Virus record (IMG/VR): IMGVR_UViG_3300044710_000077 | Span: 9,112 to 73,111 of that record | Length of the DNA: 64,000 bases | Direction: 5' to 3' (one strand) | Source of the DNA: a virus | Shown here: piece after piece, positions 1 through 64,000 of the stretch | Position numbering within the stretch: the stretch's first letter is position 1 | How the letters are laid out: the number at the start of each line of letters is the position of its first letter | The notes under the pieces: model-generated | Told to the model about the DNA's origin: nothing | Database searches by the model: none | The model's input: the letters and a program-made list of their open reading frames with translations, nothing else | Made by a program: the position numbers and the translations under genes

Positions 1-2
1 TG

Positions 3-608
3 GACGAGGCCGAACAATTACGCGCCCGCGCCAATACTATGGAAAAGCAGGCCGATCAGAAAACGCTGAACGCGACCACGCTGGAAACGGGACTGCCGGC
101 CGTAATCGACACCGCAGCGATATCGGCGCAACTGGCCAGCGCCCAGACCGTCCAGCAGACCCGCGCAAAATTCGAGGAACGCCGCCGCGCCTTGGCCGAT
201 GTCGACCGTCACAAGGCAACGTCGGACGGCCTGACCCAAGCCATTGCCGACCTGGACAAGCAAAAGGCCGACGCCATCGCTGCCGCCAAGCTGCCGGTGC
301 CGGGCCTGACGTTCGGCGATGACAACGTGGTGCTGCTCAACGGCGTGCCGCTGGCCCAGGCGGGCACGGCCGAGAAAATCCGAGTCGGCGTTGCCGTTGG
401 AATGGCCATGAATCCAACATTGCGGGTCATGCTCATTGACGAGGCGAGCGAGCTAGATTCCGAGTCGCTGGCCATGGTCGAGAAAATGGCCAAGGAACAG
501 GACTTCCAAGTTTGGCTGGCCCGCGTGAATGACGACGGCACCGCGCCCGGTTTCCAGATTGTCGACGGCCGGGTGGCCGGCCAGACCACTATAGGGGGCA
601 CAGAATGA
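3..608 (+). CDS. SMC/SbcC-like ABC-type ATPase, C-terminal part (starts upstream of window)
   Basis: Coiled coil, then degenerate ABC signature (LAQAGTAEKIR) and Walker B/D-loop (VMLIDEASELD); frame open from the window edge. Confidence 0.8.
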   Translation, partial: DEAEQLRARANTMEKQADQKTLNATTLETGLPAVIDTAAISAQLASAQTVQQTRAKFEERRRALADVDRHKATSDGLTQAIADLDKQKADAIAAAKLPVPGLTFGDDNVVLLNGVPLAQAGTAEKIRVGVAVGMAMNPTLRVMLIDEASELDSESLAMVEKMAKEQDFQVWLARVNDDGTAPGFQIVDGRVAGQTTIGGTE

Positions 609-790
609 CCGCGCTCATGAACGCCGGTTATGCTGCTAGCGTCGCCATGATGGTCGCCGCCTTGGCGTGGTCGATAATCGGCCAATCGCTAGGCTACAGT
701 TGCCCACGTGCAATCACATGGTTCGGAATTCTGGCCGCCATCGGCGTTATTGCCGGGGTGGCTTTTTACGTATTGGAGGGGACACAATGA
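605..790 (+). CDS. Small two-TM membrane protein
   Basis: 61 aa, two hydrophobic segments, ATGA coupling on both sides. Confidence 0.6.
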   Translation: MTALMNAGYAASVAMMVAALAWSIIGQSLGYSCPRAITWFGILAAIGVIAGVAFYVLEGTQ

Positions 791-1536
791 CCGACCCGAC
801 AGACGCGCGCATGACGCGCGGGCAAGTTATTATCATTGTCGTTCTCGGCTGCGTATTGACCGGCGCAGCGCTGGCAATCGGGAAATGGAGCTTTGACCAT
901 CCCGACACGGTTTCGCTCTTTCATCCGCCGGCGCCGACGGACAACGCGGACGACAAAGTGCTGCCGTCGTGGTGGATTCCCCGCCTGCCGGGGTCCGAAA
1001 ATCAACGCATGATGCCGGCCGAATGCGGCCAGGTCGGCCCCACCGGCGCGCTGCACCGTATTGAGTGCCCGCCGACCGCCGACGAAATCGCGATCTCCCG
1101 GCAGGTCTTAAATCAACTGGCCAACCACGACACGCAAATGCGCGAGGAACGCGACAGGGCCCTGGCCAGAGTCGACCAGCAAAGCTCCATTATTGATACC
1201 TTGCTGCGCAACAACCACGACGCCATAGTCGGCTGGCGGGCCGAACAGGACCGCGCCGACGCCTACCAGGCCGCTATCGGCACACTGTTGTCCACCCAAA
1301 ATAATGGAGTCGACCATGGACGCGACCAACGCCAGCGAGGTCATCGCGGCAATCGACCGCATCATAAACGACAGCGGATGCCTAGTCGTGATTGTCGACA
1401 CGACTGGGCGGAAAACTGGTTTACCCCGCGGCCATTCTATACTGACCGCCCGAGCCGATATCGTCATAGAATACAGCGGCGGCGCGTTCCGCATCACAAA
1501 GCGAAAAGATGGATGAAAAATGCCAAGCCGTGGTAA
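787..1536 (+). CDS. Membrane-anchored coiled-coil protein; Arg-rich C-terminus probably from a fusion or frameshift
   Basis: GGAGG then ATG at 787, N-terminal TM (VIIIVVLGCVLTGAALAI), coiled coil; after ~1304 the protein-like frame is a different one. Confidence 0.5.
   Translation: MTDPTDARMTRGQVIIIVVLGCVLTGAALAIGKWSFDHPDTVSLFHPPAPTDNADDKVLPSWWIPRLPGSENQRMMPAECGQVGPTGALHRIECPPTADEIAISRQVLNQLANHDTQMREERDRALARVDQQSSIIDTLLRNNHDAIVGWRAEQDRADAYQAAIGTLLSTQNNGVDHGRDQRQRGHRGNRPHHKRQRMPSRDCRHDWAENWFTPRPFYTDRPSRYRHRIQRRRVPHHKAKRWMKNAKPW
1304..1516 (+). pseudogene. Fragment resembling the C-terminal part of a RepA/AAA_25 (DnaB-like) helicase
   Basis: GCLVVIVDTTGRK...RGHSILTARAD...ITKRKDG resembles helicase motifs vHHtgK / RGsSal.aaaD / tKqKdg; no Walker A. 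Confidence 0.45.
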
Positions 1537-1792
1537 TTGCATAATCCGCGACAAAACGAACGGCCGCATCCTCGGCACGACAAAACAGCCGCGGCCAGTT
1601 ACGCTATGCGATTGCGGCAACCATGCTTTTACCGCAACGGTGCGTTGGGGTGTGACGCTGGTGTCGCCAGCAGATGCTGACCTTTTGCGCGGGTCATCGT
1701 TCCATTTACGTATCGACGGCCGAAATGCCTACGCAATCAAAAAAATAGGCCGCAAAAATAAGCCGCTTCATCAATTGAGGGCTTTGCTATGA
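1520..1792 (+). pseudogene. Truncated N-terminal part of an HNH(-AP2)-type endonuclease
   Basis: GVTLVSPADADLL...AYA...PLHQL resembles the HNH-AP2 N-terminus; it stops before the DH..N catalytic core. Confidence 0.4.
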
Positions 1793-2790
1793 AGGATGAC
1801 GTTGCTGGGACGCAAAAGCCAATCGTTCATAGTCCGGGATTGTATTTTGGTCTCGATGAAAACGCTTATTTCGCCGATTTAGCATTGGGGTCAGGCGATA
1901 TGCGGGCCTTAGTTAAGGAAGGCCCCGCCGGATTTTGGTGGGGTAGCGGTTATAACCCGAACCGCAAGGACGACGACGACAAACCATCGCTGACCCTTGG
2001 CAAAGCAATTCACAAACTGGTTCTTGAGGGGGAGCAGGCGTTCGACGAATTATATATGCGCAGCCCCCATTCGGAGGAAATGACTGGCCCCGAAAAGTCC
2101 GCGGCTACCAAAGACCTAAAGGCACGCTTAAAGGCCGCCGACCGGGAACATATCACGGTCCTGCCGGGCGACGCTTACGACCGGGCCGTAATTGCGTCTG
2201 CCATGATCGTAAAGAACCCCGGCCTGCGCACGGCTTTTCAGAATGGCGCACCTGAGGTCTCGGTATTCTGGACGCGCGGCGACGGGATACGGCGCAAGGC
2301 ACGCATCGATTATTTGAAAGCTAGGGGCGTCGGCGACCTGAAATCGGCGTCGAATTTCAAACGCATCGAATTCCCGCGCGCGTGCCGGGAAGCGATAGCG
2401 AATATGCGCTACGAAATCCAGGCGGCGCATTATCTCGAAGCCCGCGCCATGATCCCGCGGCTGGTCGCCGACGGGCTTGTGTTCGGCGATTACGACCCGG
2501 ACCTGTTGGAAGCCGTGTGCGGCGAGCGTCGATTCGCGTTCCAGTTCGTGTTTTTCGCCACCACCGGCGCGCCGGTGTCCTGGTCGTGCATCCTGTCGCC
2601 GACGCCGGACCCCAACCAGCCGCAGAACCCGATTCTGGACGTCGCCATGCGGGAAATCGACCGGGCTACAGATTTGTTCACCAAGGCCATGATTCATTTT
2701 GGCCCTGACACTATGTGGACCGACAACAGCCCGCCCGGCGAATTGCATCTGACAGATTTACCGCCCTGGTGGTCGAGGCCGGCGACATAA
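1789..2790 (+). CDS. RecE/exonuclease VIII-like PD-(D/E)XK exonuclease (DUF3799-like)
   Basis: LGKAIHKLVLE, PEVSVFW, KARIDYL, GDLKS, YEIQAAHY motifs. Confidence 0.88.
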   Translation: MKDDVAGTQKPIVHSPGLYFGLDENAYFADLALGSGDMRALVKEGPAGFWWGSGYNPNRKDDDDKPSLTLGKAIHKLVLEGEQAFDELYMRSPHSEEMTGPEKSAATKDLKARLKAADREHITVLPGDAYDRAVIASAMIVKNPGLRTAFQNGAPEVSVFWTRGDGIRRKARIDYLKARGVGDLKSASNFKRIEFPRACREAIANMRYEIQAAHYLEARAMIPRLVADGLVFGDYDPDLLEAVCGERRFAFQFVFFATTGAPVSWSCILSPTPDPNQPQNPILDVAMREIDRATDLFTKAMIHFGPDTMWTDNSPPGELHLTDLPPWWSRPAT

Positions 2791-2978
2791 TGGACAGGCG
2801 CGCGCCATTGGAATTCGAGCCTTTCCCGCCGGAAAAGCAAAACTGGCGGCTCGCGTTTTACTCCGGTATTGCAATATTCGGCCTTGGATTATTTATCCTC
2901 GGCGTTAGTCTAGGAATTCGTTGGTGCGAATTCGAGCACCATCACAGCCAACCGACGGAGTCGACCAATGAACGATAA
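2790..2978 (+). CDS. Small single-TM protein
   Basis: TAATG coupling to the exonuclease gene; hydrophobic segment IAIFGLGLFILGVSLGI. Confidence 0.5.
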   Translation: MDRRAPLEFEPFPPEKQNWRLAFYSGIAIFGLGLFILGVSLGIRWCEFEHHHSQPTESTNER

Positions 2979-4413
2979 TTCCCGCAGCCCCGACGGCCGC
3001 CCCGAACCGCCGCCGCACGGCGCGCCCGAACAGCCACGGCATCCGCCGCAGGTCGTGGGTCCGCTGGACGCGCTGAAAGAGCCGACGCTGGCCGTCGACT
3101 TGGCCGCCCTTGACCTGGACCGGGCAATTGCCACGGCCCATAAATTCCCGCGCCAAATCGACACCATTGTCCGCAAGATCGAACAGATGGCGCTGTACGA
3201 TGAAGCGGCGGCCGAACGCTGTATTTACATGCTGCCGCGCGCCGGCAAGGCTATCGTCGGCCCCAGCATCGGCTTCGCCAATATCCTGGCCAACGCCTGG
3301 GGCAACTGCCGCGACCGCGGCGAATGGATACGAACCGACCGGCACGAAAAGGTGGTCGTCTGTGAAGGCGTTTTTTTGGACCTGGAAACGAACCGGACGA
3401 CCTATTCGCCGTCGGTGCGCCGAATCAGCAACAGCAGCGGCCAGCTTTACAACCCCGACATGATCGCGGTCACGGCCCAAGCCGGATCGTCGATTGGCCG
3501 GCGCAACGCGATTCTGAACGCCGTGCCGGCGCCGCTGTGGCGGCCGACCTATGAAAAGGCCCTCATGATCGTGCGCGGCACGCTGGAAACCCTGGCCGAC
3601 CGCCGCGGCAAGATGGTCGCCGCCTTTGCCGGGTTCGGCGTCGACCCCAAGCGGGTATTCATGGCGCTGGGGGTCCGCGAGGAAAAGGAAATCACGCTGG
3701 ACCATATTATCGTGCTGCGGGGCATGTTCGAGGCCCTGCGGGACCAGTCGATTACGCCCGAGGAAATGTTCGACCCGCGTAAGATGGTCGGGGCGGAATT
3801 CGACAAGGTCGAGAATCCGATGGCCGACGATGACGAAACCGACGAGACGGCCGGCATGGGGCAGGCGGGCGGCGGTCAGCCGCAAACGGCAGCGCAGCCG
3901 ACGCCAGCCGCGCAGCCACAGGCTGGCGCGTCCGCGCCGCAGCAACAGACCGGGCCAAAGGAACCAGCACCAGCGGCCACGGCTGGCGCGACAGAGGCCC
4001 CGCAGCCAAAGCGCAAAGCTGGTCGGCCTAGCAACGCGGAAAAGGCGGCCAAGGCAGCCGCCGCCGGCGAACCGGCAAAATCTAACGCCCAGCCGGCAGG
4101 AACCGACGCCCAGCCGCAGAATCCGCCAGCGCCGCAACAGCAGCCCCCACCGGCGCAACAAACCGCACCCGCCGCGCAACAGCCCAAGCCGGCCGAACCG
4201 CCGCCAACGGCACCTAAGCCGCGCGACACCCCCGGCTATGAAAAGCACCTGACGGCATGGCTCGCCACGTGCACCAGCCCGTCGGAAGTCGAGGACCGCT
4301 GGCGCCACAAGGATGAACGCGACCTGCGGGGCAATTGCGGCATCATCGAAGATGACTTTGAGCGCATGAAGCGGCTAAAGGACGACCGTATCGCTGAACT
4401 GAAAAGGGCATAA
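2968..4413 (+). CDS. Conserved phage protein, putative ssDNA-annealing/recombination protein with long P/Q/A-rich linker
   Basis: IATAHKFPR...CIYMLPRAGKAIVGPSIGFA..LANAWGN domain; located beside the RecE-like exonuclease; GGAG RBS. Confidence 0.6.
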   Translation: MNDNSRSPDGRPEPPPHGAPEQPRHPPQVVGPLDALKEPTLAVDLAALDLDRAIATAHKFPRQIDTIVRKIEQMALYDEAAAERCIYMLPRAGKAIVGPSIGFANILANAWGNCRDRGEWIRTDRHEKVVVCEGVFLDLETNRTTYSPSVRRISNSSGQLYNPDMIAVTAQAGSSIGRRNAILNAVPAPLWRPTYEKALMIVRGTLETLADRRGKMVAAFAGFGVDPKRVFMALGVREEKEITLDHIIVLRGMFEALRDQSITPEEMFDPRKMVGAEFDKVENPMADDDETDETAGMGQAGGGQPQTAAQPTPAAQPQAGASAPQQQTGPKEPAPAATAGATEAPQPKRKAGRPSNAEKAAKAAAAGEPAKSNAQPAGTDAQPQNPPAPQQQPPPAQQTAPAAQQPKPAEPPPTAPKPRDTPGYEKHLTAWLATCTSPSEVEDRWRHKDERDLRGNCGIIEDDFERMKRLKDDRIAELKRA

Positions 4414-4418
4414 CGCAA

Positions 4419-4637
4419 ATGGACGTCTGCACATTGATCGTACAGTTAACGATAACGCTGCAAGGCTGCGCGTCGGCGCCATATTGTGCGACGTATGATA
4501 CCAACCCAGGCGTAAAGATTTGCCACCCGGCTGTTCCGACTGCCTGCCCGACGCCACAGGAACAATATGATTGCGTCCGCCCTGACGGCGCGCATTATAT
4601 CCGCAACCGCGACGAATTAAACCTGCCCAAAGGTTGA
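4419..4637 (+). CDS. Small Cys-rich, possibly secreted or lipoprotein
   Basis: 72 aa, hydrophobic N-terminus ending LQGC, several Cys. Confidence 0.4.
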   Translation: MDVCTLIVQLTITLQGCASAPYCATYDTNPGVKICHPAVPTACPTPQEQYDCVRPDGAHYIRNRDELNLPKG

Positions 4638-4653
4638 CGGGGAACCCAGTGCG

Positions 4654-5463
4654 ATGAATGAGCCCGACCTGACGGTGCGCGTGGTCGACTTTGAAACCAC
4701 CGGGCTGCCGCCCCAGCCCTGCGCGGTCTGTGAGGCGGCCTATGTGGACCTGGTGTCGCGCACCGGCAACGTCTGGTCCCGCGGCGCCGTCTGGTCGTCA
4801 CTGGTGAACCCCCAGGCGCCTATCGACGTCGAAGCCATGGCGACTCACCACATTACGGACGAAATGGTCGCCAACGCGCCGACCTGGGACCAGGTCATGC
4901 CGACGCTGCTGGAACGCCAGCCAATCGGCGAAACCCGAATTACGATATTCGCCGCGCACCACGCCGCATTTGAGCGAGCCCTGTTCGACCCGCCGGGCGC
5001 CATATGGGTCGACACGTACAAAAACGCGATCACGCTGTGGCCAGACGCGCCAAGCCACAAGAATCAGGTTTTAAGATATTGGCTGGGGCTCAAGCTGACG
5101 GCCAACCTGGAAGGCTACCCGGTGTTGCCGCACCGCGCCTTAGGCGACGCCTACGTGTCCGCCGGCATCCTGCGCCGGCAGTTCATCGAAGGGCTAGCCC
5201 TGGCCGACATGGTGAAGATCGCGGCGAATCCGGTGTTGCTGCCGAGGTTTCACTTTGGGGAACACGCCGGTAAGCTGCTGTCGGATATTCCGACCGGATA
5301 TTTTGAGTGGATCGTGAACAAGTCGCGCGGCCCATGGGACCCTGACGTGCTTTACACCGCGCAGTCAATTCTGGACGTCCGCAGGATGACGGAATTAAAG
5401 CGCAGCCCGGTCGACCCGACCGCAGTTGCCGCTGCGCAAGCCGACGCGGAACGCAAGCCATGA
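4654..5463 (+). CDS. DEDDh 3'-5' exonuclease (exonuclease X-like) with C-terminal FGxHxG domain
   Basis: VVDFETTG, AHHAAFE, PHRALGDA, FHFGEHAG..IPTGYFEW. Confidence 0.9.
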   Translation: MNEPDLTVRVVDFETTGLPPQPCAVCEAAYVDLVSRTGNVWSRGAVWSSLVNPQAPIDVEAMATHHITDEMVANAPTWDQVMPTLLERQPIGETRITIFAAHHAAFERALFDPPGAIWVDTYKNAITLWPDAPSHKNQVLRYWLGLKLTANLEGYPVLPHRALGDAYVSAGILRRQFIEGLALADMVKIAANPVLLPRFHFGEHAGKLLSDIPTGYFEWIVNKSRGPWDPDVLYTAQSILDVRRMTELKRSPVDPTAVAAAQADAERKP

Positions 5464-5945
5464 CGAAATTCGCAATCGACACCGACGTCCCGGTCGAGCG
5501 GTCGCGCATGGAAATCGAGGCGACGCTGGCGCGCTATGGCGCCGACAGATTTGCCTATTTCAGCGAAAAGACCCGCGCTATTATCGTTTTCGAGGCCAAG
5601 GAACGCCGGCTGAAATTTGAACTGCCGCTGCCGCAGATAACCGACCACGAGGTCACCCATGGCGGCGGCGAACACAGGCAAAAGCGGCGCAACGCCAGCA
5701 CGGACCTGCACGCCGTAGCCGCGCAGCTTGCACGCGCCCGCTGGCGCGGGTTGCTCCTGTGCATCAAGGCCAAATTGGAAGCCGTCGAAAGCGGAATCGA
5801 GTCGTTCGAGGACGCATTTCTTGCCCACGTGGTTTTGCCGGACGGCAGCACCGTCGGCCAGCACGTCAGTCCGGCAATCGCACGGACCTATGCGACCGGC
5901 ACCATGCAGCCGCTGCTGCCGTCCCCGAAACCGTCTGTGGATTAA
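5460..5945 (+). CDS. Conserved phage hypothetical protein
   Basis: RWRGLLLCIKAKLEAVESGI..FEDAFLAHVVLPDG; ATGA coupling. Confidence 0.75.
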   Translation: MTKFAIDTDVPVERSRMEIEATLARYGADRFAYFSEKTRAIIVFEAKERRLKFELPLPQITDHEVTHGGGEHRQKRRNASTDLHAVAAQLARARWRGLLLCIKAKLEAVESGIESFEDAFLAHVVLPDGSTVGQHVSPAIARTYATGTMQPLLPSPKPSVD

Positions 5946-6014
5946 CCGCGGCCTCCAATTTGCCGCGCGCCGCTGACGTGCTATCGAAAACGTGCCAACC
6001 GATGGAGAACGACA

Positions 6015-6518
6015 ATGGTAAAATCGCTAGATGACATGGCGGCCGATGCGACTGTGGCCGACTGGGCGCGTGTGCCAAAAAACGACATTATCGCGCGCGT
6101 CATGAACTTGGAGAATATGCTGGCCGAGCGAATCCGAGTCGACTCGGCCTTGATGGCAGAGCGCGCCGAATTGACCGAAAAGCTGGAAAACACGACCATG
6201 ATGCTGACCGTGCGCAGCACCGAACTGGACCGCAGCCAGAAAATCGCCGCGGAAATGTCGGCGACCGTTGCCAAGCAACGCGACGAAATCCGCGACTGCA
6301 GTGCCGAAATCAACGTCGGGCGCAAAAATATCAACGAACTGAAAACGCGACTGCACACGTCCGAAATACAAGCGGCCAACCTGCGCGGGCAACTGGATCG
6401 GGTCGCGGCGACCGATAAGCACCGACTGACGCTTGCCGGCGCGCGCCAGGAATGCGAATCATACGCCTACGCTGCCGCCGAAAACGCAAAGGCGACCAGC
6501 GACTGGGTCACGTTCTGA
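6015..6518 (+). CDS. Coiled-coil hypothetical protein
   Basis: GGAG RBS, heptad-rich 167 aa ORF. Confidence 0.65.
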   Translation: MVKSLDDMAADATVADWARVPKNDIIARVMNLENMLAERIRVDSALMAERAELTEKLENTTMMLTVRSTELDRSQKIAAEMSATVAKQRDEIRDCSAEINVGRKNINELKTRLHTSEIQAANLRGQLDRVAATDKHRLTLAGARQECESYAYAAAENAKATSDWVTF

Positions 6519-6519
6519 T

Positions 6520-6657
6520 ATGGCCAAAAAGGTCACCGCGCCGCTGTGCGCCCACTGTCGGCGTCCGGCGGTGCTGGTCACCGGCGCCGACGTGTACGGC
6601 CCCACGCGTCCCGACCTAGCGGACTGCGAATTCGTAAAGTGGGACGACAATGGCTGA
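6520..6657 (+). pseudogene. Truncated zinc-finger protein (DUF3268-like N-terminus)
   Basis: CAHC...LVTGADVYG..RPDL; ends before a second CxxC. Confidence 0.4.
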
Positions 6658-7519
6658 CACCACGAATATCGCATGGGCCGACGCAACTTTTAATCCCTTT
6701 ATCGGATGCACAAAAGTCAGCACCGGCCCGCTCGGCGCGTGTACCAATTGCTACGCCGAGGCATGGGATATCCGGTTCAAGGGCAACCACTGGGGCCCCG
6801 GCGCGCCGCGCCGGCGGACGTCGATGTCGAACTGGAAAAAGCCAGTTCACTGGAATCGCGACGCTATCGCCGCCGGCACTCGCCCGCGGGTCATGTGCGG
6901 GTCGCTATGCGACGTGTTCGATAACGAAGTCCCGCAGGCGTGGCGCTTCGACCTGTGGAACGTGATACGCGCCACGCCACGGCTGCGCTGGATGCTGATA
7001 ACGAAGCGCATAGGCAACGCACCCGACATGCTGCCGCCGGACTGGACGTCCGGCGCTTTCGCCCACGTCGGGATTATCGCCTCAACCGTTACCCAAGACG
7101 AAATAGACCGCGACGCGCCCAAGCTGTTCAAGGTGCCCGCCGCATGGTGGGGCTTTTCGGTTGAGCCGCAAATGGGGGCGATTACGCTGCCCCAGTGCGT
7201 CGTCGACCAAGCGCGCGATTTCCCCGGCCGGGTCTGGGCTATCAGCGGCGGGGAAAGCTACCAGCCAATATTTCACAAGTCCCGCGCCGACGTCCGCGGC
7301 TACAATCTGAAATGGGCGTTTTCGCTCAAGGCCCAATGCGCCCTGGCCGGCATCGCCTATTTTCAAAAGCAACTGGGGGCGCGGCCGTATTTCCCCAGCC
7401 CGCCGCCGCTGGGCGGCCAGGTCGCCTATGTCTGCGAACGCGACGACCACGCCGGCGCCGACCCCGCAGACTGGCCTGAACCGCTGCGCGTGCAGCAATT
7501 CCCGGGACCGCTCAAATGA
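6650..7519 (+). CDS. DUF5131 (phage Gp37/Gp68) family, radical-SAM-like three-Cys protein
   Basis: IAWADATFNPFIGCTKVS..ACTNCYA, SLCDVF, LITKR, SVEP, ISGGES, FQKQLG. Confidence 0.92.
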   Translation: MADTTNIAWADATFNPFIGCTKVSTGPLGACTNCYAEAWDIRFKGNHWGPGAPRRRTSMSNWKKPVHWNRDAIAAGTRPRVMCGSLCDVFDNEVPQAWRFDLWNVIRATPRLRWMLITKRIGNAPDMLPPDWTSGAFAHVGIIASTVTQDEIDRDAPKLFKVPAAWWGFSVEPQMGAITLPQCVVDQARDFPGRVWAISGGESYQPIFHKSRADVRGYNLKWAFSLKAQCALAGIAYFQKQLGARPYFPSPPPLGGQVAYVCERDDHAGADPADWPEPLRVQQFPGPLK

Positions 7520-7917
7520 CCGACAAAAGCTGCCTACTGACGCCCGACGACGCGCGCAAGCAAACCTGCCCGCTAATCCGGTGGTGCGTTAACCAGGACG
7601 CCGTAATGCAAGACGGCCGGTCGGCGATACACGAACACCAGGCATGCCAGGGCCCCGACTGCCGCATCGGATGGCGCTGGGGGGAGGAATCCGGCCAGGT
7701 TATCGGCATCGCATTCGACGAAACGGTGGTCGTGTGCCCGCCGACCATAGCTGGGGAACGCGGAGAGGACGCGCCGAAAACGCACCGGCTGATTCACACA
7801 GAGGCTAGGGATTTCGACGACGGCAAGCCGGCCCTGCGCGGCAGCTATGTCCGCGACCTGGAACTGCACCCGCGCCGCGGCTACTGCGGCGCTTTTGGCA
7901 ACCCCAGGCGCGGCTAG
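7516..7917 (+). CDS. Cys-containing hypothetical protein, last gene of the + strand block
   Basis: CP..., CQGPDC..WRW, RGYCG; ATGA coupling; its TAG overlaps the convergent gene's TAG in CTAG at 7914-7917. Confidence 0.65.
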   Translation: MTDKSCLLTPDDARKQTCPLIRWCVNQDAVMQDGRSAIHEHQACQGPDCRIGWRWGEESGQVIGIAFDETVVVCPPTIAGERGEDAPKTHRLIHTEARDFDDGKPALRGSYVRDLELHPRRGYCGAFGNPRRG

Positions 7918-8384
7918 CCGCGCGGATTGACGATTACCGCCCCAGCCAGCGAACGCTTATGCACGCGGGTCAGATAATCGACCATTTTTATTAGGATCGT
8001 TGGGTCGTGTTTGACCATGCCCAGGGTCATATTGCACCTGTTGCATAGCCATCCCCGGAATATCCCGGTTTCGTGGCAATGGTCGAAATGGAGTTGCGTC
8101 CCATTTGGCGACGTCCCGCCGCAAATTTCGCAGCCGTCAGGTCGCGGCCTGGTCGGAATCTCGGCAACAACCCCAGGCGCACATTTCGCGCGCCGCAGAA
8201 TTACGTCTGGCTTTGAACGATATATTTTGCGGGCCTCTTTAAGCCGGTCCTTGTGTTTCAGGCGATAGGTCGCCGACTTGACCCGGGCGCGCTCCCTGTT
8301 CCCGGGCTTCGCCCTGTAGATCGCCTGTTGTCTTTTGTCTCTAATCGCCTGTTCTGGCGAAAGATGCTTGCGCGGCATGGTCAA
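7914..8384 (-). CDS. Endonuclease VII-family HNH endonuclease
   Basis: CEICG...LHFDHCHETGIFRGWLCNRCNMTLG. Confidence 0.9.
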   Translation of the reverse strand: MTMPRKHLSPEQAIRDKRQQAIYRAKPGNRERARVKSATYRLKHKDRLKEARKIYRSKPDVILRRAKCAPGVVAEIPTRPRPDGCEICGGTSPNGTQLHFDHCHETGIFRGWLCNRCNMTLGMVKHDPTILIKMVDYLTRVHKRSLAGAVIVNPRG

Positions 8385-8737
8385 TGTGGGTTCACGATTA
8401 TTGCGCCGGCGATGGAGCGGCTATGTATGCGCGTGCGATGATTCCCGGAATTTGGGTCGTAGAGCGTCGCCAGGCCGTCGCCGTCGACGCTGATAATGCC
8501 GGCGACGTGCCCGGGCCAGACGGCGACCATGCCATGACCGGCCTGGGCCCGCGGGTAGCGCAGCCAGGCGCGCGCGGGGAATAATTCCGGCACCGGGTGG
8601 CCGAACACCCAGACGCTTACCCCGCAGCCGCAGAACAGCGTGCGGGGGCATCCTGACGGGTTCGGGACAACACCGTCGGCGCCAGGCGGCACAAGCGCCA
8701 TGAACGCCGACGTGATGTAGGCGACGACCTTGTCCAC
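8381..8737 (-). CDS. Small Cys/His (CHAP/NlpC-like) putative cell-wall peptidase
   Basis: FCGCG, WLRYPR, GMVAVWPGHV, DPNSG; GTG start at 8737 inferred. Confidence 0.6.
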   Translation of the reverse strand: MDKVVAYITSAFMALVPPGADGVVPNPSGCPRTLFCGCGVSVWVFGHPVPELFPARAWLRYPRAQAGHGMVAVWPGHVAGIISVDGDGLATLYDPNSGNHRTRIHSRSIAGAIIVNPH

Positions 8738-8738
8738 C

Positions 8739-9062
8739 TTACAGGCTGGCCGTGTCGCGCAGGCGGTGGATGGCGCTTTCAACCTGGTGGGGCTTTTCCG
8801 GCGCCCCGGTCGTGGCTGCGCGGTGTTCGCCTACGGTCGCGCGGATTATTCGCATGGCGCCGCGTGACTGGTCTATTTCCCGGGCATATTCGTCGGCGAT
8901 ACGGCAAGCGTTATCCAGCTTGCGGCGCAGGTTTTCGTTTTCTGCCGTGACCGACTTGTAGGCGATATCGCGGGCCTCCACCGCGGCCGTCAGTTCGGCC
9001 ACCTTGTCCTCAAGGTCTGTGACATAGCGGTGATATGAATTGCCGACGTCGTTGGCAGCCAT
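8739..9062 (-). CDS. Coiled-coil hypothetical protein
   Basis: GGAGGG RBS before ATG 9062; heptads. Confidence 0.6.
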   Translation of the reverse strand: MAANDVGNSYHRYVTDLEDKVAELTAAVEARDIAYKSVTAENENLRRKLDNACRIADEYAREIDQSRGAMRIIRATVGEHRAATTGAPEKPHQVESAIHRLRDTASL

Positions 9063-9063
9063 G

Positions 9064-9139
9064 ATTCCCTCCACGCGGCTCCAGCGCCGCCGGCCGGCAA
9101 TTTACCGGGACGGAGCACGACATGGCAAGTGGAGGGGAT
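9064..9139 (-). promoter_or_regulatory. Structured 5' leader occluding the RBS of the 9062 gene
   Basis: ccctccac (9067-9074) complementary to gtggaggg (9129-9136); inner gctcc/ggagc and ccggcaa/ttaccgg stems. Confidence 0.45.
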
Positions 9140-9174
9140 TGGTGCCCGGAACGAGTAGCCGCCGGGCGCCGGCC

Positions 9175-9342
9175 CTACAGGCCCAGCGGGTTGAACAGCA
9201 CCTGATAGAAGATAGCCGCCGCGGCGCACAACAGAAACGCCACCACCAGGACAGTGACGACAATAGGGACGGGCCGCTTTGCGGGCTGGCCGGGGCGCGC
9301 CGGCTGCCCGGGCGCGCCTTTTGGAAATTGATAATCGCTCAT
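9175..9342 (-). CDS. Small single-TM protein
   Basis: PG/QP-rich N-terminus then a long hydrophobic helix. Confidence 0.55.
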   Translation of the reverse strand: MSDYQFPKGAPGQPARPGQPAKRPVPIVVTVLVVAFLLCAAAAIFYQVLFNPLGL

Positions 9343-9346
9343 TTTA

Positions 9347-9568
9347 TCAAGGCGGGGTATTGCGGCCCCACCAGTCATAGCCGCCGAACACCGGGGCGAA
9401 TATCTGGTAAAGGATCAGGATGGCGACCAGGACGAAGATCACCTTGAGGATCGTAATAACCATGCTTGGCAGCGGGATTCCCAGCGTGGCGATCACCCAC
9501 AGGCACAGGTAAAACAACAGCGCGATGACGCAAAGGTAAATCAGCGCCCGAATGACTCGTCCGACCAT
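9347..9568 (-). CDS. Small two-TM membrane protein
   Basis: Two very hydrophobic helices separated by GIPLP. Confidence 0.65.
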   Translation of the reverse strand: MVGRVIRALIYLCVIALLFYLCLWVIATLGIPLPSMVITILKVIFVLVAILILYQIFAPVFGGYDWWGRNTPP

Positions 9569-9619
9569 GACGACACCTGAAAGGCCCAGGACAGGCCGAC
9601 GGTGCAACGCACGGGCGCT

Positions 9620-9988
9620 CTATTGGTTCCCCAGATCGTAGTGCCGGTGTCGGTCGCGCAAGCCGCCAGTGCCGCCGTTGGCGAACGTGTCCTGGGTGAT
9701 GTATCCCATGACCCGCAACAGCGGGAAAATCAGAATGCCGAACACCAGAATGCCTTGCCAGCACAGTTCGCCCCATGACGCCGGATAGTCGCCGCTTAGG
9801 CGGTCCCAGCCCAGACCGAACAGCGCCACCGACAGCAGGCAATAAATGGCCCTGCGGAAAAGTGCCCACCGGGCCATCGGCGTCCATAGCCCGGACGCGG
9901 TGGTGATTTTTAACAGCGTCCACAACATGAGAAGCGCCGCAGCAATATCCGCGACCCCCAGCACTTGCGCGCCCTGGATTGACGTCAT
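9620..9988 (-). CDS. Three-TM membrane protein (holin/antiholin candidate)
   Basis: Three hydrophobic segments; ATGA coupling to upstream holin-like gene. Confidence 0.55.
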   Translation of the reverse strand: MTSIQGAQVLGVADIAAALLMLWTLLKITTASGLWTPMARWALFRRAIYCLLSVALFGLGWDRLSGDYPASWGELCWQGILVFGILIFPLLRVMGYITQDTFANGGTGGLRDRHRHYDLGNQ

Positions 9989-10293
9989 TGGTCCTTGTCC
10001 TTCGATGGAGTTGGCGCCGCGGCCGGCACGCGCGAGCGCGCCGCCGCCACAATGCCCTGGCACACGGCCATGGCCGAAAGCCCGACGACAAAGGCGGTTC
10101 CGCCGTCGCCGAACCAGCCGCCTATGTAGTGAACTGCGGCAGGGGCTAAAAAGTTCGCCGTCAGTGTCCCGGTCAGGACGGACCCCACCACAGCCCACGG
10201 GGCGGTTTGCTTGAACACGAACGCGTGGACGACACCGCCGGCAAAGCCAGCGACCAAGCGCGACGTGTTCAGCCCCAGTTCGTCAAGCGTCAT
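9985..10293 (-). CDS. Putative holin
   Basis: 102 aa, three Gly-rich TMs (VAGFAGGVV; AFVVGLSAM), charged tail, in lysis cassette. Confidence 0.65.
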   Translation of the reverse strand: MTLDELGLNTSRLVAGFAGGVVHAFVFKQTAPWAVVGSVLTGTLTANFLAPAAVHYIGGWFGDGGTAFVVGLSAMAVCQGIVAAARSRVPAAAPTPSKDKDQ

Positions 10294-10483
10294 TGTCCCT
10301 GCCCTTTGGTTTCTCTGGAGGTTTTAGCGAATACACAGACGCCTTGACCGGCCCGCACGTCGCGCACGCGTAGTAGAGCGTCGCGGTGCCGTTGTCGGCT
10401 TCGATGTAGGACAAGCGGACGGTGTCCTTTAGGCATTTCTGGCACTTTCCCGGCGGGTTCAGCCAGAATTGGAGGGGCGCCAT
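10283..10483 (-). CDS. Zinc-ribbon protein
   Basis: CQKC...CATCG. Confidence 0.5.
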   Translation of the reverse strand: MAPLQFWLNPPGKCQKCLKDTVRLSYIEADNGTATLYYACATCGPVKASVYSLKPPEKPKGRDNDA

Positions 10484-10489
10484 GGCTAT

Positions 10490-10954
10490 TCATGGCGGCA
10501 ATGGCAGCGGCGACCCGCGGCTAAGCCCCCTGTTCTGGTCGATAATGACCAGGGCCGCCGCGATTTGCCGGTTGACGTCGTTCAGTTGATTTTGCAACAG
10601 CGTGACCCGGTCGTCGGTCGCCTTCGACACCGCCTCAAATGTCTTGGCTTCGACGGGTTCCCGCGCCGCCTTGGCTTGCGACGCCTCAAGGACAACGACA
10701 CGGCGGTCCAGATCGCCGACTCGGTTATCGACGTCAGCCCGATATCCGTTGTGTTCCCTTATGGTCAGGTACTTATCAAGCGACGCTTGCAATTCCTCGG
10801 CGCGTGCGCGGTCGGTCGCCAGTTCCTTTTCGATGTTGGCAAATTGCGTCTGAAAAATCGTCCACCCGGCAGCGCCTAGGATGGCGACCGCGCTTAGTGC
10901 GCCGACGATTGTTTGCCAAGAGAGTTCTGAGCCGCCCTTGCTGTCAGCCATCAC
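10490..10954 (-). CDS. Membrane-anchored coiled-coil protein (lysis cassette)
   Basis: N-terminal TM followed by a long coiled coil. Confidence 0.6.
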   Translation of the reverse strand: MMADSKGGSELSWQTIVGALSAVAILGAAGWTIFQTQFANIEKELATDRARAEELQASLDKYLTIREHNGYRADVDNRVGDLDRRVVVLEASQAKAAREPVEAKTFEAVSKATDDRVTLLQNQLNDVNRQIAAALVIIDQNRGLSRGSPLPLPP

Positions 10955-11651
10955 CGGGCCGCAGCGTTACAGGGACGGTCGCTGTGCCATGGATCGCAGC
11001 CACGTAATTGTCGATATGGTGGTCGCGGACCTTGACGTGCAGATTATCCAGCCAGTTGTCGTCCAGCGTAGCGTCTGGCCCGACGTGCGCCAGCGGCACG
11101 CCGTCATAGGGCCATAGCGGCACCCAGTGGAACGGCACCCGCGGCACCGGGTCGTCGCCATACCAGTACGCGCATAGCGGGATGGTTTTGACCAGATTAA
11201 CGAACGTGTCGCCGCCGACACGTGGCGGGGCGAACGCGCCTATTTTCGTCGGCGGCAAGCCAGCGTCGACTTTCAGGCGCGCGCCTATCAGCAGCGCCAA
11301 GGCAGCGCCCAGGCTATGCCCGGCCATCGCAAAGGGCGTGCCGCGCTTTTCCAGTTCGGCGACAATGCGGTTAAAAACCCGGTCGGCCGCCAGATTGAAC
11401 CCAGCGTGGATAAAGCCCAGCGACGGGTGGACAATGCCGCCCTGCTGGCGAATGCTTAGGGCGCAAAAATCGAGCGCCCACCCTAGAACGTCGTGCGTGC
11501 CCTCAATCGCCACGATAGTCGACCCGTCCGGCCGCGTGGTCAGAAACACGCGGATTGCCGAATCAAGGTCGTCGATAAATGGGATTTTGCCGCTGTACGT
11601 CGTCGCGGCAGCATCGACCAAATCAGCGTCCGAAGGTAATGCCGTTGTCAT
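10944..11651 (-). CDS. Class 3 lipase (alpha/beta hydrolase)
   Basis: VAIEGT, IHAGF, AGHSLGAALA nucleophile elbow, FAPPRVG, DPVPRVP, HHIDNY. Confidence 0.92.
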   Translation of the reverse strand: MTTALPSDADLVDAAATTYSGKIPFIDDLDSAIRVFLTTRPDGSTIVAIEGTHDVLGWALDFCALSIRQQGGIVHPSLGFIHAGFNLAADRVFNRIVAELEKRGTPFAMAGHSLGAALALLIGARLKVDAGLPPTKIGAFAPPRVGGDTFVNLVKTIPLCAYWYGDDPVPRVPFHWVPLWPYDGVPLAHVGPDATLDDNWLDNLHVKVRDHHIDNYVAAIHGTATVPVTLRPGDG

Positions 11652-11720
11652 CCCCGTGGCCCCGTCTAAGGAATCGCAGGGCCCGTGCGGCAAATCACGG
11701 GCCCCTTGGCCGCCTGTGGA

Positions 11721-12530
11721 TTATAGACCGAACTCGTAGCTGAGTCGTGTCCAGTATTGCGTCCCGAGATTGGCACCAGCGCCGAATGTAAGCGGGGCGC
11801 CGTTGGTGGCAAAAGCGTTGCCAATCGTAAAACCCTTGACGGGGAATGCGATACCGGCCGACGCGTCAATCGCACCGCCATTGGGCTTGCCGTCGGTGCC
11901 CAGAGTCGGCCAGATAAAGCCGCCAGTAACCATCGGGTAAACGCCGACGGACGTCCCTTGCGCGGCCCCGAAAGTGCCAGTCAATCCCGCTTCCTTCAAA
12001 CCGACGCCGATATATTGGCGTGGCGTGCCAACAGGTATGGTCGGCGTGATCGGCGTGAGGGTGGGGAATAGATTGGCATTCGTCAGCGTAGGAAGGGCCG
12101 CCAGAACGCGCTGTAGCCACTCAATGCCGATATCGGCTTCCTGCGTCGCGGACCAGCGGCTGGCGATTGACGCACTGGCGGCGCTTGTGGTGGCCGTGGA
12201 ACCCACCGTATTGGTGCCGGAAATATTCGCCCATTCGCCCGTCAGCTTGAAACGATACCAGCCGATTGCGCCGTTGCCGATGTAACCGACCTCGCCGCCG
12301 ACGGAACCGCCCGTCGCCGTCAGATTGCCGCTGGCCAGGCTGGTCGCAAAAGCATTCGTGCCGCTGACGCTCGATTGAGCAACGTCGGCCTCCGTAAGGA
12401 TGCCGACGAACCAGCTACCAGACACATATGGAACCGGCGGCACAGTCGCCTTGACCGGCATGTCGGCGGCGAAAGCGGCGGGCGTAAAAGCCGCGGCTGC
12501 CAGAAGGGCTGCGATTCGTAATATGCGCAT
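11721..12530 (-). CDS. Outer-membrane beta-barrel protein, rhizobial Omp25/RopB-like
   Basis: Signal peptide ending AFA-ADMPVKA, amphipathic beta strands, C-terminal RLSYEF. Confidence 0.75.
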   Translation of the reverse strand: MRILRIAALLAAAAFTPAAFAADMPVKATVPPVPYVSGSWFVGILTEADVAQSSVSGTNAFATSLASGNLTATGGSVGGEVGYIGNGAIGWYRFKLTGEWANISGTNTVGSTATTSAASASIASRWSATQEADIGIEWLQRVLAALPTLTNANLFPTLTPITPTIPVGTPRQYIGVGLKEAGLTGTFGAAQGTSVGVYPMVTGGFIWPTLGTDGKPNGGAIDASAGIAFPVKGFTIGNAFATNGAPLTFGAGANLGTQYWTRLSYEFGL

Positions 12531-12612
12531 AACAGGGACTCCGTGCGTTGATTGAATTCACGCCAGAACCCTTACTCCAAGTCGCCGTGTCTTTGGCGCC
12601 ACAGCGACCGAA

Positions 12613-13044
12613 TTATTTCTTGGGGGAGCCGTCCGCGTTGTAAGCGTCCGCCAGCGGGACCTTCGGCGTGAAATATGCAGAGGCCGCGGCCTCGATTTTC
12701 GCCAGCGCCGACCGCCCCGTGGCGCCCAGCAGCAGCGCGTATTCCTCGTTGAGCCAGTTCGCCGGGTCCAGGTTCAGTTGCTTGGCCATGTCCGTCGGCA
12801 GCATGCCGTAATGGTTCAGCGCGATGACGGCCGCGCCGCTGGCGAGCGCGATGTATGTTTTATAACCCTGAATCGCATTTGGCAGCGCGGACAGGCTGAA
12901 CGTCGGGATGGTTATTTGGGTGGACACGGGCGACTCCTTCGGTTGGCTTTTGACGACGTGGCTTTCCGGCGCTGGCGCGGCAGGCGCATGCGGGCTGTCG
13001 CCCGGGTCGGCGCGATACGGCGGGAAGCTGTAGTCGTCCGACAC
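12613..13044 (-). CDS. Holin-like membrane protein downstream of endolysin
   Basis: IQGYKTYIALASG TM start, LLGATGRSALAK. Confidence 0.45.
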   Translation of the reverse strand: MSDDYSFPPYRADPGDSPHAPAAPAPESHVVKSQPKESPVSTQITIPTFSLSALPNAIQGYKTYIALASGAAVIALNHYGMLPTDMAKQLNLDPANWLNEEYALLLGATGRSALAKIEAAASAYFTPKVPLADAYNADGSPKK

Positions 13045-13061
13045 ACCACAAACCCCGCGAA

Positions 13062-13925
13062 TCAGGCTGCGGGCAATTTAGCCGTAATTTTCGCCCAGGT
13101 CTCGGGACCTGCCAAGCCATCAACCGTAAGGCCGTTCGCTTGCTGGAATGCCCGAACGGCCGCCATCGTTCGGCGGCCCAGGTTGCCGTCCACGACCAGC
13201 GGGGGTTTGCACCCCAGCTTGTTCAGCGCAGCCTGTAGCGCGGCAGCGTCGTGCAAGCCCACCGGCAGCGGCTTCGCCGTCACGACCGGCACGGTGGTCG
13301 CCTGCTGGGTCGGGTTCGCCGTCGGGAATGACCATTCCCGGTGAACAGCCAGCACCGCCTGAATGACCGGCCAAATGCCGGGCTGGACGTCGACCGCGGT
13401 GCCCGACCATTCGTTGTCGGCTATGTATTTGCCGCCCAGGCCAACGCCGCCATAGCGGGGCGTGTCGTAAACCGCCGTGCACGAAAACAGGTAGCCCGGG
13501 ACTCGCTCGTGGGCGTTCGGCCCAAAGCCATTCCAGCCGTTGCCCTCAAAGCAAAGCCATTCCGCGGTCCAGGCCGACGGGGACGTGATGGCGTTGATAT
13601 GCTCGCGCGCCAGGTAGAACCGGCACGCGTCGGCCCATGACTTGAACGGGCCGAACCCAGCCGGCACGTGCACCGACCGCTCGTTCCATGGGTCACCCTG
13701 CCCTAGCGCGGCCCGTGGGTTGCAGTTCGACTCCCGCAGGTCCAGAGCGCCGATGAAGGCCGCGCACTGGGGCGGCATGCCCAGGGCCGCCGCAGCGTCG
13801 ATATAGCGGGGCATCGCCGCTAGCACCGCCTTGGCGCCTTCCTGCACCGGGCCCGGCCGCGTCACGCGGGCGTGGGCTATCCAGTTCGTATATTCGGGCG
13901 ACAGGGTGGCGAAGGGGTGCTGCAT
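13062..13925 (-). CDS. Endolysin: lysozyme-like N-terminal domain plus C-terminal peptidoglycan-binding domain
   Basis: LRESNC..LGQGDP..VHVPAG.GPF, KYIAD, QPG; LQAALN..LVVDG.LG..T..AVRAFQ..NGLTVDGLAGPETW. Confidence 0.9.
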   Translation of the reverse strand: MQHPFATLSPEYTNWIAHARVTRPGPVQEGAKAVLAAMPRYIDAAAALGMPPQCAAFIGALDLRESNCNPRAALGQGDPWNERSVHVPAGFGPFKSWADACRFYLAREHINAITSPSAWTAEWLCFEGNGWNGFGPNAHERVPGYLFSCTAVYDTPRYGGVGLGGKYIADNEWSGTAVDVQPGIWPVIQAVLAVHREWSFPTANPTQQATTVPVVTAKPLPVGLHDAAALQAALNKLGCKPPLVVDGNLGRRTMAAVRAFQQANGLTVDGLAGPETWAKITAKLPAA

Positions 13926-13936
13926 GGCAACGACTC

Positions 13937-14371
13937 CTAGTTTTTGGCTGGCGGCATCAGCAGGTCGTAAGCCTGGGTGATGACAGATGGATTCAAACGC
14001 ATTTTCGAAATCTGGTCCTTAATCAAGTCGATATCGCGCGGGTCCAGGTCCACCGTCCATTTGCCGGTTATGGTGAGCGCTTTGCGGATTTTTCTCGCCA
14101 GCGATCCGCGGATGACAATATCGGCTGGCTTTAGCCCCTGCTCGGGCTGGTCGACGGCACCGGCCGCGAGCCGGCCCAGCGTCAGCGTAACGTATCGGTC
14201 GCATTTGCCGTAGTCCGGGCTTTTAACGTCATCGACAACGTGGTCGCAATCCTGCTGGGCTCTGCCGTCGGGCGCCATAAGGACGGCCGACATATCGACC
14301 TCAGTGGCGCGGGCAGACGTGACAGCCGTAAGGATGAGCGCGGCGGCGGCGGTGACAAGGGCAATTTTCAT
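13937..14371 (-). CDS. Putative tail-fibre chaperone-like protein with Sec signal peptide
   Basis: GGAG RBS; MKIALVTAAAALILTAVTSARA signal; LTLG..A...RG.LA.KI..DL...DI.LIK..I.K...QAY.LL; directly downstream of fibre gene. Confidence 0.6.
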   Translation of the reverse strand: MKIALVTAAAALILTAVTSARATEVDMSAVLMAPDGRAQQDCDHVVDDVKSPDYGKCDRYVTLTLGRLAAGAVDQPEQGLKPADIVIRGSLARKIRKALTITGKWTVDLDPRDIDLIKDQISKMRLNPSVITQAYDLLMPPAKN

Positions 14372-14449
14372 GGCGAATTCTCCGTTGGTTGGCAGCGCGT
14401 TATTTATCCGCGCGTCAGCCGCGTCCGTCAAGCCTAGCGCGCTAACTCG

Positions 14450-17400
14450 TTACGCAGCCTTGGAGATCCAAGACGGCAAATTGTCGTTCGCTGGCAGGTC
14501 GCCCGACTCCAGGCTGGCCGTGCTGCCGCATATCCAGGTGATCGTATCGCCGCCGAGCGCCGTTCCAGTGATCGTCAGTTGAGTCGTGGTCGCGCTGACC
14601 GTGAGCGACGCTATCGCCGTTCCGGAGGCGGCATTGCAACTCGGCGCGCTGCCCCAGGTCGAACCAAAGTTGATGACGCAAGAGGTCGCGACGGTTCCGG
14701 CGACGACCTTGCCGAAGTTGTCGCCGCCAGAGATCGTCGGCGTTCCGGTGCCGCAGGCGGAGATCGTCGGCGCGGTGCCGCTCGCCAGGATATGCCCTGT
14801 CGGCCCGATGGAGGCGACTTGCGAGCCGCCGTTCTGAAAGATCGCGATTGGCACCGTGCTCTGCCCTGCATTATCGGCGATCAGTGCCGCGGAGACGCTG
14901 GGGATCGTGGTCTGGCCCAGCGTGGCCCAGACGCCAATTTCTACCGGCGACGTGCCGGTGTTGATGCCCATGCCCATGACGCCGACGTTGACGCCGGAGT
15001 TCTTGGCCGTGTTCGCGATGCCTGACGTTCCGATGTTCACATTGGCATTCGTGGCCCTACCGGTGACGCCGAAGTTATAGCCGGCCGTCGTTGCATTCGC
15101 GGTGTATATGCCGGCCGTGTTGCCGCTCTGGGTGCCTGAACTTGCTAGCGCCCCCGCCGTTCCGGCATTGCTGTTGGCGACGTTGAGGCCGTTCGTATTC
15201 GACGATCCGGTATATCCGGCAGCGTAAGTAATGCCGATGGCTGTGTTGACCTGCGAGGCCGTGCCGGCACCAGTGATGGTCCAGACTACCGCAGTTTGTT
15301 GCGCAACTGGAGAAGCTGGCTGCGTTGCCGTCAAGGTAAGAACTTGGGCGCCGGCCGCCAGCGTGCCGCCGACGATGGTCTCGGAGAGCAGGTTGGCGAG
15401 CCCGGTGCTGCTGTATGTCGAGCCGTCCGCGAAGATCACCGAGCCGCTGTAGGTGCAGCCGGTCAGCGCGCAGTCTAGGGAGGCGTGTCCGGTCAGGCTG
15501 GCAGTGATCGTGCCCGCGGAGAAGTTGCCGCTGCCGTCGCGCTCGACGAGCGTCGAGGCGGTGTTGGCGTTCGTGTAGGCCAGGAAACTGCCGGCACCGG
15601 CGGCGCTTAACGACAGCAGGACGTTGCCGGCGCTCGACGTGCCGGCGTAGGCCGTCGGGACGGCCCCGTTGCCGGCGGACAGCATCAGATTGCCGGAGGC
15701 CGGGTACTGTACCGCGAGCGAACCCGCCGTGGCCTTGATTGTCGTGTTGTCGGGTTCCGAGCAGCCGATCTGCGTGGCCGTCGCCACCGTGCACTTGATC
15801 GTGACGGCTCCTGTCCACGGCCCGCTCCCGGTGCCGGTGATGGTCAGCGTGCTGTCGGCGGAGTAGTTGCCGAGCGAGGCGACGTCCCCGGCCGCGCCGC
15901 AGGAACCCCAAGCGGGCAGGCCGCCGGAGACGATGAGGCACTGATTCGTCGAGCCGATGGCGAGCCGCGTGATGACGTTGCTGGACCCGCCGTTCGTGTA
16001 GATGTCACCCTTGGCGTCGGAGCCGAAGGCCGCCGTCACGCTGCCGAGACTGTTCGTTGATGACGTAATTGTCTTGTTGGTCAGCGTCTGAGCCAGCGAG
16101 TCGCCGACGAAGTTGTAGGTACCACTCGGAATCGTGGCCGTGCCCGCCGCACTCGCGGCGTTCTGGATCGTCATCGCGTTCGCGGTTGGGCTGGCGAGAA
16201 CGACCTGCCCCTGCGTGGCCCCGGCCACGCCGATCTCGACCTCGGACGTTCCGCTGCCGATGTTGCGAAGAACGATCAGGCTGGCCCGGATGCCGATGGC
16301 GTCGCCGGACGGCGAACCGCTCAGCGTGCTGTAAATGTTGAGAGTACCGCCCGCGGAAGATTCCGACCCCGAGAGCGCGGGAGCGATCAAATTCCCGCTG
16401 GCGTCTACCTCGACATTTGTCACGCCGTTGACTTGGAACAAAGCCACGGGGCTGCTGGTCGTGCCGTTGTCGAAGACGCCGGCCGCGCTGACCCCCGGCA
16501 CCGTCGTCTGGTTGAGCGATGCGAAGATGCCGATGTTGTTGTTCGCACCGATCGCCGACGCCAAGAGGCCCACGTTGAGATGGTTGCTCGCCCCGACCTG
16601 CGCCTTGAAGGCGCCGCCGACGTTGATCGCCCCGCCGGCCGCGAAGGAATCGATGCCGAAGTTATAGCCCGCGGTCGTGCCCAGCGCGGCGACGGCCATC
16701 CCCATGTTGCCGCAGCTATTCCCGGTGCCGGCTGCGGGAACGAGGACGGCGCAAGTCCCGGCGTTGAGGTTGTCGATGTCGAGCGCGATGCTGCGCTTGT
16801 TGCCGGTGTAGCCGGCGTTGTAGGTGATGAGCACAGCGTCATTGACCTGCGACGCAGTGCCAGCGCCGGTGATGTTGAAATTGACGGCGACCTGCTTGGC
16901 GGTCGGGGACAGCGCATTCGTCGCGTTCACCGTCAGCGCCGACATGCCGGCGGCGAGCTGCGTCGCGGCGTTGACGTACAAGGTGCCCGGGCCGTTGTCG
17001 AGGCTGTAGGGCGGCGCCGTGACTGAGTAAGTCCCGATCAGGATGCCGCCGTCGTTCCAGACCGTGAACTGCGGCGCCTGGGTCGTAGTGTTGTTCACCG
17101 TCGTGAAGATGCGGGCCTCGGTGCCGTAGGAGGAGGCGCTCCACGCGACGTTGCTGGACCATATTTGAAAGCTGCCGCGGCTCTCTACCCATCCAGGGCC
17201 GCCGGCCACGCACGTCGCGCAGTACACGCCGCCGCCGCCGAACGAGACGATGTTGTTGTTCGCGACGATCGGGAGCGGGGATGCCAGCGTGCCGTTGAGG
17301 TACTCACCGGTGAAGGCCGTCGAGTTGCCGGCGCCGCCCACGTTTCCGTTCGTGGTGTTGCTCCCCAAGAAGATGCTGACTCGCGCTCCACCACCGTCCA

Positions 17401-17980
17401 GGCCGGCAAGGGCCAGAACGTTGTCGCCGAACGGCGTCGGCACAATAGCGTTAAGACTCACGATCGGAGCCGTCGTAAAGACTTGCTGCCCGGTCCAGGT
17501 GTTCGGGTTGGCTAGGTTGAGTCCCAGATTATTGCTGCCGTCCAGCGCAAGCGTCGCGTTGTAATTCAGCGAAATGGTAGCCAGCGGCGGGACAAAGACG
17601 ACCGAAAGCGGCACATTGACCGCCAGCGACGCGGACGACACCACGGGCGCGAATTGACCCGTGCTGGTGTTGAACGTGCCGATTTCGCCCCAGCCGCCTG
17701 GATAGGATTTATACCAGACGGCCGGATTGCTGCCGGTCACCAGGCAGTCGGTGCCGGTCAGTGTCGTGGCTGGGCAGCCGCCCAGCGACGCCGACGCGTG
17801 CATGCCCAAAATGCCGTTGACGTCGGACGCGGCCGCTAGAAAATTGGCCCGCATGGGCGCCGATTGCAGCGGCGCGTTCGCTGCCGGAATCGATGTATTT
17901 ATCGTCGACTGGGCGAACGCCTGGCCGGTCGCGAAGGCGAGCCCCAGGATGACCGCAAGCCGCTTTAATGCGTTCCGCAT
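14450..17980 (-). CDS. Large G/T/S/A/N-rich tail-fibre/adhesin-like protein with N-terminal signal peptide
   Basis: 1176 aa beta-rich; fibre-type motifs (LANPNTWTGQQVF, QTLTNKTI, TLVERDGSGNFSAG); MRNALKRLAVILGLAFATGQAFA signal. Confidence 0.75.
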   Translation of the reverse strand: MRNALKRLAVILGLAFATGQAFAQSTINTSIPAANAPLQSAPMRANFLAAASDVNGILGMHASASLGGCPATTLTGTDCLVTGSNPAVWYKSYPGGWGEIGTFNTSTGQFAPVVSSASLAVNVPLSVVFVPPLATISLNYNATLALDGSNNLGLNLANPNTWTGQQVFTTAPIVSLNAIVPTPFGDNVLALAGLDGGGARVSIFLGSNTTNGNVGGAGNSTAFTGEYLNGTLASPLPIVANNNIVSFGGGGVYCATCVAGGPGWVESRGSFQIWSSNVAWSASSYGTEARIFTTVNNTTTQAPQFTVWNDGGILIGTYSVTAPPYSLDNGPGTLYVNAATQLAAGMSALTVNATNALSPTAKQVAVNFNITGAGTASQVNDAVLITYNAGYTGNKRSIALDIDNLNAGTCAVLVPAAGTGNSCGNMGMAVAALGTTAGYNFGIDSFAAGGAINVGGAFKAQVGASNHLNVGLLASAIGANNNIGIFASLNQTTVPGVSAAGVFDNGTTSSPVALFQVNGVTNVEVDASGNLIAPALSGSESSAGGTLNIYSTLSGSPSGDAIGIRASLIVLRNIGSGTSEVEIGVAGATQGQVVLASPTANAMTIQNAASAAGTATIPSGTYNFVGDSLAQTLTNKTITSSTNSLGSVTAAFGSDAKGDIYTNGGSSNVITRLAIGSTNQCLIVSGGLPAWGSCGAAGDVASLGNYSADSTLTITGTGSGPWTGAVTIKCTVATATQIGCSEPDNTTIKATAGSLAVQYPASGNLMLSAGNGAVPTAYAGTSSAGNVLLSLSAAGAGSFLAYTNANTASTLVERDGSGNFSAGTITASLTGHASLDCALTGCTYSGSVIFADGSTYSSTGLANLLSETIVGGTLAAGAQVLTLTATQPASPVAQQTAVVWTITGAGTASQVNTAIGITYAAGYTGSSNTNGLNVANSNAGTAGALASSGTQSGNTAGIYTANATTAGYNFGVTGRATNANVNIGTSGIANTAKNSGVNVGVMGMGINTGTSPVEIGVWATLGQTTIPSVSAALIADNAGQSTVPIAIFQNGGSQVASIGPTGHILASGTAPTISACGTGTPTISGGDNFGKVVAGTVATSCVINFGSTWGSAPSCNAASGTAIASLTVSATTTQLTITGTALGGDTITWICGSTASLESGDLPANDNLPSWISKAA

Positions 17981-17995
17981 GGCGCGCGTCCCCCG

Positions 17996-20389
17996 TCAGA
18001 ACAGCCGCCGGCGGAAATCGCGCCAGCCTATGGTCGAAATTGTCACCGCGCCGGCCGCGCTGTTGGCGATTGCCACCTGTTTAGCCGTATTAGTGGCCAC
18101 CCTGGCGGTTGTTGCCGAACTTGCCGTGTTTCCGCCAGACGTCAGCGACGCGGTTTCCGCGGTCGGTTGTGTCGTCCCAGGCGTATAAATCCACGTATTG
18201 CACTGGGAACTGGCGCCCACCAAAATAAAGACGCTCATAATGGCTTCGACGGCGACGCCGTTGGGCACGCTTAGGGCGAAATTCGCATTTGGCGACCCGA
18301 CCGCACTTAGGTCGGTCGGCGGCGCGGTCCATAGGAATTCGTCGCCGTATTGGGTGAACAGAATAATATTACCGCTGCTGTTCGTCAGCACCGACCCCAG
18401 GCATTGCTTGACGTTGTAGCCGCTGGGCAGCGTCGGCGTCGGGTACGACTGGCTGAACAGCACGTCGAAGCCGCTGGCGAGTGCCGTGGGCGCAGCCGCC
18501 TGGGACGTGATATTTGAACCTGGATTGCTGTAATTGAACGTGTTGGTGGTGACGGCCGTCGCCACCTGCAAGCCGTCCAGCCCCTGGCCGCAACCCAGCA
18601 CGCGCACAGTGCTGCCGATGCCCAAATTGTGCCCGGCCACCGTCAACGACGCCACGTTCGACGTGCGCTGGACATTGGTGACCGCCATGCCCGTTCTGCC
18701 GATAGCGTAGGCGTGCCAAGTCTGATTGTTGCCCTTGGTCGACGTGTCGCAGGCGCCGTTGCCGGTGCCAGGCGCCCAGGATTGGTCCAGGCGCTTGGTC
18801 ATGGCGGCGGCCAATTGCATCAAGGTCACGTCGCTATCATCGCTGACGCGGCCGACATTGATATCGACCACGAAAGTCGGGCTGGTGCCGTCGTTCGCCA
18901 GCGTCAGGTTGCCGCCGCCTTGGCTGCTAACGGGCGCCACATATGCTCGCTGCCGCGACGCCGACGCGTCCAGCATGGCAGGCGTCACGGTGCCGGCCAA
19001 AATCGTGAGGTTGCCGGCCCCGTCGTCGCCCAGCGTCAGCCCGTTCTTTATGGTCAGATTGCCGCCGACGTTTTGCAGCCACTGGCCGATTCCCAGCGTG
19101 GCGAGCGCGCCTAAGGTGTTGGCTTGCAGCAGCCACACCGACCCCGTGTAAATGAACGACAGGAAGGACCCGGCCGTCAGTTCGCCGCCCGATAGCGGCA
19201 CGTTGCTGCCGCCGCTGACCTTGTTAATCGCGATGACGCCTGTGGTGTCGACGTTCAGCGTGGCGGCGCCGGTATTATTCAGCCCCGCGCCAACAGTCGT
19301 GGTTACGACATACCCAGGGGTCAGCGAAAACCCGGACGGGGTCGTGGACGAAATAACCTGGGCGTTCGCCGTGCCGGTTGTGGTCACGCCAGCGAACTGG
19401 CTGCTGGTCGACCCCACCACCGCGGTCCAGACCGCCGTGCTGGCCGTGCCGGTGACCGTGCAGACATAGAGGATTTTATTGACGGTATCGAAAGCGAAAT
19501 CGGACGCGCCGTTCACGGACGCATTGCCGGCCACAGACCCGTTCGGGTTGCCGGCCGACGGCTTCATGATCGGGATACCGCCGACCGTATCCGACGCCGG
19601 CAGGTTGGCCAGCGGCAGCGTCCCCTGGACCTCGGACCCAAGTTTGATTTGCGGCGCTTGGCCGGCGGTGCCGCTGTGGTGCGAAAACAGCAGGCCCGCC
19701 AGGAATGGTGCGGCCGGGTAATTGGACGGCACCCCGGTTCCGACCGATGGCCCAGCGACCTTGATATTTCCGCTGGTAATCTGGGTCTGGCCGAACGTCA
19801 GGTCGATAAGATACAGCGGCACTTGCCCGCTGGCTGGCGTGGGCGGGACCTCAGACCCCGTCGTGGCCGGGCTGCCGTACACCACGGAAATCGTGCAGAT
19901 AGCCGAGCGCTCGGTGTTGTTCGCCGCACCGGTATTGCCCGGGCCCTGGAACGGCTGGGTGGGGTTGGCCGAATTCCAGTAGTACAGCACGCCGTTCGTC
20001 GGGTCGCCGGCGCGGATGATATCCGACTGAGAAAATGCCGCCTGGATAAGCGCCCATTGACTCTGCCCGGCCGACAGCGCCGACGTGGTCAGGGCGACGG
20101 CTTGGGCGACCGCAAAGCCCTGCTGCATGACGAGCGTCGGGTCGGCGGCCAGCGCGCCCCATGTGGTCGCGTCCAGGGCGGACTGCTGGTAGATTCGGCC
20201 GGCCGTCAGATTAATATTCAGCGTGGCCGGGCTGGTCGGCGTCGCCGCCAAGCCGCTGACGACCGACGTGGTGCCACCGGCTAAATCCTGCTGCAAAAAG
20301 GCGGCGGCGTAAAAGGCGTCCTTGACCGCCCACAATTGGTCGAAGCTGCGGACCTGCTCTTGCGAGTAAAGGATGACTCTGTTGCCCAT
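17996..20389 (-). CDS. Tail fibre protein (baseplate-attached)
   Basis: 797 aa, VSGLAATPTSPATL N-terminal attachment-type region, GNPNGSVAG motif, after baseplate genes. Confidence 0.8.
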   Translation of the reverse strand: MGNRVILYSQEQVRSFDQLWAVKDAFYAAAFLQQDLAGGTTSVVSGLAATPTSPATLNINLTAGRIYQQSALDATTWGALAADPTLVMQQGFAVAQAVALTTSALSAGQSQWALIQAAFSQSDIIRAGDPTNGVLYYWNSANPTQPFQGPGNTGAANNTERSAICTISVVYGSPATTGSEVPPTPASGQVPLYLIDLTFGQTQITSGNIKVAGPSVGTGVPSNYPAAPFLAGLLFSHHSGTAGQAPQIKLGSEVQGTLPLANLPASDTVGGIPIMKPSAGNPNGSVAGNASVNGASDFAFDTVNKILYVCTVTGTASTAVWTAVVGSTSSQFAGVTTTGTANAQVISSTTPSGFSLTPGYVVTTTVGAGLNNTGAATLNVDTTGVIAINKVSGGSNVPLSGGELTAGSFLSFIYTGSVWLLQANTLGALATLGIGQWLQNVGGNLTIKNGLTLGDDGAGNLTILAGTVTPAMLDASASRQRAYVAPVSSQGGGNLTLANDGTSPTFVVDINVGRVSDDSDVTLMQLAAAMTKRLDQSWAPGTGNGACDTSTKGNNQTWHAYAIGRTGMAVTNVQRTSNVASLTVAGHNLGIGSTVRVLGCGQGLDGLQVATAVTTNTFNYSNPGSNITSQAAAPTALASGFDVLFSQSYPTPTLPSGYNVKQCLGSVLTNSSGNIILFTQYGDEFLWTAPPTDLSAVGSPNANFALSVPNGVAVEAIMSVFILVGASSQCNTWIYTPGTTQPTAETASLTSGGNTASSATTARVATNTAKQVAIANSAAGAVTISTIGWRDFRRRLF

Positions 20390-20402
20390 TGGGCGACCCC
20401 CG

Positions 20403-21020
20403 TTAAAGTAACATGCCGCGTTGCTGGCGGAAAACGATAGGGTCCTTACCCCCCTTACTCAGGTTACATGGCACGCAAAGTAATTGAATATTATCAATGC
20501 TGTTAGCGCCGCCAGCGACCAGTGGCACTACATGGTCGATATGGTATTTGGCGCCCAGTCGAGAAAAGCAGACCGCGCATTTACCGCGCTGTTTTTCATA
20601 CAAATTGGAAATCTGCGCATCCGTAAAGTGGTCACCGGATTTTTCGCGAACGCGGCGCCTGTGCTTATAGGCACGAATTTTATCTGGATTCTGCGCTGCG
20701 AATTTACGGTGACCGGCGCGTTCCACGACTATCACTCTGTCGTGGTTTCTAGCACGCCATAAACGCCTTACCGCCAAATGCTTGCCGGACGCACGATGTT
20801 TTTTTATTGCTGCGCGAATAATATCTGGGTGCGCTGCCTGCCAAGCGCGAACGCTCGCAGTATGTTTCTCGATATTTTCCGCGCGCCAACGACGCGTAGC
20901 AGCGTTGTGGCAGTCCTTGCAACGGCGGTAAAGGCCATCCTTTGTCTTGGGGGCAGCATAATAGGAATCGACCGACAGGAGCCGCCGACAAGTGCAGCAA
21001 ATTTTCGTTTGCAGCGGCAT
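20403..21020 (-). CDS. HNH endonuclease with N-terminal zinc finger
   Basis: CCTC...DGL..RCKDC; CAVC..HIDHVVPL..GGANSIDNIQLLCVPCNLSKG; lower GC. Confidence 0.92.
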   Translation of the reverse strand: MPLQTKICCTCRRLLSVDSYYAAPKTKDGLYRRCKDCHNAATRRWRAENIEKHTASVRAWQAAHPDIIRAAIKKHRASGKHLAVRRLWRARNHDRVIVVERAGHRKFAAQNPDKIRAYKHRRRVREKSGDHFTDAQISNLYEKQRGKCAVCFSRLGAKYHIDHVVPLVAGGANSIDNIQLLCVPCNLSKGGKDPIVFRQQRGMLL

Positions 21021-21063
21021 TTCTGTGCCCCGATTCATGCCTACGTTTACTCCGCTCTCTAAG

Positions 21064-21867
21064 TTATGTCCATGTGACACCCGAGGTATCCCAGTGCAGG
21101 CCGCTCTGGTCCCAATACACCGCGCCCTGCGGCGCGACGAACTGCACCCAGGCAATCGTACCCTCGCATTTGGCTCGATTGATCGCGTTGTAAATGGCCT
21201 GTTCGCCCAGCGGCGTGGCGCCGCTTGCGGCGTCCAACATGGACGACCCGGCGACGTCCAGATTCATCGTGTATTCGTCGAAAACCGGCGTCGGATTATT
21301 GCCGAACGGTTGCGCCAGCGGCAAAATGGTTTGAATAAAGCCCTGATAGCCAAGGCCGTTGTCCGTCATGAGGCCCGGCGTGACCACGTTGTCGATATCG
21401 TAAAACATCATCCCGGCGCCGGGCGCGCCGTCCAGCACGCCGGTATCCGACGGCCGCCACGGCTCGATAATCCGCGGCGCTTGGCCGGTGACCGCCTTGA
21501 CGGCGTTCGATACGGCTTGACGGGTCGCGCCACTTGGCAATAGCGCCGCCAGCACGCGCGCCGAATAAGCGGCATCCGATTCGCCCGAGTTGCGCGGCAG
21601 CGCGTAGAATCCGGTGCCGAAATAGTCGACCGCCTTGCCGTCCAGCGCGCCGTTTGTCGCGGTGCCGATTAGCGTGGCGTCGAAGGCGAATTGCAGAGCG
21701 CCCATTTCAAAATTCAGCGGGATACCCAACGTATCCATAACGGCGCGCACCGCGCCGCCTTCCTGCAATGCATCTGGGCTGGCCCACCTATGGGGGTAAA
21801 GAGCCGCCATCCGCGCGCCGAATTGCTGGGGAGTCAATAGCGTGAAAGTGGTAGGGGGAGTTCCCAA
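21064..21867 (-). CDS. Baseplate wedge subunit (partner of J)
   Basis: IGTATNGALD...DYFG...LPRNSGESDAAYSARV; GGAGG before TTG start. Confidence 0.75.
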   Translation of the reverse strand: MGTPPTTFTLLTPQQFGARMAALYPHRWASPDALQEGGAVRAVMDTLGIPLNFEMGALQFAFDATLIGTATNGALDGKAVDYFGTGFYALPRNSGESDAAYSARVLAALLPSGATRQAVSNAVKAVTGQAPRIIEPWRPSDTGVLDGAPGAGMMFYDIDNVVTPGLMTDNGLGYQGFIQTILPLAQPFGNNPTPVFDEYTMNLDVAGSSMLDAASGATPLGEQAIYNAINRAKCEGTIAWVQFVAPQGAVYWDQSGLHWDTSGVTWT

Positions 21868-21956
21868 GATCAGGCCTCCATGTTACAGAAACGGACCGGG
21901 CGAGCGCTGCGAACGCTCAAGCCCGGCCCTAACCAAGACGACAGGTCGGTGCCGAA

Positions 21957-22511
21957 ATGGCTGACGATAAAATCCCAGAAAAACAGCGCGGGCGCAAGTT
22001 TCCGCGCAACGACCTGACGGCGCACTACGTCCGTTCGATTCTGGACTACAATCTGCTGTCTGGCGATTTGCGATGGCGATGGCGCGCCGATTGCCCGGCC
22101 AAATGGAACATTACATTTGCGGGAAAAATTGCCGGCACGCTCAACCCGGACGGATATCGCCGAGTATGCATTAACTACCATATTTACTTGGCCCATCGGT
22201 TGATTTGGCTGATTATGACTGGCCGCTGGCCAGAACCGGAAGTCGACCATAAAAACACGAAACGGGACGACAATCGCTGGGATAATCTGCGCCAAGCAAC
22301 AGTGGCACAAAATACGAATAATACTGGTCTTAGAAGCACAAACATTTCTGGCTTCAAGGGAGTTTATCTGCATCAAGGCCGCTGGGTCGCCCAAATTAGC
22401 AGCGGTGGCAAGCAACGTTATCTTGGGGGTTTTGACACGCCGCAAGAGGCCCATCGCGCGTATTGCGAAGCTGCCGACAAATTTCACGGGGAATTTGCCA
22501 ATCATGGCTAA
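21957..22511 (+). CDS. HNH-AP2 homing endonuclease, inverted within the baseplate operon
   Basis: YLAHRLIW, EVDHKN..RDDNRWDNLR, SGFKGV..WVAQI..YLGGFDTPQEAHRAY..HGEFA. Confidence 0.93.
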   Translation: MADDKIPEKQRGRKFPRNDLTAHYVRSILDYNLLSGDLRWRWRADCPAKWNITFAGKIAGTLNPDGYRRVCINYHIYLAHRLIWLIMTGRWPEPEVDHKNTKRDDNRWDNLRQATVAQNTNNTGLRSTNISGFKGVYLHQGRWVAQISSGGKQRYLGGFDTPQEAHRAYCEAADKFHGEFANHG

Positions 22512-23683
22512 TAGTTGCTGATCGTTATGTTGCTGGTCGTCGTGATGCTGCGCTGAAAAAGCGTGCCGACCAAATCAGCGGCGGCAGCATTAATCGTCGT
22601 GGCCCCAGGTTGAACTGCGATCACGCCCGGCACCGTCAGCGCCGCTGCTTCGACCTGCGATATATAGACGAGAATTCCGTCCTCATCTTCGCCGCCGATA
22701 GGCTGACTATTGACCGCCGCCGCCACGGCCGCCGCCACGGCCGCATTGACGACCGACGGCACAATCGGCAGCGACGGCGTGCTGGGCGCCAGCCGCACGA
22801 CCAGCACAATGGTCGCGGTGACCGTCGTCACGGCGATGGTTTCGGCCAAGATCGTGAAACCCCGGACCTGTTCCAGCGCGTTCTGCACGGCCTGGATAAG
22901 CGACGCTGGCGGATTGCCCGACCCGTCGTCAATGGTGGCGACGAATTCGCCCGGCCGCGGCGCGCCGCCTGTGGTGACGTTTTCCTGCAAGGAATACAGC
23001 AGCCCCTGCTGCACGCCCTGGATGGCGGCCACGATGGCGCCATAGGTCGCCTTCGACAGCGAATTTATATATTGCACGAACCGGGCGAGGTACGCCGTGT
23101 CGGACTCGGCGTTGAGCCCGTTATTGATCGCGGCCCCGTTCGTCACGTAGCCGATGCCCGGCACATTCGTCGCAAGCTGGCTCAGTTGCCCGGCGGTCAC
23201 GTTCGACGTGGCGCCCGGCGTTGCCGCTTGGATTGTCGCCGTAAGGCTGCTCTGGCCGGTCGCCAGCACGTAGGCGCCCACCGTCGCGTTCCAGGTCGGC
23301 TGCGTCGGGTCGGCTACGGTCAAATATTGGATGGCGCCGCCGGCGGTCTGCACGGTCACCCCGGGCGGCACTTGGATAGGGGACGCGGCGGGCGTGAATG
23401 TGCCAAACGTCTCTGATCCGGTCGCCGACGTGGCGCCCAGCCGCGGGAAATTGAATTGCGCCATCCATTCGTCGAGGTCCGCGCCGGTGCGCGTGCTGGC
23501 CAGGGTAAGCGCGTTGACGATTTGGATTTGGGCTTGCAGGAACACGGCCTGCGCCGCCACGGTCTGCATAAGCGCCAGCAGCGGGTCGCCGTCGGGAAGT
23601 GTGGGCTGGTAGCCTAATTGCTGCGCCCAGCCGGCCACGAGATCGGCGGTAAATTGCGATATCGACTTTGACGGAAGCGCCAT
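22508..23683 (-). CDS. Baseplate J-like protein
   Basis: TGADLDEW..F.FPRLGAT.ATG, G..SNV.AG, VTN..AI.NG.NAESD.AY..RF. Confidence 0.9.
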   Translation of the reverse strand: MALPSKSISQFTADLVAGWAQQLGYQPTLPDGDPLLALMQTVAAQAVFLQAQIQIVNALTLASTRTGADLDEWMAQFNFPRLGATSATGSETFGTFTPAASPIQVPPGVTVQTAGGAIQYLTVADPTQPTWNATVGAYVLATGQSSLTATIQAATPGATSNVTAGQLSQLATNVPGIGYVTNGAAINNGLNAESDTAYLARFVQYINSLSKATYGAIVAAIQGVQQGLLYSLQENVTTGGAPRPGEFVATIDDGSGNPPASLIQAVQNALEQVRGFTILAETIAVTTVTATIVLVVRLAPSTPSLPIVPSVVNAAVAAAVAAAVNSQPIGGEDEDGILVYISQVEAAALTVPGVIAVQPGATTINAAAADLVGTLFQRSITTTSNITISNY

Positions 23684-23687
23684 GGCG

Positions 23688-24101
23688 TCACGCCCCCCCT
23701 ATCGCTATCGTGCCGGACTGGCCGCTGACGGTCGACGTGCTGACGAAGATATTCAATTCTGCCGGCGTCGGCTGCTGAAAAATAATATTCGGCGGCACGC
23801 TGGTCAGGGTTTCGGCGTCGGCCAGCACGCCCAGCGATACGCGGCGCTCGACGTCGGCCAATGACGCCGAGTCGAACGGCTGGTCGACTAGCGATCCGAG
23901 ACCAACGCCGAACTGCGGATTGAACACGTAATCCGGCGGCGTGTACGTGCCGTCGGGCAATTCCTGCGCCGGGTTCGTGATGATTCGGCGCACGACCCTT
24001 TGGCGGTACGCCACCCAGCCTACCGCCGTCTGGATGCTGCCCGACGGCGTAATCAGGAAATCGCGGTTCCAGTCCAACGAGAATGTGGGATTTTGCGTCA
24101 T
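23688..24101 (-). CDS. Baseplate wedge gp25/W-like protein
   Basis: QRVVRRIITNP...DYVFNPQFGVGL; position before J. Confidence 0.75.
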   Translation of the reverse strand: MTQNPTFSLDWNRDFLITPSGSIQTAVGWVAYRQRVVRRIITNPAQELPDGTYTPPDYVFNPQFGVGLGSLVDQPFDSASLADVERRVSLGVLADAETLTSVPPNIIFQQPTPAELNIFVSTSTVSGQSGTIAIGGA

Positions 24102-24487
24102 GTCAGCGGCGGGATGGTTATCGTGCAGCCCTCGATTTGGGCTTCCGCGTTCTGTATTGCCGTAATCAGGTCAGCCACTTGCGTCGCCAATGCGGCAAGC
24201 TGCGCGATATAGGTATTATACGCAGCCAAGCCCGGCGCCAAATATGTCGTGATAAAATTCTGAATCCACGTCACCGCCTGGGCTGGGCTGGTGGGGATTT
24301 CCAGCAACACCTGCATCGGTAAGAGCGCGGCGATCTGTTCCTCGATAGCCGTCTGAGTCGCCTGCAAGGAAGCGAAAACCTCGTCGACCTGCGCCTGCAA
24401 TTCGGCGCATAGTTTACACGCTGCGAATGCCGCCTGCTGGGCCGCAAAATACGCTTCATTGATCGGCGACTGTCCCTGTGGCTGCAT
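24098..24487 (-). CDS. Helical hypothetical protein of the baseplate region
   Basis: GGGAG RBS; A/Q-rich amphipathic helices. Confidence 0.6.
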   Translation of the reverse strand: MQPQGQSPINEAYFAAQQAAFAACKLCAELQAQVDEVFASLQATQTAIEEQIAALLPMQVLLEIPTSPAQAVTWIQNFITTYLAPGLAAYNTYIAQLAALATQVADLITAIQNAEAQIEGCTITIPPLT

Positions 24488-24495
24488 GGCTCCCC

Positions 24496-25083
24496 TCAGA
24501 AAATATTGGTTATGATACCATCTTGAACGGTCACTGTCTGCCCGGTCGGCGTCGTAAAAGACCCGCTGCATCCGGTCCCAGCCGCAAGATTGCCAGACGT
24601 GGCCGTGCGCGGGGCGACAAGTTGGATTAACGCAGCCGAATTCAATTCGACCTGCCCCGCGTCATCCAAATATACAAACCCGCCCGCAGCGGCTTTTAGT
24701 GCGACCTCGCCCGGCTTCATGGCGGTAAACGGCGGCGCGTACACCTGGTCGAAGCACATGGTTGCGCCAATGGTCACGCCGTAATTGCGTTCCAGGATGG
24801 CGATCTGACATTTTTCGCCAGCAGTCGGGTTTTGAAGCGACGCGCCGCCCATGGGGGCAATCTGCACGCCCCAGCCATTGCCGGCCGCAATCGTTCCTAG
24901 CGGCATCCAGCCGGTCAGGACGTAGTTACCATCGCCGTCCCCCATAGACGGGATGACCAGCTTTACGCGGTGCCCGTTCGAGTCATAGCTAGCCACATGG
25001 CCGTAAACGCCCGGCCGATAAGCCTCCGTCTGCTGGCTGGAAGCATGCTTGACCTGGTGGGCCAGTTCGTCGCCGCCGCTCAT
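24496..25083 (-). CDS. Baseplate spike (gpV-like)
   Basis: YGHVASYD..HRVKL, TGWMP, GNGWG, C-terminal GSFTTPTGQTVTVQDGIITNI. Confidence 0.8.
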   Translation of the reverse strand: MSGGDELAHQVKHASSQQTEAYRPGVYGHVASYDSNGHRVKLVIPSMGDGDGNYVLTGWMPLGTIAAGNGWGVQIAPMGGASLQNPTAGEKCQIAILERNYGVTIGATMCFDQVYAPPFTAMKPGEVALKAAAGGFVYLDDAGQVELNSAALIQLVAPRTATSGNLAAGTGCSGSFTTPTGQTVTVQDGIITNIF

Positions 25084-26351
25084 TCTGCCGACCCCGTCAG
25101 TGTCGCGGTCCCCTCGCCGACCGGCTGCACGTCCAGTAGCGTGAACGACGTGTCCAGTTCGGCCTGCCGGCTGTCACCGCCTTGCGGCATGCTGAAATTA
25201 TGCGTGTAGCCAGTGACGTAGTATTGGTGCGACAGGAATCCGGCCGGGATATTGCCGTCCAGCGTCACGGGCTGGCTGGGCGACATGCCGGGGACGATAT
25301 CGGCCGACCCGGTCACGATCAATTCCCGCTTGGCGATATCGGTGGCAATCGACTGCGCGCGCAAATTCGCCTGTGCCGCCGTCAGCCCGTCGACGTGAAA
25401 CGTGTAAAGCGGTATTGCGTTCTTTTTCGAGTTCGGCCCGGACCCGATTTGCGCCTGTATCGCCGACGCCTGCGCGCCAGACCAAGCGCCGGACTTGACC
25501 GTGCTGCCGCCGCTGGTCGTCATGTTCGTGCCGATGACGTAAGCCTGCCCCTTGGTCGTCTGCCGCGTGGTCGGGTCGTAGGACAGCACCAGGACCCGGA
25601 ACGTCAGATTGCGCCGCGGATTGTGCTCGATATTCAGGTCCAGCAAGGGCAGCACGCCGGCGGCCGGCGGGTTTTGCATCCAGCCGAACGTCAGCGGCGA
25701 CAGGCCGGCACCAGGGGCGCCAAAAACCAGATGCTTGTCCGGCGTGGCGTAAACCTCGTTGCCGGTATCGCGCGCCAGCCGCATAAGGATGCCCCAGAGC
25801 GACTGCGGCACCGCCGTCAGGATCGTGTCAGTGCTGTTACCGAAAATCGTGCCGACTTCCGGGTCGGACCCCGGCGCCGACGACAATCGCAGGTCCGGCG
25901 TCAGCCCAAACTGATTCGCAATCGCCGTGACCATTTTCGACAGCGGCTGGTTTGTCGTGCTGACGCCGTCGCCGGCGACCTCGCCCGGCGCCAGTGCCCC
26001 GGTATTGCCGCCCAGGATATTCGTCAGCACCCGCTTTTGGTCGACCAGCAGGCCCGACCAGTCGCGGGCATGAATCGCCACGGCGTCGCGTTTGAAGGAC
26101 CAATTTGCCTTTAGGTATTCGCCGCCGAACAGGTGGGTGGTGCCGCTATCCTGGGCTAAAAAAATATCGACCGGGACGATGGTCGGGGCATCTTGGCTGA
26201 TTGCCAGCAGGTCGACGCCCTGGTCGGCCAGTGCCGTGATGCTCGACGTGATCGTGGCATGCCCGGTCGAGCCGTGGCTGCCGCCCGAAATCTGCGCCCG
26301 AAACAGCGGCAGGTCGGTGCCGGCGATTTGCACGGTCAGGCTGGCGGTCAT
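25080..26351 (-). CDS. Baseplate hub protein (gpD/gp44-like)
   Basis: ARDWSGLLVD, IANQFGL, WGILMRLA, A...A...A.DIA; position before spike. Confidence 0.75.
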   Translation of the reverse strand: MTASLTVQIAGTDLPLFRAQISGGSHGSTGHATITSSITALADQGVDLLAISQDAPTIVPVDIFLAQDSGTTHLFGGEYLKANWSFKRDAVAIHARDWSGLLVDQKRVLTNILGGNTGALAPGEVAGDGVSTTNQPLSKMVTAIANQFGLTPDLRLSSAPGSDPEVGTIFGNSTDTILTAVPQSLWGILMRLARDTGNEVYATPDKHLVFGAPGAGLSPLTFGWMQNPPAAGVLPLLDLNIEHNPRRNLTFRVLVLSYDPTTRQTTKGQAYVIGTNMTTSGGSTVKSGAWSGAQASAIQAQIGSGPNSKKNAIPLYTFHVDGLTAAQANLRAQSIATDIAKRELIVTGSADIVPGMSPSQPVTLDGNIPAGFLSHQYYVTGYTHNFSMPQGGDSRQAELDTSFTLLDVQPVGEGTATLTGSAE

Positions 26352-27226
26352 GTCGCGGGTATCGTGATGGTGAATTGGCCGGTCGGCTGCGGATCGGATA
26401 GCCCGGACGCCGCGGCAATCTCGGTCCACAGGGACGAGTTTCCGAGATATTGCGCCGCCAGCAGGAACAGGTTCGGATTTATCAGCAGCAGATACCGCGC
26501 CGCCGCTTTCGGGCTGGCGACCACGGCACCGATGGCGGCTGCGCGCGCGGCAAGGTCCGCGGCCGGCGACGCCTGGGTAGCGTCGCTGCCGGCGATCAAA
26601 GGTGCCGCAGCCAATTGCACAGCCGTCACGGCGGCGGCGATAGCGATACTGTCGGCGGGCTGAATTCCAGCCACGGTCCCGTCGCCGTTCGCCAGCCCCT
26701 GCTGCACGGCCGAGTCCAGCCCGGCCGCCGGCGCCGTCAATACGTCCGGCAATGCCAAGCCGTCGTCCCCCGCCGCCACGTCGTCAAGCGCCATGCTCTG
26801 ATCCGACAGCGCCTGCTCGGCCGACGTGCCGGCACCAGGGATAACGCCCACGCCCGACAAATCCTGGCTGGGCTCAAACATCATCTGGTACGGGATAAGC
26901 CACTGGTGTTTCGCCTTGGGCGTGAAGCTGCCGATTTTCCCCAGCCAAGCGAACGGCCCATAGGACAGCGTCACGTCGGCGCCCTGCGCGCGCATGCGGT
27001 CGATTTGCTGGGCGCGCGCCATGGCGTCGGTGCCGGTCAGAATACCCGACCACGTCAGCGGCAGCGGAAACGCGCCCAGGTCGTCCTCGGTAATGTAGCC
27101 GCCCGGGAATTCATGCTTGACGATGACTTGCTTGCCGCCCAGCGGCCCGAATTCCTCCGGGATTTCCAGCGCCGAAAATATAACGACGCCGGAAGGGCCG
27201 CCGATTGTCAGGAAAAGACCAGCCAT
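26348..27226 (-). CDS. Tail tube initiator/LysM-like baseplate protein
   Basis: EIPE..GGKQ..VKHEFPGG, C-terminal LFLLAAQYLG...WTEIAAASGLSDP. Confidence 0.75.
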   Translation of the reverse strand: MAGLFLTIGGPSGVVIFSALEIPEEFGPLGGKQVIVKHEFPGGYITEDDLGAFPLPLTWSGILTGTDAMARAQQIDRMRAQGADVTLSYGPFAWLGKIGSFTPKAKHQWLIPYQMMFEPSQDLSGVGVIPGAGTSAEQALSDQSMALDDVAAGDDGLALPDVLTAPAAGLDSAVQQGLANGDGTVAGIQPADSIAIAAAVTAVQLAAAPLIAGSDATQASPAADLAARAAAIGAVVASPKAAARYLLLINPNLFLLAAQYLGNSSLWTEIAAASGLSDPQPTGQFTITIPAT

Positions 27227-27245
27227 GCGCGCCCCCTTTCCCCCG

Positions 27246-29198
27246 CTATGGGCTAATGCCGCCGCCAGCCGTCCAAGTGCTGTCCAGCGCCCCCTGGCCC
27301 TGCGCTTGGTTGTGCAGGGCTGACGTGTGCAGCAGTTCGGCCAGTTCATGGGCGATCTTATTAAGGAACCCGGGCTCGTTCGGGTCCACCTTGATCGTCA
27401 CGTTCATCGTCGTGCCGCTGGCCGGCGCCGCGGTTGCCGTGCTGACAAGCGCGCCGCGCTGGGGCGCGGTAGCGCCGCCCAGCAAATACTTGATGCCTTC
27501 ATAGCTGCCGCCCAAGAACCCGCCGATAGCGGCGCCCGTGGCCGCACCAGGGACAGCACCGGCGCCGACGCCGAACACGCCGCCCAGCACCGCGCCGACG
27601 GCGGCGCCCGGGATGGCACCTTCCGCCATGCCGCGGCCCAACGCGTCGCCAAGCGTGCCCTTGGCGGGAATGCCGCCGAACCTGCCCTGTGACGGCCAAT
27701 TATTGGAAATGGTTTTCAGGATATCGTCGAAGCCCTTAAGCCCGGCAGTCAGGGGCGGCAGCACCACCGTCGCGATATCCATAAGCACGTTGCGCAGGTC
27801 GCCCCACGCCTCGCGCGCCTTTTGAACCGGCGAGTCCTTGTCCAGTTGCTCGAAAATCGGCAGACCGGTTTTGAACCGCGGCATTTCCTGGCGCAACGCG
27901 TGAATCTGCTGCTGCACGACCGGGTCAGCCAGAACGCCGATGCCGCCAGCGCCCTGCTGCCCGAACAGCGCCGACGCTAGGGCGCCGCGTTCGGCCAGCG
28001 GGATTTTCGGCAGGTTCGTCGCCGCGATATCCAGCATTTTCAACAGACTGGGCTTGCCGTCCTCAAACCAAGTCGGTTGTCCTTTGTCGTCGACCAGGCC
28101 GATGGCCTTTAATTCCTTTTCGTGCTTTTCGTAAGCGACCCGGGACATAAGCGACGTGCCGGGCATGGCGCGCTGCGCCATGGCCGAAATCCAGGTGCCA
28201 GCCTTGGTGTTGCGCACGCCGGCGCGCTGCATAGCGCCGACCAGCAGCAGTTCCTCCATCGGGTCGACCTGCATCATGCGCGTGCGGGGAATCGCATAGC
28301 TGGCGGCGCGCTCGATCTGCGGCAGCTTTTCCGGGTCGACCGCCGAGATATAGGCGAACGCATTGGCCATTTTCGCGATGCCGGCCGGGTCGTACACCTG
28401 GAACATATGAGCCAGACCGGTCATGGACTCCATGGCGGTCTCAACCGTGGTGCCCTTGCCCTTCAATTTGGCTTCCGCCGCTGCGGCCTGTAGCAGCCCG
28501 GGCATAACCTGCATGCGCTGGTCGAACGGCATGCCGGCGAACTGGCGAATGCCCGTCAATACCGCTTCCTCAAGGTCGCCGATAGGCGCGCCGGTGCGCG
28601 ACGCTGTGTCTTGTAGCAGGGCCCGGATTTGCGCGCGGCGGGCCCCGGACGTCGACGGGTCCTCGGCGGCGCCGGGGATCGTCAGCATCATGCGCGCTGT
28701 GGCGTCCTCTAACTCGGCTTCCTCGTAAACGCCGTAGGCCAATGCGCCACCGGCGGCCATTGCCGTGTTGCTGCCGCGGAAATACGCGTGGCCGCCCGGG
28801 ATACGGGTCGACAGGCCGGATATATGAAGGGCGCCGGCGCCATGCCCGCGGCGCCATCCGCCGCCGCCTGGATAGCGCCGTCCACCCGCAGGCGGCACAA
28901 CACCCCCGCCGCCAGCACCGCCGCCAGCGCCCGCGGCTTGGCGAATGGCGGGCACGCCGGACGCGGTCGTGCCGACCGTGCGCAGCGCCGCCGCCGCCGC
29001 TGTGGCATTGCGGGTCACCGTCGATAGTTGCCTGGATATGGTTGTAAGCCCCGCGCTGCGCCCCAGGGCGGCTAGTTCTGTCCGGGCCATTTGGATAGCG
29101 TCCGCCAGCGCGCGCGCTTCCTGGGCCAGCCTTGTGATCGTGGGCGTGGCGTCGTCCGTAATTCTAAAAATTGCGCCCACTTCATATGAGGAAATCAC
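27246..29198 (-). CDS. Tape measure protein
   Basis: 650 aa Ala/Gly-rich helical protein, KAGTW, LFGQQG, after tail chaperone. Confidence 0.85.
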   Translation of the reverse strand: MISSYEVGAIFRITDDATPTITRLAQEARALADAIQMARTELAALGRSAGLTTISRQLSTVTRNATAAAAALRTVGTTASGVPAIRQAAGAGGGAGGGGVVPPAGGRRYPGGGGWRRGHGAGALHISGLSTRIPGGHAYFRGSNTAMAAGGALAYGVYEEAELEDATARMMLTIPGAAEDPSTSGARRAQIRALLQDTASRTGAPIGDLEEAVLTGIRQFAGMPFDQRMQVMPGLLQAAAAEAKLKGKGTTVETAMESMTGLAHMFQVYDPAGIAKMANAFAYISAVDPEKLPQIERAASYAIPRTRMMQVDPMEELLLVGAMQRAGVRNTKAGTWISAMAQRAMPGTSLMSRVAYEKHEKELKAIGLVDDKGQPTWFEDGKPSLLKMLDIAATNLPKIPLAERGALASALFGQQGAGGIGVLADPVVQQQIHALRQEMPRFKTGLPIFEQLDKDSPVQKAREAWGDLRNVLMDIATVVLPPLTAGLKGFDDILKTISNNWPSQGRFGGIPAKGTLGDALGRGMAEGAIPGAAVGAVLGGVFGVGAGAVPGAATGAAIGGFLGGSYEGIKYLLGGATAPQRGALVSTATAAPASGTTMNVTIKVDPNEPGFLNKIAHELAELLHTSALHNQAQGQGALDSTWTAGGGISP

Positions 29199-29656
29199 GG
29201 CGCCCGCCCCCCGAGCATGCGGGCGTTACGCGGCGACAGCAACCGCACCGCAGCTTCGCCAAAAAATATCTCAGCGACAGGTTGCGACCGCGACGCCGCA
29301 AGGCCAATGAACGGCCGCGCCGGAATGCGCGACGTTCCCAATTCCTGAAAAAGTGCGATCTGGTCGCCGGACCCGACCACGCCTTCCAAACCGGCCACGG
29401 TATTCTCGACAGACCCGCGCATTTCCCCGGTGCGCAGCAGCGGGTCGGTCGCCGACAGCCGCCCGACAAACCCAAGCCGCGTCTTTTCCGTAATTGTGCT
29501 CGGCGCCAGCGGCGCCCATTCCGGCAGTTCGTGGCCGATGTAGCCGCGCGCTTCCAAGGTTACCGCGTCCAGGGTCAGTTTCAGCGCCGCCGATGCTGCC
29601 GCCGGACTCGCCGCCGCCCCCCGTTCCAGCATGTCGGCGAACTGCCGGAAATCCAT
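29195..29656 (-). CDS. Tail completion/neck protein (HK97 gp10/Mu gpG-like)
   Basis: WAPLAPST, PLLRTGEMRGS, FQELGTSRIPARPF. Confidence 0.8.
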   Translation of the reverse strand: MDFRQFADMLERGAAASPAAASAALKLTLDAVTLEARGYIGHELPEWAPLAPSTITEKTRLGFVGRLSATDPLLRTGEMRGSVENTVAGLEGVVGSGDQIALFQELGTSRIPARPFIGLAASRSQPVAEIFFGEAAVRLLSPRNARMLGGRAP

Positions 29657-29657
29657 G

Positions 29658-29834
29658 TCACGACTCCGTCCGCGGCCAGGACAATTCGCCCGTCCGCCAG
29701 TTTATCAGGCCGCCCGCCTGCTGGTGCTGGACATAGCGGTAAGCCTTACGCTCGATTGACGGCATTGCCAACGCTTCCGCCCAGGTCGGCCTGGCAATCG
29801 CGACGCATTCCTGAAAGTCAGGGCTGCTTATGAT
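29658..29834 (-). CDS. Frameshift extension of the tail assembly chaperone (gpT-like), +1/-2 frame
   Basis: 58-codon open frame after the A9 run ending 1 nt before the next ATG: IISSPDFQECVAIARPTWAEALAMPSIERKAYRYVQHQQAGGLINWRTGELSWPRTES. Confidence 0.65.
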   Translation of the reverse strand: MISSPDFQECVAIARPTWAEALAMPSIERKAYRYVQHQQAGGLINWRTGELSWPRTES

Positions 29835-30402
29835 TTTTTTTTATCGTCGGTAAATCCCGAAGAGTCAGCGGCGGCCATGTCGTGTTGTGCAGCAAATACA
29901 GCACGTCGAGCCCGTCGTCGCCGACCATGTTGGCCAGCTTTTGCGCGTCGACCATGTTGGCGATGGCCGGCACAGGCTTGCCGTCGATTTCCCGGATGCA
30001 AAGCAGGCTGCGCACCACGGCCACCTTAGCCGCGCCGTTGTCGTCGCCGCATATGTCGATAACCCGGAACGTCAGGGCGACGTCTGCGGGCGGCCCGTAT
30101 TTGACCGCGCGACCATTTGGCAGCGTCAGTTCGATAGTCTCGACGGGCTCGCGTGGCGCCGGTGGTGTTGGCTGTTCGGCTTCCTTTGCGAATTGGCCAT
30201 TTTCGCCGCGGTGTCGATTGCGGATTTCCGTGCGCCGCGCTTGGATTTGCGCCGCTTCCTCTGGCGATACGGTGCGCCCCTTATTTTGCAGTTTGGGGGC
30301 GGGCAGCGGCGCCGCACCGTTCTGTACTGGCGCCGACGCATCGCGGAACGTCATGGTGCGCGGCGGATCGGCAGGCGGCGGGTTTTGCGTCGGGTCAGTC
30401 AT
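29818..30402 (-). CDS. Tail assembly chaperone (gpG-like)
   Basis: Between tube and tape measure; IREIDGKPVP, VGDDGL; A9 run near 3' end. Confidence 0.75.
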   Translation of the reverse strand: MTDPTQNPPPADPPRTMTFRDASAPVQNGAAPLPAPKLQNKGRTVSPEEAAQIQARRTEIRNRHRGENGQFAKEAEQPTPPAPREPVETIELTLPNGRAVKYGPPADVALTFRVIDICGDDNGAAKVAVVRSLLCIREIDGKPVPAIANMVDAQKLANMVGDDGLDVLYLLHNTTWPPLTLRDLPTIKKNHKQP

Positions 30403-30424
30403 ACGCTTGCACTTTCAATTATTG

Positions 30425-30922
30425 TCAGGCGACGGCGGCCAAGCCGCTTAGGAACGGGCTGGCACCCCCGCTAATGGTCAGCACCGACGCCGAGAAGCCG
30501 AGCCGCATGTCGACCTCTTTTTCGTGCCGGAAATTGCCGAAACGCGGCTTTTTGATCTGCGCATTGCTGAGTAGATATTCGTCGACCGTGCCGTCACGAT
30601 TCAGCACATTGGTCGTGATCGAAAGCTGCGTAATAAGGCCGATATCGTGATAGGCGTTATAAAGCTCCACGACCATGGCCTGGAAATTGCCGTTGACGCG
30701 GGTAAACATCATGTTCCCCGAATAGCCACCAGGAATCGTCTGGTAGATCGGCCGGCCGCCATTCGTGATCGGGATGATTTTCAGTTCGGTATCCTCGGCC
30801 TCGATGTCAATTTCCATCAAGTGCCCAAGCATCTGCGCGTCAAAAACATCGCCGTAAATATCGGATATCGTTACCGAAATATCGGTCCCGACGTTATAGC
30901 CGGCGAGCGAGAAACTGGCCAT
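30425..30922 (-). CDS. Tail tube protein
   Basis: Follows sheath; AAGGAG RBS; YNVGTD, GYSG...F.R, N.DG.V..Y. Confidence 0.8.
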   Translation of the reverse strand: MASFSLAGYNVGTDISVTISDIYGDVFDAQMLGHLMEIDIEAEDTELKIIPITNGGRPIYQTIPGGYSGNMMFTRVNGNFQAMVVELYNAYHDIGLITQLSITTNVLNRDGTVDEYLLSNAQIKKPRFGNFRHEKEVDMRLGFSASVLTISGGASPFLSGLAAVA

Positions 30923-30947
30923 AGCTTGCTCCTTCAAGCCACCCTTA

Positions 30948-32903
30948 TTAGGCGGCGATTTGCTGCCCCGGCGTCGAGCCGACTGTCACGACGGTTGTGC
31001 CGCCCTGTAGCGCCAAGATGAAGAACCGCACGGTGGAGAGGTACGTCACCCGCACCAGCACATAGAGGAAATGCTGGGCAATCGACGCCGGCGTGTTCAC
31101 GCCGTTGCCGGGCGTCGCCGATTGCGACGCGCTGAACGTGCAGATAACCGAATAGCTGTCGATAATGCCCACGGTGCCGTTCGCGCCGACAAGGCCCTGC
31201 AGGAACGTGTTCAGTTGGTTTTTGACCGCATTGCGCAGCGGGTCGTTCGGCTGCTGGCTTTGCAGCCCGTCGACGAACTGGCCCATGGTGCTGGCGAACG
31301 ACTTGGCCAGGAACACGCTGGTCCGCCACCATTCGACGCCGGCGGTGGCCGCGTTCAGCGACGTGGTCTGACCGACGCGGATGCCGAATTCGCTGCCGGC
31401 CGGGATCGGATTGTAGATGAACATAATTCCGGCGTTGGCCAATTGGCCGATTTCGCCCTGGCTGTACGGGATAGTTCCGCTCGGCGCGACGCGCTCGGTG
31501 CCAAGGACCATGTTCACGGGCTCGTTGCCCGGATTGACCTGCGGCCCGAGCGTGGCAATCGTGCCGCCGATGAAAGCCGTGGGCGGCGACAGGCGCACCA
31601 GCGCATTGACCGGGTCGAACCAGTAAATCCAGTCCTTGACGTAGGCGAAGCCCGGATCATGCACGCCGTTGGTGGCGACCGCGGCGACTGCGGTGGCCGT
31701 GCTGGTCCCGGTAGCAAACGGCACCAGGGCCGTGCAGCCCTCCGTCTGCTCAAACGAGAGCAGCGATGCATTCGCTGTCGGGTCGGTGCAGCCGACCAGC
31801 CAGACGACGCCCACGCCGGGGTTCTGCAAGCGCAAGGCGAACAGGCCCGTGCGCGGGACGGCGGTGTCGGAACCGATAAGCGTTGACGTGGTCACGCCGC
31901 TACGGCCGCTTGTGCCGCCAGTGCATGTCGTGGTCGCCAAGGTCGGTGCGCCCACCGCGGCGTTCGGCGCCGACGCGCGCGCAATCTGGCTGGGCCCACG
32001 CACGCCAGACATGCCGTTATTGATGGCGCTGACCAGCGCCACCCAGAATCCGTTGCCGCCGGCGATGTTCGGGTAGCTTTCCTGGATGCCGAGCGCGGGC
32101 AGGGCGACCAGGGCGGTGAAGCTGCCGGACGACGACCCGGCCTGCATGGTGATTTGCAGCCCGTTGCCGACCGCGCCGGTATAGATGCCAGCCAGCGTCA
32201 TACCGGCCGTGGCGGCCGAGCCGCTGCCCAGCGTCAAGGTCGTGGTCGCGCCGCCGCCGGTGACCGATTCGCTGAACGTCGCCTGGGGCGACAGCGCCGT
32301 CGGCTGGTAAACCTCGAATTCGCCGGACGAAACCGGCAGCGCGACGATGGCCGCCGCAGCCAGCACGGCGTTTGCATTGACCGCCGCCGCAAGGCCGACC
32401 GCACCGGTGGCCAGCGTGTCGCCCGCTTTCATCGTATAGGAAACGGTAATCGGCGAACCGGTCAGGGCCGAACTGGTCACGGTCAGGTTCAGTACGTCGC
32501 CGGTGTGCGCCGTGCCGCCGACCACGACGGTTTCGCCCGTCGACGTGGCCGCGCCAGGCACGGACGCGCTTGCCGCGACGTCGGTGCCGTCTGTCACGCG
32601 CACCGACCATGCCTCTAGAGTTGCCGCGCTGGACGCTTGGCCGAATGCAATGGCCAAGTCGGTGGCGAGGTCGTATTTGTCGGTGAGGGACGCCGCGGAA
32701 ATCGGGCCGAATGCCGTCAGGGCCGCGCTGGCGTTGCCCATATAGACCGGCTGATTGACCGGACCCCAGTCGGCGGTCCCGACAAGGCCGATGACGTCGG
32801 TGGGCACGCCGCGGATAAAGCCGGGCGGGTTCTGGATTTGGATATAGAGGTCGTCGGCCGACAGCGTCGACGGATTGAAATTGCCGGTCTGGATGATGGT
32901 CAT
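30948..32903 (-). CDS. Tail sheath protein
   Basis: DDLYIQI.NP, GLVGTADWGPVN, VRVTDGTD, YTGAVGN, VRVTYLSTVRFF. Confidence 0.9.
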   Translation of the reverse strand: MTIIQTGNFNPSTLSADDLYIQIQNPPGFIRGVPTDVIGLVGTADWGPVNQPVYMGNASAALTAFGPISAASLTDKYDLATDLAIAFGQASSAATLEAWSVRVTDGTDVAASASVPGAATSTGETVVVGGTAHTGDVLNLTVTSSALTGSPITVSYTMKAGDTLATGAVGLAAAVNANAVLAAAAIVALPVSSGEFEVYQPTALSPQATFSESVTGGGATTTLTLGSGSAATAGMTLAGIYTGAVGNGLQITMQAGSSSGSFTALVALPALGIQESYPNIAGGNGFWVALVSAINNGMSGVRGPSQIARASAPNAAVGAPTLATTTCTGGTSGRSGVTTSTLIGSDTAVPRTGLFALRLQNPGVGVVWLVGCTDPTANASLLSFEQTEGCTALVPFATGTSTATAVAAVATNGVHDPGFAYVKDWIYWFDPVNALVRLSPPTAFIGGTIATLGPQVNPGNEPVNMVLGTERVAPSGTIPYSQGEIGQLANAGIMFIYNPIPAGSEFGIRVGQTTSLNAATAGVEWWRTSVFLAKSFASTMGQFVDGLQSQQPNDPLRNAVKNQLNTFLQGLVGANGTVGIIDSYSVICTFSASQSATPGNGVNTPASIAQHFLYVLVRVTYLSTVRFFILALQGGTTVVTVGSTPGQQIAA

Positions 32904-32922
32904 GGGCGCATTTTCCCTGCGT

Positions 32923-34146
32923 TCAGTCCGCCACCTGATATTCGACCACCGGGGCCAGCACGGCGTAAAGCTGGTCGACGGTTGTTACCGCATACTCCAA
33001 AAGAACGAGAAAGTCATGCCGGTAAACGTCCTCTTGGGTATCGTCCTCAAGGTCGTAATCGTTAACCTCAAGGACGCGAATCGGATTGCCTGACGCGTCG
33101 GTTACGCCTGAAAATGTTGCCTGTGCGGTCGCCAGCGCCGTGTCGACCGGGTCGCAAAGCTGCTCGCGCTGCAATTCGGTGCGCGTCCAGGCCACGACCT
33201 GGAACTGGCGCTCCTTGCGAATCAGTTCCATTTCCTGGGTGCCGCCGTTGCCAGCGTAGGACTGCACGGTCAGCGGCGCGGTGGCGATAAGGCTGGTCAG
33301 CGTCACGGCCGGGCCGACAGCGGCAGCCGACAGCCATAGGCTCAAGGTCGCGTCGCCGTTGATGGCCGCCGCCAATTTGGTCGCCATGGTCGACGCTGTA
33401 TCGCCGCCGACGGCGGATACGACCTGCGCGGCCGTCTGCCCCAGGTCGACCTGGTCAAGGCCGATCTGCGCGACGGTGCGATTATTCACCACGCATGAAA
33501 CCGCGTCGCCGACGCCCGGCGTGCCGCCCAGCGTAATCGTTGCCGTGCCGGACGGCTGAATCATACCCGACGCCGGCGCCAGTGCGGTCGTCAGTGTGGC
33601 CGGGACCGCAACCTGATTGTAGGCGTAAGGATTCCAGCGCATGACATTGCGGCCCACCTTGCGGTCGTACACCGTGACCAGCGGCGCGCCGCCCTGGGCC
33701 ACGGCTTGCAGCGCCGACAGCGGCGGCCAGCCTATGCCGATTTGCGGGACCATCTGCGCTTGCGCCAGCCCGACGGTTTCACTGGCCTCGCCCGATACAT
33801 TCGCCGACCACGTCACCGACAGCGTCGGCGCGTAGGTCGCGAACACGTTGGGCGTCGCCCCGGACGCGGTCGCGATGATGCCCGCCGCCCGGATTGCCGC
33901 ATTCGCGTTCAAAGCCCGCGCCAGCCCCGCGCCGACGTTCAGCAGCGTGTCTGTCGGCTTGACGGTGTACGAGACGCTGACCGGCGAACCCGCAATCCCT
34001 GACGACGCCAGGGTCAGCGTGACGGCATCCCCGCCGGTGATCGTGCCACCTATCGTGATCGTTTCCTTGGTGCCGACGACGATGCCGGCCAGGGCTTGGC
34101 TGACCAGCGATTGCAGCGCCGCTTGTGCCCCATGCAGACTCGTCAT
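32923..34146 (-). CDS. Tail terminator/completion protein with two inserted repeat modules
   Basis: IGIGWP, ERQFQV.AW, DVYRHD..LEYA; immediately upstream of sheath. Confidence 0.65.
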   Translation of the reverse strand: MTSLHGAQAALQSLVSQALAGIVVGTKETITIGGTITGGDAVTLTLASSGIAGSPVSVSYTVKPTDTLLNVGAGLARALNANAAIRAAGIIATASGATPNVFATYAPTLSVTWSANVSGEASETVGLAQAQMVPQIGIGWPPLSALQAVAQGGAPLVTVYDRKVGRNVMRWNPYAYNQVAVPATLTTALAPASGMIQPSGTATITLGGTPGVGDAVSCVVNNRTVAQIGLDQVDLGQTAAQVVSAVGGDTASTMATKLAAAINGDATLSLWLSAAAVGPAVTLTSLIATAPLTVQSYAGNGGTQEMELIRKERQFQVVAWTRTELQREQLCDPVDTALATAQATFSGVTDASGNPIRVLEVNDYDLEDDTQEDVYRHDFLVLLEYAVTTVDQLYAVLAPVVEYQVAD

Positions 34147-34385
34147 GCCGGCGCCTCGATAGGCAGCGCGACGCGGCGGCCGTTCCGCCGAATGACGCGG
34201 TAGGTTTTCGGCGTCTGTGCCGCGCGTAGCTCGGCCATCATGGCTTGAAGATTGGCCGCGTGGATTCCGTTCGGCTCGCACACCGGGCAGCGCAGCACGG
34301 GGACGCTGCCATGCCGTATGTCGCGCACCAGCATGGCCTTGGGGTGCTTTTTGCAGAATAGGGGCTGTGGGGTGCGGTCGGTCAT
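34143..34385 (-). CDS. Small zinc-binding hypothetical protein
   Basis: CKKH...CPVC; ATGA coupling. Confidence 0.5.
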   Translation of the reverse strand: MTDRTPQPLFCKKHPKAMLVRDIRHGSVPVLRCPVCEPNGIHAANLQAMMAELRAAQTPKTYRVIRRNGRRVALPIEAPA

Positions 34386-34672
34386 GTGGCCTTTGCGTGA
34401 ATAGACGCGCTCACGCTGACGTTGCCGGCATTAAAGGTGGCGGGCTGACCGTCCAAATGCGTCCAACTTAGCGACCCGTACATGGTCACGGTGACCTGTT
34501 CGCCGTCGGCCGGCTCGCGCAGTAAATTGATGAACGCATTGGCCGCCGCCACCGCGCCGTCTTTGTCCGCAGCGTGATTGGGCTGGTTTGCTACGACTTG
34601 ATCAAATTCGGCCGCCACTTTTGCAGCCGCGTCAGCCTTTGACGTACCCGTGATTGCGAATGAATAGCTCAT
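34382..34672 (-). CDS. Conserved hypothetical protein
   Basis: GAGG RBS; MSYSF...FDQVVANQPNHAAD...GSLSW. Confidence 0.6.
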   Translation of the reverse strand: MSYSFAITGTSKADAAAKVAAEFDQVVANQPNHAADKDGAVAAANAFINLLREPADGEQVTVTMYGSLSWTHLDGQPATFNAGNVSVSASIHAKAT

Positions 34673-34782
34673 AGGATTGCCTCGCATTGTGAAAAACGGC
34701 GTCCGGGGCCGCATTTCAATTGGTGGAATTTGCCAGCCCGGCTCTGGCTCTCTGTTGTCCCAGTCGGGTCCAAATCGGAGTT

Positions 34783-35631
34783 TCATAGCGTCGCCTGCGC
34801 AATCTTGCGGTCGCAAAGCGTCTGCGTCCCCACGACGCCCGCCTCCTGGATATACGGCGACCGCATGACGTAGCGCGCGCCGTCCTCGGTAATCAGCGCG
34901 TCGCCCTCGCGCGCCGAATAGCCCGGCAGCGGCGGGATATACACGAAAAACCGAATGGGCGCGACCATGCCCGGCACGCCGGGGCCGAATACCTTCTCGC
35001 CGCCGCGGTGGTCGGCCACAAGGCCAATCGGCACAAGGCTGCCGACCTGGCCCGCATTCGCCGTGTTCAGCACGTATTGGCCGCCCGTCAGCACCAGCGG
35101 CGTGTCGTTATCGTGAGTCGACGCCCAATATTTGCTGGCGTCCTCGAAAGTCAGCGGCGTGCCGGCCGGCCGGTAAATCGACGCGCAGCGGTCAAGGCGG
35201 ATGCCGACCGACTTGCCGACAGGCTGGTGCAGCGCAAGGCACATGGCCGTAAATTGCTGGGTGCCGGGCAGCGAAGTCGCGCCGGCGCCGTAGCTTACGC
35301 CCGGCACATAGGCCGGGTCGGCCTGGACAAAAATATCCCCCAGCAGAAAGTCCGTCATGTCGTTGACGATTTCGTTTATGATCGCGGCGCGCGGCAGCGC
35401 GAGGGGGATTTTCGTGTCTGGCATTCGGCGGACGAACATGGGGAATGGGCTGAGGCCATGCGACGGAATAACCGTCCAGGCCGTCGGGAAATCGCCCGCG
35501 GCAGACGGCCCAATGCGATACGCGAGATAGGGCTGCCCGAGCTTGGCCGACGCCTTCCCGCGCCCGTAATCGATGTGTCGCTGAACGCTCGAATAATTAA
35601 CGATGGCACACCCCCGGCCCCGAGGCACCAT
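34783..35631 (-). CDS. Head closure/head-tail joining protein (start uncertain)
   Basis: IDYGRGKASAKLG..Y..YR, GDALITEDGARY; follows adaptor gene. Confidence 0.65.
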   Translation of the reverse strand: MVPRGRGCAIVNYSSVQRHIDYGRGKASAKLGQPYLAYRIGPSAAGDFPTAWTVIPSHGLSPFPMFVRRMPDTKIPLALPRAAIINEIVNDMTDFLLGDIFVQADPAYVPGVSYGAGATSLPGTQQFTAMCLALHQPVGKSVGIRLDRCASIYRPAGTPLTFEDASKYWASTHDNDTPLVLTGGQYVLNTANAGQVGSLVPIGLVADHRGGEKVFGPGVPGMVAPIRFFVYIPPLPGYSAREGDALITEDGARYVMRSPYIQEAGVVGTQTLCDRKIAQATL

Positions 35632-36460
35632 GAAACCTTATTACGACCACGCCGGGATTACGATTTGGCACGGCGACTGCATGGCGATTATGCCGTCGCT
35701 GTCGGCAATAGACCTCATATTTACGTCGCCTCCCTACAACCTCGGCAACACGACCGGAGGCGGCTTCCCGGATCGTTTTGGGCACTATCGCAAGTCCACT
35801 GGTCTGTCCGGCAGGGGCGGCGGCGGTAAATGGGGCGGCGGCGAACTTGCGAACGGCTACGGCGCCCATGACGACAACATGCCCCATGCGGAATACGTCG
35901 CATGGCAGGGCGAAGTCCTTGAAGCGTGCTGGCGAACGCTGACCGATACCGGCGCGATTTTCTATAATCACAAACCGCGAGTTCTCGACGGCCAGCTGGT
36001 TCCTCCGCTTGATTATGTGCCTGCGCCGCTTCGACAATTCGTGCGGCAGGAAATCATTTGGAAACGATCCGGCGGCATCAATTTTTCGCCGGCATTCTTC
36101 CTGCCTATGCACGAACGGATATTGGTCATTGCGCGCCGCGACTGGCGGCTGACCAGTAAAGGCGCGTCCGGGGTCGGCGACGTGTGGGATGAACATCAAG
36201 AAACCAGCAATACGCATCCCGCGCCGTTCCCAATCGGACTTCCGGCACGCGCTATTGAAACGACGGCGCCGGCTATTACGCTCGACCCCTTCATGGGCAG
36301 TGGAACGACTCTCCGCGCGGCAAAGGATGCCGGCCGGCGAGCCATAGGAATCGAAATCGATGAGCGATGGTGCGAAATGGCCGCCCGCCGGATGGAGCAA
36401 GAGATTTTGCCTTTCACTATGCAAAATTCATCGCCCCCATTGACTGGGGTTTTGCGGTAG
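35630..36460 (+). CDS. DNA N4-cytosine/N6-adenine methyltransferase (beta class), inverted in the neck operon
   Basis: WHGDC, IFTSPPYN, EIIW, HPAPFP, LDPFMGSGTT, IGIEI. Confidence 0.93.
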   Translation: MKPYYDHAGITIWHGDCMAIMPSLSAIDLIFTSPPYNLGNTTGGGFPDRFGHYRKSTGLSGRGGGGKWGGGELANGYGAHDDNMPHAEYVAWQGEVLEACWRTLTDTGAIFYNHKPRVLDGQLVPPLDYVPAPLRQFVRQEIIWKRSGGINFSPAFFLPMHERILVIARRDWRLTSKGASGVGDVWDEHQETSNTHPAPFPIGLPARAIETTAPAITLDPFMGSGTTLRAAKDAGRRAIGIEIDERWCEMAARRMEQEILPFTMQNSSPPLTGVLR

Positions 36461-37238
36461 CATCTATGGAGCACGGTACACCGAGGAAATCGGCCATCTG
36501 CCGTTTCCACTGCTCATAAAGCGAACGGCGGGCGCCCGCTTCATTGGACCGGCCCTTCCAAACGTCCGCCTGGATGGTGTCCAAGTTTGCCGACGCCGTC
36601 AGCCACGCATTTTCCAGGCCGTCGCAAATCGGCAGGAAGCCGTAAATCGTGTTCACGCCGTCAAGACTGGTATTGGGCGGCACAAAACCACCCTGGGCCG
36701 TCACCGCCGGCGCACACTGGCCGCTAAATGTCGCCGCCATGGTGAACGGCAGCGGCCCGGTAAATGAAACCTCGGGCAGCGGCACCGCCGACTCGGCGAA
36801 TGGACCGGTGCCGTAGGGTGCCAGTCCGATCATGCCGGCGCCGATCATCGCAGCGTTGCCCAGTGCCAAAGCGGCCAACTGATTCGCAAACCACAGCCGG
36901 CCTTCCCCGGGCGGCGTCGGCGTCGGATATGTCGCTGTGATCGTCTGCGGGCTACCCAAGCCGCCCCCGCTGAACACGACGGTAATGCTATCGCCAGGAT
37001 TCGGCGGATTGCCGACGATGGCAATGGCCCCCAGCGCGCCGCCGATTAGCCGGGCTTCCTCGTCGGCCGCCAGATTGTTCATTTTGTATTCGAGCGCGCC
37101 ATATGCCTGGAAATACCGGTAGCCGGCAAAGCCGGACGCCAGCGTGCCGCCGCCCACAGCGCCCGTGCGAATAAGCCCGATTACGGGATAGCCCAGGTGT
37201 CTGCGGATCGATGTCTTTTGCGTCGCCGTCAGCGGCAT
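36417..37238 (-). CDS. Head-tail adaptor-like protein with inserted repeat module
   Basis: LTATQK.SIRRHLGYP, YGALEYKMNNL, ANLDT.QA.VW, R..LY..W...MA.FLGV. Confidence 0.7.
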   Translation of the reverse strand: MPLTATQKTSIRRHLGYPVIGLIRTGAVGGGTLASGFAGYRYFQAYGALEYKMNNLAADEEARLIGGALGAIAIVGNPPNPGDSITVVFSGGGLGSPQTITATYPTPTPPGEGRLWFANQLAALALGNAAMIGAGMIGLAPYGTGPFAESAVPLPEVSFTGPLPFTMAATFSGQCAPAVTAQGGFVPPNTSLDGVNTIYGFLPICDGLENAWLTASANLDTIQADVWKGRSNEAGARRSLYEQWKRQMADFLGVPCSIDATAKPQSMGAMNFA

Positions 37239-37257
37239 GGGCTTTCCCCTTTGCGGG

Positions 37258-37719
37258 TCAGCCCGCCTTGCGTCCGGTACTCTGCGGCAGCGGCTGCGGG
37301 GCGAACACGTGCTGGCAGTGCGGACAGCAGGTCAGGCCGTGCGCGGCGTTCTGGGGCGCGATAGGCGCCCCGGCCTCAAGTAGCTGGCCGATCATGCGAT
37401 AGTCCGTCAGCACCGCGCCGCGTTTCAGCACCGCCATGACGTTGTCGATTTGCGGCCGGCAGTCGGCCATGACGACGTAGGGGCCGTCGCCGCGCACCGG
37501 CGGCGGCTCTGGCGGCGGCGCTGTAAGGACCCGCGGGGCCGTCTGTTCCGTAGCTTTGCCAACCGACGGAGACGGCGCGTCGCCCTTGCTGGGGTTGTCG
37601 ACGCGCATCTGGACGGCCCCGCAGGAGGGGCATTCCTTGACCTTGTAGTGCACCGGGTGGTCGCAGTCGGGCGCCGTGCACTTGCGATAGCCGACCTTGA
37701 ACGCGCGCGCTGCGGTCAT
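37258..37719 (-). CDS. Zinc-finger hypothetical protein
   Basis: CTAPDC, CPSCG, CPHC. Confidence 0.55.
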   Translation of the reverse strand: MTAARAFKVGYRKCTAPDCDHPVHYKVKECPSCGAVQMRVDNPSKGDAPSPSVGKATEQTAPRVLTAPPPEPPPVRGDGPYVVMADCRPQIDNVMAVLKRGAVLTDYRMIGQLLEAGAPIAPQNAAHGLTCCPHCQHVFAPQPLPQSTGRKAG

Positions 37720-39362
37720 AGAATTGGCATCCCCTGATCGACCATGGCCGTGACGACGTCGTAGCCCAGCACATAGGGTTGGCCGTAAAAGAACGCCTGC
37801 ACCTGGGAATTGCCCAGAGCGAATTCAAAGTTGTTCGCCGCGATGATCGGCCCCGTGCCGCCCGACAAGGTGCCCGACGTCGTGCTGCCGGTGCCGCCGC
37901 CCATGTGGCCGTTCGACGGCGTGAACGTGCACGTCTCGGTGCCGCCACCGGTTTCCGTGATCGTCGCGGACACAACGGTCGAATTGCCGATGACGCCGGG
38001 CTCGGTGATGGTGATGACGCCCGCCATGTTCGACGCCCGAATATTCGCCGCCGACAGTGTCGTATCGGCATTGATAAGGGCGACCAGCCCCGCGGCAATC
38101 GTCGTCGCGCTGTCCGCGCCGACCAGCGTGTAAGTCTTGGTGACTGGCAGGCCCGACACGCCCGCATTGGTGAACGTCAGGGCCACGGTATCGGTGGCCG
38201 CCGGCGCCGACGACACGATGGTCGCGATGACGCTGGCGTTCGTGTTGCTGAACGTAATGGTTTCGGTCGCCCCCGTGCTCAGCACCGACGTCGTGGTCGG
38301 CGCCGTGGTCACGGTGATGGTCTCGCTACCCGTCGTCACCGACTCTGTCAGCCGCATTTGACCGATGTTCGGGCCAAGCGTGAACGAAATGGTGCTGGAC
38401 GTGACGCTGGCCTCGATAGCGGCGTCTTGCAGCGCGGGCGTGCTATTGACCGCCGCGCCCAAGGCGGCAGCAATGGTCGCGGTCGTATCGCCCGCCACTG
38501 TCGTATAGCTGACGGTCACGGGCGAGCCCGGAATGCCGGCGCCGGTAAAAATCAGGTTCAGCACGTCGCCGCCGCCGGCAGCAACGGTCCCGCCGATAAC
38601 CGCAGTCAGCGGATTGGAATTCACCCAGGTCGACACGACGACAGGTTCGTCGGCCGCTGGGATGACCAGCGTAATGACGCCGGCCACGTTCGACGCCGTG
38701 ATGCCCGCGGCAACGAGCGCCGCATTAGCGCCAATGGCCGTCACCAAATTGCCGGCAATCGTCGTCGCCGACTGCGACGTGGTGACTGCCTGGGTAATGG
38801 CGACAGAGCCGCCCGGCAGATTCGGGCTGGTGAACAGCGCCGTGATCTGGTCGCCGGTCAACGCGGTGCCGGCAATCGTGATCTTGACCGCGGCCTCGCT
38901 CGGCGCCGTTAGGACACTGAAATTGCCCACCGGGCCCGCTTGGCGGAACGTGATAACGCCGTCCAGGACGTCGGTGCGCAGACCGACATTCGCCGCTGCC
39001 GGATCGTCGTCGAACAGGGATGCCAGTTCCTCGGCAATATCGTTCAACGTGTCGCCGGCCTGCACCGTGTATGTGTGCGAAATGAAGCCGGACGGAAACA
39101 CTGGGTTGCTGGCCTCGATGGTCAGGATATCAGCGGCCGTCACCGTCCCGCCGATAGTCGCCGTGCACGTCGCTTCCCCGCGCGGATTGGCGTTCAGAAA
39201 GCCAAGGGGCGACGCCAAGCCAAGCGCGCCAGCGCCGGACCCGTTCGGGTCGGTCTGGGCATTCGACGAATAGTTCGGCTTGTCGAAATTCGGCAACAGC
39301 GTCGGGTTGCGCGGGTCGAATACGCCGGGCGTACCCTGGGGCGGGATGACAGTGTCGACCAT
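37716..39362 (-). CDS. Virion structural/decoration protein built from four tandem ~90 aa modules
   Basis: Four copies of T(I/V)xGT..GD...FT...(L/I)PG...T.YT...GDT...IA..L...(I/V)N; downstream of capsid. Confidence 0.7.
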   Translation of the reverse strand: MVDTVIPPQGTPGVFDPRNPTLLPNFDKPNYSSNAQTDPNGSGAGALGLASPLGFLNANPRGEATCTATIGGTVTAADILTIEASNPVFPSGFISHTYTVQAGDTLNDIAEELASLFDDDPAAANVGLRTDVLDGVITFRQAGPVGNFSVLTAPSEAAVKITIAGTALTGDQITALFTSPNLPGGSVAITQAVTTSQSATTIAGNLVTAIGANAALVAAGITASNVAGVITLVIPAADEPVVVSTWVNSNPLTAVIGGTVAAGGGDVLNLIFTGAGIPGSPVTVSYTTVAGDTTATIAAALGAAVNSTPALQDAAIEASVTSSTISFTLGPNIGQMRLTESVTTGSETITVTTAPTTTSVLSTGATETITFSNTNASVIATIVSSAPAATDTVALTFTNAGVSGLPVTKTYTLVGADSATTIAAGLVALINADTTLSAANIRASNMAGVITITEPGVIGNSTVVSATITETGGGTETCTFTPSNGHMGGGTGSTTSGTLSGGTGPIIAANNFEFALGNSQVQAFFYGQPYVLGYDVVTAMVDQGMPIL

Positions 39363-39386
39363 GGCGTCGTTACCCTCGTTTCGCCG

Positions 39387-39599
39387 TTACCGCGACGGCC
39401 GCAGCGTGCCGCGGCCTACCGGTGTCATTTTTCTGCCCATGCGCTTGCGCACCGCAGCCCGCGCCATGCCCTGCTCGCCCGACGTCTTTCGGTCCCAGCC
39501 CGGCACGAAACAGTCGTCGCCGCCCGGGTCCGAAAACACCGCCTTGACGGTCTGGGTGAACTTGCCGCCGACTGTCTTTACCGTGGCCATGTCAAGCAT
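39387..39599 (-). CDS. Small basic protein
   Basis: K/R-rich 70 aa ORF in the late operon. Confidence 0.5.
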   Translation of the reverse strand: MLDMATVKTVGGKFTQTVKAVFSDPGGDDCFVPGWDRKTSGEQGMARAAVRKRMGRKMTPVGRGTLRPSR

Positions 39600-39634
39600 T
39601 CCGGTTCTTTTGACGGATTGGCCAACCCGCTAAT

Positions 39635-39856
39635 TTAGCCGCCTCCGTAGCGGCGCATCGGGTCGACGTACTTGCGCGCGCTGCGTTCGCCGCCCTGGTT
39701 GCGGTCGGCGCCAGGCGCATCCGACACCTTGCCGTCGCCCGGCACGGTCATGGACACGCCCGCGGTCTGGCCGGTGACGGAGATTTCCTCCATGCCGCGG
39801 CCTTTGGCGCGCTGGCCAGCCAGGGACTTGGAAATGGAACGTGAAGGCGGCTTCAT
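39635..39856 (-). CDS. Small basic protein
   Basis: AAGGAG RBS; 73 aa. Confidence 0.55.
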   Translation of the reverse strand: MKPPSRSISKSLAGQRAKGRGMEEISVTGQTAGVSMTVPGDGKVSDAPGADRNQGGERSARKYVDPMRRYGGG

Positions 39857-39869
39857 CGGCGACTCCTTT

Positions 39870-40754
39870 TCAGTGCAGCAGCGCCCGCTGGCGGATTTCC
39901 GCCGCCTGGTCGGGCGCGAATTCTTCTAGCGTCTTGTCGCCCTTGCTGGCGTTACAGGGCAAACAAGCCGGAACGATGTTCCCGACCTCGTTCTTGCCCT
40001 TCCGCGACAGCGGCGTCAAATGTTCCATCGTCAGCCTTGTCTCGGCCCCGCAGTACGCGCAGGAATGCTCGAATTCCTTGAGCAGCGCCAGCCAGTCGGC
40101 GCGCGTGAATTCGCCTTCCATTTCCAGCGACCGGACGATTACGCCGTCCTTGTAGGTCTCTGCCTTCACCCGCGCCGCCTTGAGGCGCCAGCGGTCGCGC
40201 AGCACGGCGCGGACGTGCGGCTTTTGATTGTGCTGCCGTTCCCATTCCTTGTAGGCGGCCGTGCGGCGACGGGCGCTCATGCGTGCATTCACAGTCACTG
40301 AATTTGCACGCGCGTATTTTTTAGCGCGCTTCGCCACTTTGGCCCTATTGCACTCGACGCAATAAGAACCGATGCCGTGCGCGCGGCGCTTATCCGGCGC
40401 AAAACAGGAAAAATCCTTCACTTCCTTGCAGGACGAACAGCGTTTCATGCCTTCCGGCAATGCTACGGCCGCGAGTTTTGCTGCCGTCTCGGCGCGCTTT
40501 TTGGCCGCGTAACGCTTGGCGGTAGCGACGGCTTTGTCGGGGTTTTTGGCTCGCCACGCCGCTGCATTTTTTCTAGTCCGCTCGCGAAGCCCCGCTGGAT
40601 TTGCAGCCTTAGCCCGTCTGTGCTTTTCGGCATGGCACGCCTTGCAATAGGGGTCGTACCCGTCAGCGCGTTTGACGGCCGGATAGAAATGCTCGGCCGC
40701 GAGTTTCGACTCGCGACATTTAGCGCATTTCTTGAGGCCGTCAGCGTCAATCAT
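39870..40754 (-). CDS. HNH endonuclease with two zinc-finger repeats
   Basis: KKCAKC..CKAC, KRCSSC..CVEC; CAYCG..TMEHLTPL..G.N..GNIVPACLPCNASKG. Confidence 0.92.
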   Translation of the reverse strand: MIDADGLKKCAKCRESKLAAEHFYPAVKRADGYDPYCKACHAEKHRRAKAANPAGLRERTRKNAAAWRAKNPDKAVATAKRYAAKKRAETAAKLAAVALPEGMKRCSSCKEVKDFSCFAPDKRRAHGIGSYCVECNRAKVAKRAKKYARANSVTVNARMSARRRTAAYKEWERQHNQKPHVRAVLRDRWRLKAARVKAETYKDGVIVRSLEMEGEFTRADWLALLKEFEHSCAYCGAETRLTMEHLTPLSRKGKNEVGNIVPACLPCNASKGDKTLEEFAPDQAAEIRQRALLH

Positions 40755-40773
40755 GGCGCACCTTGATAGCACG

Positions 40774-42174
40774 TTATCCAGCGGTTTCAATAACGAGGCT
40801 CCGCTTGAACAACGCGTTGGAAGCCGTTGGAATTATGGAGGTAGTACTCGTAATGTCCGTCGGGACCGCGTAATCTCCGATCCAAGTCCAAGACAGCGAC
40901 GTGACCTGGGACAAGCGGTCCAAGGGCGGGCGCAGGATTTGCGCCACGTTGTTCACCAGGAACACGTCGGCAATCGGATTGAGTCCTTCGCGCTGCAACC
41001 AGGATTCGAGGCCCTCGAAATTGCCTTGGATGATGGACTCGGCACCCATGATGATCGGGCGGCGGGTGCGCACGACGTTCGCCGACGGGCTGGTCGCGGT
41101 GCTGGCTTGGCCGTAGGTCGTGCCGTTGTACTGCTGCAACGCCGGCTGGACATAGGCTTCCGTCGTCGGGATATAGGTCACGCCCAGCAGCCGAATCACG
41201 TCGCCGTCGCGGAATTCGCCGCTGTCGTTGCGGCCGGCGAACAGGACTTTGAAATCCTGGTCGGCCCAAAGCTGGCGCATGGACGTATTGTCCAGGATGC
41301 AGTGGTAGGTCCCGTCCTCCATGGGCGGCACGCCGTTGTCGCGCAGGTAGGCGACTGCATCTTCGACCAGCCCCATGGTCAGCACGTCCGACCCGGACAG
41401 TTGCGCCGTGGTCAGTTTGCCGAACGGGCGCAGGATTTTCGGGGCGTTCAGCGCGATAAGCGCGTCGCCATTGACCGGGGTCGTGGCGGCACTGAACGTC
41501 AGCGTGCCGCTGGTGCCGTCCGGGCGCGAGCTATGGTTCGTCACGTCGGCGGTCGCTGCCGTCACGGTCAGCGTCTGGTTGACGCCGGCCGACGTGATCG
41601 CGGTTTCGACGACCGTAATCGGGTTGCCGCTGGAAATGCCGGTCGGCACGCCATTGACCAGGACCGTCGTAAAGCCGCTGATATCGTCGACATGGCAGGT
41701 CGTGGTGCTGCCGGCGCCCAGGTCGGTGCGCACGCGGCTGTTGCCGCCCAGATACGCAAAGAACAGCTTCATGCGCGCAATCCGCTCCATGGACTGCGCC
41801 GCCTGCACGCCGTTGTTGCGGCTGTTGCCGATAAGCTGGTCGGCGATGCCGGCCAGTTCCTGAATCATGTTGGTGTCAACGGTGTCGGCGTATTCCTGCA
41901 TGGTGAAGGAATACTGCTCGACGCTGAACGTCGACGGCGACAGGCCATTGTCCAGGCCGGTGTTATTGGCCGGATTGAGCGGCTCAGTGACCGGGGTTTT
42001 GCGCGACTTGCGCGTCCGGGTCAGGGTTTCACCAATGCGCGCGGGGACGGTTTCCTCGGCGGCGGCCCGGCGATAGGCCAGGACCGAGTCGAGCCCTTCC
42101 TCCAATTCGCGTTCCAAAAAGCCCTGCTGCAAGATGGCGGCAAGTGCGGCGGGGAAATTGGTGAACGAGCCCAT
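40774..42174 (-). CDS. Major capsid protein
   Basis: 466 aa, strongly biased codons, GGAG RBS, IGETLTRTR, N.G.QAAQS, AVAYLRDNGVP..DG.YHC; downstream of scaffold. Confidence 0.9.
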   Translation of the reverse strand: MGSFTNFPAALAAILQQGFLERELEEGLDSVLAYRRAAAEETVPARIGETLTRTRKSRKTPVTEPLNPANNTGLDNGLSPSTFSVEQYSFTMQEYADTVDTNMIQELAGIADQLIGNSRNNGVQAAQSMERIARMKLFFAYLGGNSRVRTDLGAGSTTTCHVDDISGFTTVLVNGVPTGISSGNPITVVETAITSAGVNQTLTVTAATADVTNHSSRPDGTSGTLTFSAATTPVNGDALIALNAPKILRPFGKLTTAQLSGSDVLTMGLVEDAVAYLRDNGVPPMEDGTYHCILDNTSMRQLWADQDFKVLFAGRNDSGEFRDGDVIRLLGVTYIPTTEAYVQPALQQYNGTTYGQASTATSPSANVVRTRRPIIMGAESIIQGNFEGLESWLQREGLNPIADVFLVNNVAQILRPPLDRLSQVTSLSWTWIGDYAVPTDITSTTSIIPTASNALFKRSLVIETAG

Positions 42175-42409
42175 GGCGATATCGCTCCGTGCAAACGGGG
42201 GTCCGGTGTAGGGTCAGCGGACGCCTGCGCGCCTGGCGCGGCGTGTATATTTCGGGCTTTGGTATTTCCGGGGCGGCGTCTAGCCGGCCTGACCGTCGGG
42301 CGGGGTCCCTGCCCCTATATGCTGGGCTTGTTGTCGGGGGCGCCCGTCCCCGCGCTTTCCGTGTTGGCCGGGCCAGCCGTTGCCAACGCGGTCTGCGTTC
42401 CTGCTGCCG

Positions 42410-42616
42410 TTATGTCGCAGAATTACTCCGAACGCAAGCGGTAGGGGCTATGCCACCATGCGGTTCATATGGATGGTGGAGCAAAAACAGGAATAAACGG
42501 TCATTTTTGACGGTCGGCGGCCATTCGGCGACACAGCCCGCGTCAACGCCGCGCGCGATATCGACCGGCGACAATTCAGCCAAATCCCGTTCCCTGATTC
42601 GCAGTTCTTTTCGCAC
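42410..42616 (-). CDS. Hypothetical protein
   Basis: 68 aa ORF in the scaffold-capsid insert; weak support. Confidence 0.3.
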   Translation of the reverse strand: MRKELRIRERDLAELSPVDIARGVDAGCVAEWPPTVKNDRLFLFLLHHPYEPHGGIAPTACVRSNSAT

Positions 42617-42637
42617 GTCGGGGCAATTGAACCTCAG

Positions 42638-43216
42638 TTAACCGGCATATCGGCGGATGTAGTATTCGCCCCAGCATCCTTGCCAATCGACGCGGCGCCC
42701 GTACTTGCGTTTCAGTTTGGTCATTTCGGGTAGGTTGTCGCCGCGGAGATCGTCCCAAATGTCATGCCACGCGGCGCCATAACGGATGCCTTTCGGTGGC
42801 TGCCATTCAAAGGCATCGGCCTGGATAATCTCAACGCGTTTATCCGCTTGATAGTGAGGTCCAGCCAAAGCGATTACATCCGCGTCTTTCTCGATGACAG
42901 TCACGCGCCGAACGCTAACGCGTTTCAATACCGCGGCAAGCACCATGCCGATACCGAGTCCGTTGAGCAGAACATGATCCTTGGCATTACAGACGATGGA
43001 ATAGTGATCGCGCATTTCATCCGGTGTATCGCTCATGATGATGCCGCGTTTGGCGTGTCGTAGCCGGGTATAGATGCCGGGAGAGATAACGCCGCGTCCG
43101 TGTTGCATGGCGCTGATAGTGCCCATCATGGCATCATGCTTCGTGACCTCGAAACGCTCGATGGCCCAATCGCCGCACTTGCCTTCCGGGACCGTTACTT
43201 GCTCAATGATGCTCAT
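42638..43216 (-). CDS. Class I SAM-dependent methyltransferase (spermidine-synthase-like fold)
   Basis: IMSDTPDE, VLLNGLGIG, VTVIEKD, IIQADAF, AWHDIWD. Confidence 0.85.
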   Translation of the reverse strand: MSIIEQVTVPEGKCGDWAIERFEVTKHDAMMGTISAMQHGRGVISPGIYTRLRHAKRGIIMSDTPDEMRDHYSIVCNAKDHVLLNGLGIGMVLAAVLKRVSVRRVTVIEKDADVIALAGPHYQADKRVEIIQADAFEWQPPKGIRYGAAWHDIWDDLRGDNLPEMTKLKRKYGRRVDWQGCWGEYYIRRYAG

Positions 43217-43812
43217 GATTTTCCCGACATTGCAGAAGCCAGCCGGCGCCGCGGCGACGCATTCCTGGTTTTGGCGTCCTTGGGCAGCACCATAGCCGCA
43301 CTCGACCCCGGCGCGATATCAACGCGCAGTATAGCCAAATTCAATTTGGAACGCACGCCGGCCGGGAATGACGGGCTGGTCTGCTGGCTTTTGTGCATGG
43401 CCACGATGACGGCGAACACGACTGGCGCGCGCGGGTCGCGGCCGGCGTGCAGCCGGGCATACCAGTCCACAACGTCGTTCGCGCCCTTGTTCTGGTTGCA
43501 GCGGTAGCAGCATACGACGCGATTGAGGCCGTCGAAATCGCCCAGCGTCCAGCCCTTTGCCCGGGGGAAAGCGTGATCGCGCGTCGCGGCCGTCCGTTCG
43601 GCTGTCGTGTTCCACATGGGCGGCGCGGTCATCGGCGCGCCGCAATAGCCGCACGGCTTGCCGACGAATTCCGCCAGCGGCGTGGCTTTCTTTTCGGCTT
43701 GGCGCGTGGTGATGATTCGCCCGCTACGTTCCGGCGGCCGCGGCGGTTGCAGATCGCCTAGGTTGGCCCACTTTTTGCCGTTGGGATTATTGAATTGTGG
43801 GGCCCAGACCAT
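43213..43812 (-). CDS. HNH endonuclease
   Basis: CGYCG...TRDHAFPRAKG...N...CCYRCNQNKG. Confidence 0.85.
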   Translation of the reverse strand: MVWAPQFNNPNGKKWANLGDLQPPRPPERSGRIITTRQAEKKATPLAEFVGKPCGYCGAPMTAPPMWNTTAERTAATRDHAFPRAKGWTLGDFDGLNRVVCCYRCNQNKGANDVVDWYARLHAGRDPRAPVVFAVIVAMHKSQQTSPSFPAGVRSKLNLAILRVDIAPGSSAAMVLPKDAKTRNASPRRRLASAMSGKS

Positions 43813-43819
43813 GAAAAGT

Positions 43820-43946
43820 GACCAGCGCCATTCGGGGTTTACGCTTCAAGCCGCGTGTATTGACCATTGGGGCGGCTCGTCTTGGTCAGTCCGCGAACCC
43901 CTCCCGGATATCGCCCCGGGCCAAGGCATTTTGGCTGGCGCTGGTC
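43820..43946 (-). ncRNA. Multi-branch structured RNA element
   Basis: 11-bp closing stem 43820-43830/43936-43946 enclosing GCCAA/UUGGC, CCCGG/CCGGG, GGGGUU/AACCCC and UGACCA/UGGUCA helices. Confidence 0.5.
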
Positions 43947-43983
43947 GACACCCATTGGCATCGCCGTAGGGTGTTCGTGAATT

Positions 43984-44084
43984 TGGTGGGCCCGGCCGTG
44001 GTTTCCCCCGGCGACGCCTGCCGACATTTGACCCGTTCGATTCGCTCGCGCTTCATTCGACGGATGCCGGCCCGCTACAGGCCC
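43984..44084 (-). ncRNA. tRNA-like RNA (non-canonical, 101 nt, encoded CCA)
   Basis: Starts GGGCCUG-UAG, ends CGGGCCC-A-CCA (7-bp acceptor stem); T-arm-like GCCG..GGAAA..CGGC; long central hairpin instead of a normal anticodon arm. Confidence 0.55.
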
Positions 44085-44188
44085 TTAGAATTCCCCCGGG
44101 GCACCGCCAAGCGTCCCGGGGGTCGAATTCGGAAGGACATTCCGATTGATCGCGTAGGCCGCCGATAATGCAGCGCCGCGCGGAAATG

Positions 44189-44923
44189 TCAACGGAGGCT
44201 GGCGAGCGCAGCCTTCTTGGCATCGCCATAGGCGGCTTTGCCAGCGCGATCTTTCGGCAGGGTGCGCACGTCGGCGCCGGCCGGCGGGGTAGCACCTGGC
44301 GCCGGCTGGGGCGGCGCTGGACTGCCGCTGGTACGGACGGCGACGGTTTCGCCGGCACGTGCTGGCGCTGCCGCCTGGAAATATTCCGGCTTTTTCGTCT
44401 TGAACGCCGTCACGGCGGCCTCGACGCCGGTCACGTTGCCGTCGTCGTCAATGGCGACGCCGGCGCGGTCGATAAGCAGCAGCAGGTCCGGGTCGCGCAA
44501 GCCGGCCGCCACAGCCGCCGCCTTCAATTCAGCGTCAACGGCACGTTGCTTGATTTTGTTCGCCCGAGTTTCGCCTTCTGTGCGCGCGGTCTGTTCGCGA
44601 CGGTCGGCGTCGGCGCGCAACGTCGCCAGTTCGTTTTGCAGCGCAGCCGCCCGCGATTCGGCTTCCCGCTTGCCGACACGGCGAACAGCGGCCTCGGCCC
44701 GCACTTCAGCCAAGATGCCTTCAAGCTGCTGGGCGCGTTCGGTGTCCGACTGCCCAGGGGCGCGCGCTGGTGTGGGCTGCAGTTCCGCGTCGGCGGCCGG
44801 TGGCCGGTTATTGTTGCCACCACCCGGCTGGTCCGCCGGCGGGTCATCGAAGCAAATGAACGGATTGGCAGGCACGCGGAAACCGCGCAGACCCCGCGCG
44901 GCAAGGATATCTGCAAGCAACAT
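44189..44923 (-). CDS. Capsid scaffolding protein
   Basis: VRAEAAVRRV coiled coil, AELKAAAVAAGLRDPD, IDDDGNVTGVEAAV...KKPEYF. Confidence 0.85.
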   Translation of the reverse strand: MLLADILAARGLRGFRVPANPFICFDDPPADQPGGGNNNRPPAADAELQPTPARAPGQSDTERAQQLEGILAEVRAEAAVRRVGKREAESRAAALQNELATLRADADRREQTARTEGETRANKIKQRAVDAELKAAAVAAGLRDPDLLLLIDRAGVAIDDDGNVTGVEAAVTAFKTKKPEYFQAAAPARAGETVAVRTSGSPAPPQPAPGATPPAGADVRTLPKDRAGKAAYGDAKKAALASLR

Positions 44924-44949
44924 GGTTTATTCCCTCGGTTGGCAGACTT

Positions 44950-45669
44950 TCAAGCGGCAGCGGCCAGGGCTGCGGTGATATTCGCGCCCGTGCCGGTCAG
45001 TGTTCCGATTCTGGTTTTGATGTAGCCCACAGGCATGGACGATGTGTAATTCGTCAGCCCCAGCGCCGTGATGCTCGTCCCGTTCAGCTTTTCGCCGTCG
45101 GCGCCGACGGCCACGGTCAGCGTTTCGGTGGCGCCCCCGGATTTCGACGTCGTCAGGATGGTGGTCGACCCGACAGGCGGCGACCCTTCCTCGGTATTTA
45201 TCGCGAACCCCGGCAGGCTGGGCCATAGGATTGTGACCACGGCTGCGGCGGACGTAGCTCGGAAGCCCAGGACGGCCAGATTCTGGTCGGCGTTCACGCC
45301 AGCCGCCAAGGCCGCCGCAATCGCCGTTGTGCTTTCGCCGCCCGACGTGGTTAGCGTCACGGTTTCGCTGCCGTTCGGCAGTAGTGGGTTGGTAAAAATC
45401 AGGTTCAGCATGTCGCCGTCGGTTTCCGAGCCGCCGACGGTGACGGTGTATGTGTTCAGCGGATTGAACTGATTCGTGGCCCAGATATCGAGCGCCAGGG
45501 TCGATATTGACCCGGACAGTTCGATTGACGCCGCCTTGGCGAATTTGACCGGAACCCACAGCCCCTCATAGGGCAGATTGGCCGCTACGATGCTGTCGGC
45601 CAGCAGGGCTGCAATGGCGAACGGGGACGCGAATGGGCCGGCGGTGTATTGGACAAGCTGGTCGACCAT
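44950..45669 (-). CDS. Structural protein carrying one copy of the shared virion module
   Basis: YTVTVGGSETDGDMLNLIFTNP...GESTTAIAAALAAGVN. Confidence 0.65.
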   Translation of the reverse strand: MVDQLVQYTAGPFASPFAIAALLADSIVAANLPYEGLWVPVKFAKAASIELSGSISTLALDIWATNQFNPLNTYTVTVGGSETDGDMLNLIFTNPLLPNGSETVTLTTSGGESTTAIAAALAAGVNADQNLAVLGFRATSAAAVVTILWPSLPGFAINTEEGSPPVGSTTILTTSKSGGATETLTVAVGADGEKLNGTSITALGLTNYTSSMPVGYIKTRIGTLTGTGANITAALAAAA

Positions 45670-45707
45670 TGGCGCGTTGCCCCTTTAACGATTTCCCAAC
45701 GGGCTTA

Positions 45708-45929
45708 TTACGCCTGTGTCTCGATAATCGCAAGGACTTGGTCCTGGGCGATCATTTCGCCCAGCTTGACGTGAAGGCGGACGACGCCGGCCGCGGGCGC
45801 GGTAACGGGCCAGAGCATTTTCATGCACTCGATTTCGGCGATTGTTTCGTCGCGGGCGACCGTGGCGCCGTCGTCGACGTGCACGACCGAGACGGTGCCG
45901 GGGATGGCGGCGCGGATTTCGATGGTCAA
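45708..45929 (-). CDS. Stand-alone biotin/lipoyl attachment domain protein
   Basis: IRAAIPGTV..V.V..G..V...ETIAEIECMKM...VTAPAAGVV....V..G..I. Confidence 0.85.
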   Translation of the reverse strand: MTIEIRAAIPGTVSVVHVDDGATVARDETIAEIECMKMLWPVTAPAAGVVRLHVKLGEMIAQDQVLAIIETQA

Positions 45930-46089
45930 GCGCCAGTCGCCACGCCGATTTTTCGGCCGTTGGCGTCGGTGATGTAGGTGTGGAATCCGTTCGTCCCGTT
46001 GCCCACGTCAACGGTCTGGTATGGGCCTGGGGCGGCTTTTCCTGTCATTGTCGTTGGCTCCATCCTTGTAGCCGGTTGGCGTCTTGCGA

Positions 46090-46491
46090 TCAAGCCTTAA
46101 AGCGTACAGGTCCGCATTTTTTGCCCCGCAGCGCCTGATAACCCCGAATTTCCTTGAAAACGAAAGCCAATGCGCCGGCGAATCGCTGGTCGACCATGCC
46201 GACATTGCCAGGAAGTGGCGCGTCAGGAAAATCCGGCGCCGCATGGTGCCGATAATCGTACCCGATGGCCGGCAATAGCCGGTTATCCTCGCGGATTTGA
46301 ATTAGGCGCCCTTGCTGTTCGGCGTGATTGCGCGACCACGATTCCGCAACGCACCGCTTGCAGCGATTCCCGTGGCCGTCGACCTTGTTGGCCTTGTTCC
46401 GATGAAATTGCGACAGCGGCTTGGTTTTTCCGCAACCGCTGCATTTTTTGGTCGGCTCGGCCGCTATATGCGGCTTAGGGGATTCGCCCAT
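46090..46491 (-). CDS. Zinc-finger protein related to HNH N-termini, no HNH core
   Basis: KKCSGCGKTKPLSQF...DG...RCKRC. Confidence 0.55.
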   Translation of the reverse strand: MGESPKPHIAAEPTKKCSGCGKTKPLSQFHRNKANKVDGHGNRCKRCVAESWSRNHAEQQGRLIQIREDNRLLPAIGYDYRHHAAPDFPDAPLPGNVGMVDQRFAGALAFVFKEIRGYQALRGKKCGPVRFKA

Positions 46492-46497
46492 GGCTAT

Positions 46498-46734
46498 TCA
46501 CCGAATTTCCGCCTTTCCGTCGTCGATTGAATCGCCCAGTATGTCGCGGCCCTTTTCGATGGCCAGTAATGCGCATTCCAAGCCCGCGCAGAAACCATTG
46601 GCGAAATTGTAATCGGCGACGGCCTTTTCGTGCTTGCGTCGCAGCCATTCCAACCGAACGGCGGGGATAAAATCGGCCCTGGTCGTGTCGACTACGACCG
46701 CTGGTCTTTTAGACGAGGTCGCCGGTTTCTTCAC
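46498..46734 (-). CDS. Hypothetical protein
   Basis: 78 aa ORF in operon. Confidence 0.45.
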   Translation of the reverse strand: MKKPATSSKRPAVVVDTTRADFIPAVRLEWLRRKHEKAVADYNFANGFCAGLECALLAIEKGRDILGDSIDDGKAEIR

Positions 46735-47089
46735 GCCAATTCACCGTTAAATTCGCCCCAGCGTCCAAACTTGCCACCTCAACGATTAGCCCGTCAAGGG
46801 CGCCTGCGGAGAGCCAGAACGATCCCGTGAAGCAACTTGGCTGCTCGAACAGCGGCCGTTCCTGGCCGTCTGACACCCGAATGCGCCCCCAAGCCCCGGA
46901 CGACACGATCTGCACGCTGTATAGCTCGCAGTCACGGCGCGACAGGCGCCAGCGGCCCACGCGGTCGACTTTCAGCGACCGCATGTTCGACCCCGGCGCG
47001 CACGGGGCGTAGAGGTCGATTGGCGCTGTGGTCACGATGTTGCGCACATGACGATAGCAAACGCGACTGCGAAAGCGATTACCATCCAA
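46709..47089 (-). CDS. Beta-rich hypothetical protein, paralog of 47093-47620
   Basis: RPLFEQPSCFTGSFWLSAGALDGLIV. Confidence 0.55.
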   Translation of the reverse strand: MDGNRFRSRVCYRHVRNIVTTAPIDLYAPCAPGSNMRSLKVDRVGRWRLSRRDCELYSVQIVSSGAWGRIRVSDGQERPLFEQPSCFTGSFWLSAGALDGLIVEVASLDAGANLTVNWREETGDLV

Positions 47090-47092
47090 ATA

Positions 47093-47620
47093 TCAGGCAC
47101 CACCGCCCTCCGTCTTTTGTCGCTTGGCGATATCGTCCAGGACGCGCTGCGGCACCGGCATCCACACGATTGAAGCTATCGCGCAGGCCGAGTCGTGGCC
47201 GCCCGCCGCGCGAATCGTCAGCCCGTGCAGAAAGCCCGCGTCCAGCATCCACGAACCCATGACCACGGGGCTGGCGCTGTATAGGGGTCTGCCGCGGCGC
47301 TGGGCGTATGCCTTGCAGGCGTTTTCATAGCCGCCCGTCCAAGGGCCGCCTTGAGGACCACCCGAGCGCAGATATTCGGTCGGGTCCGGCATATCCTGGT
47401 CGCCGAAGAACCCCCGCTCGTCCGGCACGCCGTCGATAGCCTCCAAGGCGCCGGACCCCGCGTGCGTGCACGCAATCGTCCGCAGCACGCCAGGGCCGCG
47501 CTGTAGGACGAAAATGCCCTTTTCGCGAAGGAGCCAGCAGATTCCACCGATTGGCGGCGTCGGCAGGTCGATATAGGTCACGGCGCCGGCAACGCGGACG
47601 GCGGCAACGGGGGCGTTCAT
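47093..47620 (-). CDS. Beta-rich hypothetical protein, paralog of 46709-47089
   Basis: RPLYSASPVVMGSWMLDAGFLHGLTI. Confidence 0.6.
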   Translation of the reverse strand: MNAPVAAVRVAGAVTYIDLPTPPIGGICWLLREKGIFVLQRGPGVLRTIACTHAGSGALEAIDGVPDERGFFGDQDMPDPTEYLRSGGPQGGPWTGGYENACKAYAQRRGRPLYSASPVVMGSWMLDAGFLHGLTIRAAGGHDSACAIASIVWMPVPQRVLDDIAKRQKTEGGGA

Positions 47621-47634
47621 GCGTTCACCTTCGC

Positions 47635-47988
47635 CTATTTCGGTGGCCAATAGCCGCATAAGGCCATTTTGATATACTCGACAATTCGGTCGCGATATTC
47701 CGCGTCCGGCTCGATCCGGCGCGGTGCCTTGTAAATTGCGCCGAGCTTATCCAGGTTTTCGCCGATTGCTACGAACGCCGCCGCCATATCTTCGACCGGG
47801 TGCGGTTTTGCGTCGGCCTGCGACTGTTCTTGCCACGGGATCGGAAGCCAGATGCTGCCGGCAATGCCTACCCACTGCTGTTGCAACGCGTGATCGCGAT
47901 ATTCCAGGCGTGGCGTCGGACGGGCATCGGGCCCAATCATGCCGACGGCCGATTGCCGCAAATCCTCGTAGGTCAATTTAATCGTCAT
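47635..47988 (-). CDS. Hypothetical protein
   Basis: LQQQW; C-terminal GENLDKLG..Y..PRR.EPDAEYRDRI resembles a baseplate-type motif. Confidence 0.5.
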   Translation of the reverse strand: MTIKLTYEDLRQSAVGMIGPDARPTPRLEYRDHALQQQWVGIAGSIWLPIPWQEQSQADAKPHPVEDMAAAFVAIGENLDKLGAIYKAPRRIEPDAEYRDRIVEYIKMALCGYWPPK

Positions 47989-48217
47989 GCGTTCACCCTG
48001 GCGCGGCAAAGAGAGGCCCTTTGCCATTGTCGCGGCGCCCGGTTTTCACCCAGTGGCCGCTTTTACGCAATGTGAATTTTTCGGCGGTTTTGGTCAAATA
48101 GGCAACCGTCCCGCTGCGCACGCGGCCAACGATGCACTGACGAAATCGCCATGTCGTGCAGCCGCGAACCATAACGCGGATGCTGACCGCTACCGTATCG
48201 CCCGCGACAAGTGGCAT

Positions 48218-49966
48218 TTAGGCATTCACCCTAACCGGCGCCCCGACGTGCATGGGCGCCGCGTGGCCGGCAGCACCGCCGGGCTGGTTGGCGGGCGCAT
48301 TGTCGCCAACGATATCGGGCTCGTCAATGGAGAGCGGCGCGGGAACCGGAGGCGTCGGCTCGTCCGGCGACGTCGGGCTGTCGTCGACGCGTTCCGCCTG
48401 TTCGGCGCTTTCGGTTTCCAGCATGGCAAGGTCCAGGTTCAGCGAAATATAGGCGCGCGCTTGGTCCATGGTTATCAGTTGCTCGTCCTCTGTCGGCTGC
48501 GTCGGCGGCACTTCCGGTGTGCCGGGCGTGGCGGGGCTGTTTTCGCCCGCCGGCTTGCCGGGTTTTGCAGGCTGACCCGGCGCGGTCTTTTTCAGCGGGT
48601 CCAGCATAAGCTGGAACGCCTGCGCCAGCGCCAGAACCTCGTCCGGCGTCGGCTGCGCCAGCCGCGGCCACTGCATGGTCAGCGCGCCGGCGTCCTTGTC
48701 CGATAGCGTCTTGGTGGCGGCTGCCAGCTTGCGCAGCAGCGGCAGCGCGCCGTCGTCGCCATACTGGCCGCGCAGGTCCATAATCAGGTCGTCGCTGTCC
48801 TGGTCCAGATATTCCATGGCGCGCCCAGACAGCGGCGCCTTCATCTTGTCGGGGTCCTTGCGGCTGGCCGATATTTGCTCAAGGGCGAAATTGCGCAAGC
48901 GGTCGATATATTCCAGGGCCGCTTTGCTGCCCTGCCCGTTCATTTCCAATAGTTTGGCATCGCCCGGGCTATAGGTTTGCTCGTCCTCCTTGTAGCCCCC
49001 GCGCATAGCCAAGTGTGTGACCGGGCTGCGGGTAAAGCCGTCTGCGTTCAGCACTTGGCCAATCGTGACCAATTGCGGCGCCGAATTATACCGGATGCCG
49101 CGCCCGGTCTGCGACAGCGTGTAATCCAGTTCGATACTGTTGGGGATAGCGTCGGCGAACGTGCACGCGCCGTCCGGCGCACAGCCGCCGGACAGGTTGA
49201 CGAACCAATGGCCGGGGACAAACCCGAATCCGTGGTCGTGGGACATTTCGGGCCACGCGGTTAATTCTTTCGGCCCCTTGCCGTCGACGTTCGTAAAGCC
49301 GTCGACCGGATTCCAGTCGTCCTTTTTCACCGGCTTGTAGGTGATTTCCTTGTCGGGCAAATAATCGCGGATAAACCAATATATCGCCGACGCCTCAACG
49401 TCGGACGCGCTGGCGCCGAGCGCGATGAAATCCGCCCCCGTGCACGTGTAATTAATCCGCAACTGGGCTAGATCGCCGAACTGATCAAATGACGGCTTGC
49501 AATATTGCGCCCGCCATATCTGGAACGCGGCCTGCTGGTTTTCCCCGGCCTTGCGCACGCGGAACGTGACCGCCACAGACCCCACCGACCCGTTCAGCAC
49601 CGCGTTAGACATGGTCTGCACGAAACGCGCCTGGCGCAGCACCTTGGCCAGCGGGGCCAGCACCGTCGACGTGGCTGCCTCGTCCAGTTTTAATTTCGGC
49701 CTATGCCGGCCGGCGAACAGCTTGCGCGCCGACCAGCGCGCGACCATCCGGGGCAGGCGGAACTGCGCTGACGGCCGGCGCTCGGCCAGCGGAATAATCC
49801 GCGCGTTCGGGCCGCCGTTGGGGTCGGTTTCGTCGTAGAACGCATATTTCAGGTGGTCGTAGAATGTGCCGTCTAGCAGGCGGCAGCACAGGTCCAGATT
49901 GACATAACGCGGGTCTTTCTTGGCCCAGTGCGGGAACGTGACCATGTCGCCGATTTTTTTGAACAT
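48218..49966 (-). CDS. Portal protein
   Basis: 582 aa between terL and scaffold; LLDGTFYDHL, GSVGSVA, HGFGFVP, GDAKLLEM.G, SGRAME; acidic P-rich tail. Confidence 0.88.
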   Translation of the reverse strand: MFKKIGDMVTFPHWAKKDPRYVNLDLCCRLLDGTFYDHLKYAFYDETDPNGGPNARIIPLAERRPSAQFRLPRMVARWSARKLFAGRHRPKLKLDEAATSTVLAPLAKVLRQARFVQTMSNAVLNGSVGSVAVTFRVRKAGENQQAAFQIWRAQYCKPSFDQFGDLAQLRINYTCTGADFIALGASASDVEASAIYWFIRDYLPDKEITYKPVKKDDWNPVDGFTNVDGKGPKELTAWPEMSHDHGFGFVPGHWFVNLSGGCAPDGACTFADAIPNSIELDYTLSQTGRGIRYNSAPQLVTIGQVLNADGFTRSPVTHLAMRGGYKEDEQTYSPGDAKLLEMNGQGSKAALEYIDRLRNFALEQISASRKDPDKMKAPLSGRAMEYLDQDSDDLIMDLRGQYGDDGALPLLRKLAAATKTLSDKDAGALTMQWPRLAQPTPDEVLALAQAFQLMLDPLKKTAPGQPAKPGKPAGENSPATPGTPEVPPTQPTEDEQLITMDQARAYISLNLDLAMLETESAEQAERVDDSPTSPDEPTPPVPAPLSIDEPDIVGDNAPANQPGGAAGHAAPMHVGAPVRVNA

Positions 49967-49972
49967 GGCCCG

Positions 49973-50617
49973 CTATTCCCCGCGCTGGCGCGCCTGCTGG
50001 CGCGCGGTTTCGGCTGCTGCGTTGGCCAGCATTTCCTGCAAGGCCCGCTTGCCCGACGACCCGGGGACGTAGTCCTGCGGTCCTAGGCCGGCGAATCGGT
50101 CTGGGGCTTCAATAGCACGTTCGGCTTGGCGCGCGCGGGCGGCTACCGACGGCTCGGCAATCTGTCGCGTCAGAACCGGGCGCGCTGGGGTAGCCGCAAC
50201 CGCCTGTGGGCGTTTAGGCATCGGCGGCCGGATAGGTGCCGACGGTCGCATAGCCGCTTCCAGGGCCGCCACAATGCGGGCAAACGCGTCGTCGTCAAAC
50301 CACCGCGCCCAATGGGCGAATTTTATTCCCCGGTATGTATTCTCGTAAGGCTTAAAAACCTGATTCAGCGACGTGGTGAACCATGTCCATTGTCGACTTT
50401 CCGGCGCTTTGACACCGACTAAGCGCCCCAGCAACGCACGGCTTTCCTTTTCGCCCACTATCGGTGGCCAGAATTTTGCCAACGCATGGGCTGCATAATG
50501 GCGAGCGCGCAAGCCGTGAACGCCGTCCATAACCTCGATAGGGTCCTCGCCGGTTTCCCGGCACGCCGCCACGATTGCCGTGGCTACCTGGTCAGCGGTG
50601 GGGAATCGGTCGGCCAT
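49973..50617 (-). CDS. Hypothetical protein
   Basis: AIVAACRETGEDP helical N-terminus; coding-like. Confidence 0.55.
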   Translation of the reverse strand: MADRFPTADQVATAIVAACRETGEDPIEVMDGVHGLRARHYAAHALAKFWPPIVGEKESRALLGRLVGVKAPESRQWTWFTTSLNQVFKPYENTYRGIKFAHWARWFDDDAFARIVAALEAAMRPSAPIRPPMPKRPQAVAATPARPVLTRQIAEPSVAARARQAERAIEAPDRFAGLGPQDYVPGSSGKRALQEMLANAAAETARQQARQRGE

Positions 50618-50649
50618 GGCGGTCAAAATACATGCGGCAGGGGAAATTG

Positions 50650-50907
50650 TCAGCCGCCGATGAAAACATTGCGCGCGCACCTAGCGGCCGACCACATGGT
50701 TGAACAGACCTGCATATCCGGGCGCTTTTCGCAGGCGCAGCCGGTAGCCCGATAGACGCTTTTGCAAATCGCGAAGGCCGCGCGTTTAAGCACAGGATCG
50801 GCCAACTGCGCGGCGAATTGTTCTTCATGCTCGGCTTGGCGTTCGACCTTGCGGTCGGCGGCGCGCAAGCGGCGCGCGTCCTTGCGTCTTTCAGCCGCCG
50901 TCGTCAT
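50650..50907 (-). CDS. Hypothetical protein
   Basis: Basic N-terminus, Cys cluster. Confidence 0.45.
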   Translation of the reverse strand: MTTAAERRKDARRLRAADRKVERQAEHEEQFAAQLADPVLKRAAFAICKSVYRATGCACEKRPDMQVCSTMWSAARCARNVFIGG

Positions 50908-51085
50908 CTTCGGCATCGTGCCAGAGTTTGGCCGCGAAAAGGCCAAGGGCAAATCCGGTCAGCAGGTCGGGCACGCCGGCGTAGTACAGGACAATCCAGC
51001 CGCCGAGGCACGTGGCGCCGATGCCAAGCACGAGCTTGGTGCGCGGGCTGTCGGGCGGCACGGTTATCCGGGTCCAGTAGCCCAT
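50891..51085 (-). CDS. Small two-TM protein
   Basis: Hydrophobic 64 aa ORF. Confidence 0.5.
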   Translation of the reverse strand: MGYWTRITVPPDSPRTKLVLGIGATCLGGWIVLYYAGVPDLLTGFALGLFAAKLWHDAEDDDGG

Positions 51086-51367
51086 TTAGATGTGCCGCCC
51101 ATTTACGGCGTAAGGCGCGCCACGGCCCGGGAACGGTGCCGTGGTCTTTCCCTTGTGTTCGCCGACCAGGATAGTGACCACGCGGTAATTGCTGGCGTAA
51201 ACCTCAGACCGGATCATGCCCTTGGCCCACATGCGTTGCATGGCGCCGGATTCAATCGGCCCGTTCGGGTGCGACATGGGGCAGCGTTCGCCGGCCATAG
51301 CTGCGGCAGTCAATAGGTGGAAATTTCGGTTAAGCCGCTCGGCCGTCCATTCCGGGAAATTCGTCAT
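51086..51367 (-). CDS. Hypothetical protein
   Basis: AA.AGERCP...G.I.SEVY..NYRVVTILVG. Confidence 0.55.
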   Translation of the reverse strand: MTNFPEWTAERLNRNFHLLTAAAMAGERCPMSHPNGPIESGAMQRMWAKGMIRSEVYASNYRVVTILVGEHKGKTTAPFPGRGAPYAVNGRHI

Positions 51368-51945
51368 AACCTGCCCGTCCATTTCCCGCGGATTTGCATG
51401 TCGAACCGGATAGCGGCGTCCAGGGCAACGTCGATGAGGGTTTCGGGCGCCAGTTCGTCGTCGCCTGACCGGAATAGATCAAGATAGGCGCGCTTGTAGG
51501 CATAAGCCGCAGCCAACGCCAAGGGCATAGCGCCACCGCGGGCGAATAATTCGCCGGCTGGCTTTTCCGTGTAGGACGTCGTGCCGTCAACGTCCCAAAT
51601 GCGTCCAGCCGTGGCTAGGATGCCGCTGGACTGCCAGTTCGGGCAGGCGTTGCCGCTATACACAGGCTGGAATTTATATTCCTCGAATAGATTGCGCAGT
51701 TCTTCGGTAAAAGCCGCTGGCGGACAAACGGCCGCCGACAGTCCGTCGAAAAGGCGAGGCGAGTTTTCAGCGATCATTGTTGCCGCCAAGTCATCGCCGA
51801 CCATGCCGAACGCCCAGCCGTTGAAAATGGTCCACTTACTGCCGACGTCGGACGGGTAAAGGCTGTTGCCCATATTTGAGATGCCGGTCGTGTCGCTGCC
51901 CAGCCAGGTCGATTTGCCGTCGGTGTACGCGCAGATGATCGTCAT
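51364..51945 (-). CDS. Ntn-hydrolase, HslV/proteasome-beta-like putative protease
   Basis: N-terminal M-T-I-I, GSD, FGMVG, FARGG..ALAA, ALDAAIRFD. Confidence 0.7.
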   Translation of the reverse strand: MTIICAYTDGKSTWLGSDTTGISNMGNSLYPSDVGSKWTIFNGWAFGMVGDDLAATMIAENSPRLFDGLSAAVCPPAAFTEELRNLFEEYKFQPVYSGNACPNWQSSGILATAGRIWDVDGTTSYTEKPAGELFARGGAMPLALAAAYAYKRAYLDLFRSGDDELAPETLIDVALDAAIRFDMQIRGKWTGRL

Positions 51946-52130
51946 TCGCTCCACTCCTCTAGCTCGATCTGAGACAATAAATCGTCAATTGCCTCTCGTT
52001 CGGTCGCGCCATGGCCGATGGCATGCCCCGGCTCATAATTGTCAAGCCACGCCTCCCAATCGAAGCTGCGCGGCGGGATAGGCTTTTTCCAGAACGTCGT
52101 TTTGATATCCAAGGTGAGGACGGCCATCAC
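51942..52130 (-). CDS. Hypothetical protein
   Basis: PIPPRSFDWEA...YEPG..IGHGATEREAI. Confidence 0.55.
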   Translation of the reverse strand: MMAVLTLDIKTTFWKKPIPPRSFDWEAWLDNYEPGHAIGHGATEREAIDDLLSQIELEEWSE

Positions 52131-52345
52131 GCTTCCTCGATTCGGTTGACGTCGATCACGTCCTGCCGCCCGTCGGGATATCGGACCAGATACGTGTTCC
52201 CGAACTGCGGCGTGGCCATGATAACCACAGCCGGCACGGTTTGCCTATCGCTGGGCTTGGAGTACCAGCCGACGACGCGGCGGACCTCCACCGGCTGGTC
52301 CTTGGTGAAAACCTTGGGCTTGGGGATTTGATGGCCGCCGGGCAT
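52127..52345 (-). CDS. Small beta-rich (SH3-like) protein
   Basis: YLVRYPDG; operon coupling. Confidence 0.45.
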   Translation of the reverse strand: MPGGHQIPKPKVFTKDQPVEVRRVVGWYSKPSDRQTVPAVVIMATPQFGNTYLVRYPDGRQDVIDVNRIEEA

Positions 52346-52355
52346 TTTCTACTGA

Positions 52356-52577
52356 TTAACCGCCGGCCGGTGGGCCGACATGCGAAACGAGTACCGCGCG
52401 ATCATAGTTGTCGTCGGTGAGTTGGCTGACAAAGTAGTAGCCTTTGCCTTCGCAGACTGCACAAGCGTACTCGCACTGATCACAGCCGCTTTCAGCATCC
52501 TCGCAGCAACCGTCGATGCAATCGAAGTGCACACCCTCGCCGCCGCAGTCGTAACATTCGACAGACCATAGGGGCAT
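52356..52577 (-). CDS. DnaJ-type zinc-finger small protein
   Basis: CYDCGGEG, CAVCEGKG; GGAG RBS. Confidence 0.55.
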   Translation of the reverse strand: MPLWSVECYDCGGEGVHFDCIDGCCEDAESGCDQCEYACAVCEGKGYYFVSQLTDDNYDRAVLVSHVGPPAGG

Positions 52578-52613
52578 TTCGATCTCCCTGCTTTGGACGG
52601 GTCAGCGCCCGGA

Positions 52614-52898
52614 TTAGTTCGTCTTGTCGCGCGCGCCGCGCATTTGCCGCAGCACGAATTCCGATATTCCCGCCTCGCTGGTCGCCTTGATCGTGGCCCA
52701 GGTCATTTCGATTTTCAGGAATTTATCGTCCATGGCAACGCCGAACGTGACGCTTGGCGTCGTGCGGGCTTCGGCCAGCTTGCCGCCGAGCGGACTTTCG
52801 CCGACGGGGTTTTCGCCGCGTTCGGCCGCTTTCAATGCCTTGGCCACGATATCGGCCTGGGCTTTCAGCACGCGCAGTGGGGATTGCGACGTGGTCAT
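52614..52898 (-). CDS. Hypothetical protein
   Basis: Coding-like ORF with ATGA coupling. Confidence 0.5.
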   Translation of the reverse strand: MTTSQSPLRVLKAQADIVAKALKAAERGENPVGESPLGGKLAEARTTPSVTFGVAMDDKFLKIEMTWATIKATSEAGISEFVLRQMRGARDKTN

Positions 52899-53065
52899 GC
52901 TGTCCCCGGGACGCGCCGTTCGTAAGCGTGCTTGCACTGGACGCTGCAAAACGGCAGCCAGACCCCGGCGACGCGGAAATGCCCCAGCGGGTGGCCCAGC
53001 CGCGGCGGCTTATCGCACTGTGTGCAACGCTCGCCTTCGACCGGCGCCGCGGCTTCCCTGGTCAT
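52895..53065 (-). CDS. Small zinc-binding protein
   Basis: CTQC...FCSVQC. Confidence 0.45.
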   Translation of the reverse strand: MTREAAAPVEGERCTQCDKPPRLGHPLGHFRVAGVWLPFCSVQCKHAYERRVPGTA

Positions 53066-53463
53066 GTCCCCACCTTGCTGCCGTCGGCCCAGGTGAATTC
53101 GCCGTCGGCGCCGACCGGGAAATGCTTGCCGCACCCGACGCAAAACGTGCCGCTGTAGAATGCCGGGTCGCGGGCATAGGTTTCGGCCAGCGACTGGCCC
53201 ATGGTCGTGGCCACCCCGCATTTGCCGTGCACATAGGTCCGACGCACCGGGCGGACAAAGCCGCGGGCGCGTTCGGCGTCCGACAGCACCACATAGCCTT
53301 TCTGCTGGCCGTTGGGCTTTAGTTCGCGGTGGCTGCCGTCAGCGGGCACCGCTTCGCCGTCGGTCAGCGTCTGCTGGGTGCGGTCGACCGGCGGAGGCGG
53401 GGTTGGCGTCGGCGTGGCGCCGACCGCGTGCATGATGCCGTCGATGATTGATTTAATCGACAT
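53062..53463 (-). CDS. Conserved phage hypothetical protein (His/Cys zinc site)
   Basis: YVVLS..ERARGFVRPVR..YVH..CG...AETYARDP.FY.GTFC..C; GGAGG RBS. Confidence 0.75.
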   Translation of the reverse strand: MSIKSIIDGIMHAVGATPTPTPPPPVDRTQQTLTDGEAVPADGSHRELKPNGQQKGYVVLSDAERARGFVRPVRRTYVHGKCGVATTMGQSLAETYARDPAFYSGTFCVGCGKHFPVGADGEFTWADGSKVGT

Positions 53464-53692
53464 GGCGGTCCTCCCAAAACCACAGGGCCGTGCGCTGGCG
53501 CGCCAGCATGTCGCGGATTAGCTGGCTCAGTGCATTGTCCTGGGCGATTGCGTGCCGCTCCATTTCGTCACGCGTCATCGGGTCGGGCCCGAATCGTATC
53601 GGACCCAGTCGGCGACTGCGCGGCTGCGATTCGGGAAATTCCGGCGACGCGCCAAATCGTTCGGGAAATTCCGGCGACAGCATTGCGCGCAT
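53453..53692 (-). CDS. Hypothetical protein with internal SPEFPE duplication
   Basis: 79 aa ORF after terL. Confidence 0.4.
   Translation of the reverse strand: MRAMLSPEFPERFGASPEFPESQPRSRRLGPIRFGPDPMTRDEMERHAIAQDNALSQLIRDMLARQRTALWFWEDRHVD
53630..53678. repeat. 19-bp direct repeat, 30-bp period
   Basis: ttcgggaaattccggcgac at 53630-53648 and 53660-53678. Confidence 0.85.
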
Positions 53693-53695
53693 GGG

Positions 53696-55405
53696 TCACC
53701 TTTGGAATATCGGCAGCGACGCCGGGCTGCCGGTGTCGTCCTGCATTGTCCGGGGCGCTTTCAGCAGCCGCGCATACGCCCCGCTGGTCGCATCGCCGCG
53801 GTCGTTCGGCTTCGCGGGAAACTGACATAGCTCGTCGAGATACGGCATAATCCAGGCGCCTTCCTCAGGCGTTTCACCTTCGACGATAATCACGTTACCA
53901 ATTTCCGCCTGCGATGCAAACGGAGTAGCGCGCGTCGGCTTGTCGCCAGTCTCTGGCGTGAAATGCACGTCGTAGCCGGCCAAGGCCGTCCCTAGGCCGC
54001 GCTTTTGCACTTTTCCGGCTTGGCCCGGGTCCTGCGGCAACGATACCTCGTAGCGCCCGAAATGCCGCGCGCACCATATCCGGTCGGCCGCGCATATGGT
54101 CAAAATCCACGGCTCGGCATTTTCAATGCGCTCGGCCCGACAATTGGCAATATAGATTTTGCCGTCCGTCTTGGGCCACGCCGAGCCCAGCAGCACGCCA
54201 GCGGTGCGCGCTGAATTCGATTGGCTGAATATTTCCTCGGTATCGGCCAAATCGAAATGGCGCACCCAGCGCAGACCTGACGGCGGCACGCGCACCCGCT
54301 TTAGGAACCATGGCAGCTTGAACATGCCGCCGCCCCGCGGCGTCGGTTCCTGCTGATGTTGTCCGCTGACTGCGTATGGGGTCATCTCCTTTTCGAGCGC
54401 GTCGACTACGGCGGGCGGGAAGCGTTCGGGGAATAGCAATTCGCCTTCGACTTGGCGCGGGTCGGAAAATATCGGGGTAATGCACCGCTTGGCGGCGATG
54501 AAGCGCATGGGCAGCACAAGCGCAACGTGCGGGATGCCTAATTCTTCCCAAAGCCCAGACGGGTCCTGTTTATGGACCCGCTGCATAATTAGGCCGATTG
54601 CCGACCGCACAGGGTCGTTAATCGACATGGGGACACGCTCGCGCATGATAAACCGCGCATGCTCGCGGTCGGCATCCGAATTTGCCTGCACGACGGACAC
54701 GGGATCGTCAATTGTCAGCACGTCACCACGGCCGCCGGTCAGGCGGTCGAACGGCACGCCTTCGCGTGTACCCTTGGCCGCGTTCTCAAAGGACGTTTCG
54801 CCGAATCGGGTCAGCACGACGCGATTGTGGAATTCGCCTTCGGCATCCTTGCCCCATAGCCGCTGATACCAGGCCGACAGAATCAGGTCGCGCGTCTTGC
54901 GGGTATCGCGGCGCACCCAGTTTTCGGAATACGACGTCGACAAAAACCGGTGGTGCGCAAGGTTCGCTGGCCCCCACTCCCACGCATTCCACAAAACGGA
55001 TACGCAGATACTTTTTGAAAACCCCGGAGGCACGTTCATCCGCAGCCGATTCGGCGCGCCCATGGCCATAAACGTGCCGTGGGTAATTGCCTCCAAGTGC
55101 TGGCATATTGCGCGGGTAACCCAGCCTTCGACGAATTGCGTCCGGGGCTCAAGGACGTGCCAGGCTTCGCGCACAAAGCCTATCAGCGTGCGGCAACGCT
55201 CACGAATTGCCGCTGCGTTCTTATCGAGGTCAAACCGCTCGCGCTGCTCAGCCCGGCGCTGCTGTTCCGCCTGGACCTTGGCCAGCAGGCGCCGCAGGTC
55301 CCCCGTCGTCCGCAGGCCCATGCTGTGAAGCTGGGCCAGGATCACTTTGCGCTGCGTCGGGGACAATGGGGCTGACAGTTCGGGCAAGGGCGGCAAGTCC
55401 GTCAT
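53696..55405 (-). CDS. terL: Terminase large subunit
   Basis: NVPPGFSKS (Walker A), LTGGRGD.LTIDDP (Walker B), IMQRVH, QQEP, HFDLA, GDKPTRA, FP...ND..DA.SGA. Confidence 0.96.
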   Translation of the reverse strand: MTDLPPLPELSAPLSPTQRKVILAQLHSMGLRTTGDLRRLLAKVQAEQQRRAEQRERFDLDKNAAAIRERCRTLIGFVREAWHVLEPRTQFVEGWVTRAICQHLEAITHGTFMAMGAPNRLRMNVPPGFSKSICVSVLWNAWEWGPANLAHHRFLSTSYSENWVRRDTRKTRDLILSAWYQRLWGKDAEGEFHNRVVLTRFGETSFENAAKGTREGVPFDRLTGGRGDVLTIDDPVSVVQANSDADREHARFIMRERVPMSINDPVRSAIGLIMQRVHKQDPSGLWEELGIPHVALVLPMRFIAAKRCITPIFSDPRQVEGELLFPERFPPAVVDALEKEMTPYAVSGQHQQEPTPRGGGMFKLPWFLKRVRVPPSGLRWVRHFDLADTEEIFSQSNSARTAGVLLGSAWPKTDGKIYIANCRAERIENAEPWILTICAADRIWCARHFGRYEVSLPQDPGQAGKVQKRGLGTALAGYDVHFTPETGDKPTRATPFASQAEIGNVIIVEGETPEEGAWIMPYLDELCQFPAKPNDRGDATSGAYARLLKAPRTMQDDTGSPASLPIFQR

Positions 55406-55805
55406 CGGGCAACTCGCTCAAGTCCTGATCGAAGTCGTCATCGCGGCCGATATTCTTGACCGTGGCAAGGGCCGGGGTTTCGTATTTGACGATACGCCCG
55501 GCAGCGTCGTCCGCCAATTGCAGATGGCGCTCCATGTCGGCTTTTTCGGCTGGCGTATATTCCCGGATAATTTTTCCATCCGGCCCGGCAGCCTTTTTCT
55601 GGATTATGCTGACCTGCCACATATGGAAATTCATGCGCAGGCGCATGACCGATATCGCCTTTGGCGTTTTCTGCCCGCTGGCGTCCAGGCGGTCGCGGTC
55701 GTGATTCTGCTGTTCCAGGTCGGTGACCCGGCGCGCAAGGTCTGGTTTTAGGCGGGGGCCGGAACCCGGACGCGCACCGCCCCAGTCTGGGCTGTCGGCT
55801 GGCAT
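55248..55805 (-). CDS. terS: Terminase small subunit (probable)
   Basis: WGGARPGSGP N-terminal motif, GGAG RBS, directly upstream of and overlapping terL. Confidence 0.7.
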   Translation of the reverse strand: MPADSPDWGGARPGSGPRLKPDLARRVTDLEQQNHDRDRLDASGQKTPKAISVMRLRMNFHMWQVSIIQKKAAGPDGKIIREYTPAEKADMERHLQLADDAAGRIVKYETPALATVKNIGRDDDFDQDLSELPDDGLAALARTVSPIVPDAAQSDPGPASQHGPADDGGPAAPAGQGPGGTAAPG

Positions 55806-55867
55806 GCTCCGCTTATAGCGCCGTTGGGCGTTATATTTCAAGGCGGTATGCGCGCGAACAATGGAAA

Positions 55868-56078
55868 GACAATGCCTTTGCATTGTCGACCGGTCGACAG
55901 ATTGTCGGTCAAGCGGCTTGATCGACACTTTGTCGGTCGAGCGAATTTCGGGAATTAAAAAGGGGATTATTATTCCAGAAAATAGATCGCGGCCGAAAAT
56001 GCGAAAATGGCCGCAAATCACGAATTGTTACACGTAACTCCCAACAATGCGCTGTGGAGAACCGGCTAAGTCATTGAT
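55868..56078. promoter_or_regulatory. Palindrome cluster and IHF-like site upstream of terS (candidate packaging/control region)
   Basis: gacaatgc/gcattgtc, perfect tgtcgaccggtcgaca, tgtcggtcaagc/gcttgatcgaca, repeated ttgtcg; AT-rich tract; ctaagtcattgat at 56066-56078 (reverse ATCAAtgacTTA). Confidence 0.5.
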
Positions 56079-56114
56079 GTAATGTTGGCAAATCAAAATC
56101 TGGAATATCGACTT

Positions 56115-56123
56115 TGCTATAAT
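56115..56123 (+). promoter_or_regulatory. Extended -10 sigma70-type promoter element for the + strand block
   Basis: tgctataat (TGnTATAAT) ~50 bp upstream of ATG 56174 with GGAG RBS. Confidence 0.55.
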
Positions 56124-56173
56124 GCGGCTGTCGGCTGGAAATTGCCGACGAAATGCCAACCGGAGAATTACCC

Positions 56174-56428
56174 ATGACAGACGACCTGGATATTCCAGAA
56201 TTCCTAAAGCGGGGGCCTGCGGCCCCGCCGCAACCGGCAACGCCAAGAACACGCCGACGCGCCGCCATGCGCACTATCCCATACCCGCGTGGTGGCTATG
56301 CACGGCTACTGCGGCAGAACCGGCGGCCGGACAATATCAGCGAGGCGACTTGGCAAGCGTGTCGCGACTCGATTGCCGAGCGCGCGAACCGCATGGCGAA
56401 GCTACGCGAACTGCGGGGGTGGAAATGA
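56174..56428 (+). CDS. Small basic protein with FtsZ C-terminal-peptide-like N-terminus
   Basis: MTDDLDIPEFLKR; GGAG RBS. Confidence 0.65.
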   Translation: MTDDLDIPEFLKRGPAAPPQPATPRTRRRAAMRTIPYPRGGYARLLRQNRRPDNISEATWQACRDSIAERANRMAKLRELRGWK

Positions 56429-57036
56429 CCCGCCGCAAATATGCGACCGTCAACGGACGCTGGCCCGACACCATCCCGCCCTTGACTGGGCCCGAGGCCG
56501 TTACGGCCGCCAAGCGGCTATGGCGCACGGCGACCGGCAGCGCATGCCCATACCGCGTCGTGGTGACCACAGGCGCGCGTGTCGGCCGCTGGATTGTCCG
56601 CGGCGGCTTTGGCACGCGCTTGGTGCGCGACGACAAGGCGCGCGCCCTGGTGCTGATCGTAAACCCCAAAGCAGGCTGGCATGAATTCGTCCACAGCCTG
56701 TCGCACAAGGCGCACCGCAAGCTTCACCCGGGCATCCCGGACCACGACGACCTTGGCCGCCACGCGTTCGTTGAACGCTCGATGATTGACCACGTTGTCG
56801 GGTCCGGCTGGCTGGACGGGCGATTGAAGCGGCCCGAACGGCCGGCACCCAGCCGGGAGGATTTTGCCAAAAATGTCCGGGCTGAACGCGCCAAGCGTAT
56901 CGATGCGGCAATTATCCGCTGGGAACGCAAGGCCAAGCGGGCCGAACGGGCGCTGCGTAAGCTGCGCCGACAGCGCCATGCAATTTCCCGCGCAATTTCA
57001 GCGTCCGGCAATTGTGCCGTTATTGCAATAGGTTAA
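56425..57036 (+). CDS. His-rich zincin-like hypothetical protein with basic C-terminal helix
   Basis: GWHEFVHSLSHKAH...H...H...E; ATGA coupling. Confidence 0.6.
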   Translation: MTRRKYATVNGRWPDTIPPLTGPEAVTAAKRLWRTATGSACPYRVVVTTGARVGRWIVRGGFGTRLVRDDKARALVLIVNPKAGWHEFVHSLSHKAHRKLHPGIPDHDDLGRHAFVERSMIDHVVGSGWLDGRLKRPERPAPSREDFAKNVRAERAKRIDAAIIRWERKAKRAERALRKLRRQRHAISRAISASGNCAVIAIG

Positions 57037-57052
57037 ATTCCCCGAAAATAAT

Positions 57053-57094
57053 TCTCGGAAATATGCCGTTTTGGAGTTGACGGCATTTCCGAGA
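57053..57094. promoter_or_regulatory. Inverted repeat overlapping a TTGACG -35-like box
   Basis: tctcggaa-at-atgccgt / acggcat-ttccgaga. Confidence 0.5.
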
Positions 57095-57154
57095 GGGCGC
57101 TTAATGCGCGTGCCACAGGGATATCGCATCCCGCCCCGAATAGGAGAAACGGCC

Positions 57155-57364
57155 ATGTCATTCAAAGCCCCGCAAGACTGGACGCCCGGCCGCACCGTCA
57201 AGGTCGGCTTCCTGACGCTGACCGTCGTTGCCAAGGTCGCGACGCCCGGCAATTACCTGCCCGACCAGTACGCGCTGACGAACGGGCGTGGCGCGTTTTA
57301 CCGATTTATTCCTCACAATGGCCTGACGCGCTGCGCGTCGCTGGCCGAGGCGAAGGAGTGGTGA
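57155..57364 (+). CDS. Small conserved phage protein
   Basis: AGGAG RBS; QDW.PG.TVKVGFL.L.V...PD.YAL...Y.F.PHNGL. Confidence 0.7.
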   Translation: MSFKAPQDWTPGRTVKVGFLTLTVVAKVATPGNYLPDQYALTNGRGAFYRFIPHNGLTRCASLAEAKEW

Positions 57365-57572
57365 CATGGCAATCCGCCACGACGTTCTGCACTATTACCG
57401 CCTGTTCCGCGGCAATATGAAATGCACGGCTGAACAAGCCTATTGGTCAGCGCGCCGGCATATCCATTTCCGGCAACGATTAGCCAAGATGGTCAAGCCG
57501 TCGCGCGGCGCCGCAAGCGCCGCGCATAGAAGCCCATGGGGGCATTCCGCCCCGCCCGAAAAGGAGTCTACC

Positions 57573-57956
57573 ATGCTCGCATATAGGACGAACCCGACCA
57601 TGCCGAAGAAACCGCACCAAGCCGACGCTACCGACCGCGTTGATATTGAGTCGGCGCCGCTCCATCAACCTTGCGCGATGACGCGGCCAATCCCGGTCAA
57701 AGTCGCCCCAGAACCATTGCCGCCACTTGATATCCCGGCCGACGTCCTGAGCGGCCCTAAGCGCGGAATTGTCCGATTTCTGCTTTGCCGCCCCGGCGGC
57801 TGCACCCTACGCGATATCAAGCGCGGCACCGGGTGGAAGGCCATCTCCATCCCCAGGGAAGCGGCATCGCTCAATTTGTCGCTGGTCAAGGATAGGACGC
57901 CCGGGAATCCTAATCGCTATTTCGGGCGTCCATTGGACGGGGGGCCTGTGTCATGA
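57573..57956 (+). CDS. DUF3489-like winged-helix protein (frame also open from 57366)
   Basis: AAGGAG RBS; K..I..LL.RPGG.TL..I...TGW. Confidence 0.6.
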   Translation: MLAYRTNPTMPKKPHQADATDRVDIESAPLHQPCAMTRPIPVKVAPEPLPPLDIPADVLSGPKRGIVRFLLCRPGGCTLRDIKRGTGWKAISIPREAASLNLSLVKDRTPGNPNRYFGRPLDGGPVS

Positions 57957-58062
57957 CTTGGCGCGGCTACTTGGTTGCCGGGATGATCGCCGCCAGCTTT
58001 TACCTGTTCATGGCGGCCATTGCCGTGCCAACGCCATAGAACCGGGCGCCTGTGCTTCGCGC

Positions 58063-59376
58063 CTAAGCGCCTGCTGGGGTAACACCGGACGGCCCCCTAA
58101 GCGTACCAGCGACGCTTTCTATGGCAATGCGGGCCGCTTTGACCTGGGCCATTGTGTGCCCGGTCGCCTCCAAGGTGGCCACGCCACCCGTGAACGCTTG
58201 CCACCGCTCGACCGCCATATCGACATAGGCCGGATCGATCTCGATGGCATGGCATATGCGGCCCGTCATCTGGGCCGCGATAATCGTCGTACCAGACCCG
58301 ACGAATGGATCGTAAACCGCATCCCCAACCCGGGAATTATTCTCCATCGGGCGCCGCATGCACTCGACGGGCTTTTGCGTCGAATGCCCCGTTTCGCTTT
58401 TCTGCGGCTTGTCGATTTCCCAAAGGGTATTTTGCTTGCGGTCGCCCTGCCAGTTGCCAGTCGCGCCTTGGCGCACGGCGTACCAGCAGGGTTCGTGCTT
58501 CACGTGGTAATCGCCCCGGCCAATTGGGAAATGCGACTTTGCCCAGATAATTTGCATCCGAATGGCAAACCCGGCCCGTTCGATGCAATGATAAAACTCA
58601 ACACTGTTGGAGCCCGCCGGGCTCCAACAGTAAATTACGTTGCCTGGGAAATTCACAAAAGCCGCCGTCCAGTCCGAGCGATCATCGTTGGTCACCCTAG
58701 CGACCGCCCTATCATCCTCAATCCTAATTATACGCTCTTTCCGCCAACCGGCGTCGTATTCGATGCCGTAGGGCGGATCGGTGACCATCAAAACGGGCAC
58801 CGCCCCGGTTAGAACCCGCTCGACGTCCGCCGCGGCGGTCGCGTCGCCACATAGCAGCCGATGCTGACCAAGCCGCCATAGATCGCCGAACCTAGTTACA
58901 GGCGCCGCGGGCGGCTCTGGGGTTTCCTCCGGGTCCGTGTGCTGCTCGCCGAACCCGGCTACGAACTGGCGTAGCTCTACGTCTGGAAATCCGATGACGC
59001 GCAATGGAAAATCCAGCTTGGCGAGGTCGCCTAATTCGACCTTCAAAAGTTCTGTGTTCCACCCCGAATTTAGGGGCAATTGGTTATCTGCAATCCGGTA
59101 ACCTCTCTTGCGCTCGTCGGACCAGCCGCGCGCAACGATGACTGGCAGCACAACGATTCCCAATTCGACGGCAGCCCGAATACGCGCGTGGCCACAGATT
59201 ATTTCGCCGGTTTCGTCGATAAGCGGTGGCACGGTGAAGCCAAATTCAATTATGCTGTCCTTAATTTGGGAAATTTGCTCGTCGGAATGCGTCCGCGTAT
59301 TCTGCTGATAATTGCGCAGTTTTTTGACGGGCCATCGCTCGATTTCGCCGGCCTCCCATGGATTGCGCTCGGCCAT
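58063..59376 (-). CDS. ParB-like N-terminal domain fused to DNA methyltransferase
   Basis: NTRTHS..QI..I..SI.EFGF..P, ICGHAR, YRIADN; LLCGDAT, VTDPPYG, HSTQKPV, YDPFVGSGTT. Confidence 0.93.
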   Translation of the reverse strand: MAERNPWEAGEIERWPVKKLRNYQQNTRTHSDEQISQIKDSIIEFGFTVPPLIDETGEIICGHARIRAAVELGIVVLPVIVARGWSDERKRGYRIADNQLPLNSGWNTELLKVELGDLAKLDFPLRVIGFPDVELRQFVAGFGEQHTDPEETPEPPAAPVTRFGDLWRLGQHRLLCGDATAAADVERVLTGAVPVLMVTDPPYGIEYDAGWRKERIIRIEDDRAVARVTNDDRSDWTAAFVNFPGNVIYCWSPAGSNSVEFYHCIERAGFAIRMQIIWAKSHFPIGRGDYHVKHEPCWYAVRQGATGNWQGDRKQNTLWEIDKPQKSETGHSTQKPVECMRRPMENNSRVGDAVYDPFVGSGTTIIAAQMTGRICHAIEIDPAYVDMAVERWQAFTGGVATLEATGHTMAQVKAARIAIESVAGTLRGPSGVTPAGA

Positions 59377-59495
59377 GCGTCAATACCGCTCGATTCGGAT
59401 GACGGGCAGCGTAATGCACTCTGCCGTTCGACGGGGCCACAGGCAATAAGGCCCCCAGGCAAAGTCGGTGCCGGCCGCCCAGCGCGGAACGAATT

Positions 59496-59780
59496 TCACG
59501 ACCTGCGCTTTTTTGCGCGTCGGAGGGATGACGGGCGGGAGCTTTTTGCGGGCTGGCATGCGGCCTCCACTATAGCGCGCATTTCCGAGTCGCCAAGGCC
59601 GCGTCGGCGCTCGTAACAGCGAGCCACGCGGATACGATCTTGGGTTACCGTCAGGACGGCGCCGTTGTCCAGAACGCAGGTCCAGTAGTGATCGTGCTGC
59701 GTTGATTCGACAAACAGCGCATAGCCATTCCCGACAGGGGTTTTCACGGGAATCGGGTCGGCGAATTCGAGGATGGCCAT
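59496..59780 (-). CDS. Hypothetical protein
   Basis: PIPVKTPVGNGYALFV beta-rich ORF. Confidence 0.5.
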   Translation of the reverse strand: MAILEFADPIPVKTPVGNGYALFVESTQHDHYWTCVLDNGAVLTVTQDRIRVARCYERRRGLGDSEMRAIVEAACQPAKSSRPSSLRRAKKRRS

Positions 59781-59930
59781 AGCGACCGCCGGATACAGCA
59801 CCGGGCGGCCCGACTATACGCGACACGGGCCGCCCTGTGCATCGTGCGCGATTGGCGCGTGGTTAGGACAGCGGGCGCGGGAGTGTCAAGCGGGAGGATT
59901 TTGACCCGGGCGCTTTTCTGTCATCAGCAT

Positions 59931-60326
59931 CTATTCTGCGAGCGCTTCGTCCCAGCGGGCGTTGCCGGTTGTCAGATAGCTGCGGAGCGCGAGGGCCGCC
60001 TGACCTGGGGTTGCGTCGTCCGCGCCAGGTGCCATTGTCGAATAGGAGAAAAGAACTTTGATGGCTCGCGGCAAGGTGTCCCAATCTGGCATTCTCTGCC
60101 CGTCGCATCCTGTTTTGACCATTCGGAATGCCACTCCCTCCGAAACAAAATTAGCCCAGCCGCAGATGCAGGCCGGCGTGCCACAGGGATGCCGAAGGAC
60201 CTCCATGTTAAATTGGTCGGATTTTATTTCGCCGCGCTCCAACATGCCGAGCACTCTCACGAGGGATTCCAGTTCGATCTCTTGGATGCCGAGGTCGGTC
60301 GCGGTCTTAAAGTTCTGTGCGAGCAT
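59931..60326 (-). CDS. Conserved hypothetical protein
   Basis: AAGGAG RBS; FNM...CGTPACICGWA; ATPGQAALALRSYLTTG..RW. Confidence 0.65.
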   Translation of the reverse strand: MLAQNFKTATDLGIQEIELESLVRVLGMLERGEIKSDQFNMEVLRHPCGTPACICGWANFVSEGVAFRMVKTGCDGQRMPDWDTLPRAIKVLFSYSTMAPGADDATPGQAALALRSYLTTGNARWDEALAE

Positions 60327-60361
60327 CGTTCTCTCCTTTGAAGTTGGATGTTAATTCCGTA

Positions 60362-60721
60362 TCAATTTCCGCCGCCGTTCGGCTTTGCCGCGTCGGGCGC
60401 TGGCGCTTCCGGGGCCGCCGGTTGCAACGCGCCGGGCAACGGGAGCGCCTCGAACACGGTGCCGTCGCAGAATTCTATACGCGCCACCGGCCGCGGCTGC
60501 CCTGTCGCCGGGTCGGCCACAGCGAATATCGGCTGTCCGGCGACGTCGAAATTACCGCAGACCATGTTCACGCGCATGATCGGCTGGCCCGTCGGCCGCA
60601 GCGCGATATCGACGCTGATTATGCCCGGGATTGCCTTGCGGTTTGCGTCCCAGACGACAAGGCCGTCGGGCGAGGCGACGACGCGGATTGCGGCGTAGGG
60701 GTTTTTCGATTTGGAGGCCAT
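60362..60721 (-). CDS. Hypothetical protein
   Basis: GAGG RBS; beta-rich with Pro-rich tail. Confidence 0.55.
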   Translation of the reverse strand: MASKSKNPYAAIRVVASPDGLVVWDANRKAIPGIISVDIALRPTGQPIMRVNMVCGNFDVAGQPIFAVADPATGQPRPVARIEFCDGTVFEALPLPGALQPAAPEAPAPDAAKPNGGGN

Positions 60722-60990
60722 GCGCGTCTTTCCTCTCGTTTCAGCGCCGCCGCCCATATCGGGTCGACAGCGACAGCATAATTTCCGTCCGGCATCGGCA
60801 GCATATTGTTCGCCGCCAAAAACGCCTTGGCCAGGGTCACATGGGCCATCGTCAGCGTGTCGCAAGCTGGCGCGATGGCGGCGGCCAAGGTGTCGATTAC
60901 GACTATGCGTACCGGCCCAGCGGCGGTTGGCAGCGCTATCGTAGCGGCGGCGGTCGACAACAGCCCGGACAGGAAAGCGCGCCGGTTCAT
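60619..60990 (-). CDS. Twin-arginine-leader small protein with a capsid-like segment
   Basis: MNRRAFLSGLL leader; DTLTM..V..A.A.L..N...PM.DG.Y....D aligns with the major capsid protein. Confidence 0.5.
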   Translation of the reverse strand: MNRRAFLSGLLSTAAATIALPTAAGPVRIVVIDTLAAAIAPACDTLTMAHVTLAKAFLAANNMLPMPDGNYAVAVDPIWAAALKREERRAWPPNRKTPTPQSASSPRPTALSSGTQTARQSRA

Positions 60991-61220
60991 AGCACCCCCG
61001 CCTCGAATAGCCACTCGCGCGGCACGCCTTGCCAGTTCTGGTCCAGCAGCGTGACTAGGCGGCCGATATGTTCGGGCACAGGGGCGTCGCCGCGGTCCTG
61101 GTAGCCGCGCACGGTGCGGGAAATCGTGATCGTGCTGCCCTGGTAGCCCAACAGCAGGCCGAACTGGACGACCGCTAGGCCGCGGCGCTTGCGGATGGCG
61201 TCGAATTCCTTGCCGGTCAT
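60987..61220 (-). CDS. XRE-like HTH DNA-binding protein
   Basis: MTGKEFDAIRKRRGL...QFGLLLGY...TV..Y...PVP. Confidence 0.65.
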   Translation of the reverse strand: MTGKEFDAIRKRRGLAVVQFGLLLGYQGSTITISRTVRGYQDRGDAPVPEHIGRLVTLLDQNWQGVPREWLFEAGVL

Positions 61221-61417
61221 GGCGTTGGCCTCAATCGCGTGTTGCCCTTGCAGTCGGCGCAAAAGTGCTTCCAGGTGTCGCCGTCCTTGGCCGTTGCCCA
61301 TTCCTCTTGACGTAGCACAGCCCTGGCTTCCTCCCAGTCGTCGGTGTCCGTCGTCGCGCCGTCGCCGCAGCCATCGCAGACGAAAACGATTTTGCCCTTT
61401 TGGCGGTCGACGGTCAT
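61217..61417 (-). CDS. Small zinc-finger protein
   Basis: CDGCG...W...HFCADC. Confidence 0.6.
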   Translation of the reverse strand: MTVDRQKGKIVFVCDGCGDGATTDTDDWEEARAVLRQEEWATAKDGDTWKHFCADCKGNTRLRPTP

Positions 61418-61605
61418 TTGAACACCGACAGCAACGCTTGCTGCATCGTTTCCGCCAACGCCTGTTGCGGGGTGAAGCCTTGGCGCAGCAACACCGCGCA
61501 ATAGCCCGCAGCGTCGATTTCGCCAGCCTGAAACCGCCGCGTGGCGTCGGCGACCACGTCGGCGAACACGGTCAGGGCAGACAACTTGGCGCTATTCGTC
61601 GTCAT
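61414..61605 (-). CDS. Hypothetical protein
   Basis: GAGG RBS; operon coupling. Confidence 0.45.
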   Translation of the reverse strand: MTTNSAKLSALTVFADVVADATRRFQAGEIDAAGYCAVLLRQGFTPQQALAETMQQALLSVFK

Positions 61606-62521
61606 CGGATTCCTCGGGGGCTTCACCCAGAAAGTCGGCCACGTCGTCGAAGCGTTCGGCGACGCCGGCCAGGACTTTGCGTTCGACCTTTTCCGCGGCC
61701 ATGACCTTGTCCCAGGCTTTCTTGTCGATAAGGCCACGGATTTCCCGGTCAATCAACTGGTCAATGGTGCGCGGGTCCAGCGCGTCCAGTTCCCAGCACT
61801 TGTCACCGAACTGCGATTCGTAGCCGGTGAATCGGCTGTCGGTTTCCTTGGCCGGATTGGGCGGCGGGTTGTAGCGTTCGACCTGGTCCATGTTCAGCGC
61901 CAAGCGACGGATTTCGACGTCGCCGCCGGCGAACATGCCCAGCCGGTCGCGGTTGTCCTCTGTCATGTTCAGCCCGGACGGGTCGTGGTCGCCCAGGTGC
62001 AGCACCACCGGCCGCAAGCCGTCGTCCAGATAGCGGCCGAATCGCTTGCCGGCGGCATACTGTTCGGACTGGCTCATATAGCCCCGGCACGACAGCCGCG
62101 GCACGCGCCAGCGTTCGCACACGGGCACAATGACGCCAGCCAGGGCTTCCTTTTCAATCCAGACCTCGGGCCGCACCGTCTGGGTGTTCCAGGGGTTGCG
62201 CTTGTATTGTTCGCCAACGGCTTCGAGGATTTCGGCTGGGCTGTCCCATAGGCTAGGGCGGTCGACGTTGCGCGTGCGGTCCTCCATGGACGACCAATCG
62301 ACCAAGCCCGCCAAGCGCGCGTCGTTTATGATGCTGCCCAGGCGCTTATATTCGGTCTGCACGTTTTTAATTAAATCGCGTGAGACGAATTGATAGTACA
62401 ACTGCCGCAAGGTCAGCACGAATCCCTGGGCGCGGTATTCGGCAATAATCGTATTCGCCTGCTCGATTATCGCCAGCGTGTCGGGTTTGAAATCCCGGGG
62501 GACAAAGGTTTCGCGGGCCAT
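61592..62521 (-). CDS. Topoisomerase VI-A/Spo11-like winged-helix plus Toprim protein
   Basis: LTLRQLYYQ, VWIEKEAL, RGY.S, LHLGDHDPSG, RRLALN..Q, WELDAL. Confidence 0.8.
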   Translation of the reverse strand: MARETFVPRDFKPDTLAIIEQANTIIAEYRAQGFVLTLRQLYYQFVSRDLIKNVQTEYKRLGSIINDARLAGLVDWSSMEDRTRNVDRPSLWDSPAEILEAVGEQYKRNPWNTQTVRPEVWIEKEALAGVIVPVCERWRVPRLSCRGYMSQSEQYAAGKRFGRYLDDGLRPVVLHLGDHDPSGLNMTEDNRDRLGMFAGGDVEIRRLALNMDQVERYNPPPNPAKETDSRFTGYESQFGDKCWELDALDPRTIDQLIDREIRGLIDKKAWDKVMAAEKVERKVLAGVAERFDDVADFLGEAPEESDDDE

Positions 62522-63225
62522 CACACTTTCCCCAGGCTGTCGATATTGATTTTGTGGACGACAAAGGACAGGGCGACAACCCATGGGTTTTCGTCCCAGG
62601 CGCCGGGGCCGTGCAGCGATTTCCATAGTTCCCCGAACGCTTGGCGCGGGTCGCTGAATCCGCGGCGCGCGTGCGGCTTATCCAGGGCTGGCGTTCCGTA
62701 TCGAGCCGCTAGAGGCCCGCTGGCCATCGGGTCGCGCGAATGGTCCCAATAAATTCCTTCCGCCTTGGCGTCGGCTTCGCTGATATCCTGTAGTCGCTCG
62801 ATTTTCGTGGCCGTCACGACCAGCGTCAGGCGCGACGCGCGACGCGGCATGTGGATAGGCGAAACCCACGGCTTCATTTCGACGTCGCTGGTGGCGGCGT
62901 AGCAAAAGGCTTCCGCCGTGGTCGGGTTGCCACTGGCATCCACCGGCGGCATTTCGGCCACGTCATACTGGAAGGTTTCGCGCACCCATAAACGATCCCC
63001 GACCCGCACCTTTTGCCAGCCGGTCATCGTCCAGTAGGTTCCGACCGGGTGCCGGCTCATGTCCAGGCGCGGGTGCGGATACCGCAGATTGAAAGTCGCC
63101 GACGCCGGGATAATCCCGCCCTTGGCGTGACGCTCGGCGTACAGCAGCCGGCGCGTGTTCGTTTTCAGGCCATCCCATGCGGCGCGGACCATCGGGGCCG
63201 ACAGTAAAATGGGCTTGTCGGTCAC
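62521..63225 (-). CDS. ASCH/PUA-like phage protein
   Basis: PILLSAPMVRA...G.KT.TRR, GDRLWVRETF, PIHMPR.ASRLTL, ERLQDISEADA.AEG, W..NPWV. Confidence 0.85.
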   Translation of the reverse strand: MTDKPILLSAPMVRAAWDGLKTNTRRLLYAERHAKGGIIPASATFNLRYPHPRLDMSRHPVGTYWTMTGWQKVRVGDRLWVRETFQYDVAEMPPVDASGNPTTAEAFCYAATSDVEMKPWVSPIHMPRRASRLTLVVTATKIERLQDISEADAKAEGIYWDHSRDPMASGPLAARYGTPALDKPHARRGFSDPRQAFGELWKSLHGPGAWDENPWVVALSFVVHKINIDSLGKV

Positions 63226-63836
63226 GCGGCACCTTTAAGGGTAAGTAGATATTTTCGGAACATATCGGCCGTGCCATCGGCAAAAGCGCGCGGCGGCAAC
63301 TGACACATAGCTGATTTGATGCCTTCCGCAATATCGGCGACGCTCGCCGGTTCAGCGCGCCGGAACCAATCCAGCCGCGACGGCTTGCCAAGCTGAATCA
63401 TGGCGGTGTCACCAATCTGGAACGGCTTATATTCCGACGTCACCCATAGCGCCCAAACGCCTGGATTACGGTCGATTTGGATGGTCGACTCCGACCGCAC
63501 GCCTGGCGTGTCGGGGTCACGACGCCGCTGTGGGAACAGAATAAACGGGCACGTGCGAATTGCATATTGTGCGCAGTCCACATGCGATCCAGGCTCGCTT
63601 GTGACGCCGGTCACCGCCGATGACGGTCCACAAACGAAAGCGACATGGCGCCCCAACGTATCGCCGCAAATCCAGCAGCGCCGATGCTTGGCGCACCGCA
63701 GCCAATGGCTATTATCGACGACGCGAAAATCAGGCTTGCCGTCGACCGTGGCGACAAAGCGCGGAACTGGATAACCGCGTGCGTCGGTCGGCAATTTGGC
63801 AATTCGTGCCGGCATATCGTCGCGCGAAATGGTCAC
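63222..63836 (-). CDS. Conserved Cys/His hypothetical protein
   Basis: RGYPVP.FV, CWICG, H.DCA.YA...CPF. Confidence 0.7.
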   Translation of the reverse strand: MTISRDDMPARIAKLPTDARGYPVPRFVATVDGKPDFRVVDNSHWLRCAKHRRCWICGDTLGRHVAFVCGPSSAVTGVTSEPGSHVDCAQYAIRTCPFILFPQRRRDPDTPGVRSESTIQIDRNPGVWALWVTSEYKPFQIGDTAMIQLGKPSRLDWFRRAEPASVADIAEGIKSAMCQLPPRAFADGTADMFRKYLLTLKGAA

Positions 63837-64000
63837 GACACAAGCCCCTCGATCTGTTCATCGATTTCGGCCGGGTCCATGCCCAGTGCCTTCAACCGGC
63901 GCCGCACGCGCGCCTCGGCTTCCGCCTGACCCAGCTTTTGCACGTCGGCGCTATAGTCATCGCCGTTGGCCTCGTATTCGCCGATCCCGCGGTGGCTGCT
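63833..64000 (-). CDS. Hypothetical protein, C-terminal part (runs off window)
   Basis: Open frame ending ...LGMDPAEIDEQIEGLVS, GTGA-coupled to the next gene. Confidence 0.45.
   Translation of the reverse strand, partial: SSHRGIGEYEANGDDYSADVQKLGQAEAEARVRRRLKALGMDPAEIDEQIEGLVS

Follow-up and report, generated by a model that had tools for sequence, protein, structure and literature searches.

Why would a tailed phage send one of its fibre-type proteins out of the cytoplasm? The question is raised by two adjacent genes in a stretch of 64,000 nucleotides (the window), a 64-kb part of the complete 73-kb genome of a soil myophage. Textbooks place every step of tailed-phage assembly in the cytoplasm. 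The late tail module of this phage runs from baseplate J through a phrog_26379 protein and a 797-aa fibre to a 1176-aa fibre-like protein (P0001), which is followed by a 144-aa partner (Table 1). A sequence-only reading of the window held that the last two carry Sec signal peptides and that the upstream fibre (P0003) has none; the N-terminus of the latter is indeed not hydrophobic.

Table 1. Features of the fibre locus, with positions counted from the first nucleotide of the window.
Feature	Position	Strand	Basis or remark
Baseplate J	22508-23683	-	Same late module, upstream of the fibres (within the context block 20403-23683)
phrog_26379 protein	21064-21867	-	Same late module, upstream of the fibres
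HNH endonuclease	20403-21155	-	Same late module, upstream of the fibres
797-aa fibre (P0003)	17996-20389	-	Translation; no signal peptide; 6 Cys
1176-aa fibre-like protein, predicted exported (P0001)	14450-17980	-	ORF, translation, RBS
P0001 signal peptide MRNALKRLAVILGLAFATGQAFA, residues 1-23, predicted SPase I cut after AFA	17912-17980	-	Sequence, family junction
Conserved mature N-terminal domain, residues 24-130, begins QSTINT, Cys69/Cys79 pair	17591-17911	-	phmmer
Internal repeat module A, residues 342-533	16382-16957	-	BLASTP
Central fibre motif ...TLTNKT..., residues 628-694	15899-16099	-	Common to many viral fibre genes
Internal repeat module B, residues 874-1066	14783-15361	-	BLASTP
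13-residue C-terminal tail ANDNLPSWISKAA, ssrA-tag-like	14453-14491	-	Translation
144-aa partner gene, predicted exported	13937-14371	-	RBS, homologue alignment
Partner signal peptide, residues 1-22	14306-14371	-	Sequence; 16/16 homologues
269-aa protein, signal MRILRIAALLAAAAFTPAAFA then ADMP, putative 'OM beta-barrel' of the sequence-only reading	11721-12530	-	Translation

Sec signals cut by signal peptidase I (SPase I) are recognized by a positive n-region, an h-region of ∼7-15 hydrophobic residues, and small residues at positions -3 and -1. The calls made here rely on our own heuristic together with conservation across relatives. P0001 begins with MRNALKRLAVILGLAFATGQAFA, which divides into MRNALKR, LAVILGLAFA, and TGQ-AFA before the glutamine of QSTINT (…GQAFA/QSTINT). 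The partner begins with MKIALVTAAAALILTAVTSARA followed by TEVD, and its signal divides into MK, IALVTAAAALILTAV, and TS-ARA before a threonine. The Tat twin-arginine consensus (S/T-R-R-x-F-L-K) is absent in both. An upstream start for the 1176-aa gene is impossible because the gene begins only 15 nt past the stop codon of the 797-aa gene; a GGGGGA ribosome-binding site lies 8 nt ahead of its ATG. The partner starts at the ATG at 14371 with GGAG 8 nt upstream, and a 164-aa ORF that opens with TTG is an over-extension.

The conservation of the signal was surveyed, as the sequence-only reading had proposed, with the mature N-domain as the only query. This search matched 177 clusters (phmmer, E<=1e-3), which gives a family of at least 177 clusters at 50% identity, 150 of which were listed and inspected. 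Among these listed matches, the mature-domain match begins at residue 19-38 in nearly all, with a signal-type segment ahead of it, and 127 of 148 relatives pass a strict signal rule; those that fail are mostly one residue off or have truncated starts. Alanine occupies position -1 in 123 and position -3 in 104 of the listed matches. The segments diverge in sequence yet keep the charge, the hydrophobic core, and the AxA site, and they end at one conserved residue, after which the mature protein starts with [QGA]ST[IV]N[PT]xxPA. At +1, 126 of 145 members have Q, G, or A and only two have cysteine, which by the lipobox criterion argues against a lipoprotein. Signal-like segments also open all eight other full-length homologues of P0001 (P0004-P0011), including P0004, which has a different N-domain, and all 16 homologues of the partner, as judged by eye. 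On these alignments, the conservation of the signal-domain junction across the family far exceeds chance, and the view that P0001 and its partner carry genuine cleavable Sec-type signals is strongly supported, in keeping with the sequence-only reading.

It is very improbable that the hydrophobic N-termini stay uncleaved, as the products of wrong start codons or as membrane tethers of a protein on the cytoplasmic side. Three listed relatives with a pre-sequence of only 8-9 residues, and P0147 with none, would suit such a reading. However, a true start downstream of the hydrophobic segment is not found in P0001, whose first in-frame alternative (ATG, GTG, or TTG) does not come before codon 43, and residues 24-42, being conserved, have to be translated. 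The preservation of charge, core, and AxA in segments that otherwise diverge, all ending at one residue in the 127 relatives, also speaks against this reading.

The cysteines provide a second line of evidence, one that also speaks against uncleaved N-termini. P0001 has 16 cysteines, all within eight near-neighbour pairs. The count is even in 135 of 139 long members of the family and odd in four (binomial p 2e-35), with a median of 8 and no member devoid of cysteine. In contrast, 33 control viral fibres show no even bias, with an even count in 13 of the 28 having any cysteine and a median of 2. The cysteine pair of the N-domain is present in 59 members, absent in 81, and half-present in 10 (concordant in 140/150), and a comparison of P0001 with P0004 reveals cysteine pairs that are retained or lost jointly. 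The parity of a single protein proves nothing, as the signal-less fibre of Pelagibacter phage HTVC111P also has an even number (12). The bias across the family points to an oxidizing compartment because it is not expected in cytoplasmic proteins and is absent from the control fibres. The proposal that the cysteines form disulfides after export thus gains weight, and export, cleavage, and periplasmic oxidation of the fibre are together well supported as predictions.

The remainder of P0001 is fibre-like but largely unannotated. No match was found for P0001 in Pfam, PHROG, or NCBIfam, or for P0001 and the N-domain profile in the PDB, and these family and PDB searches revealed no recognizable enzyme domain; AlphaFold2 (AF2) gave only a poor model of the N-domain as a monomer (pLDDT 62). 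The two repeat modules emerge from a comparison of residues 300-560 with residues 561-1176 (43% identity over 196 aa, E 6e-36). The central motif has a tblastn match in the phage record MW202444, and the equivalent part of P0004 has 93 matching stretches in IMG/VR. Peptidase_S74 is present in the homologues P0005 and P0006, DUF5907 in some homologues, and the C-termini of the family are hypervariable, as in receptor-binding proteins. The relation of P0001 to known fibres is, on such matches, weak but consistent. Judged by its alignments, P0001 founds a large unannotated family, defined by a signal peptide, a [QGA]STINP domain, and a variable fibre; an exported, disulfide-type family of tail fibres was not found in print.

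The member whose N-domain is closest to that of P0001 (P0012, 72% identity) has weak matches to DUF5907 and to the catalytic domain of endosialidase tail spikes (E 7e-5, below the Pfam cut-off). These matches, together with disulfides that would suit extracellular life, fit a soluble fibre or spike that lysis sets free. Such an exported protein would act on the surface polysaccharide of nearby cells, by binding or degrading it, or would soak up binders from the host or the environment, and so aid the spread of progeny. This fate is unlikely, as P0001 itself lacks a recognizable enzyme domain, export would be superfluous for something that lysis frees anyway unless it served oxidation, and nothing would be left for the conserved N-domain to do.

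The genomic setting is that of a tail gene. The 1176-aa gene and the corresponding genes of all six related loci with context (L002-L006 and L099, four independent lineages) lie in tail or baseplate modules, those of the six relatives being myophage baseplate/fibre modules. The position within the module differs: the gene follows the fibre in the window, L002, L003, and L099, whereas in L004-L006 it sits between baseplate J and phrog_26379, beginning 10 nt past the former. Such variation fits an accessory gene rather than a core structural one. From its place, the 1176-aa gene is predicted to be expressed late, together with the other tail genes of a complete myophage. Its tight packing within the late tail operon, with gaps of 10-15 nt, makes an adhesin expressed by the lysogen unlikely.

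The partner appears to belong with the exported fibre. Its Cys42 and Cys57 are invariant in the 16 homologues, and its AF2 model is compact alpha/beta (pLDDT 86), with two unnamed matches in BFVD and none in the PDB. In L099, an independent phage, a partner homologue directly follows a signal-bearing N-domain fibre with a different tip, and this conserved adjacency supports a link between the two proteins. The sequence-only reading had called the partner chaperone-like. Assembly chaperones of tail fibres of the Tfa/gp38 type are encoded by a small gene directly downstream of the fibre gene, a position that the partner shares. Unlike them, it carries a signal and a disulfide, has no similarity to their families or to any other protein family searched (Pfam, PHROG, and others), and does not co-vary with the fibre tip: partners 51-78% identical stand beside fibres with unrelated C-termini, some of which probably have their own S74 intramolecular chaperone. 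The chaperone label was not upheld, and the partner is better viewed as a companion than as a tip chaperone because it is kept beside an exported fibre with a different tip in L099. The partner gene abuts the endolysin gene in the window; the endolysin-like gene of L099 is not adjacent to the partner homologue. A spanin was also considered, where an i-spanin is expected to have an uncleaved N-terminal anchor and a coiled coil and an o-spanin a lipobox cysteine; the partner resembles neither, with an AxA site for cleavage, a compact alpha/beta model, and no lipobox.

For the fate of the exported fibre, late arming of the particles is favoured, with a role at the envelope of the infected cell as the main rival. 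The latter draws on the mosaic adhesive trimer (MAT) fibres of Bdellovibrio bacteriovorus, which have been shown to be located at the surface and are proposed to attach through their N-domain to an element of the cell surface (Caulton et al. 2024, PMC10769870, available text). As far as that text describes them, MAT proteins and the exported family are both phage-tail-fibre-like and share a signal, a conserved ∼130-aa beta-rich domain immediately behind it, a long chimeric fibre, swappable tips, and an S74 subset, a likeness of architecture only. MAT genes belong to a predatory bacterium that bears the fibres on its own surface, whereas the genes described here lie in late tail operons of complete phages. 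The term 'disulfide' has 0 occurrences in the available text of the MAT paper, and the PDB entries of MAT fibres are C-terminal fragments only.

By analogy, the exported fibre could stay at the envelope or surface of the infected cell through its N-domain, and might act there late in infection, for example by tethering the cell to neighbouring hosts or by covering surface structures on the cell and its debris to which progeny or superinfecting phages would otherwise be lost. Beyond the MAT-like architecture, the N-domain is conserved in phages with different sets of baseplate and tail genes, and distantly in a siphophage, such that it could bind a cellular element rather than the baseplate; the variable gene position is that of an accessory gene; the four signal-bearing genes in a row in L099 suggest a small system in the periplasm; and an unrelated signal-bearing protein follows the fibre in L093 and L004. 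This fate is possible but doubtful, as a route across the outer membrane is not evident. The sequence-only reading had suggested that the fibre works with a neighbouring outer-membrane beta-barrel, for which no support emerged: the OMP-like 269-aa protein has no family match even at E<=10, and its homologues are found in none of the five other records carrying exported fibres and in no plasmids. The distant kin of the N-domain include proteins annotated as tail fibres in cultured phages, among them the signal-less gp52 of HTVC111P, and this relation to virion fibres argues for a place on the particle. The exported tips are, in addition, unrelated to the co-encoded virion fibre in three of three phages, and masking of the receptor of that fibre is therefore not supported. 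For the same reason a decoy copy was rejected, there being no similarity between the exported and the signal-less fibre in any of the three (including P0001 vs P0003).

The favoured reading, in which an exported, disulfide-bonded accessory receptor-binding fibre joins particles after holin action or lysis, is put forward tentatively as the most plausible. The 1176-aa tail-fibre-type protein would be made late and sent through the host Sec pathway, and SPase I would cut the 23-residue signal after AFA to expose the conserved N-terminus QSTINT. Folding and the oxidation of the eight cysteine pairs would follow in the periplasm, where the 144-aa companion, with its one conserved disulfide, may work with the fibre. 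It would meet the particle built in the cytoplasm only once the holin opens the inner membrane or lysis occurs, and would probably dock through the conserved N-domain. The result would be a virion with a disulfide-stabilized fibre that the reducing cytoplasm cannot make. Against a place on the virion stand the lack of an identified docking partner, the dilution with which attachment after lysis must compete, the variable gene position, and the spread of the N-domain over different baseplate sets. A fuller version, in which the head, tail, and first fibre are cytoplasmic, the second fibre is exported with exported helpers and docks after the holin acts, and an ssrA-like degron clears cytoplasmic copies, is more doubtful; if true, it would be an unrecognized assembly route of tailed phages, widespread in soil phages.

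Several known systems share parts of this design. Ordinary tail fibres likewise adjoin baseplate genes and share central fibre motifs, and those of the HTVC111P gp52 type have the distant N-terminal domain, a conserved N-terminus, and hypervariable distal parts; unlike the exported family, ordinary fibres fold in the cytoplasm and have no signal peptide. The g3p of filamentous phages is a receptor-binding minor coat protein with a Sec signal and disulfides gained in the periplasm. Filamentous phages, however, are put together at the membrane and extruded through it, whereas the particles of tailed phages are built in the cytoplasm and released by lysis, and g3p has no sequence relation to the exported fibre. 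Lom and Bor of lambda, both expressed by lysogens, and Llp of T5 are phage-encoded exported envelope proteins. Like signal-bearing or SAR endolysins, they use host Sec; some of these genes lie among tail genes, and some products protect progeny at the envelope. Unlike the exported fibre, Lom/Bor, Llp, and SAR endolysins are small, not fibre-like, and not hypervariable. SAR endolysins are treated in PMC3765740.

A cultured and non-pathogenic example is provided by Bradyrhizobium phage ppBdUSDA122-1 (GenBank OP596612), whose annotated tail fibre (WAX24263.1) has a signal-like MKLQRLLGAIGAVVMSVSTALA followed by AEQ, a distantly related N-domain, and 18 cysteines in nine neighbour pairs. This phage differs in its non-contractile tail with a lambda/GTA-like tip module and in a fibre N-domain without the STINP start. 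No paper on the fibre was found, and its signal is not noted in the literature searched. The fate of exported fibres is directly testable because this cultured phage carries a fibre with the same features. Both fates would be novel. Attachment to virions would make the periplasm a second assembly compartment and link the timing of lysis to virion maturation; if the fibres stay off virions, phages would deploy MAT-like adhesive fibres at the envelope of the infected cell. Host-range prediction and the engineering of receptor-binding proteins assume cytoplasmic folding, whereas active exported fibres would need periplasmic expression and DsbA.

P0001 ends in an appended tail, ANDNLPSWISKAA, that fits the format of the Caulobacter ssrA tag, as printed in PMC1233412: ∼12-14 C-terminal residues that start with (A)ANDN and end in Ala-Ala. 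The Caulobacter tag may not be that of the host, and no tmRNA gene, fragment, or tmRNA-like RNA was found in the window; the ssrA reading is one of resemblance only. On the favoured reading, such a tail might serve to destroy copies of the fibre that fail to be exported. The same kind of tail is appended to six of 152 family proteins, and it occurs in one non-S74 case among the 3327 frames of the window and the related loci.

Both the 1176-aa fibre-like protein P0001 and the 144-aa product of the gene that follows it, here called the partner, carry Sec signals, as a sequence-only reading had proposed; the starts are fixed by ribosome-binding sites and the signals are conserved across relatives. 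P0001 begins with MRNALKRLAVILGLAFATGQAFA, after which the mature protein would start at QSTINT. Its ATG lies 15 nt past the stop codon of the preceding 797-aa fibre gene and 8 nt past a GGGGGA sequence, and there is no alternative in-frame start before codon 43. The partner starts at the ATG at 14371, with GGAG 8 nt upstream, which gives a 144-aa protein beginning with MKIALVTAAAALILTAVTSARA and continuing with TEVD. Such a segment is absent from the N-terminus of the 797-aa fibre, in agreement with the same reading. A rough scan of all open reading frames detected a classical signal in only three real genes of the record, those of P0001, the partner and a 269-aa protein. A 131-aa frame starting with MNRRAFLSGLL, which resembles a twin-arginine (Tat) signal, is without a family match and is possibly no real gene.

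Identification of the family relied on the mature N-domain of P0001 (residues 24-130) alone, so the signal was unable to bias the matches. Compared with 1.84 billion representative proteins, this query matched 177 proteins at E<=1e-3 and 76 at E<=1e-10, and local re-alignment of the listed matches yielded 151 aligned sequences. In nearly all listed members, the equivalent of Gln24 lies between positions 19 and 38. The segments that precede it differ in sequence between proteins and invariably combine a start containing K/R with a hydrophobic core and a closing small-x-small motif. The strict signal heuristic is passed exactly at the conserved junction by 127 of 148 listed members, confirming that the signal is conserved in homologues; among listed members, Ala occupies residue -1 in 123 and residue -3 in 104, and 126/145 have Gln, Gly or Ala at residue +1. 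Members failing the strict rule mostly have a cut site displaced by one residue; three listed members have pre-sequences of 8-9 residues, apparently from truncated starts, and P0147 alone is truly without a signal. The best-conserved stretch in the family is the mature start itself, [QGA]-S-T-[IV]-[ND]-[PT]-x-x-P-A. The closest full-length relative of P0001, P0004 (67% identity over 81%), has a different N-domain and again a signal-like start, as do all eight other full-length homologues. Signal segments that vary in sequence and all stop at one conserved residue are, on this comparison of sequences, the outcome that would be expected from selection for export and cleavage.

The window covers bases 9112-73111 of an IMG/VR record that totals 73,111 bp and is rated complete by CheckV. 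The record describes a contractile-tailed phage with terminase, portal, major head protein, tail sheath, tape measure and baseplate J genes, all on the minus strand (PHROG and Pfam), and with replication genes at both ends of the phage sequence. Among sequencing runs, the sole DNA listing for the record is a soil metagenome, possibly its own source, and the same look-up lists no RNA runs that contain it. Many HNH or endonuclease VII-type genes are dispersed in the structural module; one lies on the opposite strand between the baseplate J and phrog_26379 genes, and the local G+C is lower (0.595 at 20-22 kb). A 211-aa frame opposite this HNH endonuclease gene is spurious.

Features of the window discussed in the text (aa, amino acids; positions are those of the window)
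Feature	Coordinates	Strand	Remark
HNH / endonuclease VII-type gene	7914-8384	-	structural module
Lysis region	9347-13925	-	after late module
Holin-like protein	9985-10293	-	lysis region; phrog_2359
154-aa protein	10490-10954	-	lysis region; N-terminal membrane segment and coiled coil, i-spanin look
Class-3 lipase/esterase	10944-11693	-	lysis region
OMP-like protein, 269 aa	11721-12530	-	clear signal, cut after AFA; no Cys
143-aa protein	12613-13044	-	lysis region; one hydrophobic segment
Endolysin-like protein	13062-13925	-	lysis region, after late module; C-terminal PG_binding_1, N-terminal domain unassigned
Partner, 144 aa	13937-14371	-	late module
P0001, 1176 aa	14450-17980	-	late module
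C-terminal tail of P0001, 13 residues	14453-14491	-	ANDNLPSWISKAA
Repeat copy (~195-aa module)	14783-15361	-	within P0001 gene
Repeat copy (~195-aa module)	16382-16957	-	within P0001 gene
797-aa fibre	17996-20389	-	late module
HNH endonuclease	20403-21155	-	late module
phrog_26379 protein	21064-21867	-	late module
211-aa frame	21870-22505	-	spurious
HNH / endonuclease VII-type gene	21957-22511	+	structural module
Baseplate J	22508-23683	-	late module; PHROG/Pfam
HNH / endonuclease VII-type gene	39870-40790	-	structural module
HNH / endonuclease VII-type gene	43213-43812	-	structural module
HNH / endonuclease VII-type gene	46090-46491	-	structural module
131-aa frame	60619-61014	-	Tat-like start

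P0001 has no match in Pfam, PHROG, NCBIfam or the PDB; its N-domain is not modelled by Pfam, PHROGs or NCBIfam, and a PDB sequence search with a profile of the 8-row N-domain alignment gave no match. The AF2 model built from that alignment reaches a pLDDT of 62 only, and a protein-atlas look-up of the domain returned only unnamed viral clusters at scores of ~0.9, which are leads at best. Several features nevertheless point to its being a fibre-type protein encoded in the late tail module. Besides its position and spacing in that module, P0001 contains an internal repeat of 196 aa (residues 342-533 versus 874-1066, 43% identity, E 6e-36) and is rich in Ala, Gly, Thr, Ser and Asn. Its central motif is common to many viral fibre genes, some homologues carry Peptidase_S74 (S74; P0005 and P0006) or DUF5907 (P0012 and P0016), and a distant N-domain member, P0145, matches proteins of cultured phages that are annotated as tail fibres. 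The one from Pelagibacter phage HTVC111P has the related domain from residue 1 onward, without a signal, and the annotated tail fibre of Bradyrhizobium phage ppBdUSDA122-1 has a signal-like start and 18 cysteines that form nine neighbour pairs. By eye, the ~195-aa module of P0001 recurs several times in P0006, a 2052-aa homologue.

The 16 cysteines of P0001 fall into eight near-neighbour pairs: 69/79, 254/257, 410/423, 681/694, 730/740, 837/842, 1076/1101 and 1115/1151. Between P0001 and P0004, pairs 254/257, 410/423 and 837/842 are jointly kept and pairs 681/694 and 730/740 jointly lost; the N-domain pair Cys69/Cys79 is complete in 59, absent in 81 and halved in 10 of 150 listed members. Across the family, the count is even in 135 of the 139 members whose mature part reaches 350 aa or more (binomial p 2e-35), with a median of 8 and no member free of cysteine. 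The control set comprised all 33 complete, distinct fibre ORFs from the 86 IMG/VR loci that have nothing but the central fibre motif in common with P0004; five of these are Cys-free, 13 of the remaining 28 have an even count (p 0.71), and the median is 2. The signal-less HTVC111P fibre also has an even count (12 Cys), and parity is therefore meaningful only across many proteins. At the family level, the pattern is that of proteins oxidised outside the cytoplasm. Eight control ORFs, fibre ORFs at about position 10000 of their loci (L007, L009, L010, L026, L033, L047, L065 and L069), have signal-like N-termini of their own, unrelated to those of the family. Six are Cys-rich (6-15 Cys); L033 has three and L065 one, both with Bacteroidota-style signals. 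Since these unrelated, signal-bearing ORFs are mostly Cys-rich, other families of signal-bearing fibres probably exist.

The partner has 15 homologues, and a signal is present in 16/16 sequences. Its mature part is well conserved, including both cysteines (QQDCDH...CDK), and is modelled by AF2 with confidence (pLDDT 86) as a compact alpha/beta fold. A fold search gave no PDB match at E<=0.001 and, in BFVD, two unnamed viral proteins only; the protein-atlas look-up again returned only unnamed viral clusters (~0.9, leads at best). Assignment of the partner as a spanin or as a member of a known family was rejected. In L099, a locus of a different phage, a partner gene with 51% identity directly follows a signal-bearing N-domain fibre of 468 aa whose tip is different again. 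Two more homologues, P0163 and P0165, are encoded on contigs of 67,372 and 70,534 bp, equal in size to those of the fibres P0007 and P0005, and on this basis probably share contigs with them. P0005 ends in an S74 domain (Pfam), P0007 is without a Pfam match and has a C-terminus resembling that of P0004 by eye, and both have little in common with P0001 except the N-domain and a few motifs. No partner homologue was detected in L002, L003, L005, L006 or the Bradyrhizobium phage record, three of which are 33-66% complete. From this distribution the partner is best read as a companion of signal-bearing N-domain fibres in one lineage. The earlier description of it as chaperone-like did not hold in the sense of a tip-specific chaperone, as it is kept beside fibres with different tips. 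A predicted complex of the mature N-domain (24-130) and the mature partner gave an uncontrolled score of 0.01, which bears neither for nor against an association of the two.

The L099 pair is part of four consecutive signal-bearing genes (5165-9094, +). They belong to the tail module of an IMG/VR record 120 kb long and encode a 451-aa protein, the 468-aa fibre, the partner homologue and a 209-aa His-rich protein (KTHHHHYHYHH...), with an endolysin-like gene next. Signal-bearing proteins unrelated to the partner directly follow the exported fibre in two other lineages, L093 (3882-4619, +, 245 aa) and L004 (3267-4436, +, 389 aa). The 269-aa product in the lysis region may be a phage-carried outer-membrane protein; it has no family-library match, even at E<=10. 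The suggested link between the fibre and this neighbouring putative beta-barrel was not borne out, there being no homologue in five other fibre-bearing records (L002, L003, L005, L006 and the Bradyrhizobium phage, three of them 33-66% complete), nor in plasmids.

Gene context was readable in six loci: L002 (an Acidobacteriaceae MAG), L003, L004-L006 (one lineage) and L099. In all six, the exported-fibre gene lies inside or directly after a myophage baseplate module, a placement that implies late expression. It follows baseplate J by 10 nt in L004-L006, where the phrog_26379 gene and a signal-less fibre come next, and comes after a phrog_11303 fibre protein in L002, L003 and L099. The phrog_11303 proteins of L002 and L099 (193-194 aa) were rejected as tip-less stubs, being near normal length (profile 231) with a small C-terminal domain of their own. 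The slot within the tail module thus varies, as for an accessory gene, and family members show extreme diversity at their C-termini, as in receptor-binding proteins.

These features bear on the fate of the exported fibre. The main rival explanation is that it would act on the infected cell, at its envelope or surface, like the mosaic adhesive trimer (MAT) fibres of Bdellovibrio. According to PMC10769870, MAT fibres have a signal, an invariant N-domain of ~130 aa with a proposed role in binding a surface element, chimeric tips and, in a subset, S74. The exported-fibre family would share each of these elements, and hence the same architecture; a gene slot that varies and an N-domain conserved among phages with different tail sets fit action at the envelope at least as well as assembly onto the particle. 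Late arming of the particle is nonetheless favoured, since all sequence features other than the signal are fibre-like, the distant relatives are virion fibres, and the exported fibre is unrelated to the co-encoded fibre (3/3 phages), which also speaks against a decoy of that fibre. The sequence features support a route in which P0001 would be expressed late, exported by Sec, cleaved after AFA and folded oxidatively in the periplasm alongside an exported companion. Opening of the inner membrane by the holin would then bring particles and periplasmic fibres into one confined space, where the particle could be armed late with the exported fibre.

An exported tail fibre is apparently new for tailed phages. 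No description of Sec signals on their fibres was found in the literature covered, most subscription journals lying outside it, and an earlier mention is possible. Among cultured phages, blastn of 13001-21000 gave no match, tblastn of P0001 gave one 6% match, and searches with the N-domains of the window and L005 gave none; the distant Bradyrhizobium fibre is the only signal-bearing N-domain fibre detected in them. IMG/VR scans with P0001, P0004 and P0007 recovered only fibres having central motifs in common, and two metagenome scans recovered none and three short loci, respectively.

P0001 ends in 13 residues, ANDNLPSWISKAA, with the look of an alphaproteobacterial ssrA/tmRNA tag. In the alphaproteobacterial class, such tags generally start with ANDN and end in Ala-Ala, and the P0001 tail has this format. 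The Caulobacter ssrA tag sequence is printed in PMC1233412. Similar appended tails, such as ANDNWPLGLSRAA and DNDNTPAFLNQAA, occur in 6/152 family proteins (P0001, P0011, P0017, P0032, P0081 and P0129), and several are attached directly to a C-terminus at which other members stop. Capture of a piece of a tmRNA gene was rejected: neither in the window nor at the end of the gene did ARAGORN or Rfam detect a tmRNA, entire or fragmentary, and the complete record contains no alpha_tmRNA. One idea is that the tail could be a built-in degron clearing copies that were not exported, or the point at which a C-terminal protease of the periplasm takes hold. When the 3327 frames of 100 aa or more from the window and all the loci were compared, P0001 was the only non-S74 protein with such a tail.

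What the first reader, a model, noticed from the sequence alone, without database searches (positions are those of the whole stretch)
43820..44130. ~370-nt non-coding block of nested helices around the tRNA-like element
Seen: besides the tRNA-like unit, the scaffold-HNH spacer holds a strong hairpin (GAAUUC..CCCCGGG/CCCGGGG..GAAUUC, 44088-44130), an ACACCC/GGGUGU hairpin, and a multi-branch domain closed by a perfect 11-bp stem (43820-43830/43936-43946). That domain ends 8 nt before the HNH ATG, where no clear RBS is visible. A spacer this long is rare in a genome of overlapping genes. Inference: a multi-domain ncRNA or a cis-regulator of the HNH/methyltransferase genes. A nuclease-associated RNA or prohead-associated RNA is possible but speculative.
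Basis: partly seen in the sequence, partly recalled or inferred. Interest (0 to 1): 0.7.

Follow-up and report, generated by a model that had tools for sequence, protein, structure and literature searches.

The report
Untranslated leader of a mobile HNH gene
The 376-base gap is real non-coding DNA lying in front of a nuclease gene that has jumped into a phage's head-gene cluster, but its predicted RNA folds are only modestly better than chance, so it is most likely an ordinary control region.

Summary
The window is a 73-kb soil phage record. On the minus strand the order is scaffold (44189-44923), a 376-nt gap (43813-44188), an HNH gene (43213-43812), a methyltransferase, a 463-nt gap, then the major capsid gene.

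The statistics are modest:
- The whole gap folds at z -1.7 (minus strand) and -2.2 (plus strand).
- The 131-nt closing domain folds at z -3.65, but ranks only 39th of 2661 same-size windows in the genome.
- Perfect 11-bp inverted repeats occur 10 times in the window, against 5.7 expected.

The "tRNA-like" unit is at chance level. No Rfam family matches, and no ORF in the gap has support.

None of 28 related capsid loci carries the HNH gene or any similar spacer. Their scaffold-capsid gaps are short, or hold other insertions such as IS200/605 elements. The gap is therefore the 5' flank of a lineage-specific mobile HNH cassette.

My best reading (about 0.5) is a promoter plus a structured leader that keeps HNH translation low, as in T4 homing-endonuclease genes. 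No homologous spacer could be fetched, so structural conservation is untested.

Side finding: relatives share a covarying three-hairpin motif in the capsid-gene leader.

The parts
44189..44923 (-). Head scaffolding protein gene, upstream neighbour of the spacer
   Evidence: PF06810 Phage_scaffold, E 1.4e-15. phrog_194 head scaffolding, E 7.9e-15.
44165..44192 (-). Sigma-70-like promoter match: TTGACA, 16 nt, CATTAT. The -35 hexamer overlaps the scaffold stop codon. This is a consensus match only.
   Evidence: 10 of 12 positions match. It is one of 3 sites at 10 of 12 or better on both strands of the 64-kb window, against 1.48 +/- 1.33 in shuffles, and the only one on the minus strand.
44088..44130 (-). 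Strong hairpin 58 nt after the scaffold stop. It has no U-tract, so it is not a canonical intrinsic terminator.
   Evidence: -25.2 kcal/mol, z -2.54, 3 of 200 shuffles as good. The scan calls no terminator-like site on the minus strand. Relatives have a strong hairpin in the same position after their scaffold gene.
43984..44084 (-). Long irregular helix closed by a 7-bp stem followed by ACCA.
   Evidence: z -1.78 on the minus strand, 0.03 on the plus strand. ARAGORN default finds nothing. The stem-plus-NCCA pattern is at chance level.
43948..43974 (-). ACACCC/GGGUGU hairpin
   Evidence: -13.2 kcal/mol, z -2.64, 2 of 200 shuffles as good.
43820..43946 (-). Four-way-junction domain closed by a perfect 11-bp stem. 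Its 3' strand ends 8 nt before the HNH ATG.
   Evidence: Inverted repeat I24. z -3.65, 0 of 200 shuffles. Rank 39 of 2661 windows. A single-sequence covariance model finds no second copy in 322 kb of held DNA.
43213..43812 (-). HNH nuclease gene (199 aa). It is lineage-specific and reads as a homing-endonuclease-type insertion.
   Evidence: PHROG HNH families, best E 1.1e-8. Pfam HNH_5 scores 22.4 bits, below the 27.5 cut-off. 8 homologues were found; one shares the MVWAPQ start and the others begin at about the same aligned position. The gene is absent from 28 related capsid loci and from 6 relatives' full records.
42627..43238 (-). Methyltransferase cassette nested in the 3' end of the HNH gene. 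The methyltransferase ORF is 42638-43216.
   Evidence: phrog_15480, E 1.3e-42. 87.7% nucleotide identity over 612 nt to L035:1989-2600, which lies in an unrelated context.
42576..42623 (-). Displaced original C-terminal tail of the HNH protein (PRRAKRTANQGTGFG plus stop)
   Evidence: Matches residues 185-203 of homologue P0002, 74% over 19 aa. The tail is conserved across the family.
42175..42637 (-). Second non-coding gap, ending at the major capsid gene. Its last ~150 nt are the likely ancestral capsid-gene leader. It carries vestiges of the CAGG-loop hairpins at 42315-42302 and 42240-42228.
   Evidence: Motif hit at a similar distance from the capsid ATG as in relatives: 141 nt, against 92-153 nt. 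The full covariance model R2 does not reach significance here; the best hit is 7.4 bits, E 0.21.
40774..42174 (-). Major capsid protein gene
   Evidence: phrog_1357 major head protein, E 4.8e-23. 53-88% amino-acid identity to 28 related loci.

Best explanation
The 376-nt block is the non-coding 5' flank of a lineage-specific HNH nuclease gene. That gene looks like a free-standing homing endonuclease and has landed in the scaffold-to-capsid intergenic region. In this phage group that region repeatedly takes up foreign DNA.

SHOWN
- The block is non-coding.
- The HNH gene starts where the ORF says.
- The gene and its flank are absent from every relative that could be fetched.
- A methyltransferase cassette was later inserted into the 3' end of the HNH gene.

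INFERRED
The block works in cis as the expression control region of the HNH gene.
- A sigma-70-like promoter at the scaffold stop would start a leader of roughly 345 nt.
- The hairpin at 44130-44088 takes the place of the post-scaffold hairpin or terminator seen in relatives.
- The 11-bp helix ends 8 nt before an AUG with almost no Shine-Dalgarno pairing, so a ribosome would have to melt it to load.
- The expected effect is to keep translation of a potentially harmful nuclease low. RNA structures do this for I-TevI, segB and mobE in T-even phages.
For: CODING STATUS
- The codon-position GC signal collapses across the gap.
- None of the 4 ORFs overlapping this gap is in a 15-billion-protein collection. 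The 3 that lie wholly inside it match no PHROG or Pfam family.

START CODON
- Homologue P0003 shares the MVWAPQ start, and the other homologues begin at about the same aligned position. None has an N-terminal extension into the gap.

INSERTION
- 0 of 28 related capsid loci have the HNH gene, the methyltransferase or any spacer similarity.
- 0 of 6 relatives' full records have the HNH gene, one of them 100% complete.
- In the 23 relatives where both genes are seen, the scaffold-capsid gap is 22-396 nt, or else holds other inserts: a 669-nt gap with an ORF and a 2406-nt gap with IS200/IS605 genes.
- A fifth of the incomplete loci, L008, has a TnpB fragment just upstream of its capsid gene.

REGULATORY LAYOUT
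- The promoter match is 10 of 12 and is the only such site on the coding strand of the window.
- Relatives have a strong hairpin just after their scaffold gene.
- The closing domain folds at z -3.65, 0 of 200 shuffles.
- HNH Shine-Dalgarno pairing is the 5th weakest of 31 genes.

PRECEDENT
[quoted passage not shown] It also describes a hairpin immediately upstream of the binding site for seg43(25).
Against: - No homologous spacer could be obtained, so there is no covariation or conservation evidence for any helix.
- The fold statistics are modest. The whole spacer is at z -1.72. The best domain ranks 39th of 2661 windows. Perfect 11-bp inverted repeats are not rarer than chance.
- Both strands fold equally well.
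- The helix covers positions -8 to -18, where no Shine-Dalgarno sequence exists. 'Sequestration' is therefore looser here than in the T4 cases.
- No internal promoter that would bypass the structure was found.
- The promoter match is a consensus hit in a phage whose host is unknown.
- No RNA data are available.
- The nuclease has not been shown to be active or mobile.
Confidence: 0.5

Rival explanations
1. The block is neutral filler. It would be leftover intergenic DNA and insertion scars around a mobile cassette. It looks folded only because 63% GC sequence folds well and the helices were picked after the fact.
For: - The whole spacer folds at z -1.72 on the minus strand and -2.22 on the plus strand.
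- The best domain ranks only 39th of 2661 windows, and many coding windows fold as well.
- Perfect 11-bp inverted repeats number 10, against 5.7 +/- 2.5 expected.
- Stability is equal on both strands.
- No family match and no homologue were found.
Against: - The best domain beats 200 of 200 shuffles.
- That domain sits exactly against the start of an SD-poor gene.
- A near-consensus promoter match sits exactly at the 5' edge of the gap, in the right orientation.
- Phage genomes this compact seldom keep 376 nt with no role.
Confidence: 0.3
2. The block encodes a stand-alone structured RNA. It would be either a small RNA ending at the 44130-44088 hairpin, or a longer RNA that works together with the HNH protein (guide-like or omega-RNA-like).
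For: - A promoter match sits at the 5' end.
- A structured RNA directly upstream of, and co-oriented with, a small HNH-only protein is the layout reported for IscB/IshB OMEGA loci (PMC11610941, passages read).
- IS200/605 elements use the same intergenic site in two relatives.
Against: - No match to the HEARO/omega RNA or any other Rfam family at E up to 10.
- No RRXRR/PLMP-type domain in any of the 9 family members.
- No IscB or Cas9 chain among the PDB matches at E up to 10.
- The only Cas9-type signal is a 16-bit HNH-motif match against a cut-off of 375 bits.
- No U-tract terminator is present.
- No IS200-type transposase lies next to the cassette in the window.
Confidence: 0.07
3. The gap holds an unannotated small protein gene. 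Candidates are the minus-strand ORFs 43886-44056 (56 aa) and 43839-44027 (62 aa), and the plus-strand ORF 43818-44168 (116 aa).
For: - Open frames exist.
- There is a weak rise in third-position GC (0.75, against 0.53-0.65 at the other two positions) in the frame of the 56-aa ORF over 43940-44060.
Against: - None of the three sequences is in the 15-billion-protein collection.
- None matches a PHROG or Pfam family at E up to 0.1.
- No Shine-Dalgarno sequence precedes either minus-strand ATG (sequence).
- The plus-strand ORF has flat codon-position GC (0.62/0.59/0.69).
Confidence: 0.05
4. The block contains a decayed tRNA gene or a tRNA-like processing element.
For: - There is a relaxed ARAGORN hit on the plus strand at 43966-44055, with a TTCGATT-type loop.
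- A 7-bp stem plus ACCA lies on the minus strand at 44084-43984, next to a GAAA-capped arm (sequence).
- Free-standing nuclease genes sit among tRNA genes in some phages (recalled, not from a call).
Against: - ARAGORN with default settings finds nothing.
- The relaxed threshold gives 107 hits in 64 kb, and the next stricter one gives none in the spacer.
- No tRNA or tmRNA covariance-model match at E up to 10.
- The stem-plus-NCCA pattern occurs 57 times, against 40.7 +/- 7.2 in shuffles.
- The plus-strand fold of the region has z 0.03.
Confidence: 0.03

Closest known systems
Regulated homing-endonuclease genes of T-even phages: I-TevI/II/III, segB, Aeh1 mobE and seg43(25) (review PMC2988022, passages read)
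   Same: - A nuclease gene sits as an optional insert between conserved phage genes.
- A stable RNA structure lies directly in front of its start.
- Expression is expected to be kept low.
- T4 segD also sits next to the major capsid gene.
   Different: - In the T4 cases a clear Shine-Dalgarno sequence lies inside a simple hairpin, and a late promoter inside the structure releases it.
- Here there is no Shine-Dalgarno sequence.
- The structure is a 127-nt four-way junction within a leader of about 345 nt.
- No internal promoter was found.
- Neither homing nor regulation has been tested.
OMEGA systems: IscB/IshB with omega RNA (Rfam HEARO); commentary PMC11610941, passages read
   Same: - A structured non-coding region of a few hundred nt lies directly upstream of, and co-oriented with, an HNH protein of about 180-200 aa.
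- Relatives carry IS200/605 elements at the same site.
   Different: - No HEARO match.
- No RRXRR/PLMP domain.
- No similarity to solved IscB or Cas9 chains.
- No IS200 transposase or element ends around the cassette.
- The protein belongs to a family of small phage HNH proteins: 846 representatives at E up to 0.001, most of them 90-200 aa.
The conserved capsid-gene leader motif of this phage group (found here; alignments A3/A4, model R2)
   Same: It lies in the same scaffold-to-capsid intergenic region and on the same strand. It too is a set of short GC-rich hairpins.
   Different: - That motif has comparative support: 9 loci hit, and 10 of 19 pairs have compensatory changes.
- It lies about 90-150 nt before the capsid ATG.
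- The finding's block has no match to it; the best score in 43813-44188 is 1.4 bits.
- The window keeps only vestiges of it, in the other gap.

Membership tests
tRNA / tRNA-like element | Cloverleaf found by a tRNA finder at its normal threshold | tested here: not met
   ARAGORN default finds 0 genes in 64 kb. The spacer hit appears only at -ps80, where the window gives 107 hits. There is none in the spacer at -ps85, which gives 25 hits.
tRNA / tRNA-like element | Match to the Rfam tRNA or tmRNA covariance models | tested here: not met
   Neither model is among the 5 matches at E up to 10 in 43600-44400. Nothing reaches gathering score in the window.
tRNA / tRNA-like element | Acceptor-type 7-bp stem followed by NCCA, beyond chance | tested here: not met
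   The pattern is present at 44084-43984, but it is one of 57 such sites, against 40.7 +/- 7.2 in shuffles.
OMEGA (IscB/IshB) nuclease with omega RNA | RNA matches the HEARO/omega RNA family | tested here: not met
   No HEARO match at E up to 10 or at gathering score.
OMEGA (IscB/IshB) nuclease with omega RNA | Protein carries the N-terminal RRXRR/PLMP-type domain and is related to IscB/Cas9 | tested here: not met
   Pfam scan of all 9 family members at E up to 1 gives only HNH families and zinc ribbons. PDB profile search at E up to 10 gives 4 weak matches, none to IscB or Cas9. A fold comparison was not possible because the model has pLDDT 44.
OMEGA (IscB/IshB) nuclease with omega RNA | Sits in an IS200/605-type element (Y1 transposase or element ends) | tested here: not met
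   Of the 10 neighbouring proteins scanned, none is a transposase. IS200/605 genes are seen only in relatives L010 and L008.
phi29-type prohead RNA | Match to the Rfam prohead RNA family | tested here: not met
   No match at gathering score or at E up to 10.
Group I intron carrying an HNH ORF | Match to the group I intron core model | tested here: not met
   No Intron_gpI match at E up to 10 in either gap.
Group I intron carrying an HNH ORF | Interrupts a host gene whose exons flank it | tested here: not met
   Scaffold and capsid are complete, separate ORFs here and in the relatives.
Intrinsic terminator (hairpin 44130-44088) | GC-rich stem followed by a U-tract | tested here: not met
   No terminator-like site is called on the minus strand. 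The stem is followed by UAAGGGCC.
Homing-endonuclease gene with a structure-controlled start (T4 type) | Nuclease gene is an optional insert between conserved genes | tested here: met
   0 of 28 related loci and 0 of 6 full records carry it.
Homing-endonuclease gene with a structure-controlled start (T4 type) | Stable RNA structure that covers the ribosome binding site | tested here: inconclusive
   The 11-bp helix covers -8 to -18. No Shine-Dalgarno sequence is present there. No conservation data exist.
Homing-endonuclease gene with a structure-controlled start (T4 type) | Promoter inside or after the structure that frees the start at the right time | tested here: not met
   The only promoter-like site on the minus strand in 42000-45000 is upstream of the whole leader. 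The scan covers sigma-70-type promoters only.
Homing-endonuclease gene with a structure-controlled start (T4 type) | Site-specific cleavage of the insert-free allele, and homing | not testable with these tools
   Needs a cleavage assay and phage crosses.

The most novel reading that the evidence does not exclude
The promoter at the scaffold stop drives a discrete structured RNA of about 340 nt that acts together with the 199-aa HNH protein. It would give the protein target specificity or switch it on. That would make the locus a phage-borne, HNH-only, RNA-assisted nuclease, comparable in layout to IshB/omega-RNA systems but unrelated in sequence. The evidence does not exclude this, because no homologous upstream regions and no RNA data could be examined.
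Probability: 0.04. Interest if true: 0.8.

Novelty: new member of a known kind. Interest (0 to 1): 0.22.

Why it matters
If the best reading holds, this is one more example of a mobile nuclease gene bringing its own leader into an essential phage gene cluster. It would come from an uncultured soil phage group, outside the T-even phages where the mechanism was worked out. That is useful for annotation but not surprising.

The locus is more instructive as a whole. The scaffold-to-capsid gap of this phage group is a hotspot that has taken up an HNH gene, a methyltransferase nested inside it, IS200/605 elements and an extra ORF in different lineages. Its ancestral content seems to be a small covarying three-hairpin motif that is not in Rfam. 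That motif is the better candidate for a new regulatory RNA.

Tried and rejected
SEARCHES FOR A HOMOLOGOUS SPACER (ALL EMPTY)
- blastn of 40700-46000 against 50,697 phage records gave only capsid-gene hits.
- blastn of both gaps against 28 capsid-related loci and 4 methyltransferase loci gave nothing.
- The scaffold protein as query in viral contigs found no relative.
- The HNH protein alone found two matches of 15 and 19 aa only.
- The HNH alignment A1 found none in viral contigs or metagenome contigs, and one 23-aa match in genome contigs.
- Earlier-findings look-ups returned nothing.

COVARIANCE MODEL OF THE DOMAIN
- A single-sequence model of the 131-nt domain (R1) found only itself in 322,459 bases. 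The next best hit was L005, E 0.066, in an unrelated place on the other strand.

SEQUENCING RUNS
- No RNA holder was listed.
- Four soil DNA runs were laid as low-depth contigs. Pieces cover 43332-43873 and 44055-44537, nothing lies on 43873-44039, and the differences inside the spacer were not among the rows shown. Nothing can be concluded from this.

IDEAS DROPPED
- Scaffold 3'-end duplication: there is a 16-nt direct repeat (43955-43970 against 44217-44232, 15 of 16). Translated comparison with nine scaffold proteins gave nothing convincing, so I treat it as chance.
- MITE-like element bounded by the 11-bp inverted repeat: there is no target duplication in the flanks (sequence), no second copy in the genome and none in the held loci.
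- Packaging-type HNH next to terminase: the terminase large subunit is about 10 kb away, at 53696-55405. Relatives, including one complete genome, lack the gene.

OTHER
- The structure prediction of the HNH protein from the 9-row alignment gave mean pLDDT 44. No fold search was run on it.

Full report
SETTING

The window is part of a 73,111-nt virus record. The nearest cultured relatives by DNA are Ralstonia phages. They match only within the capsid gene, at 67% identity. The head genes run on the minus strand in this order:
- portal, 48218-49966;
- scaffold, 44189-44923 (PF06810, E 1.4e-15);
- a 376-nt gap, 43813-44188;
- a 199-aa HNH protein, 43213-43812;
- a 192-aa methyltransferase, 42638-43216;
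- a 463-nt gap, 42175-42637;
- major capsid protein, 40774-42174;
- a second HNH/endonuclease VII gene, 39870-40790.

Any RNA of interest would therefore be read from the minus strand.

IS THE OBSERVATION THERE?

- The hairpin at 44088-44130 folds at -25.2 kcal/mol (z -2.54, 3 of 200 shuffles as good).
- The ACACCC/GGGUGU hairpin at 43974-43948 folds at -13.2 kcal/mol (z -2.64, 2 of 200).
- The perfect 11-bp inverted repeat at 43820-43830 / 43936-43946 closes a four-way junction (z -3.65 minus strand, -3.79 plus strand, 0 of 200 each).
- The stem ends 8 nt before the HNH ATG. Pairing of the upstream 20 nt with a generic anti-Shine-Dalgarno tail is -2.2 kcal/mol, the 5th weakest of 31 genes (median -5.7).

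The gap is non-coding as far as can be told.
- The codon-position GC signal fades across it.
- None of the 4 ORFs overlapping it is in the 15-billion-protein collection.
- The 3 ORFs that lie wholly inside it match no PHROG or Pfam family.

IS IT MORE THAN CHANCE?

Only modestly.
- The whole spacer folds at z -1.72 on the minus strand and -2.22 on the plus strand.
- I folded 2661 windows of 131 nt on the minus strand and regressed energy on GC content. The best domain ranks 39th. It was placed in exact register, whereas the other windows sat on a 24-nt grid.
- Perfect inverted repeats of 11 bp or more with a loop of up to 150 nt number 10 in the window, against 5.7 +/- 2.5 in dinucleotide shuffles.
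- Both strands fold about equally well, so the energy does not say which strand matters.

THE tRNA-LIKE UNIT

- ARAGORN at default settings finds nothing in 64 kb.
- A hit at 43966-44055 on the plus strand appears only at a relaxed threshold that yields 107 hits in the window. At the next stricter setting (25 hits) the spacer has none.
- I noticed a 7-bp stem followed by ACCA on the minus strand (44084-43984). Such sites number 57 in the window, against 40.7 +/- 7.2 in shuffles.
- Rfam gives nothing at gathering score for the window.
- At E up to 10 on 43600-44400, Rfam gives only five matches, all far below threshold. The best is 20.4 bits against a cut-off of 42. None of them is tRNA, tmRNA, HEARO, prohead RNA or a group I intron.

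WHAT THE SURROUNDINGS SAY

The capsid protein retrieved 9 viral and 19 metagenomic loci at 53-88% identity.
- None of the 28 has the HNH gene, the methyltransferase, or any blastn similarity to either gap.
- Six relatives' full records also lack the HNH gene, one of them 100% complete. Four further handles were not held.

In the 23 loci where both scaffold and capsid are seen, the gap between them varies widely:
- 22-53 nt in the more distant relatives;
- 164-396 nt in closer ones;
- 669 nt with an extra ORF in L006/L022;
- 2406 nt with an IS200 Y1 transposase and IS605 OrfB in L010.

L008 has a TnpB fragment just upstream of its capsid gene. The site is therefore an insertion hotspot, and the HNH gene is one such insert.

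The HNH protein has 8 homologues by word search.
- One (P0003) shares the MVWAPQ start, and the others begin at about the same aligned position. This fixes the ATG at 43812 and rules out a decayed N-terminal extension in the gap.
- A full profile search finds 846 representatives at E up to 0.001, but only 6 at E up to 1e-30. Most hits share only the roughly 100-aa HNH core of small phage HNH proteins.

A NESTED SECOND INSERT

- Family members end in a conserved tail (...RTANQG...). In the window that tail (PRRAKRTANQGTGFG, then stop) lies at 42623-42576, after the methyltransferase.
- The stretch 43238-42627 is 87.7% identical at the DNA level to L035:1989-2600, where the methyltransferase sits in an unrelated context.
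- The methyltransferase is thus a later cassette inside the 3' end of the HNH gene. It is not an original partner of the leader.

WHAT THE ANCESTRAL SPACER HOLDS

- Relatives have a strong hairpin shortly after the scaffold stop. In L005 it is followed by UUUUCGUU. The window's 44130-44088 hairpin holds the same position but lacks a U-tract.
- Closer to the capsid gene, relatives share short hairpins with CAGG-type loops.
- Six of these sequences give a three-helix consensus.
- A covariance model built from them finds all the trained loci. It also finds L011/L012, which were not used for training, at E 7.9e-4.
- On the model-fitted alignment of 8 distinct rows, 88.6% of cells pair, against 77.0 +/- 2.0 in shuffles (0 of 500 as high). 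Ten of 19 pairs show changes on both sides (1 of 500). Sliding the partners drops pairing to 34-54%.
- This alignment is small and was fitted to the model, so the support is moderate. The motif is not in Rfam 15.
- In the window, only vestiges remain in the other gap (42315-42302 and 42240-42228). The best model hit there is 7.4 bits, E 0.21.
- The finding's block scores 1.4 bits against the same model.

MECHANISM

A TTGACA-16-CATTAT match (10 of 12) overlaps the scaffold stop. It is one of only three such sites on both strands of the window (1.48 +/- 1.33 expected), and the only one on the coding strand.

I read the block as a promoter plus a leader of about 345 nt for the HNH gene. Its last helix sits against an SD-poor start and should slow ribosome loading.

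The T4 literature describes this logic (PMC2988022, passages read). Stable structures sequester the ribosome binding sites of I-TevI/II/III, segB and Aeh1 mobE, and a very stable hairpin sits just upstream of the site for seg43(25).

The differences matter:
- no Shine-Dalgarno sequence lies inside the helix here;
- no bypass promoter was found;
- nothing has been tested.

I put this reading at about 0.5. Neutral filler gets 0.3, and the remainder is shared among a stand-alone RNA, a small ORF and a tRNA remnant.

THE BOLDEST READING

A small HNH-only protein with a structured RNA just upstream recalls IshB/omega-RNA loci (PMC11610941, passages read). Every testable membership feature failed:
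- no HEARO match;
- no RRXRR/PLMP domain in 9 of 9 family members;
- no IscB or Cas9 chain among the PDB matches;
- no transposase beside the cassette.

The predicted structure was too poor to compare folds (pLDDT 44). The layout resemblance remains, and I give it about 0.04.

VERDICT

The anatomy is real but the statistical claim is weak. The tRNA-like unit is not supported. The block is best filed as the untranslated flank of a mobile HNH gene.

The decisive test could not be run, because the contigs of the HNH homologues were out of reach. That test is whether the helices are kept upstream of those homologues.

Noticed in passing
L009:5869-5948, L010:4828-4905, L018:4907-4977, L005:5875-5948, L004:2040-2113, L034:174-242, L011:684-796; window vestiges at 42315-42302 and 42240-42228: Relatives share a three-helix motif with CAGG-type hairpin loops about 90-150 nt upstream of the major capsid gene. 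It shows compensatory changes (10 of 19 pairs; 88.6% of cells paired against 77% in shuffles). It was also detected in a locus that was not used for training. It is not in Rfam 15. It is a candidate cis-regulatory RNA of the capsid gene.
   Followed up: partly
window 42627-43238 and 42576-42623; L035:1989-2600: The methyltransferase is a separate cassette inserted into the 3' end of the HNH gene. It is 87.7% identical at the DNA level to a copy in an unrelated phage context. The old HNH tail is stranded after it.
   Followed up: yes
L010:2559-4964; L008:1787-2320; L006:5332-6000 (same contig as L022): The scaffold-to-capsid gap is an insertion hotspot in this phage group. L010 holds an IS200 Y1 transposase plus IS605 OrfB (split into two frames). 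L008 holds a TnpB fragment. L006/L022 hold an ORF with a signal-peptide-like start.
   Followed up: partly
window 39870-40790 and 46090-46491: Two more nuclease-type genes lie in the head module. One is an HNH/endonuclease VII gene directly after the capsid gene, with homologues in the same place in L006/L022, L008 and L028. The other is a small zinc-finger endonuclease VII/Lar-like ORF.
   Followed up: no
window 58603-58631 (within 58500-58670): A perfect 13-bp hairpin with a 3-nt loop lies inside the 58063-59376 ORF. The 131-nt window containing it is the most stable in the genome scan (GC-adjusted z -4.16).
   Followed up: no
window 43955-43970 and 44217-44232: A 16-nt direct repeat (15 of 16 identical) links the spacer to the 3' end of the scaffold gene. 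There is no protein-level support for a duplicated gene end, so it is probably chance.
   Followed up: yes
window 43353-43367 and 43436-43450: A 15-nt inverted repeat, 93% complementary with a 12-bp perfect core, lies inside the HNH coding region.
   Followed up: no

Follow-up and report, generated by a model that had tools for sequence, protein, structure and literature searches.

An FtsZ-tail-like short linear motif opens a small phage protein and recurs as a tag on proteins of phages and conjugative elements

The first gene of a small cassette in a viral genome encodes an 84-residue protein, P0001 (56174..56428, + strand, stop codon included), whose residues 1-13, MTDDLDIPEFLKR (56174..56212, +), form a short linear motif resembling the conserved C-terminal peptide of the host cell division protein FtsZ. 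Positions refer to the window, which is the whole stretch of 64,000 nucleotides that was analysed and is part of a 73.1-kb virus record with a G+C content of 62.6%. Sequence comparison indicates that P0001 genuinely and specifically resembles the FtsZ C-terminal peptide, and that its gene, far from being an isolated curiosity, exemplifies a modular tag of wide distribution. The explanation that we favour, to which we give about an even chance, is that this short linear motif mimics the FtsZ tail and docks onto the host receptors of that tail, FtsA being the likeliest of them, with the consequence that such receptors are either titrated or used for tethering.

The P0001 gene is the first in a four-gene cassette on the + strand (56174-57956). 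On the packaging side of this cassette are found the gene for the large terminase TerL (53696-55405, -) and, adjoining it, a probable small terminase gene (55248..55805, -), which is without match in Pfam, PHROGs or NCBIfam and has its likely start at MPADSP (55805), the same N-terminus being present in the metagenomic locus L261. A long ORF call at 55248-56021 probably over-extends this small-terminase gene. A divergent intergenic region of 368 nt (55806-56173) extends from the probable start of the small-terminase gene to the tagged gene; in L261, an HNH endonuclease gene (157-747, -) lies between the small-terminase-like and the tagged genes and is without counterpart in the intergenic region of the window. 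Downstream of P0001, the cassette comprises the gene for P0002 (203 aa; 56425..57036, +), a third gene of 97 aa (57071..57364, +) without Pfam, PHROG or NCBIfam match and a fourth gene of 196 aa (57366..57956, +) with a weak C-terminal DUF3489 (winged-helix) match at E 1.7e-4, under the Pfam cut-off. In a Pro-rich linker ahead of this DUF3489 match, the fourth gene also encodes PPLDIPADVLSGP (PPLDIPADVL at 57726), a partial look-alike of the tag that may be either a decayed tag or a chance occurrence. Further context is provided by a ParB_N plus N6_N4 DNA methyltransferase gene without the tag (58063..59376, -; phrog_498, E 2e-130) and by a topoisomerase-like gene (61592-62626, -). TerL is ~40% identical to the terminases of Rhizobium phages and of an Erythrobacter phage, which are the nearest isolates. 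As relatives of TerL (E <= 1e-30) are present in 10 of 401 sampled Alphaproteobacteria, with a best identity of 45%, versus one of 401 sampled Actinomycetota at 32% identity, the host of this phage is probably an alphaproteobacterium.

The initial annotation of this DNA had described an ORF at 56174-56428 that opens with an FtsZ-tail-like motif and proceeds through a Pro/Ala linker to a basic helical region, and this description is borne out in each part by the reading frame, the composition and the structure model. The motif is followed by a disordered Pro/Ala/Arg linker (residues 14-40; 56213..56293, +), which contains six Lys or Arg and no Asp or Glu residues and is modelled by AlphaFold2 without secondary structure at a pLDDT of ~62, and then by a basic two-helix domain (residues 41-84; 56294..56425, +) with a pI of 11.2, a pLDDT of 73-89 and helices spanning residues 41-48 and 57-81. 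In this AlphaFold2 model, which was obtained from a five-sequence alignment and has a mean pLDDT of 72.5, residues 1-40 are disordered save for a 3-residue helix at positions 9-11. As regards the TGnTATAAT promoter claimed in the same annotation, an extended -10-like element, TGCTATAAT, can be read directly at 56115..56123 (+) within the divergent intergenic region; it is absent from the output of a consensus promoter scan because its -35 hexamer is poor. A GGAG ribosome-binding site (56162..56165, +) is located 8 nt 5' of the ATG, the homologous proteins P0005 and P0006 share the start Met of P0001, and the P0001 stop codon overlaps the P0002 start codon in an ATGA at 56425-56428.

P0001 has no family in Pfam (E <= 0.1), PHROGs or NCBIfam, and neither a tubulin GTPase nor an FtsZ_C domain is found in its 84 residues (Pfam, E <= 0.1). 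A sequence search of the PDB returned only insignificant GlmS matches to the linker, with E values of 0.26 or worse, and a search of the ESM Atlas gave no usable match. When the 73.1-kb contig was translated over its full length in six frames, the core [IL]PxF[LIM][RK] was seen only in P0001 and at one site inside the terminase gene.

The resemblance to FtsZ put forward in the initial annotation holds against genuine FtsZ genes. The segment D4-L-D-I-P-E-F-L-K-R13 of P0001 agrees with the FtsZ-tail core D-[IL]-P-x-F-L-[RK]-[RK] with acidic residues ahead of it, and the stretch DDLDIPEFLKR is one residue off some natural FtsZ tails. Alphaproteobacterial FtsZ genes end in ...LDIPAFLRRQAN, in three alphaproteobacterial genomes FtsZ ends in [M/L/L]DIPAFLRRQAN, and the FtsZ ends of Actinomycetota read ...DLDIPDFLKS or ...DLDIPDFLKR. 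FtsZ genes taken from five genomes end in ...SMDIPAFLRRQAN, ...LLDIPAFLRRQAN, ...PLDIPAFLRRQAN and ...DLNIPSFLRRRE, with ...FDIPAYIRRR... in a gammaproteobacterial MAG. The pattern [DE]xL[DE]IP[DE]FL[KR..][RS] is matched by at least 120 stretches in bacterial genomes. Among the matches listed (at least 120 ORFs), at least 73 carry a tubulin signature, a motif that we take to mark FtsZ, and these FtsZ proteins of ~380-440 aa end in ...EEDLDIPDFLKS, ...DLDIPDFLKR or ...DDLDIPEFLRRRTF, while Pfam identified two more FtsZ examples that the signature had not flagged. A close correspondence within single genomes is seen in G003 and G004, where the tail DPLDIPEFLRRVH of a ParB-like protein of an integrative and conjugative element (ICE) is nearly identical to the FtsZ tail [L/P]LDIPAFLRRQAN of the same genome.

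Only four homologues of P0001 were found among ~15 billion proteins searched, namely P0003 (93% identity), P0004 (69%), P0005 (71%) and P0006 (41-49%). No match at E <= 1 was obtained by tblastn against 50,697 phage records, no further relatives were found in viral contigs, genome contigs or longer proteins, and L261, which encodes P0005, was the sole locus of the family returned from metagenome contigs. Together these sequences define a new five-member family with the N-terminal tag, a Pro/Arg linker and a C-terminal helix of the form ...P-x-x-[IVM]-[SD]-[ED]-A-[TA]-W...R-M-x-x-L-R (alignment A1). The N-terminal motif is the best-conserved block of this alignment, with M1, D3, L5, P8, F10, L11, K12 and R13 invariant in all five sequences; P0005, with the N-terminus MTDDLPEFLKR, lacks two motif residues and keeps the D-L-P-E-F-L-K-R core. 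Absence of the motif from homologues had been set beforehand as grounds for abandoning the proposal, and since it is retained in all four of them, this objection fails. Over 81 codons, comparison of P0001 with the metagenomic locus L261 gives a dN/dS of 0.17, and the motif codons differ by six synonymous and zero non-synonymous changes plus a two-codon indel. By these substitution patterns, the P0001 gene is judged to be under purifying selection and to be a genuine gene; the evidence from conservation is thin, as the family consists of five members.

The same motif recurs on other proteins of viral contigs. Using a DNA version of the pattern [DE]xL[DE]IPxFL[KR..]R, 79 viral-contig stretches were obtained, as compared to 4 with a control made of the same codons in reverse order (~20-fold), and an AT-rich pattern with TTR leucine codons matched 17 viral stretches versus 3 in the control (~6-fold); as these patterns fix the Leu codon families, all such counts are minimum values with a GC-content bias. 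In the 72 non-redundant ORFs, positions left unconstrained by the pattern track the FtsZ consensus: the pattern-free position -1 is D in 33, the first basic position (9) is R in 48, K in 20, Q in 2 and N in 2, and the second (10) is R in 70 and S in 2. The tag is terminal in 46 of the 72, being located <=12 aa from the first start in 15 and <=35 aa from the stop in 31, and in the AT-rich set it lies 3-12 residues from the start in 14 of 17. The tagged ORFs encode MT-A70 methyltransferases in 23 cases (one also with ParB_N), N6_N4_Mtase in two, and an FkbM methyltransferase domain, a GapR DNA-binding domain, DUF1376 and, by PHROG, a ParB-like plus methyltransferase protein in one case each. The remaining ones are without family and include several unrelated sets of 100-316-aa proteins that carry the tag right at the N-terminus, and no domain common to the carriers was found besides the tag.

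A family of ~100-120-aa proteins with an N-terminal tag is represented by L232:3663-3992 (+) and by similar proteins in L028, L047, L059, L052, L067 and L076; it has a conserved C-terminal ...P-R-I-G-S-G-Y-R-x-V-W...G-R-K-W... and no Pfam or PHROG match. In AT-rich marine viral contigs, L264:9163-10110 (+), L268, L270, L272 and L274 encode a 308-316-aa protein with the tag at residues 10-20, whose C-terminal domain corresponds to phrog_11903 and has homologues in Caulobacter phage Cr30, Sinorhizobium phage phiM19 and the Pseudomonas jumbo phage PA5oct, all of them untagged. Untagged homologues of carriers comprise Cr30 gp005, phiM19 gp185, PA5oct gp292 and a methyltransferase of Agrobacterium phage Rivra. 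Since homologues of several carriers lack it, the tag is an add-on that is dispensable for the carrier families. Concerning the origin of the low-GC tagged contigs, L062 and L278 give short 66-67% DNA matches to Pelagibacter phages, L052 has a 74% match to Puniceispirillum phage HMO-2011 over 54% of its length (no tag is present in the first 6 kb of HMO-2011), L010 has no match and L264 is ambiguous. These DNA matches, of which two are weak, are suggestive of a placement with phages of SAR11, SAR116 and roseobacters for three of the five contigs tested. Wherever a host could be deduced for tagged elements, it belonged to the Alphaproteobacteria. In a named phage, Bradyrhizobium phage ppBeUSDA76-1, the MT-A70 protein WAX24331.1 (633 aa) carries DDGLDIPAFLRRAP near residue 530.

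In bacterial genomes, the matches listed (at least 120) include at least ~21 ParB-like proteins, either 740-1260 aa long or fragmentary, with ...DPL[DE]IPEFLRRVH as their C-terminal end; they have a ParB-like start and match phrog_7783 (E 2.6e-68) and ParB-like PHROG and NCBIfam models. With a relaxed pattern, 139 of 401 sampled alphaproteobacterial genomes were matched, and the backwards control matched once. Thirty of these loci were inspected, of which 20 have the FtsZ signature, 9 are truncated FtsZ tails (...FLRRQAN or similar) and 1 is a ParB-like tail. Two to six matches are present in 6 of the 401 genomes, and the extra copies, when cut out, correspond to ParB-like proteins of 789-1001 aa with ...ELLEIPAFLRRG or ...DPLEIPAFLRRTP at the end and, in one case, to a short ORF. 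The ...ELLEIPAFLRRG type is found at L321-L323 and L325 (genomes G160, G196, G011 and G305), where one genome may have as many as five copies and the tag DNA is identical across three genomes, and this multi-copy presence with identical tag DNA suggests that the carriers belong to a recently spread family of conjugative or integrative elements. The relaxed pattern was also matched in 89 of 301 gammaproteobacterial genomes, nearly always by D-Y-L-D-I-P-A-F-L-R, which presumably represents the E. coli-type FtsZ tail that it resembles; more than one match was found in none of 300 genomes, and only in G005, which had been pre-selected. These tallies take in G045 and G245 (in the alphaproteobacterial TerL and pattern counts) and the gammaproteobacterial G1103, all three marked as unpublished genomes, on which no individual claim rests. 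Within the Alpha- and Gammaproteobacteria surveyed, and with codon-biased patterns, the tag thus looks like a feature mainly of alphaproteobacterial mobile elements.

Coupling of P0001 to its neighbour brings P0002 into consideration as a partner. P0002 belongs to a family of 22 (21 relatives) with W85, H90, S93, H94, H107, H113 and E117 invariant, and the window's P0002 contains HEFVH, an HExxH that is not conserved family-wide. It is modelled at a pLDDT of 89 as a helix, three strands and two helices in a zincin-like arrangement, followed by a 54-residue C-terminal helix. The model bears a weak likeness to zincin peptidases: the best Foldseek match is CapP (E 0.11), with MATCAP, abylysin and IrrE behind it, and a wide structure search returned coiled-coil matches to the long C-terminal helix at Z ~6. 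A tagged small gene lies within 1.5 kb of a P0002 relative at one of 50 viral loci, L232, where the tagged small protein (MSDDDLAIPAFLRR), unrelated to P0001 outside the tag, is encoded just upstream with an ATGA overlap. In the reverse direction, a P0002 relative was found beside none of the 79 tag-bearing viral loci. With these two counts, an obligate pairing of the tag with P0002 was rejected, and the P0001-P0002 pairing is therefore not general.

In the mechanism that we favour, residues 1-13 of P0001 would act as a functional copy of the host FtsZ C-terminal peptide and, presented on the 27-residue disordered linker, would dock in the pocket of host proteins that hold the FtsZ tail. As the membrane anchor of general use in Alphaproteobacteria, FtsA would be the likeliest receptor, and FzlC, MinC and ClpX, which have roles as receptors of the FtsZ tail, are alternatives. 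A predicted complex of Sinorhizobium FtsA (Swiss-Prot FTSA_RHIME) with P0001 residues 1-40 scored 0.00 in both uncontrolled runs, with an uncertain fold of the partner, and this score weighs neither for nor against docking. Binding could have either of two outcomes. P0001 might compete with FtsZ filaments for the anchor, by which division would be delayed, or it might serve as an adaptor, with nucleic acid or a second phage protein as the cargo of its basic helical C-terminal domain, and this cargo would be recruited to FtsA at the membrane or the division site. Tethering of DNA or proteins to the divisome weighs at least as much as simple titration, gaining its weight from the presence of the tag mostly on ParB-like, DNA methyltransferase, GapR-like and winged-helix-like proteins, and as carriers are mostly DNA-bound, recruitment is slightly favoured for the tag class as a whole. 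Since unrelated carriers have nothing but the tag in common, its receptor is more likely to be a host protein than one encoded by the elements. Points against the favoured mechanism are the N-terminal position of a motif that is C-terminal in FtsZ, the smallness of the P0001 family with two motif residues missing from P0005, the prevalence of DNA enzymes and DNA-binding proteins among the carriers, and the dispensability of the tag for the carrier families. A more far-reaching proposal, less likely than not in our estimate, is that a portable FtsZ-tail tag is common to the phages and conjugative elements of Alphaproteobacteria and plugs their DNA and enzymes into FtsA and other tail receptors, so that mimicry of a single host peptide would let them hitch-hike on the divisome or membrane. 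Such a tag would be grafted onto the ends of DNA-bound proteins (ParB-like, DNA methyltransferase, GapR-like and winged-helix) or of small adaptors such as P0001, and multivalent tag arrays on DNA would imitate an FtsZ filament.

The foremost rival, which we consider unlikely while giving it appreciable weight, accepts a functional and host-directed tag and assigns it to a receptor outside division, either a protease or unfoldase for which the tag would be a degron, or a nucleoid or replisome hub of Alphaproteobacteria, the FtsZ likeness then reflecting shared use of the same hub. The FtsZ C-terminus is known to contribute to recognition by ClpXP, and such a contribution is described for E. 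coli FtsZ in PMC5256927. A receptor of this kind would suit the prevalence of DNA methyltransferases, which make up 26 of the 72 carriers (23 MT-A70, two N6_N4_Mtase and L051 by phrog_799), and the DNA association of the ParB-like, GapR-like and DUF1376 carriers; carriers bound to DNA are as compatible with a receptor in the nucleoid or replisome as with one in division. Extra copies in 6 of 401 Alphaproteobacteria and in 0 of 300 Gammaproteobacteria besides the pre-selected G005 are likewise in line with a lineage-specific receptor. However, the match to FtsZ tails spans 9-11 residues including unconstrained positions, the tag does not appear to resemble clamp-binding or SSB-tail motifs, and a degron is no better than docking at explaining why stable DNA-binding proteins display the tag strictly at their termini, on long disordered linkers. 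The clamp-binding and SSB-tail motifs themselves were set aside, as neither their sequence pattern nor the requirement for a free Phe at the C-terminus seems to suit the tag.

Quite unlikely, in our estimate, is that the tag binds an element-encoded partner, or DNA or membrane directly, with a merely convergent likeness to FtsZ. In the phage studied here such a partner could be P0002, for which the ATGA overlap of the two genes and the recurrence of an ATGA-coupled tagged MSDDDLAIPAFLRR protein in the same place in L232 would speak; yet tagged genes accompany only one of 50 loci of P0002 relatives and P0002 relatives none of 79 tagged loci, and nothing points to an element-encoded partner common to the carriers, which have no further domain in common. 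The possibility that the FtsZ similarity is functionless, a coincidence in a small ORF of poor conservation, is given hardly any credence. It draws on the tiny size of the family, with four homologues in ~15 billion proteins, and on the lack of a family or structure match, and is opposed by the dN/dS of 0.17 with synonymous-only motif changes in the most conserved block of the protein, by the enrichments of 79 versus 4 and 17 versus 3, and by the strong bias of the tag towards terminal positions.

Mimicry of short linear motifs is familiar from eukaryotic viruses, and a tag of the P0001 type would be its bacterial counterpart. Being short, portable and carried by dozens of mobile-element proteins of unrelated kinds, the tag lends itself to direct tests both of the positioning of phage and ICE DNA and of the readers of the FtsZ tail in Alphaproteobacteria. 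Its occurrence on unrelated proteins of phages and conjugative elements points to an undescribed link of mobile DNA into the host division machinery, and with it numerous C-terminal extensions now annotated as 'hypothetical', in phage methyltransferases and in ICE ParB-like proteins, would be re-annotated. In the full-text literature searched, with most subscription journals outside its scope, no phage or conjugative-element protein with an FtsZ-tail-like motif is described, and the passages on FtsZ in a survey of polyvalent proteins (PMC5512222) and in a survey of ParB CTPases (PMC12704722) make no mention of an FtsZ-tail tag. As far as these searches reach, the wider tag system is new to the literature. 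That phages interfere with or exploit the division of their hosts is known, and the initial reading of P0001 as a division inhibitor or a tether to the divisome is partly supported.

Among known systems, the closest natural counterpart of the P0001 motif is the conserved C-terminal peptide of FtsZ itself, as in the tails DLDIPDFLKR, LDIPAFLRRQAN and DLDIPEFLRRRTF, with which it shares the core, the acidic flank and the terminal display on a disordered linker. It differs in that the motif is N-terminal in P0001 and C-terminal in FtsZ, and in that P0001 is an 84-aa phage protein without a tubulin or FtsZ domain. WAX24331.1 and the ParB-like proteins of alphaproteobacterial genomes carry the same tag as P0001, in the forms DDGLDIPAFLRRAP, ...DPL[DE]IPEFLRRVH or ...ELLEIPAFLRRG; in these carriers it is C-terminal or late in a linker and fused to an enzyme or to a ParB-like DNA-binding protein, and their homology to P0001 is limited to the tag. 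In the published accounts (PMC3961180, PMC10714956, PMC12482147), lambda Kil, T5 Hdi/008 and Rac KilR are small phage or prophage proteins like P0001 and interfere with the proto-ring of FtsZ, FtsA and ZipA, and none of them is described there as a copy of the FtsZ tail, unlike P0001, which is not a member of the Kil, Hdi or KilR families as it has no PHROG or Pfam match. These accounts have phage division inhibitors act on FtsZ assembly, Kil doing so through ZipA, whereas natural mimicry of the FtsZ tail would be directed at the receptors, whether to attack or to exploit them. A free FtsZ-tail peptide inhibits growth by itself, with predicted binding to FtsA subdomain 2B, ZipA and FtsZ, and is thus a laboratory analogue of the mechanism proposed for P0001; work cited in the paper on this peptide is reported to show that the FtsZ tail becomes a high-avidity multivalent ligand upon oligomerisation. 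These growth-inhibiting peptides are artificial fragments of the cell's own FtsZ, in contrast to the tag of P0001, which is natural, selected and carried on proteins of phages and conjugative elements.
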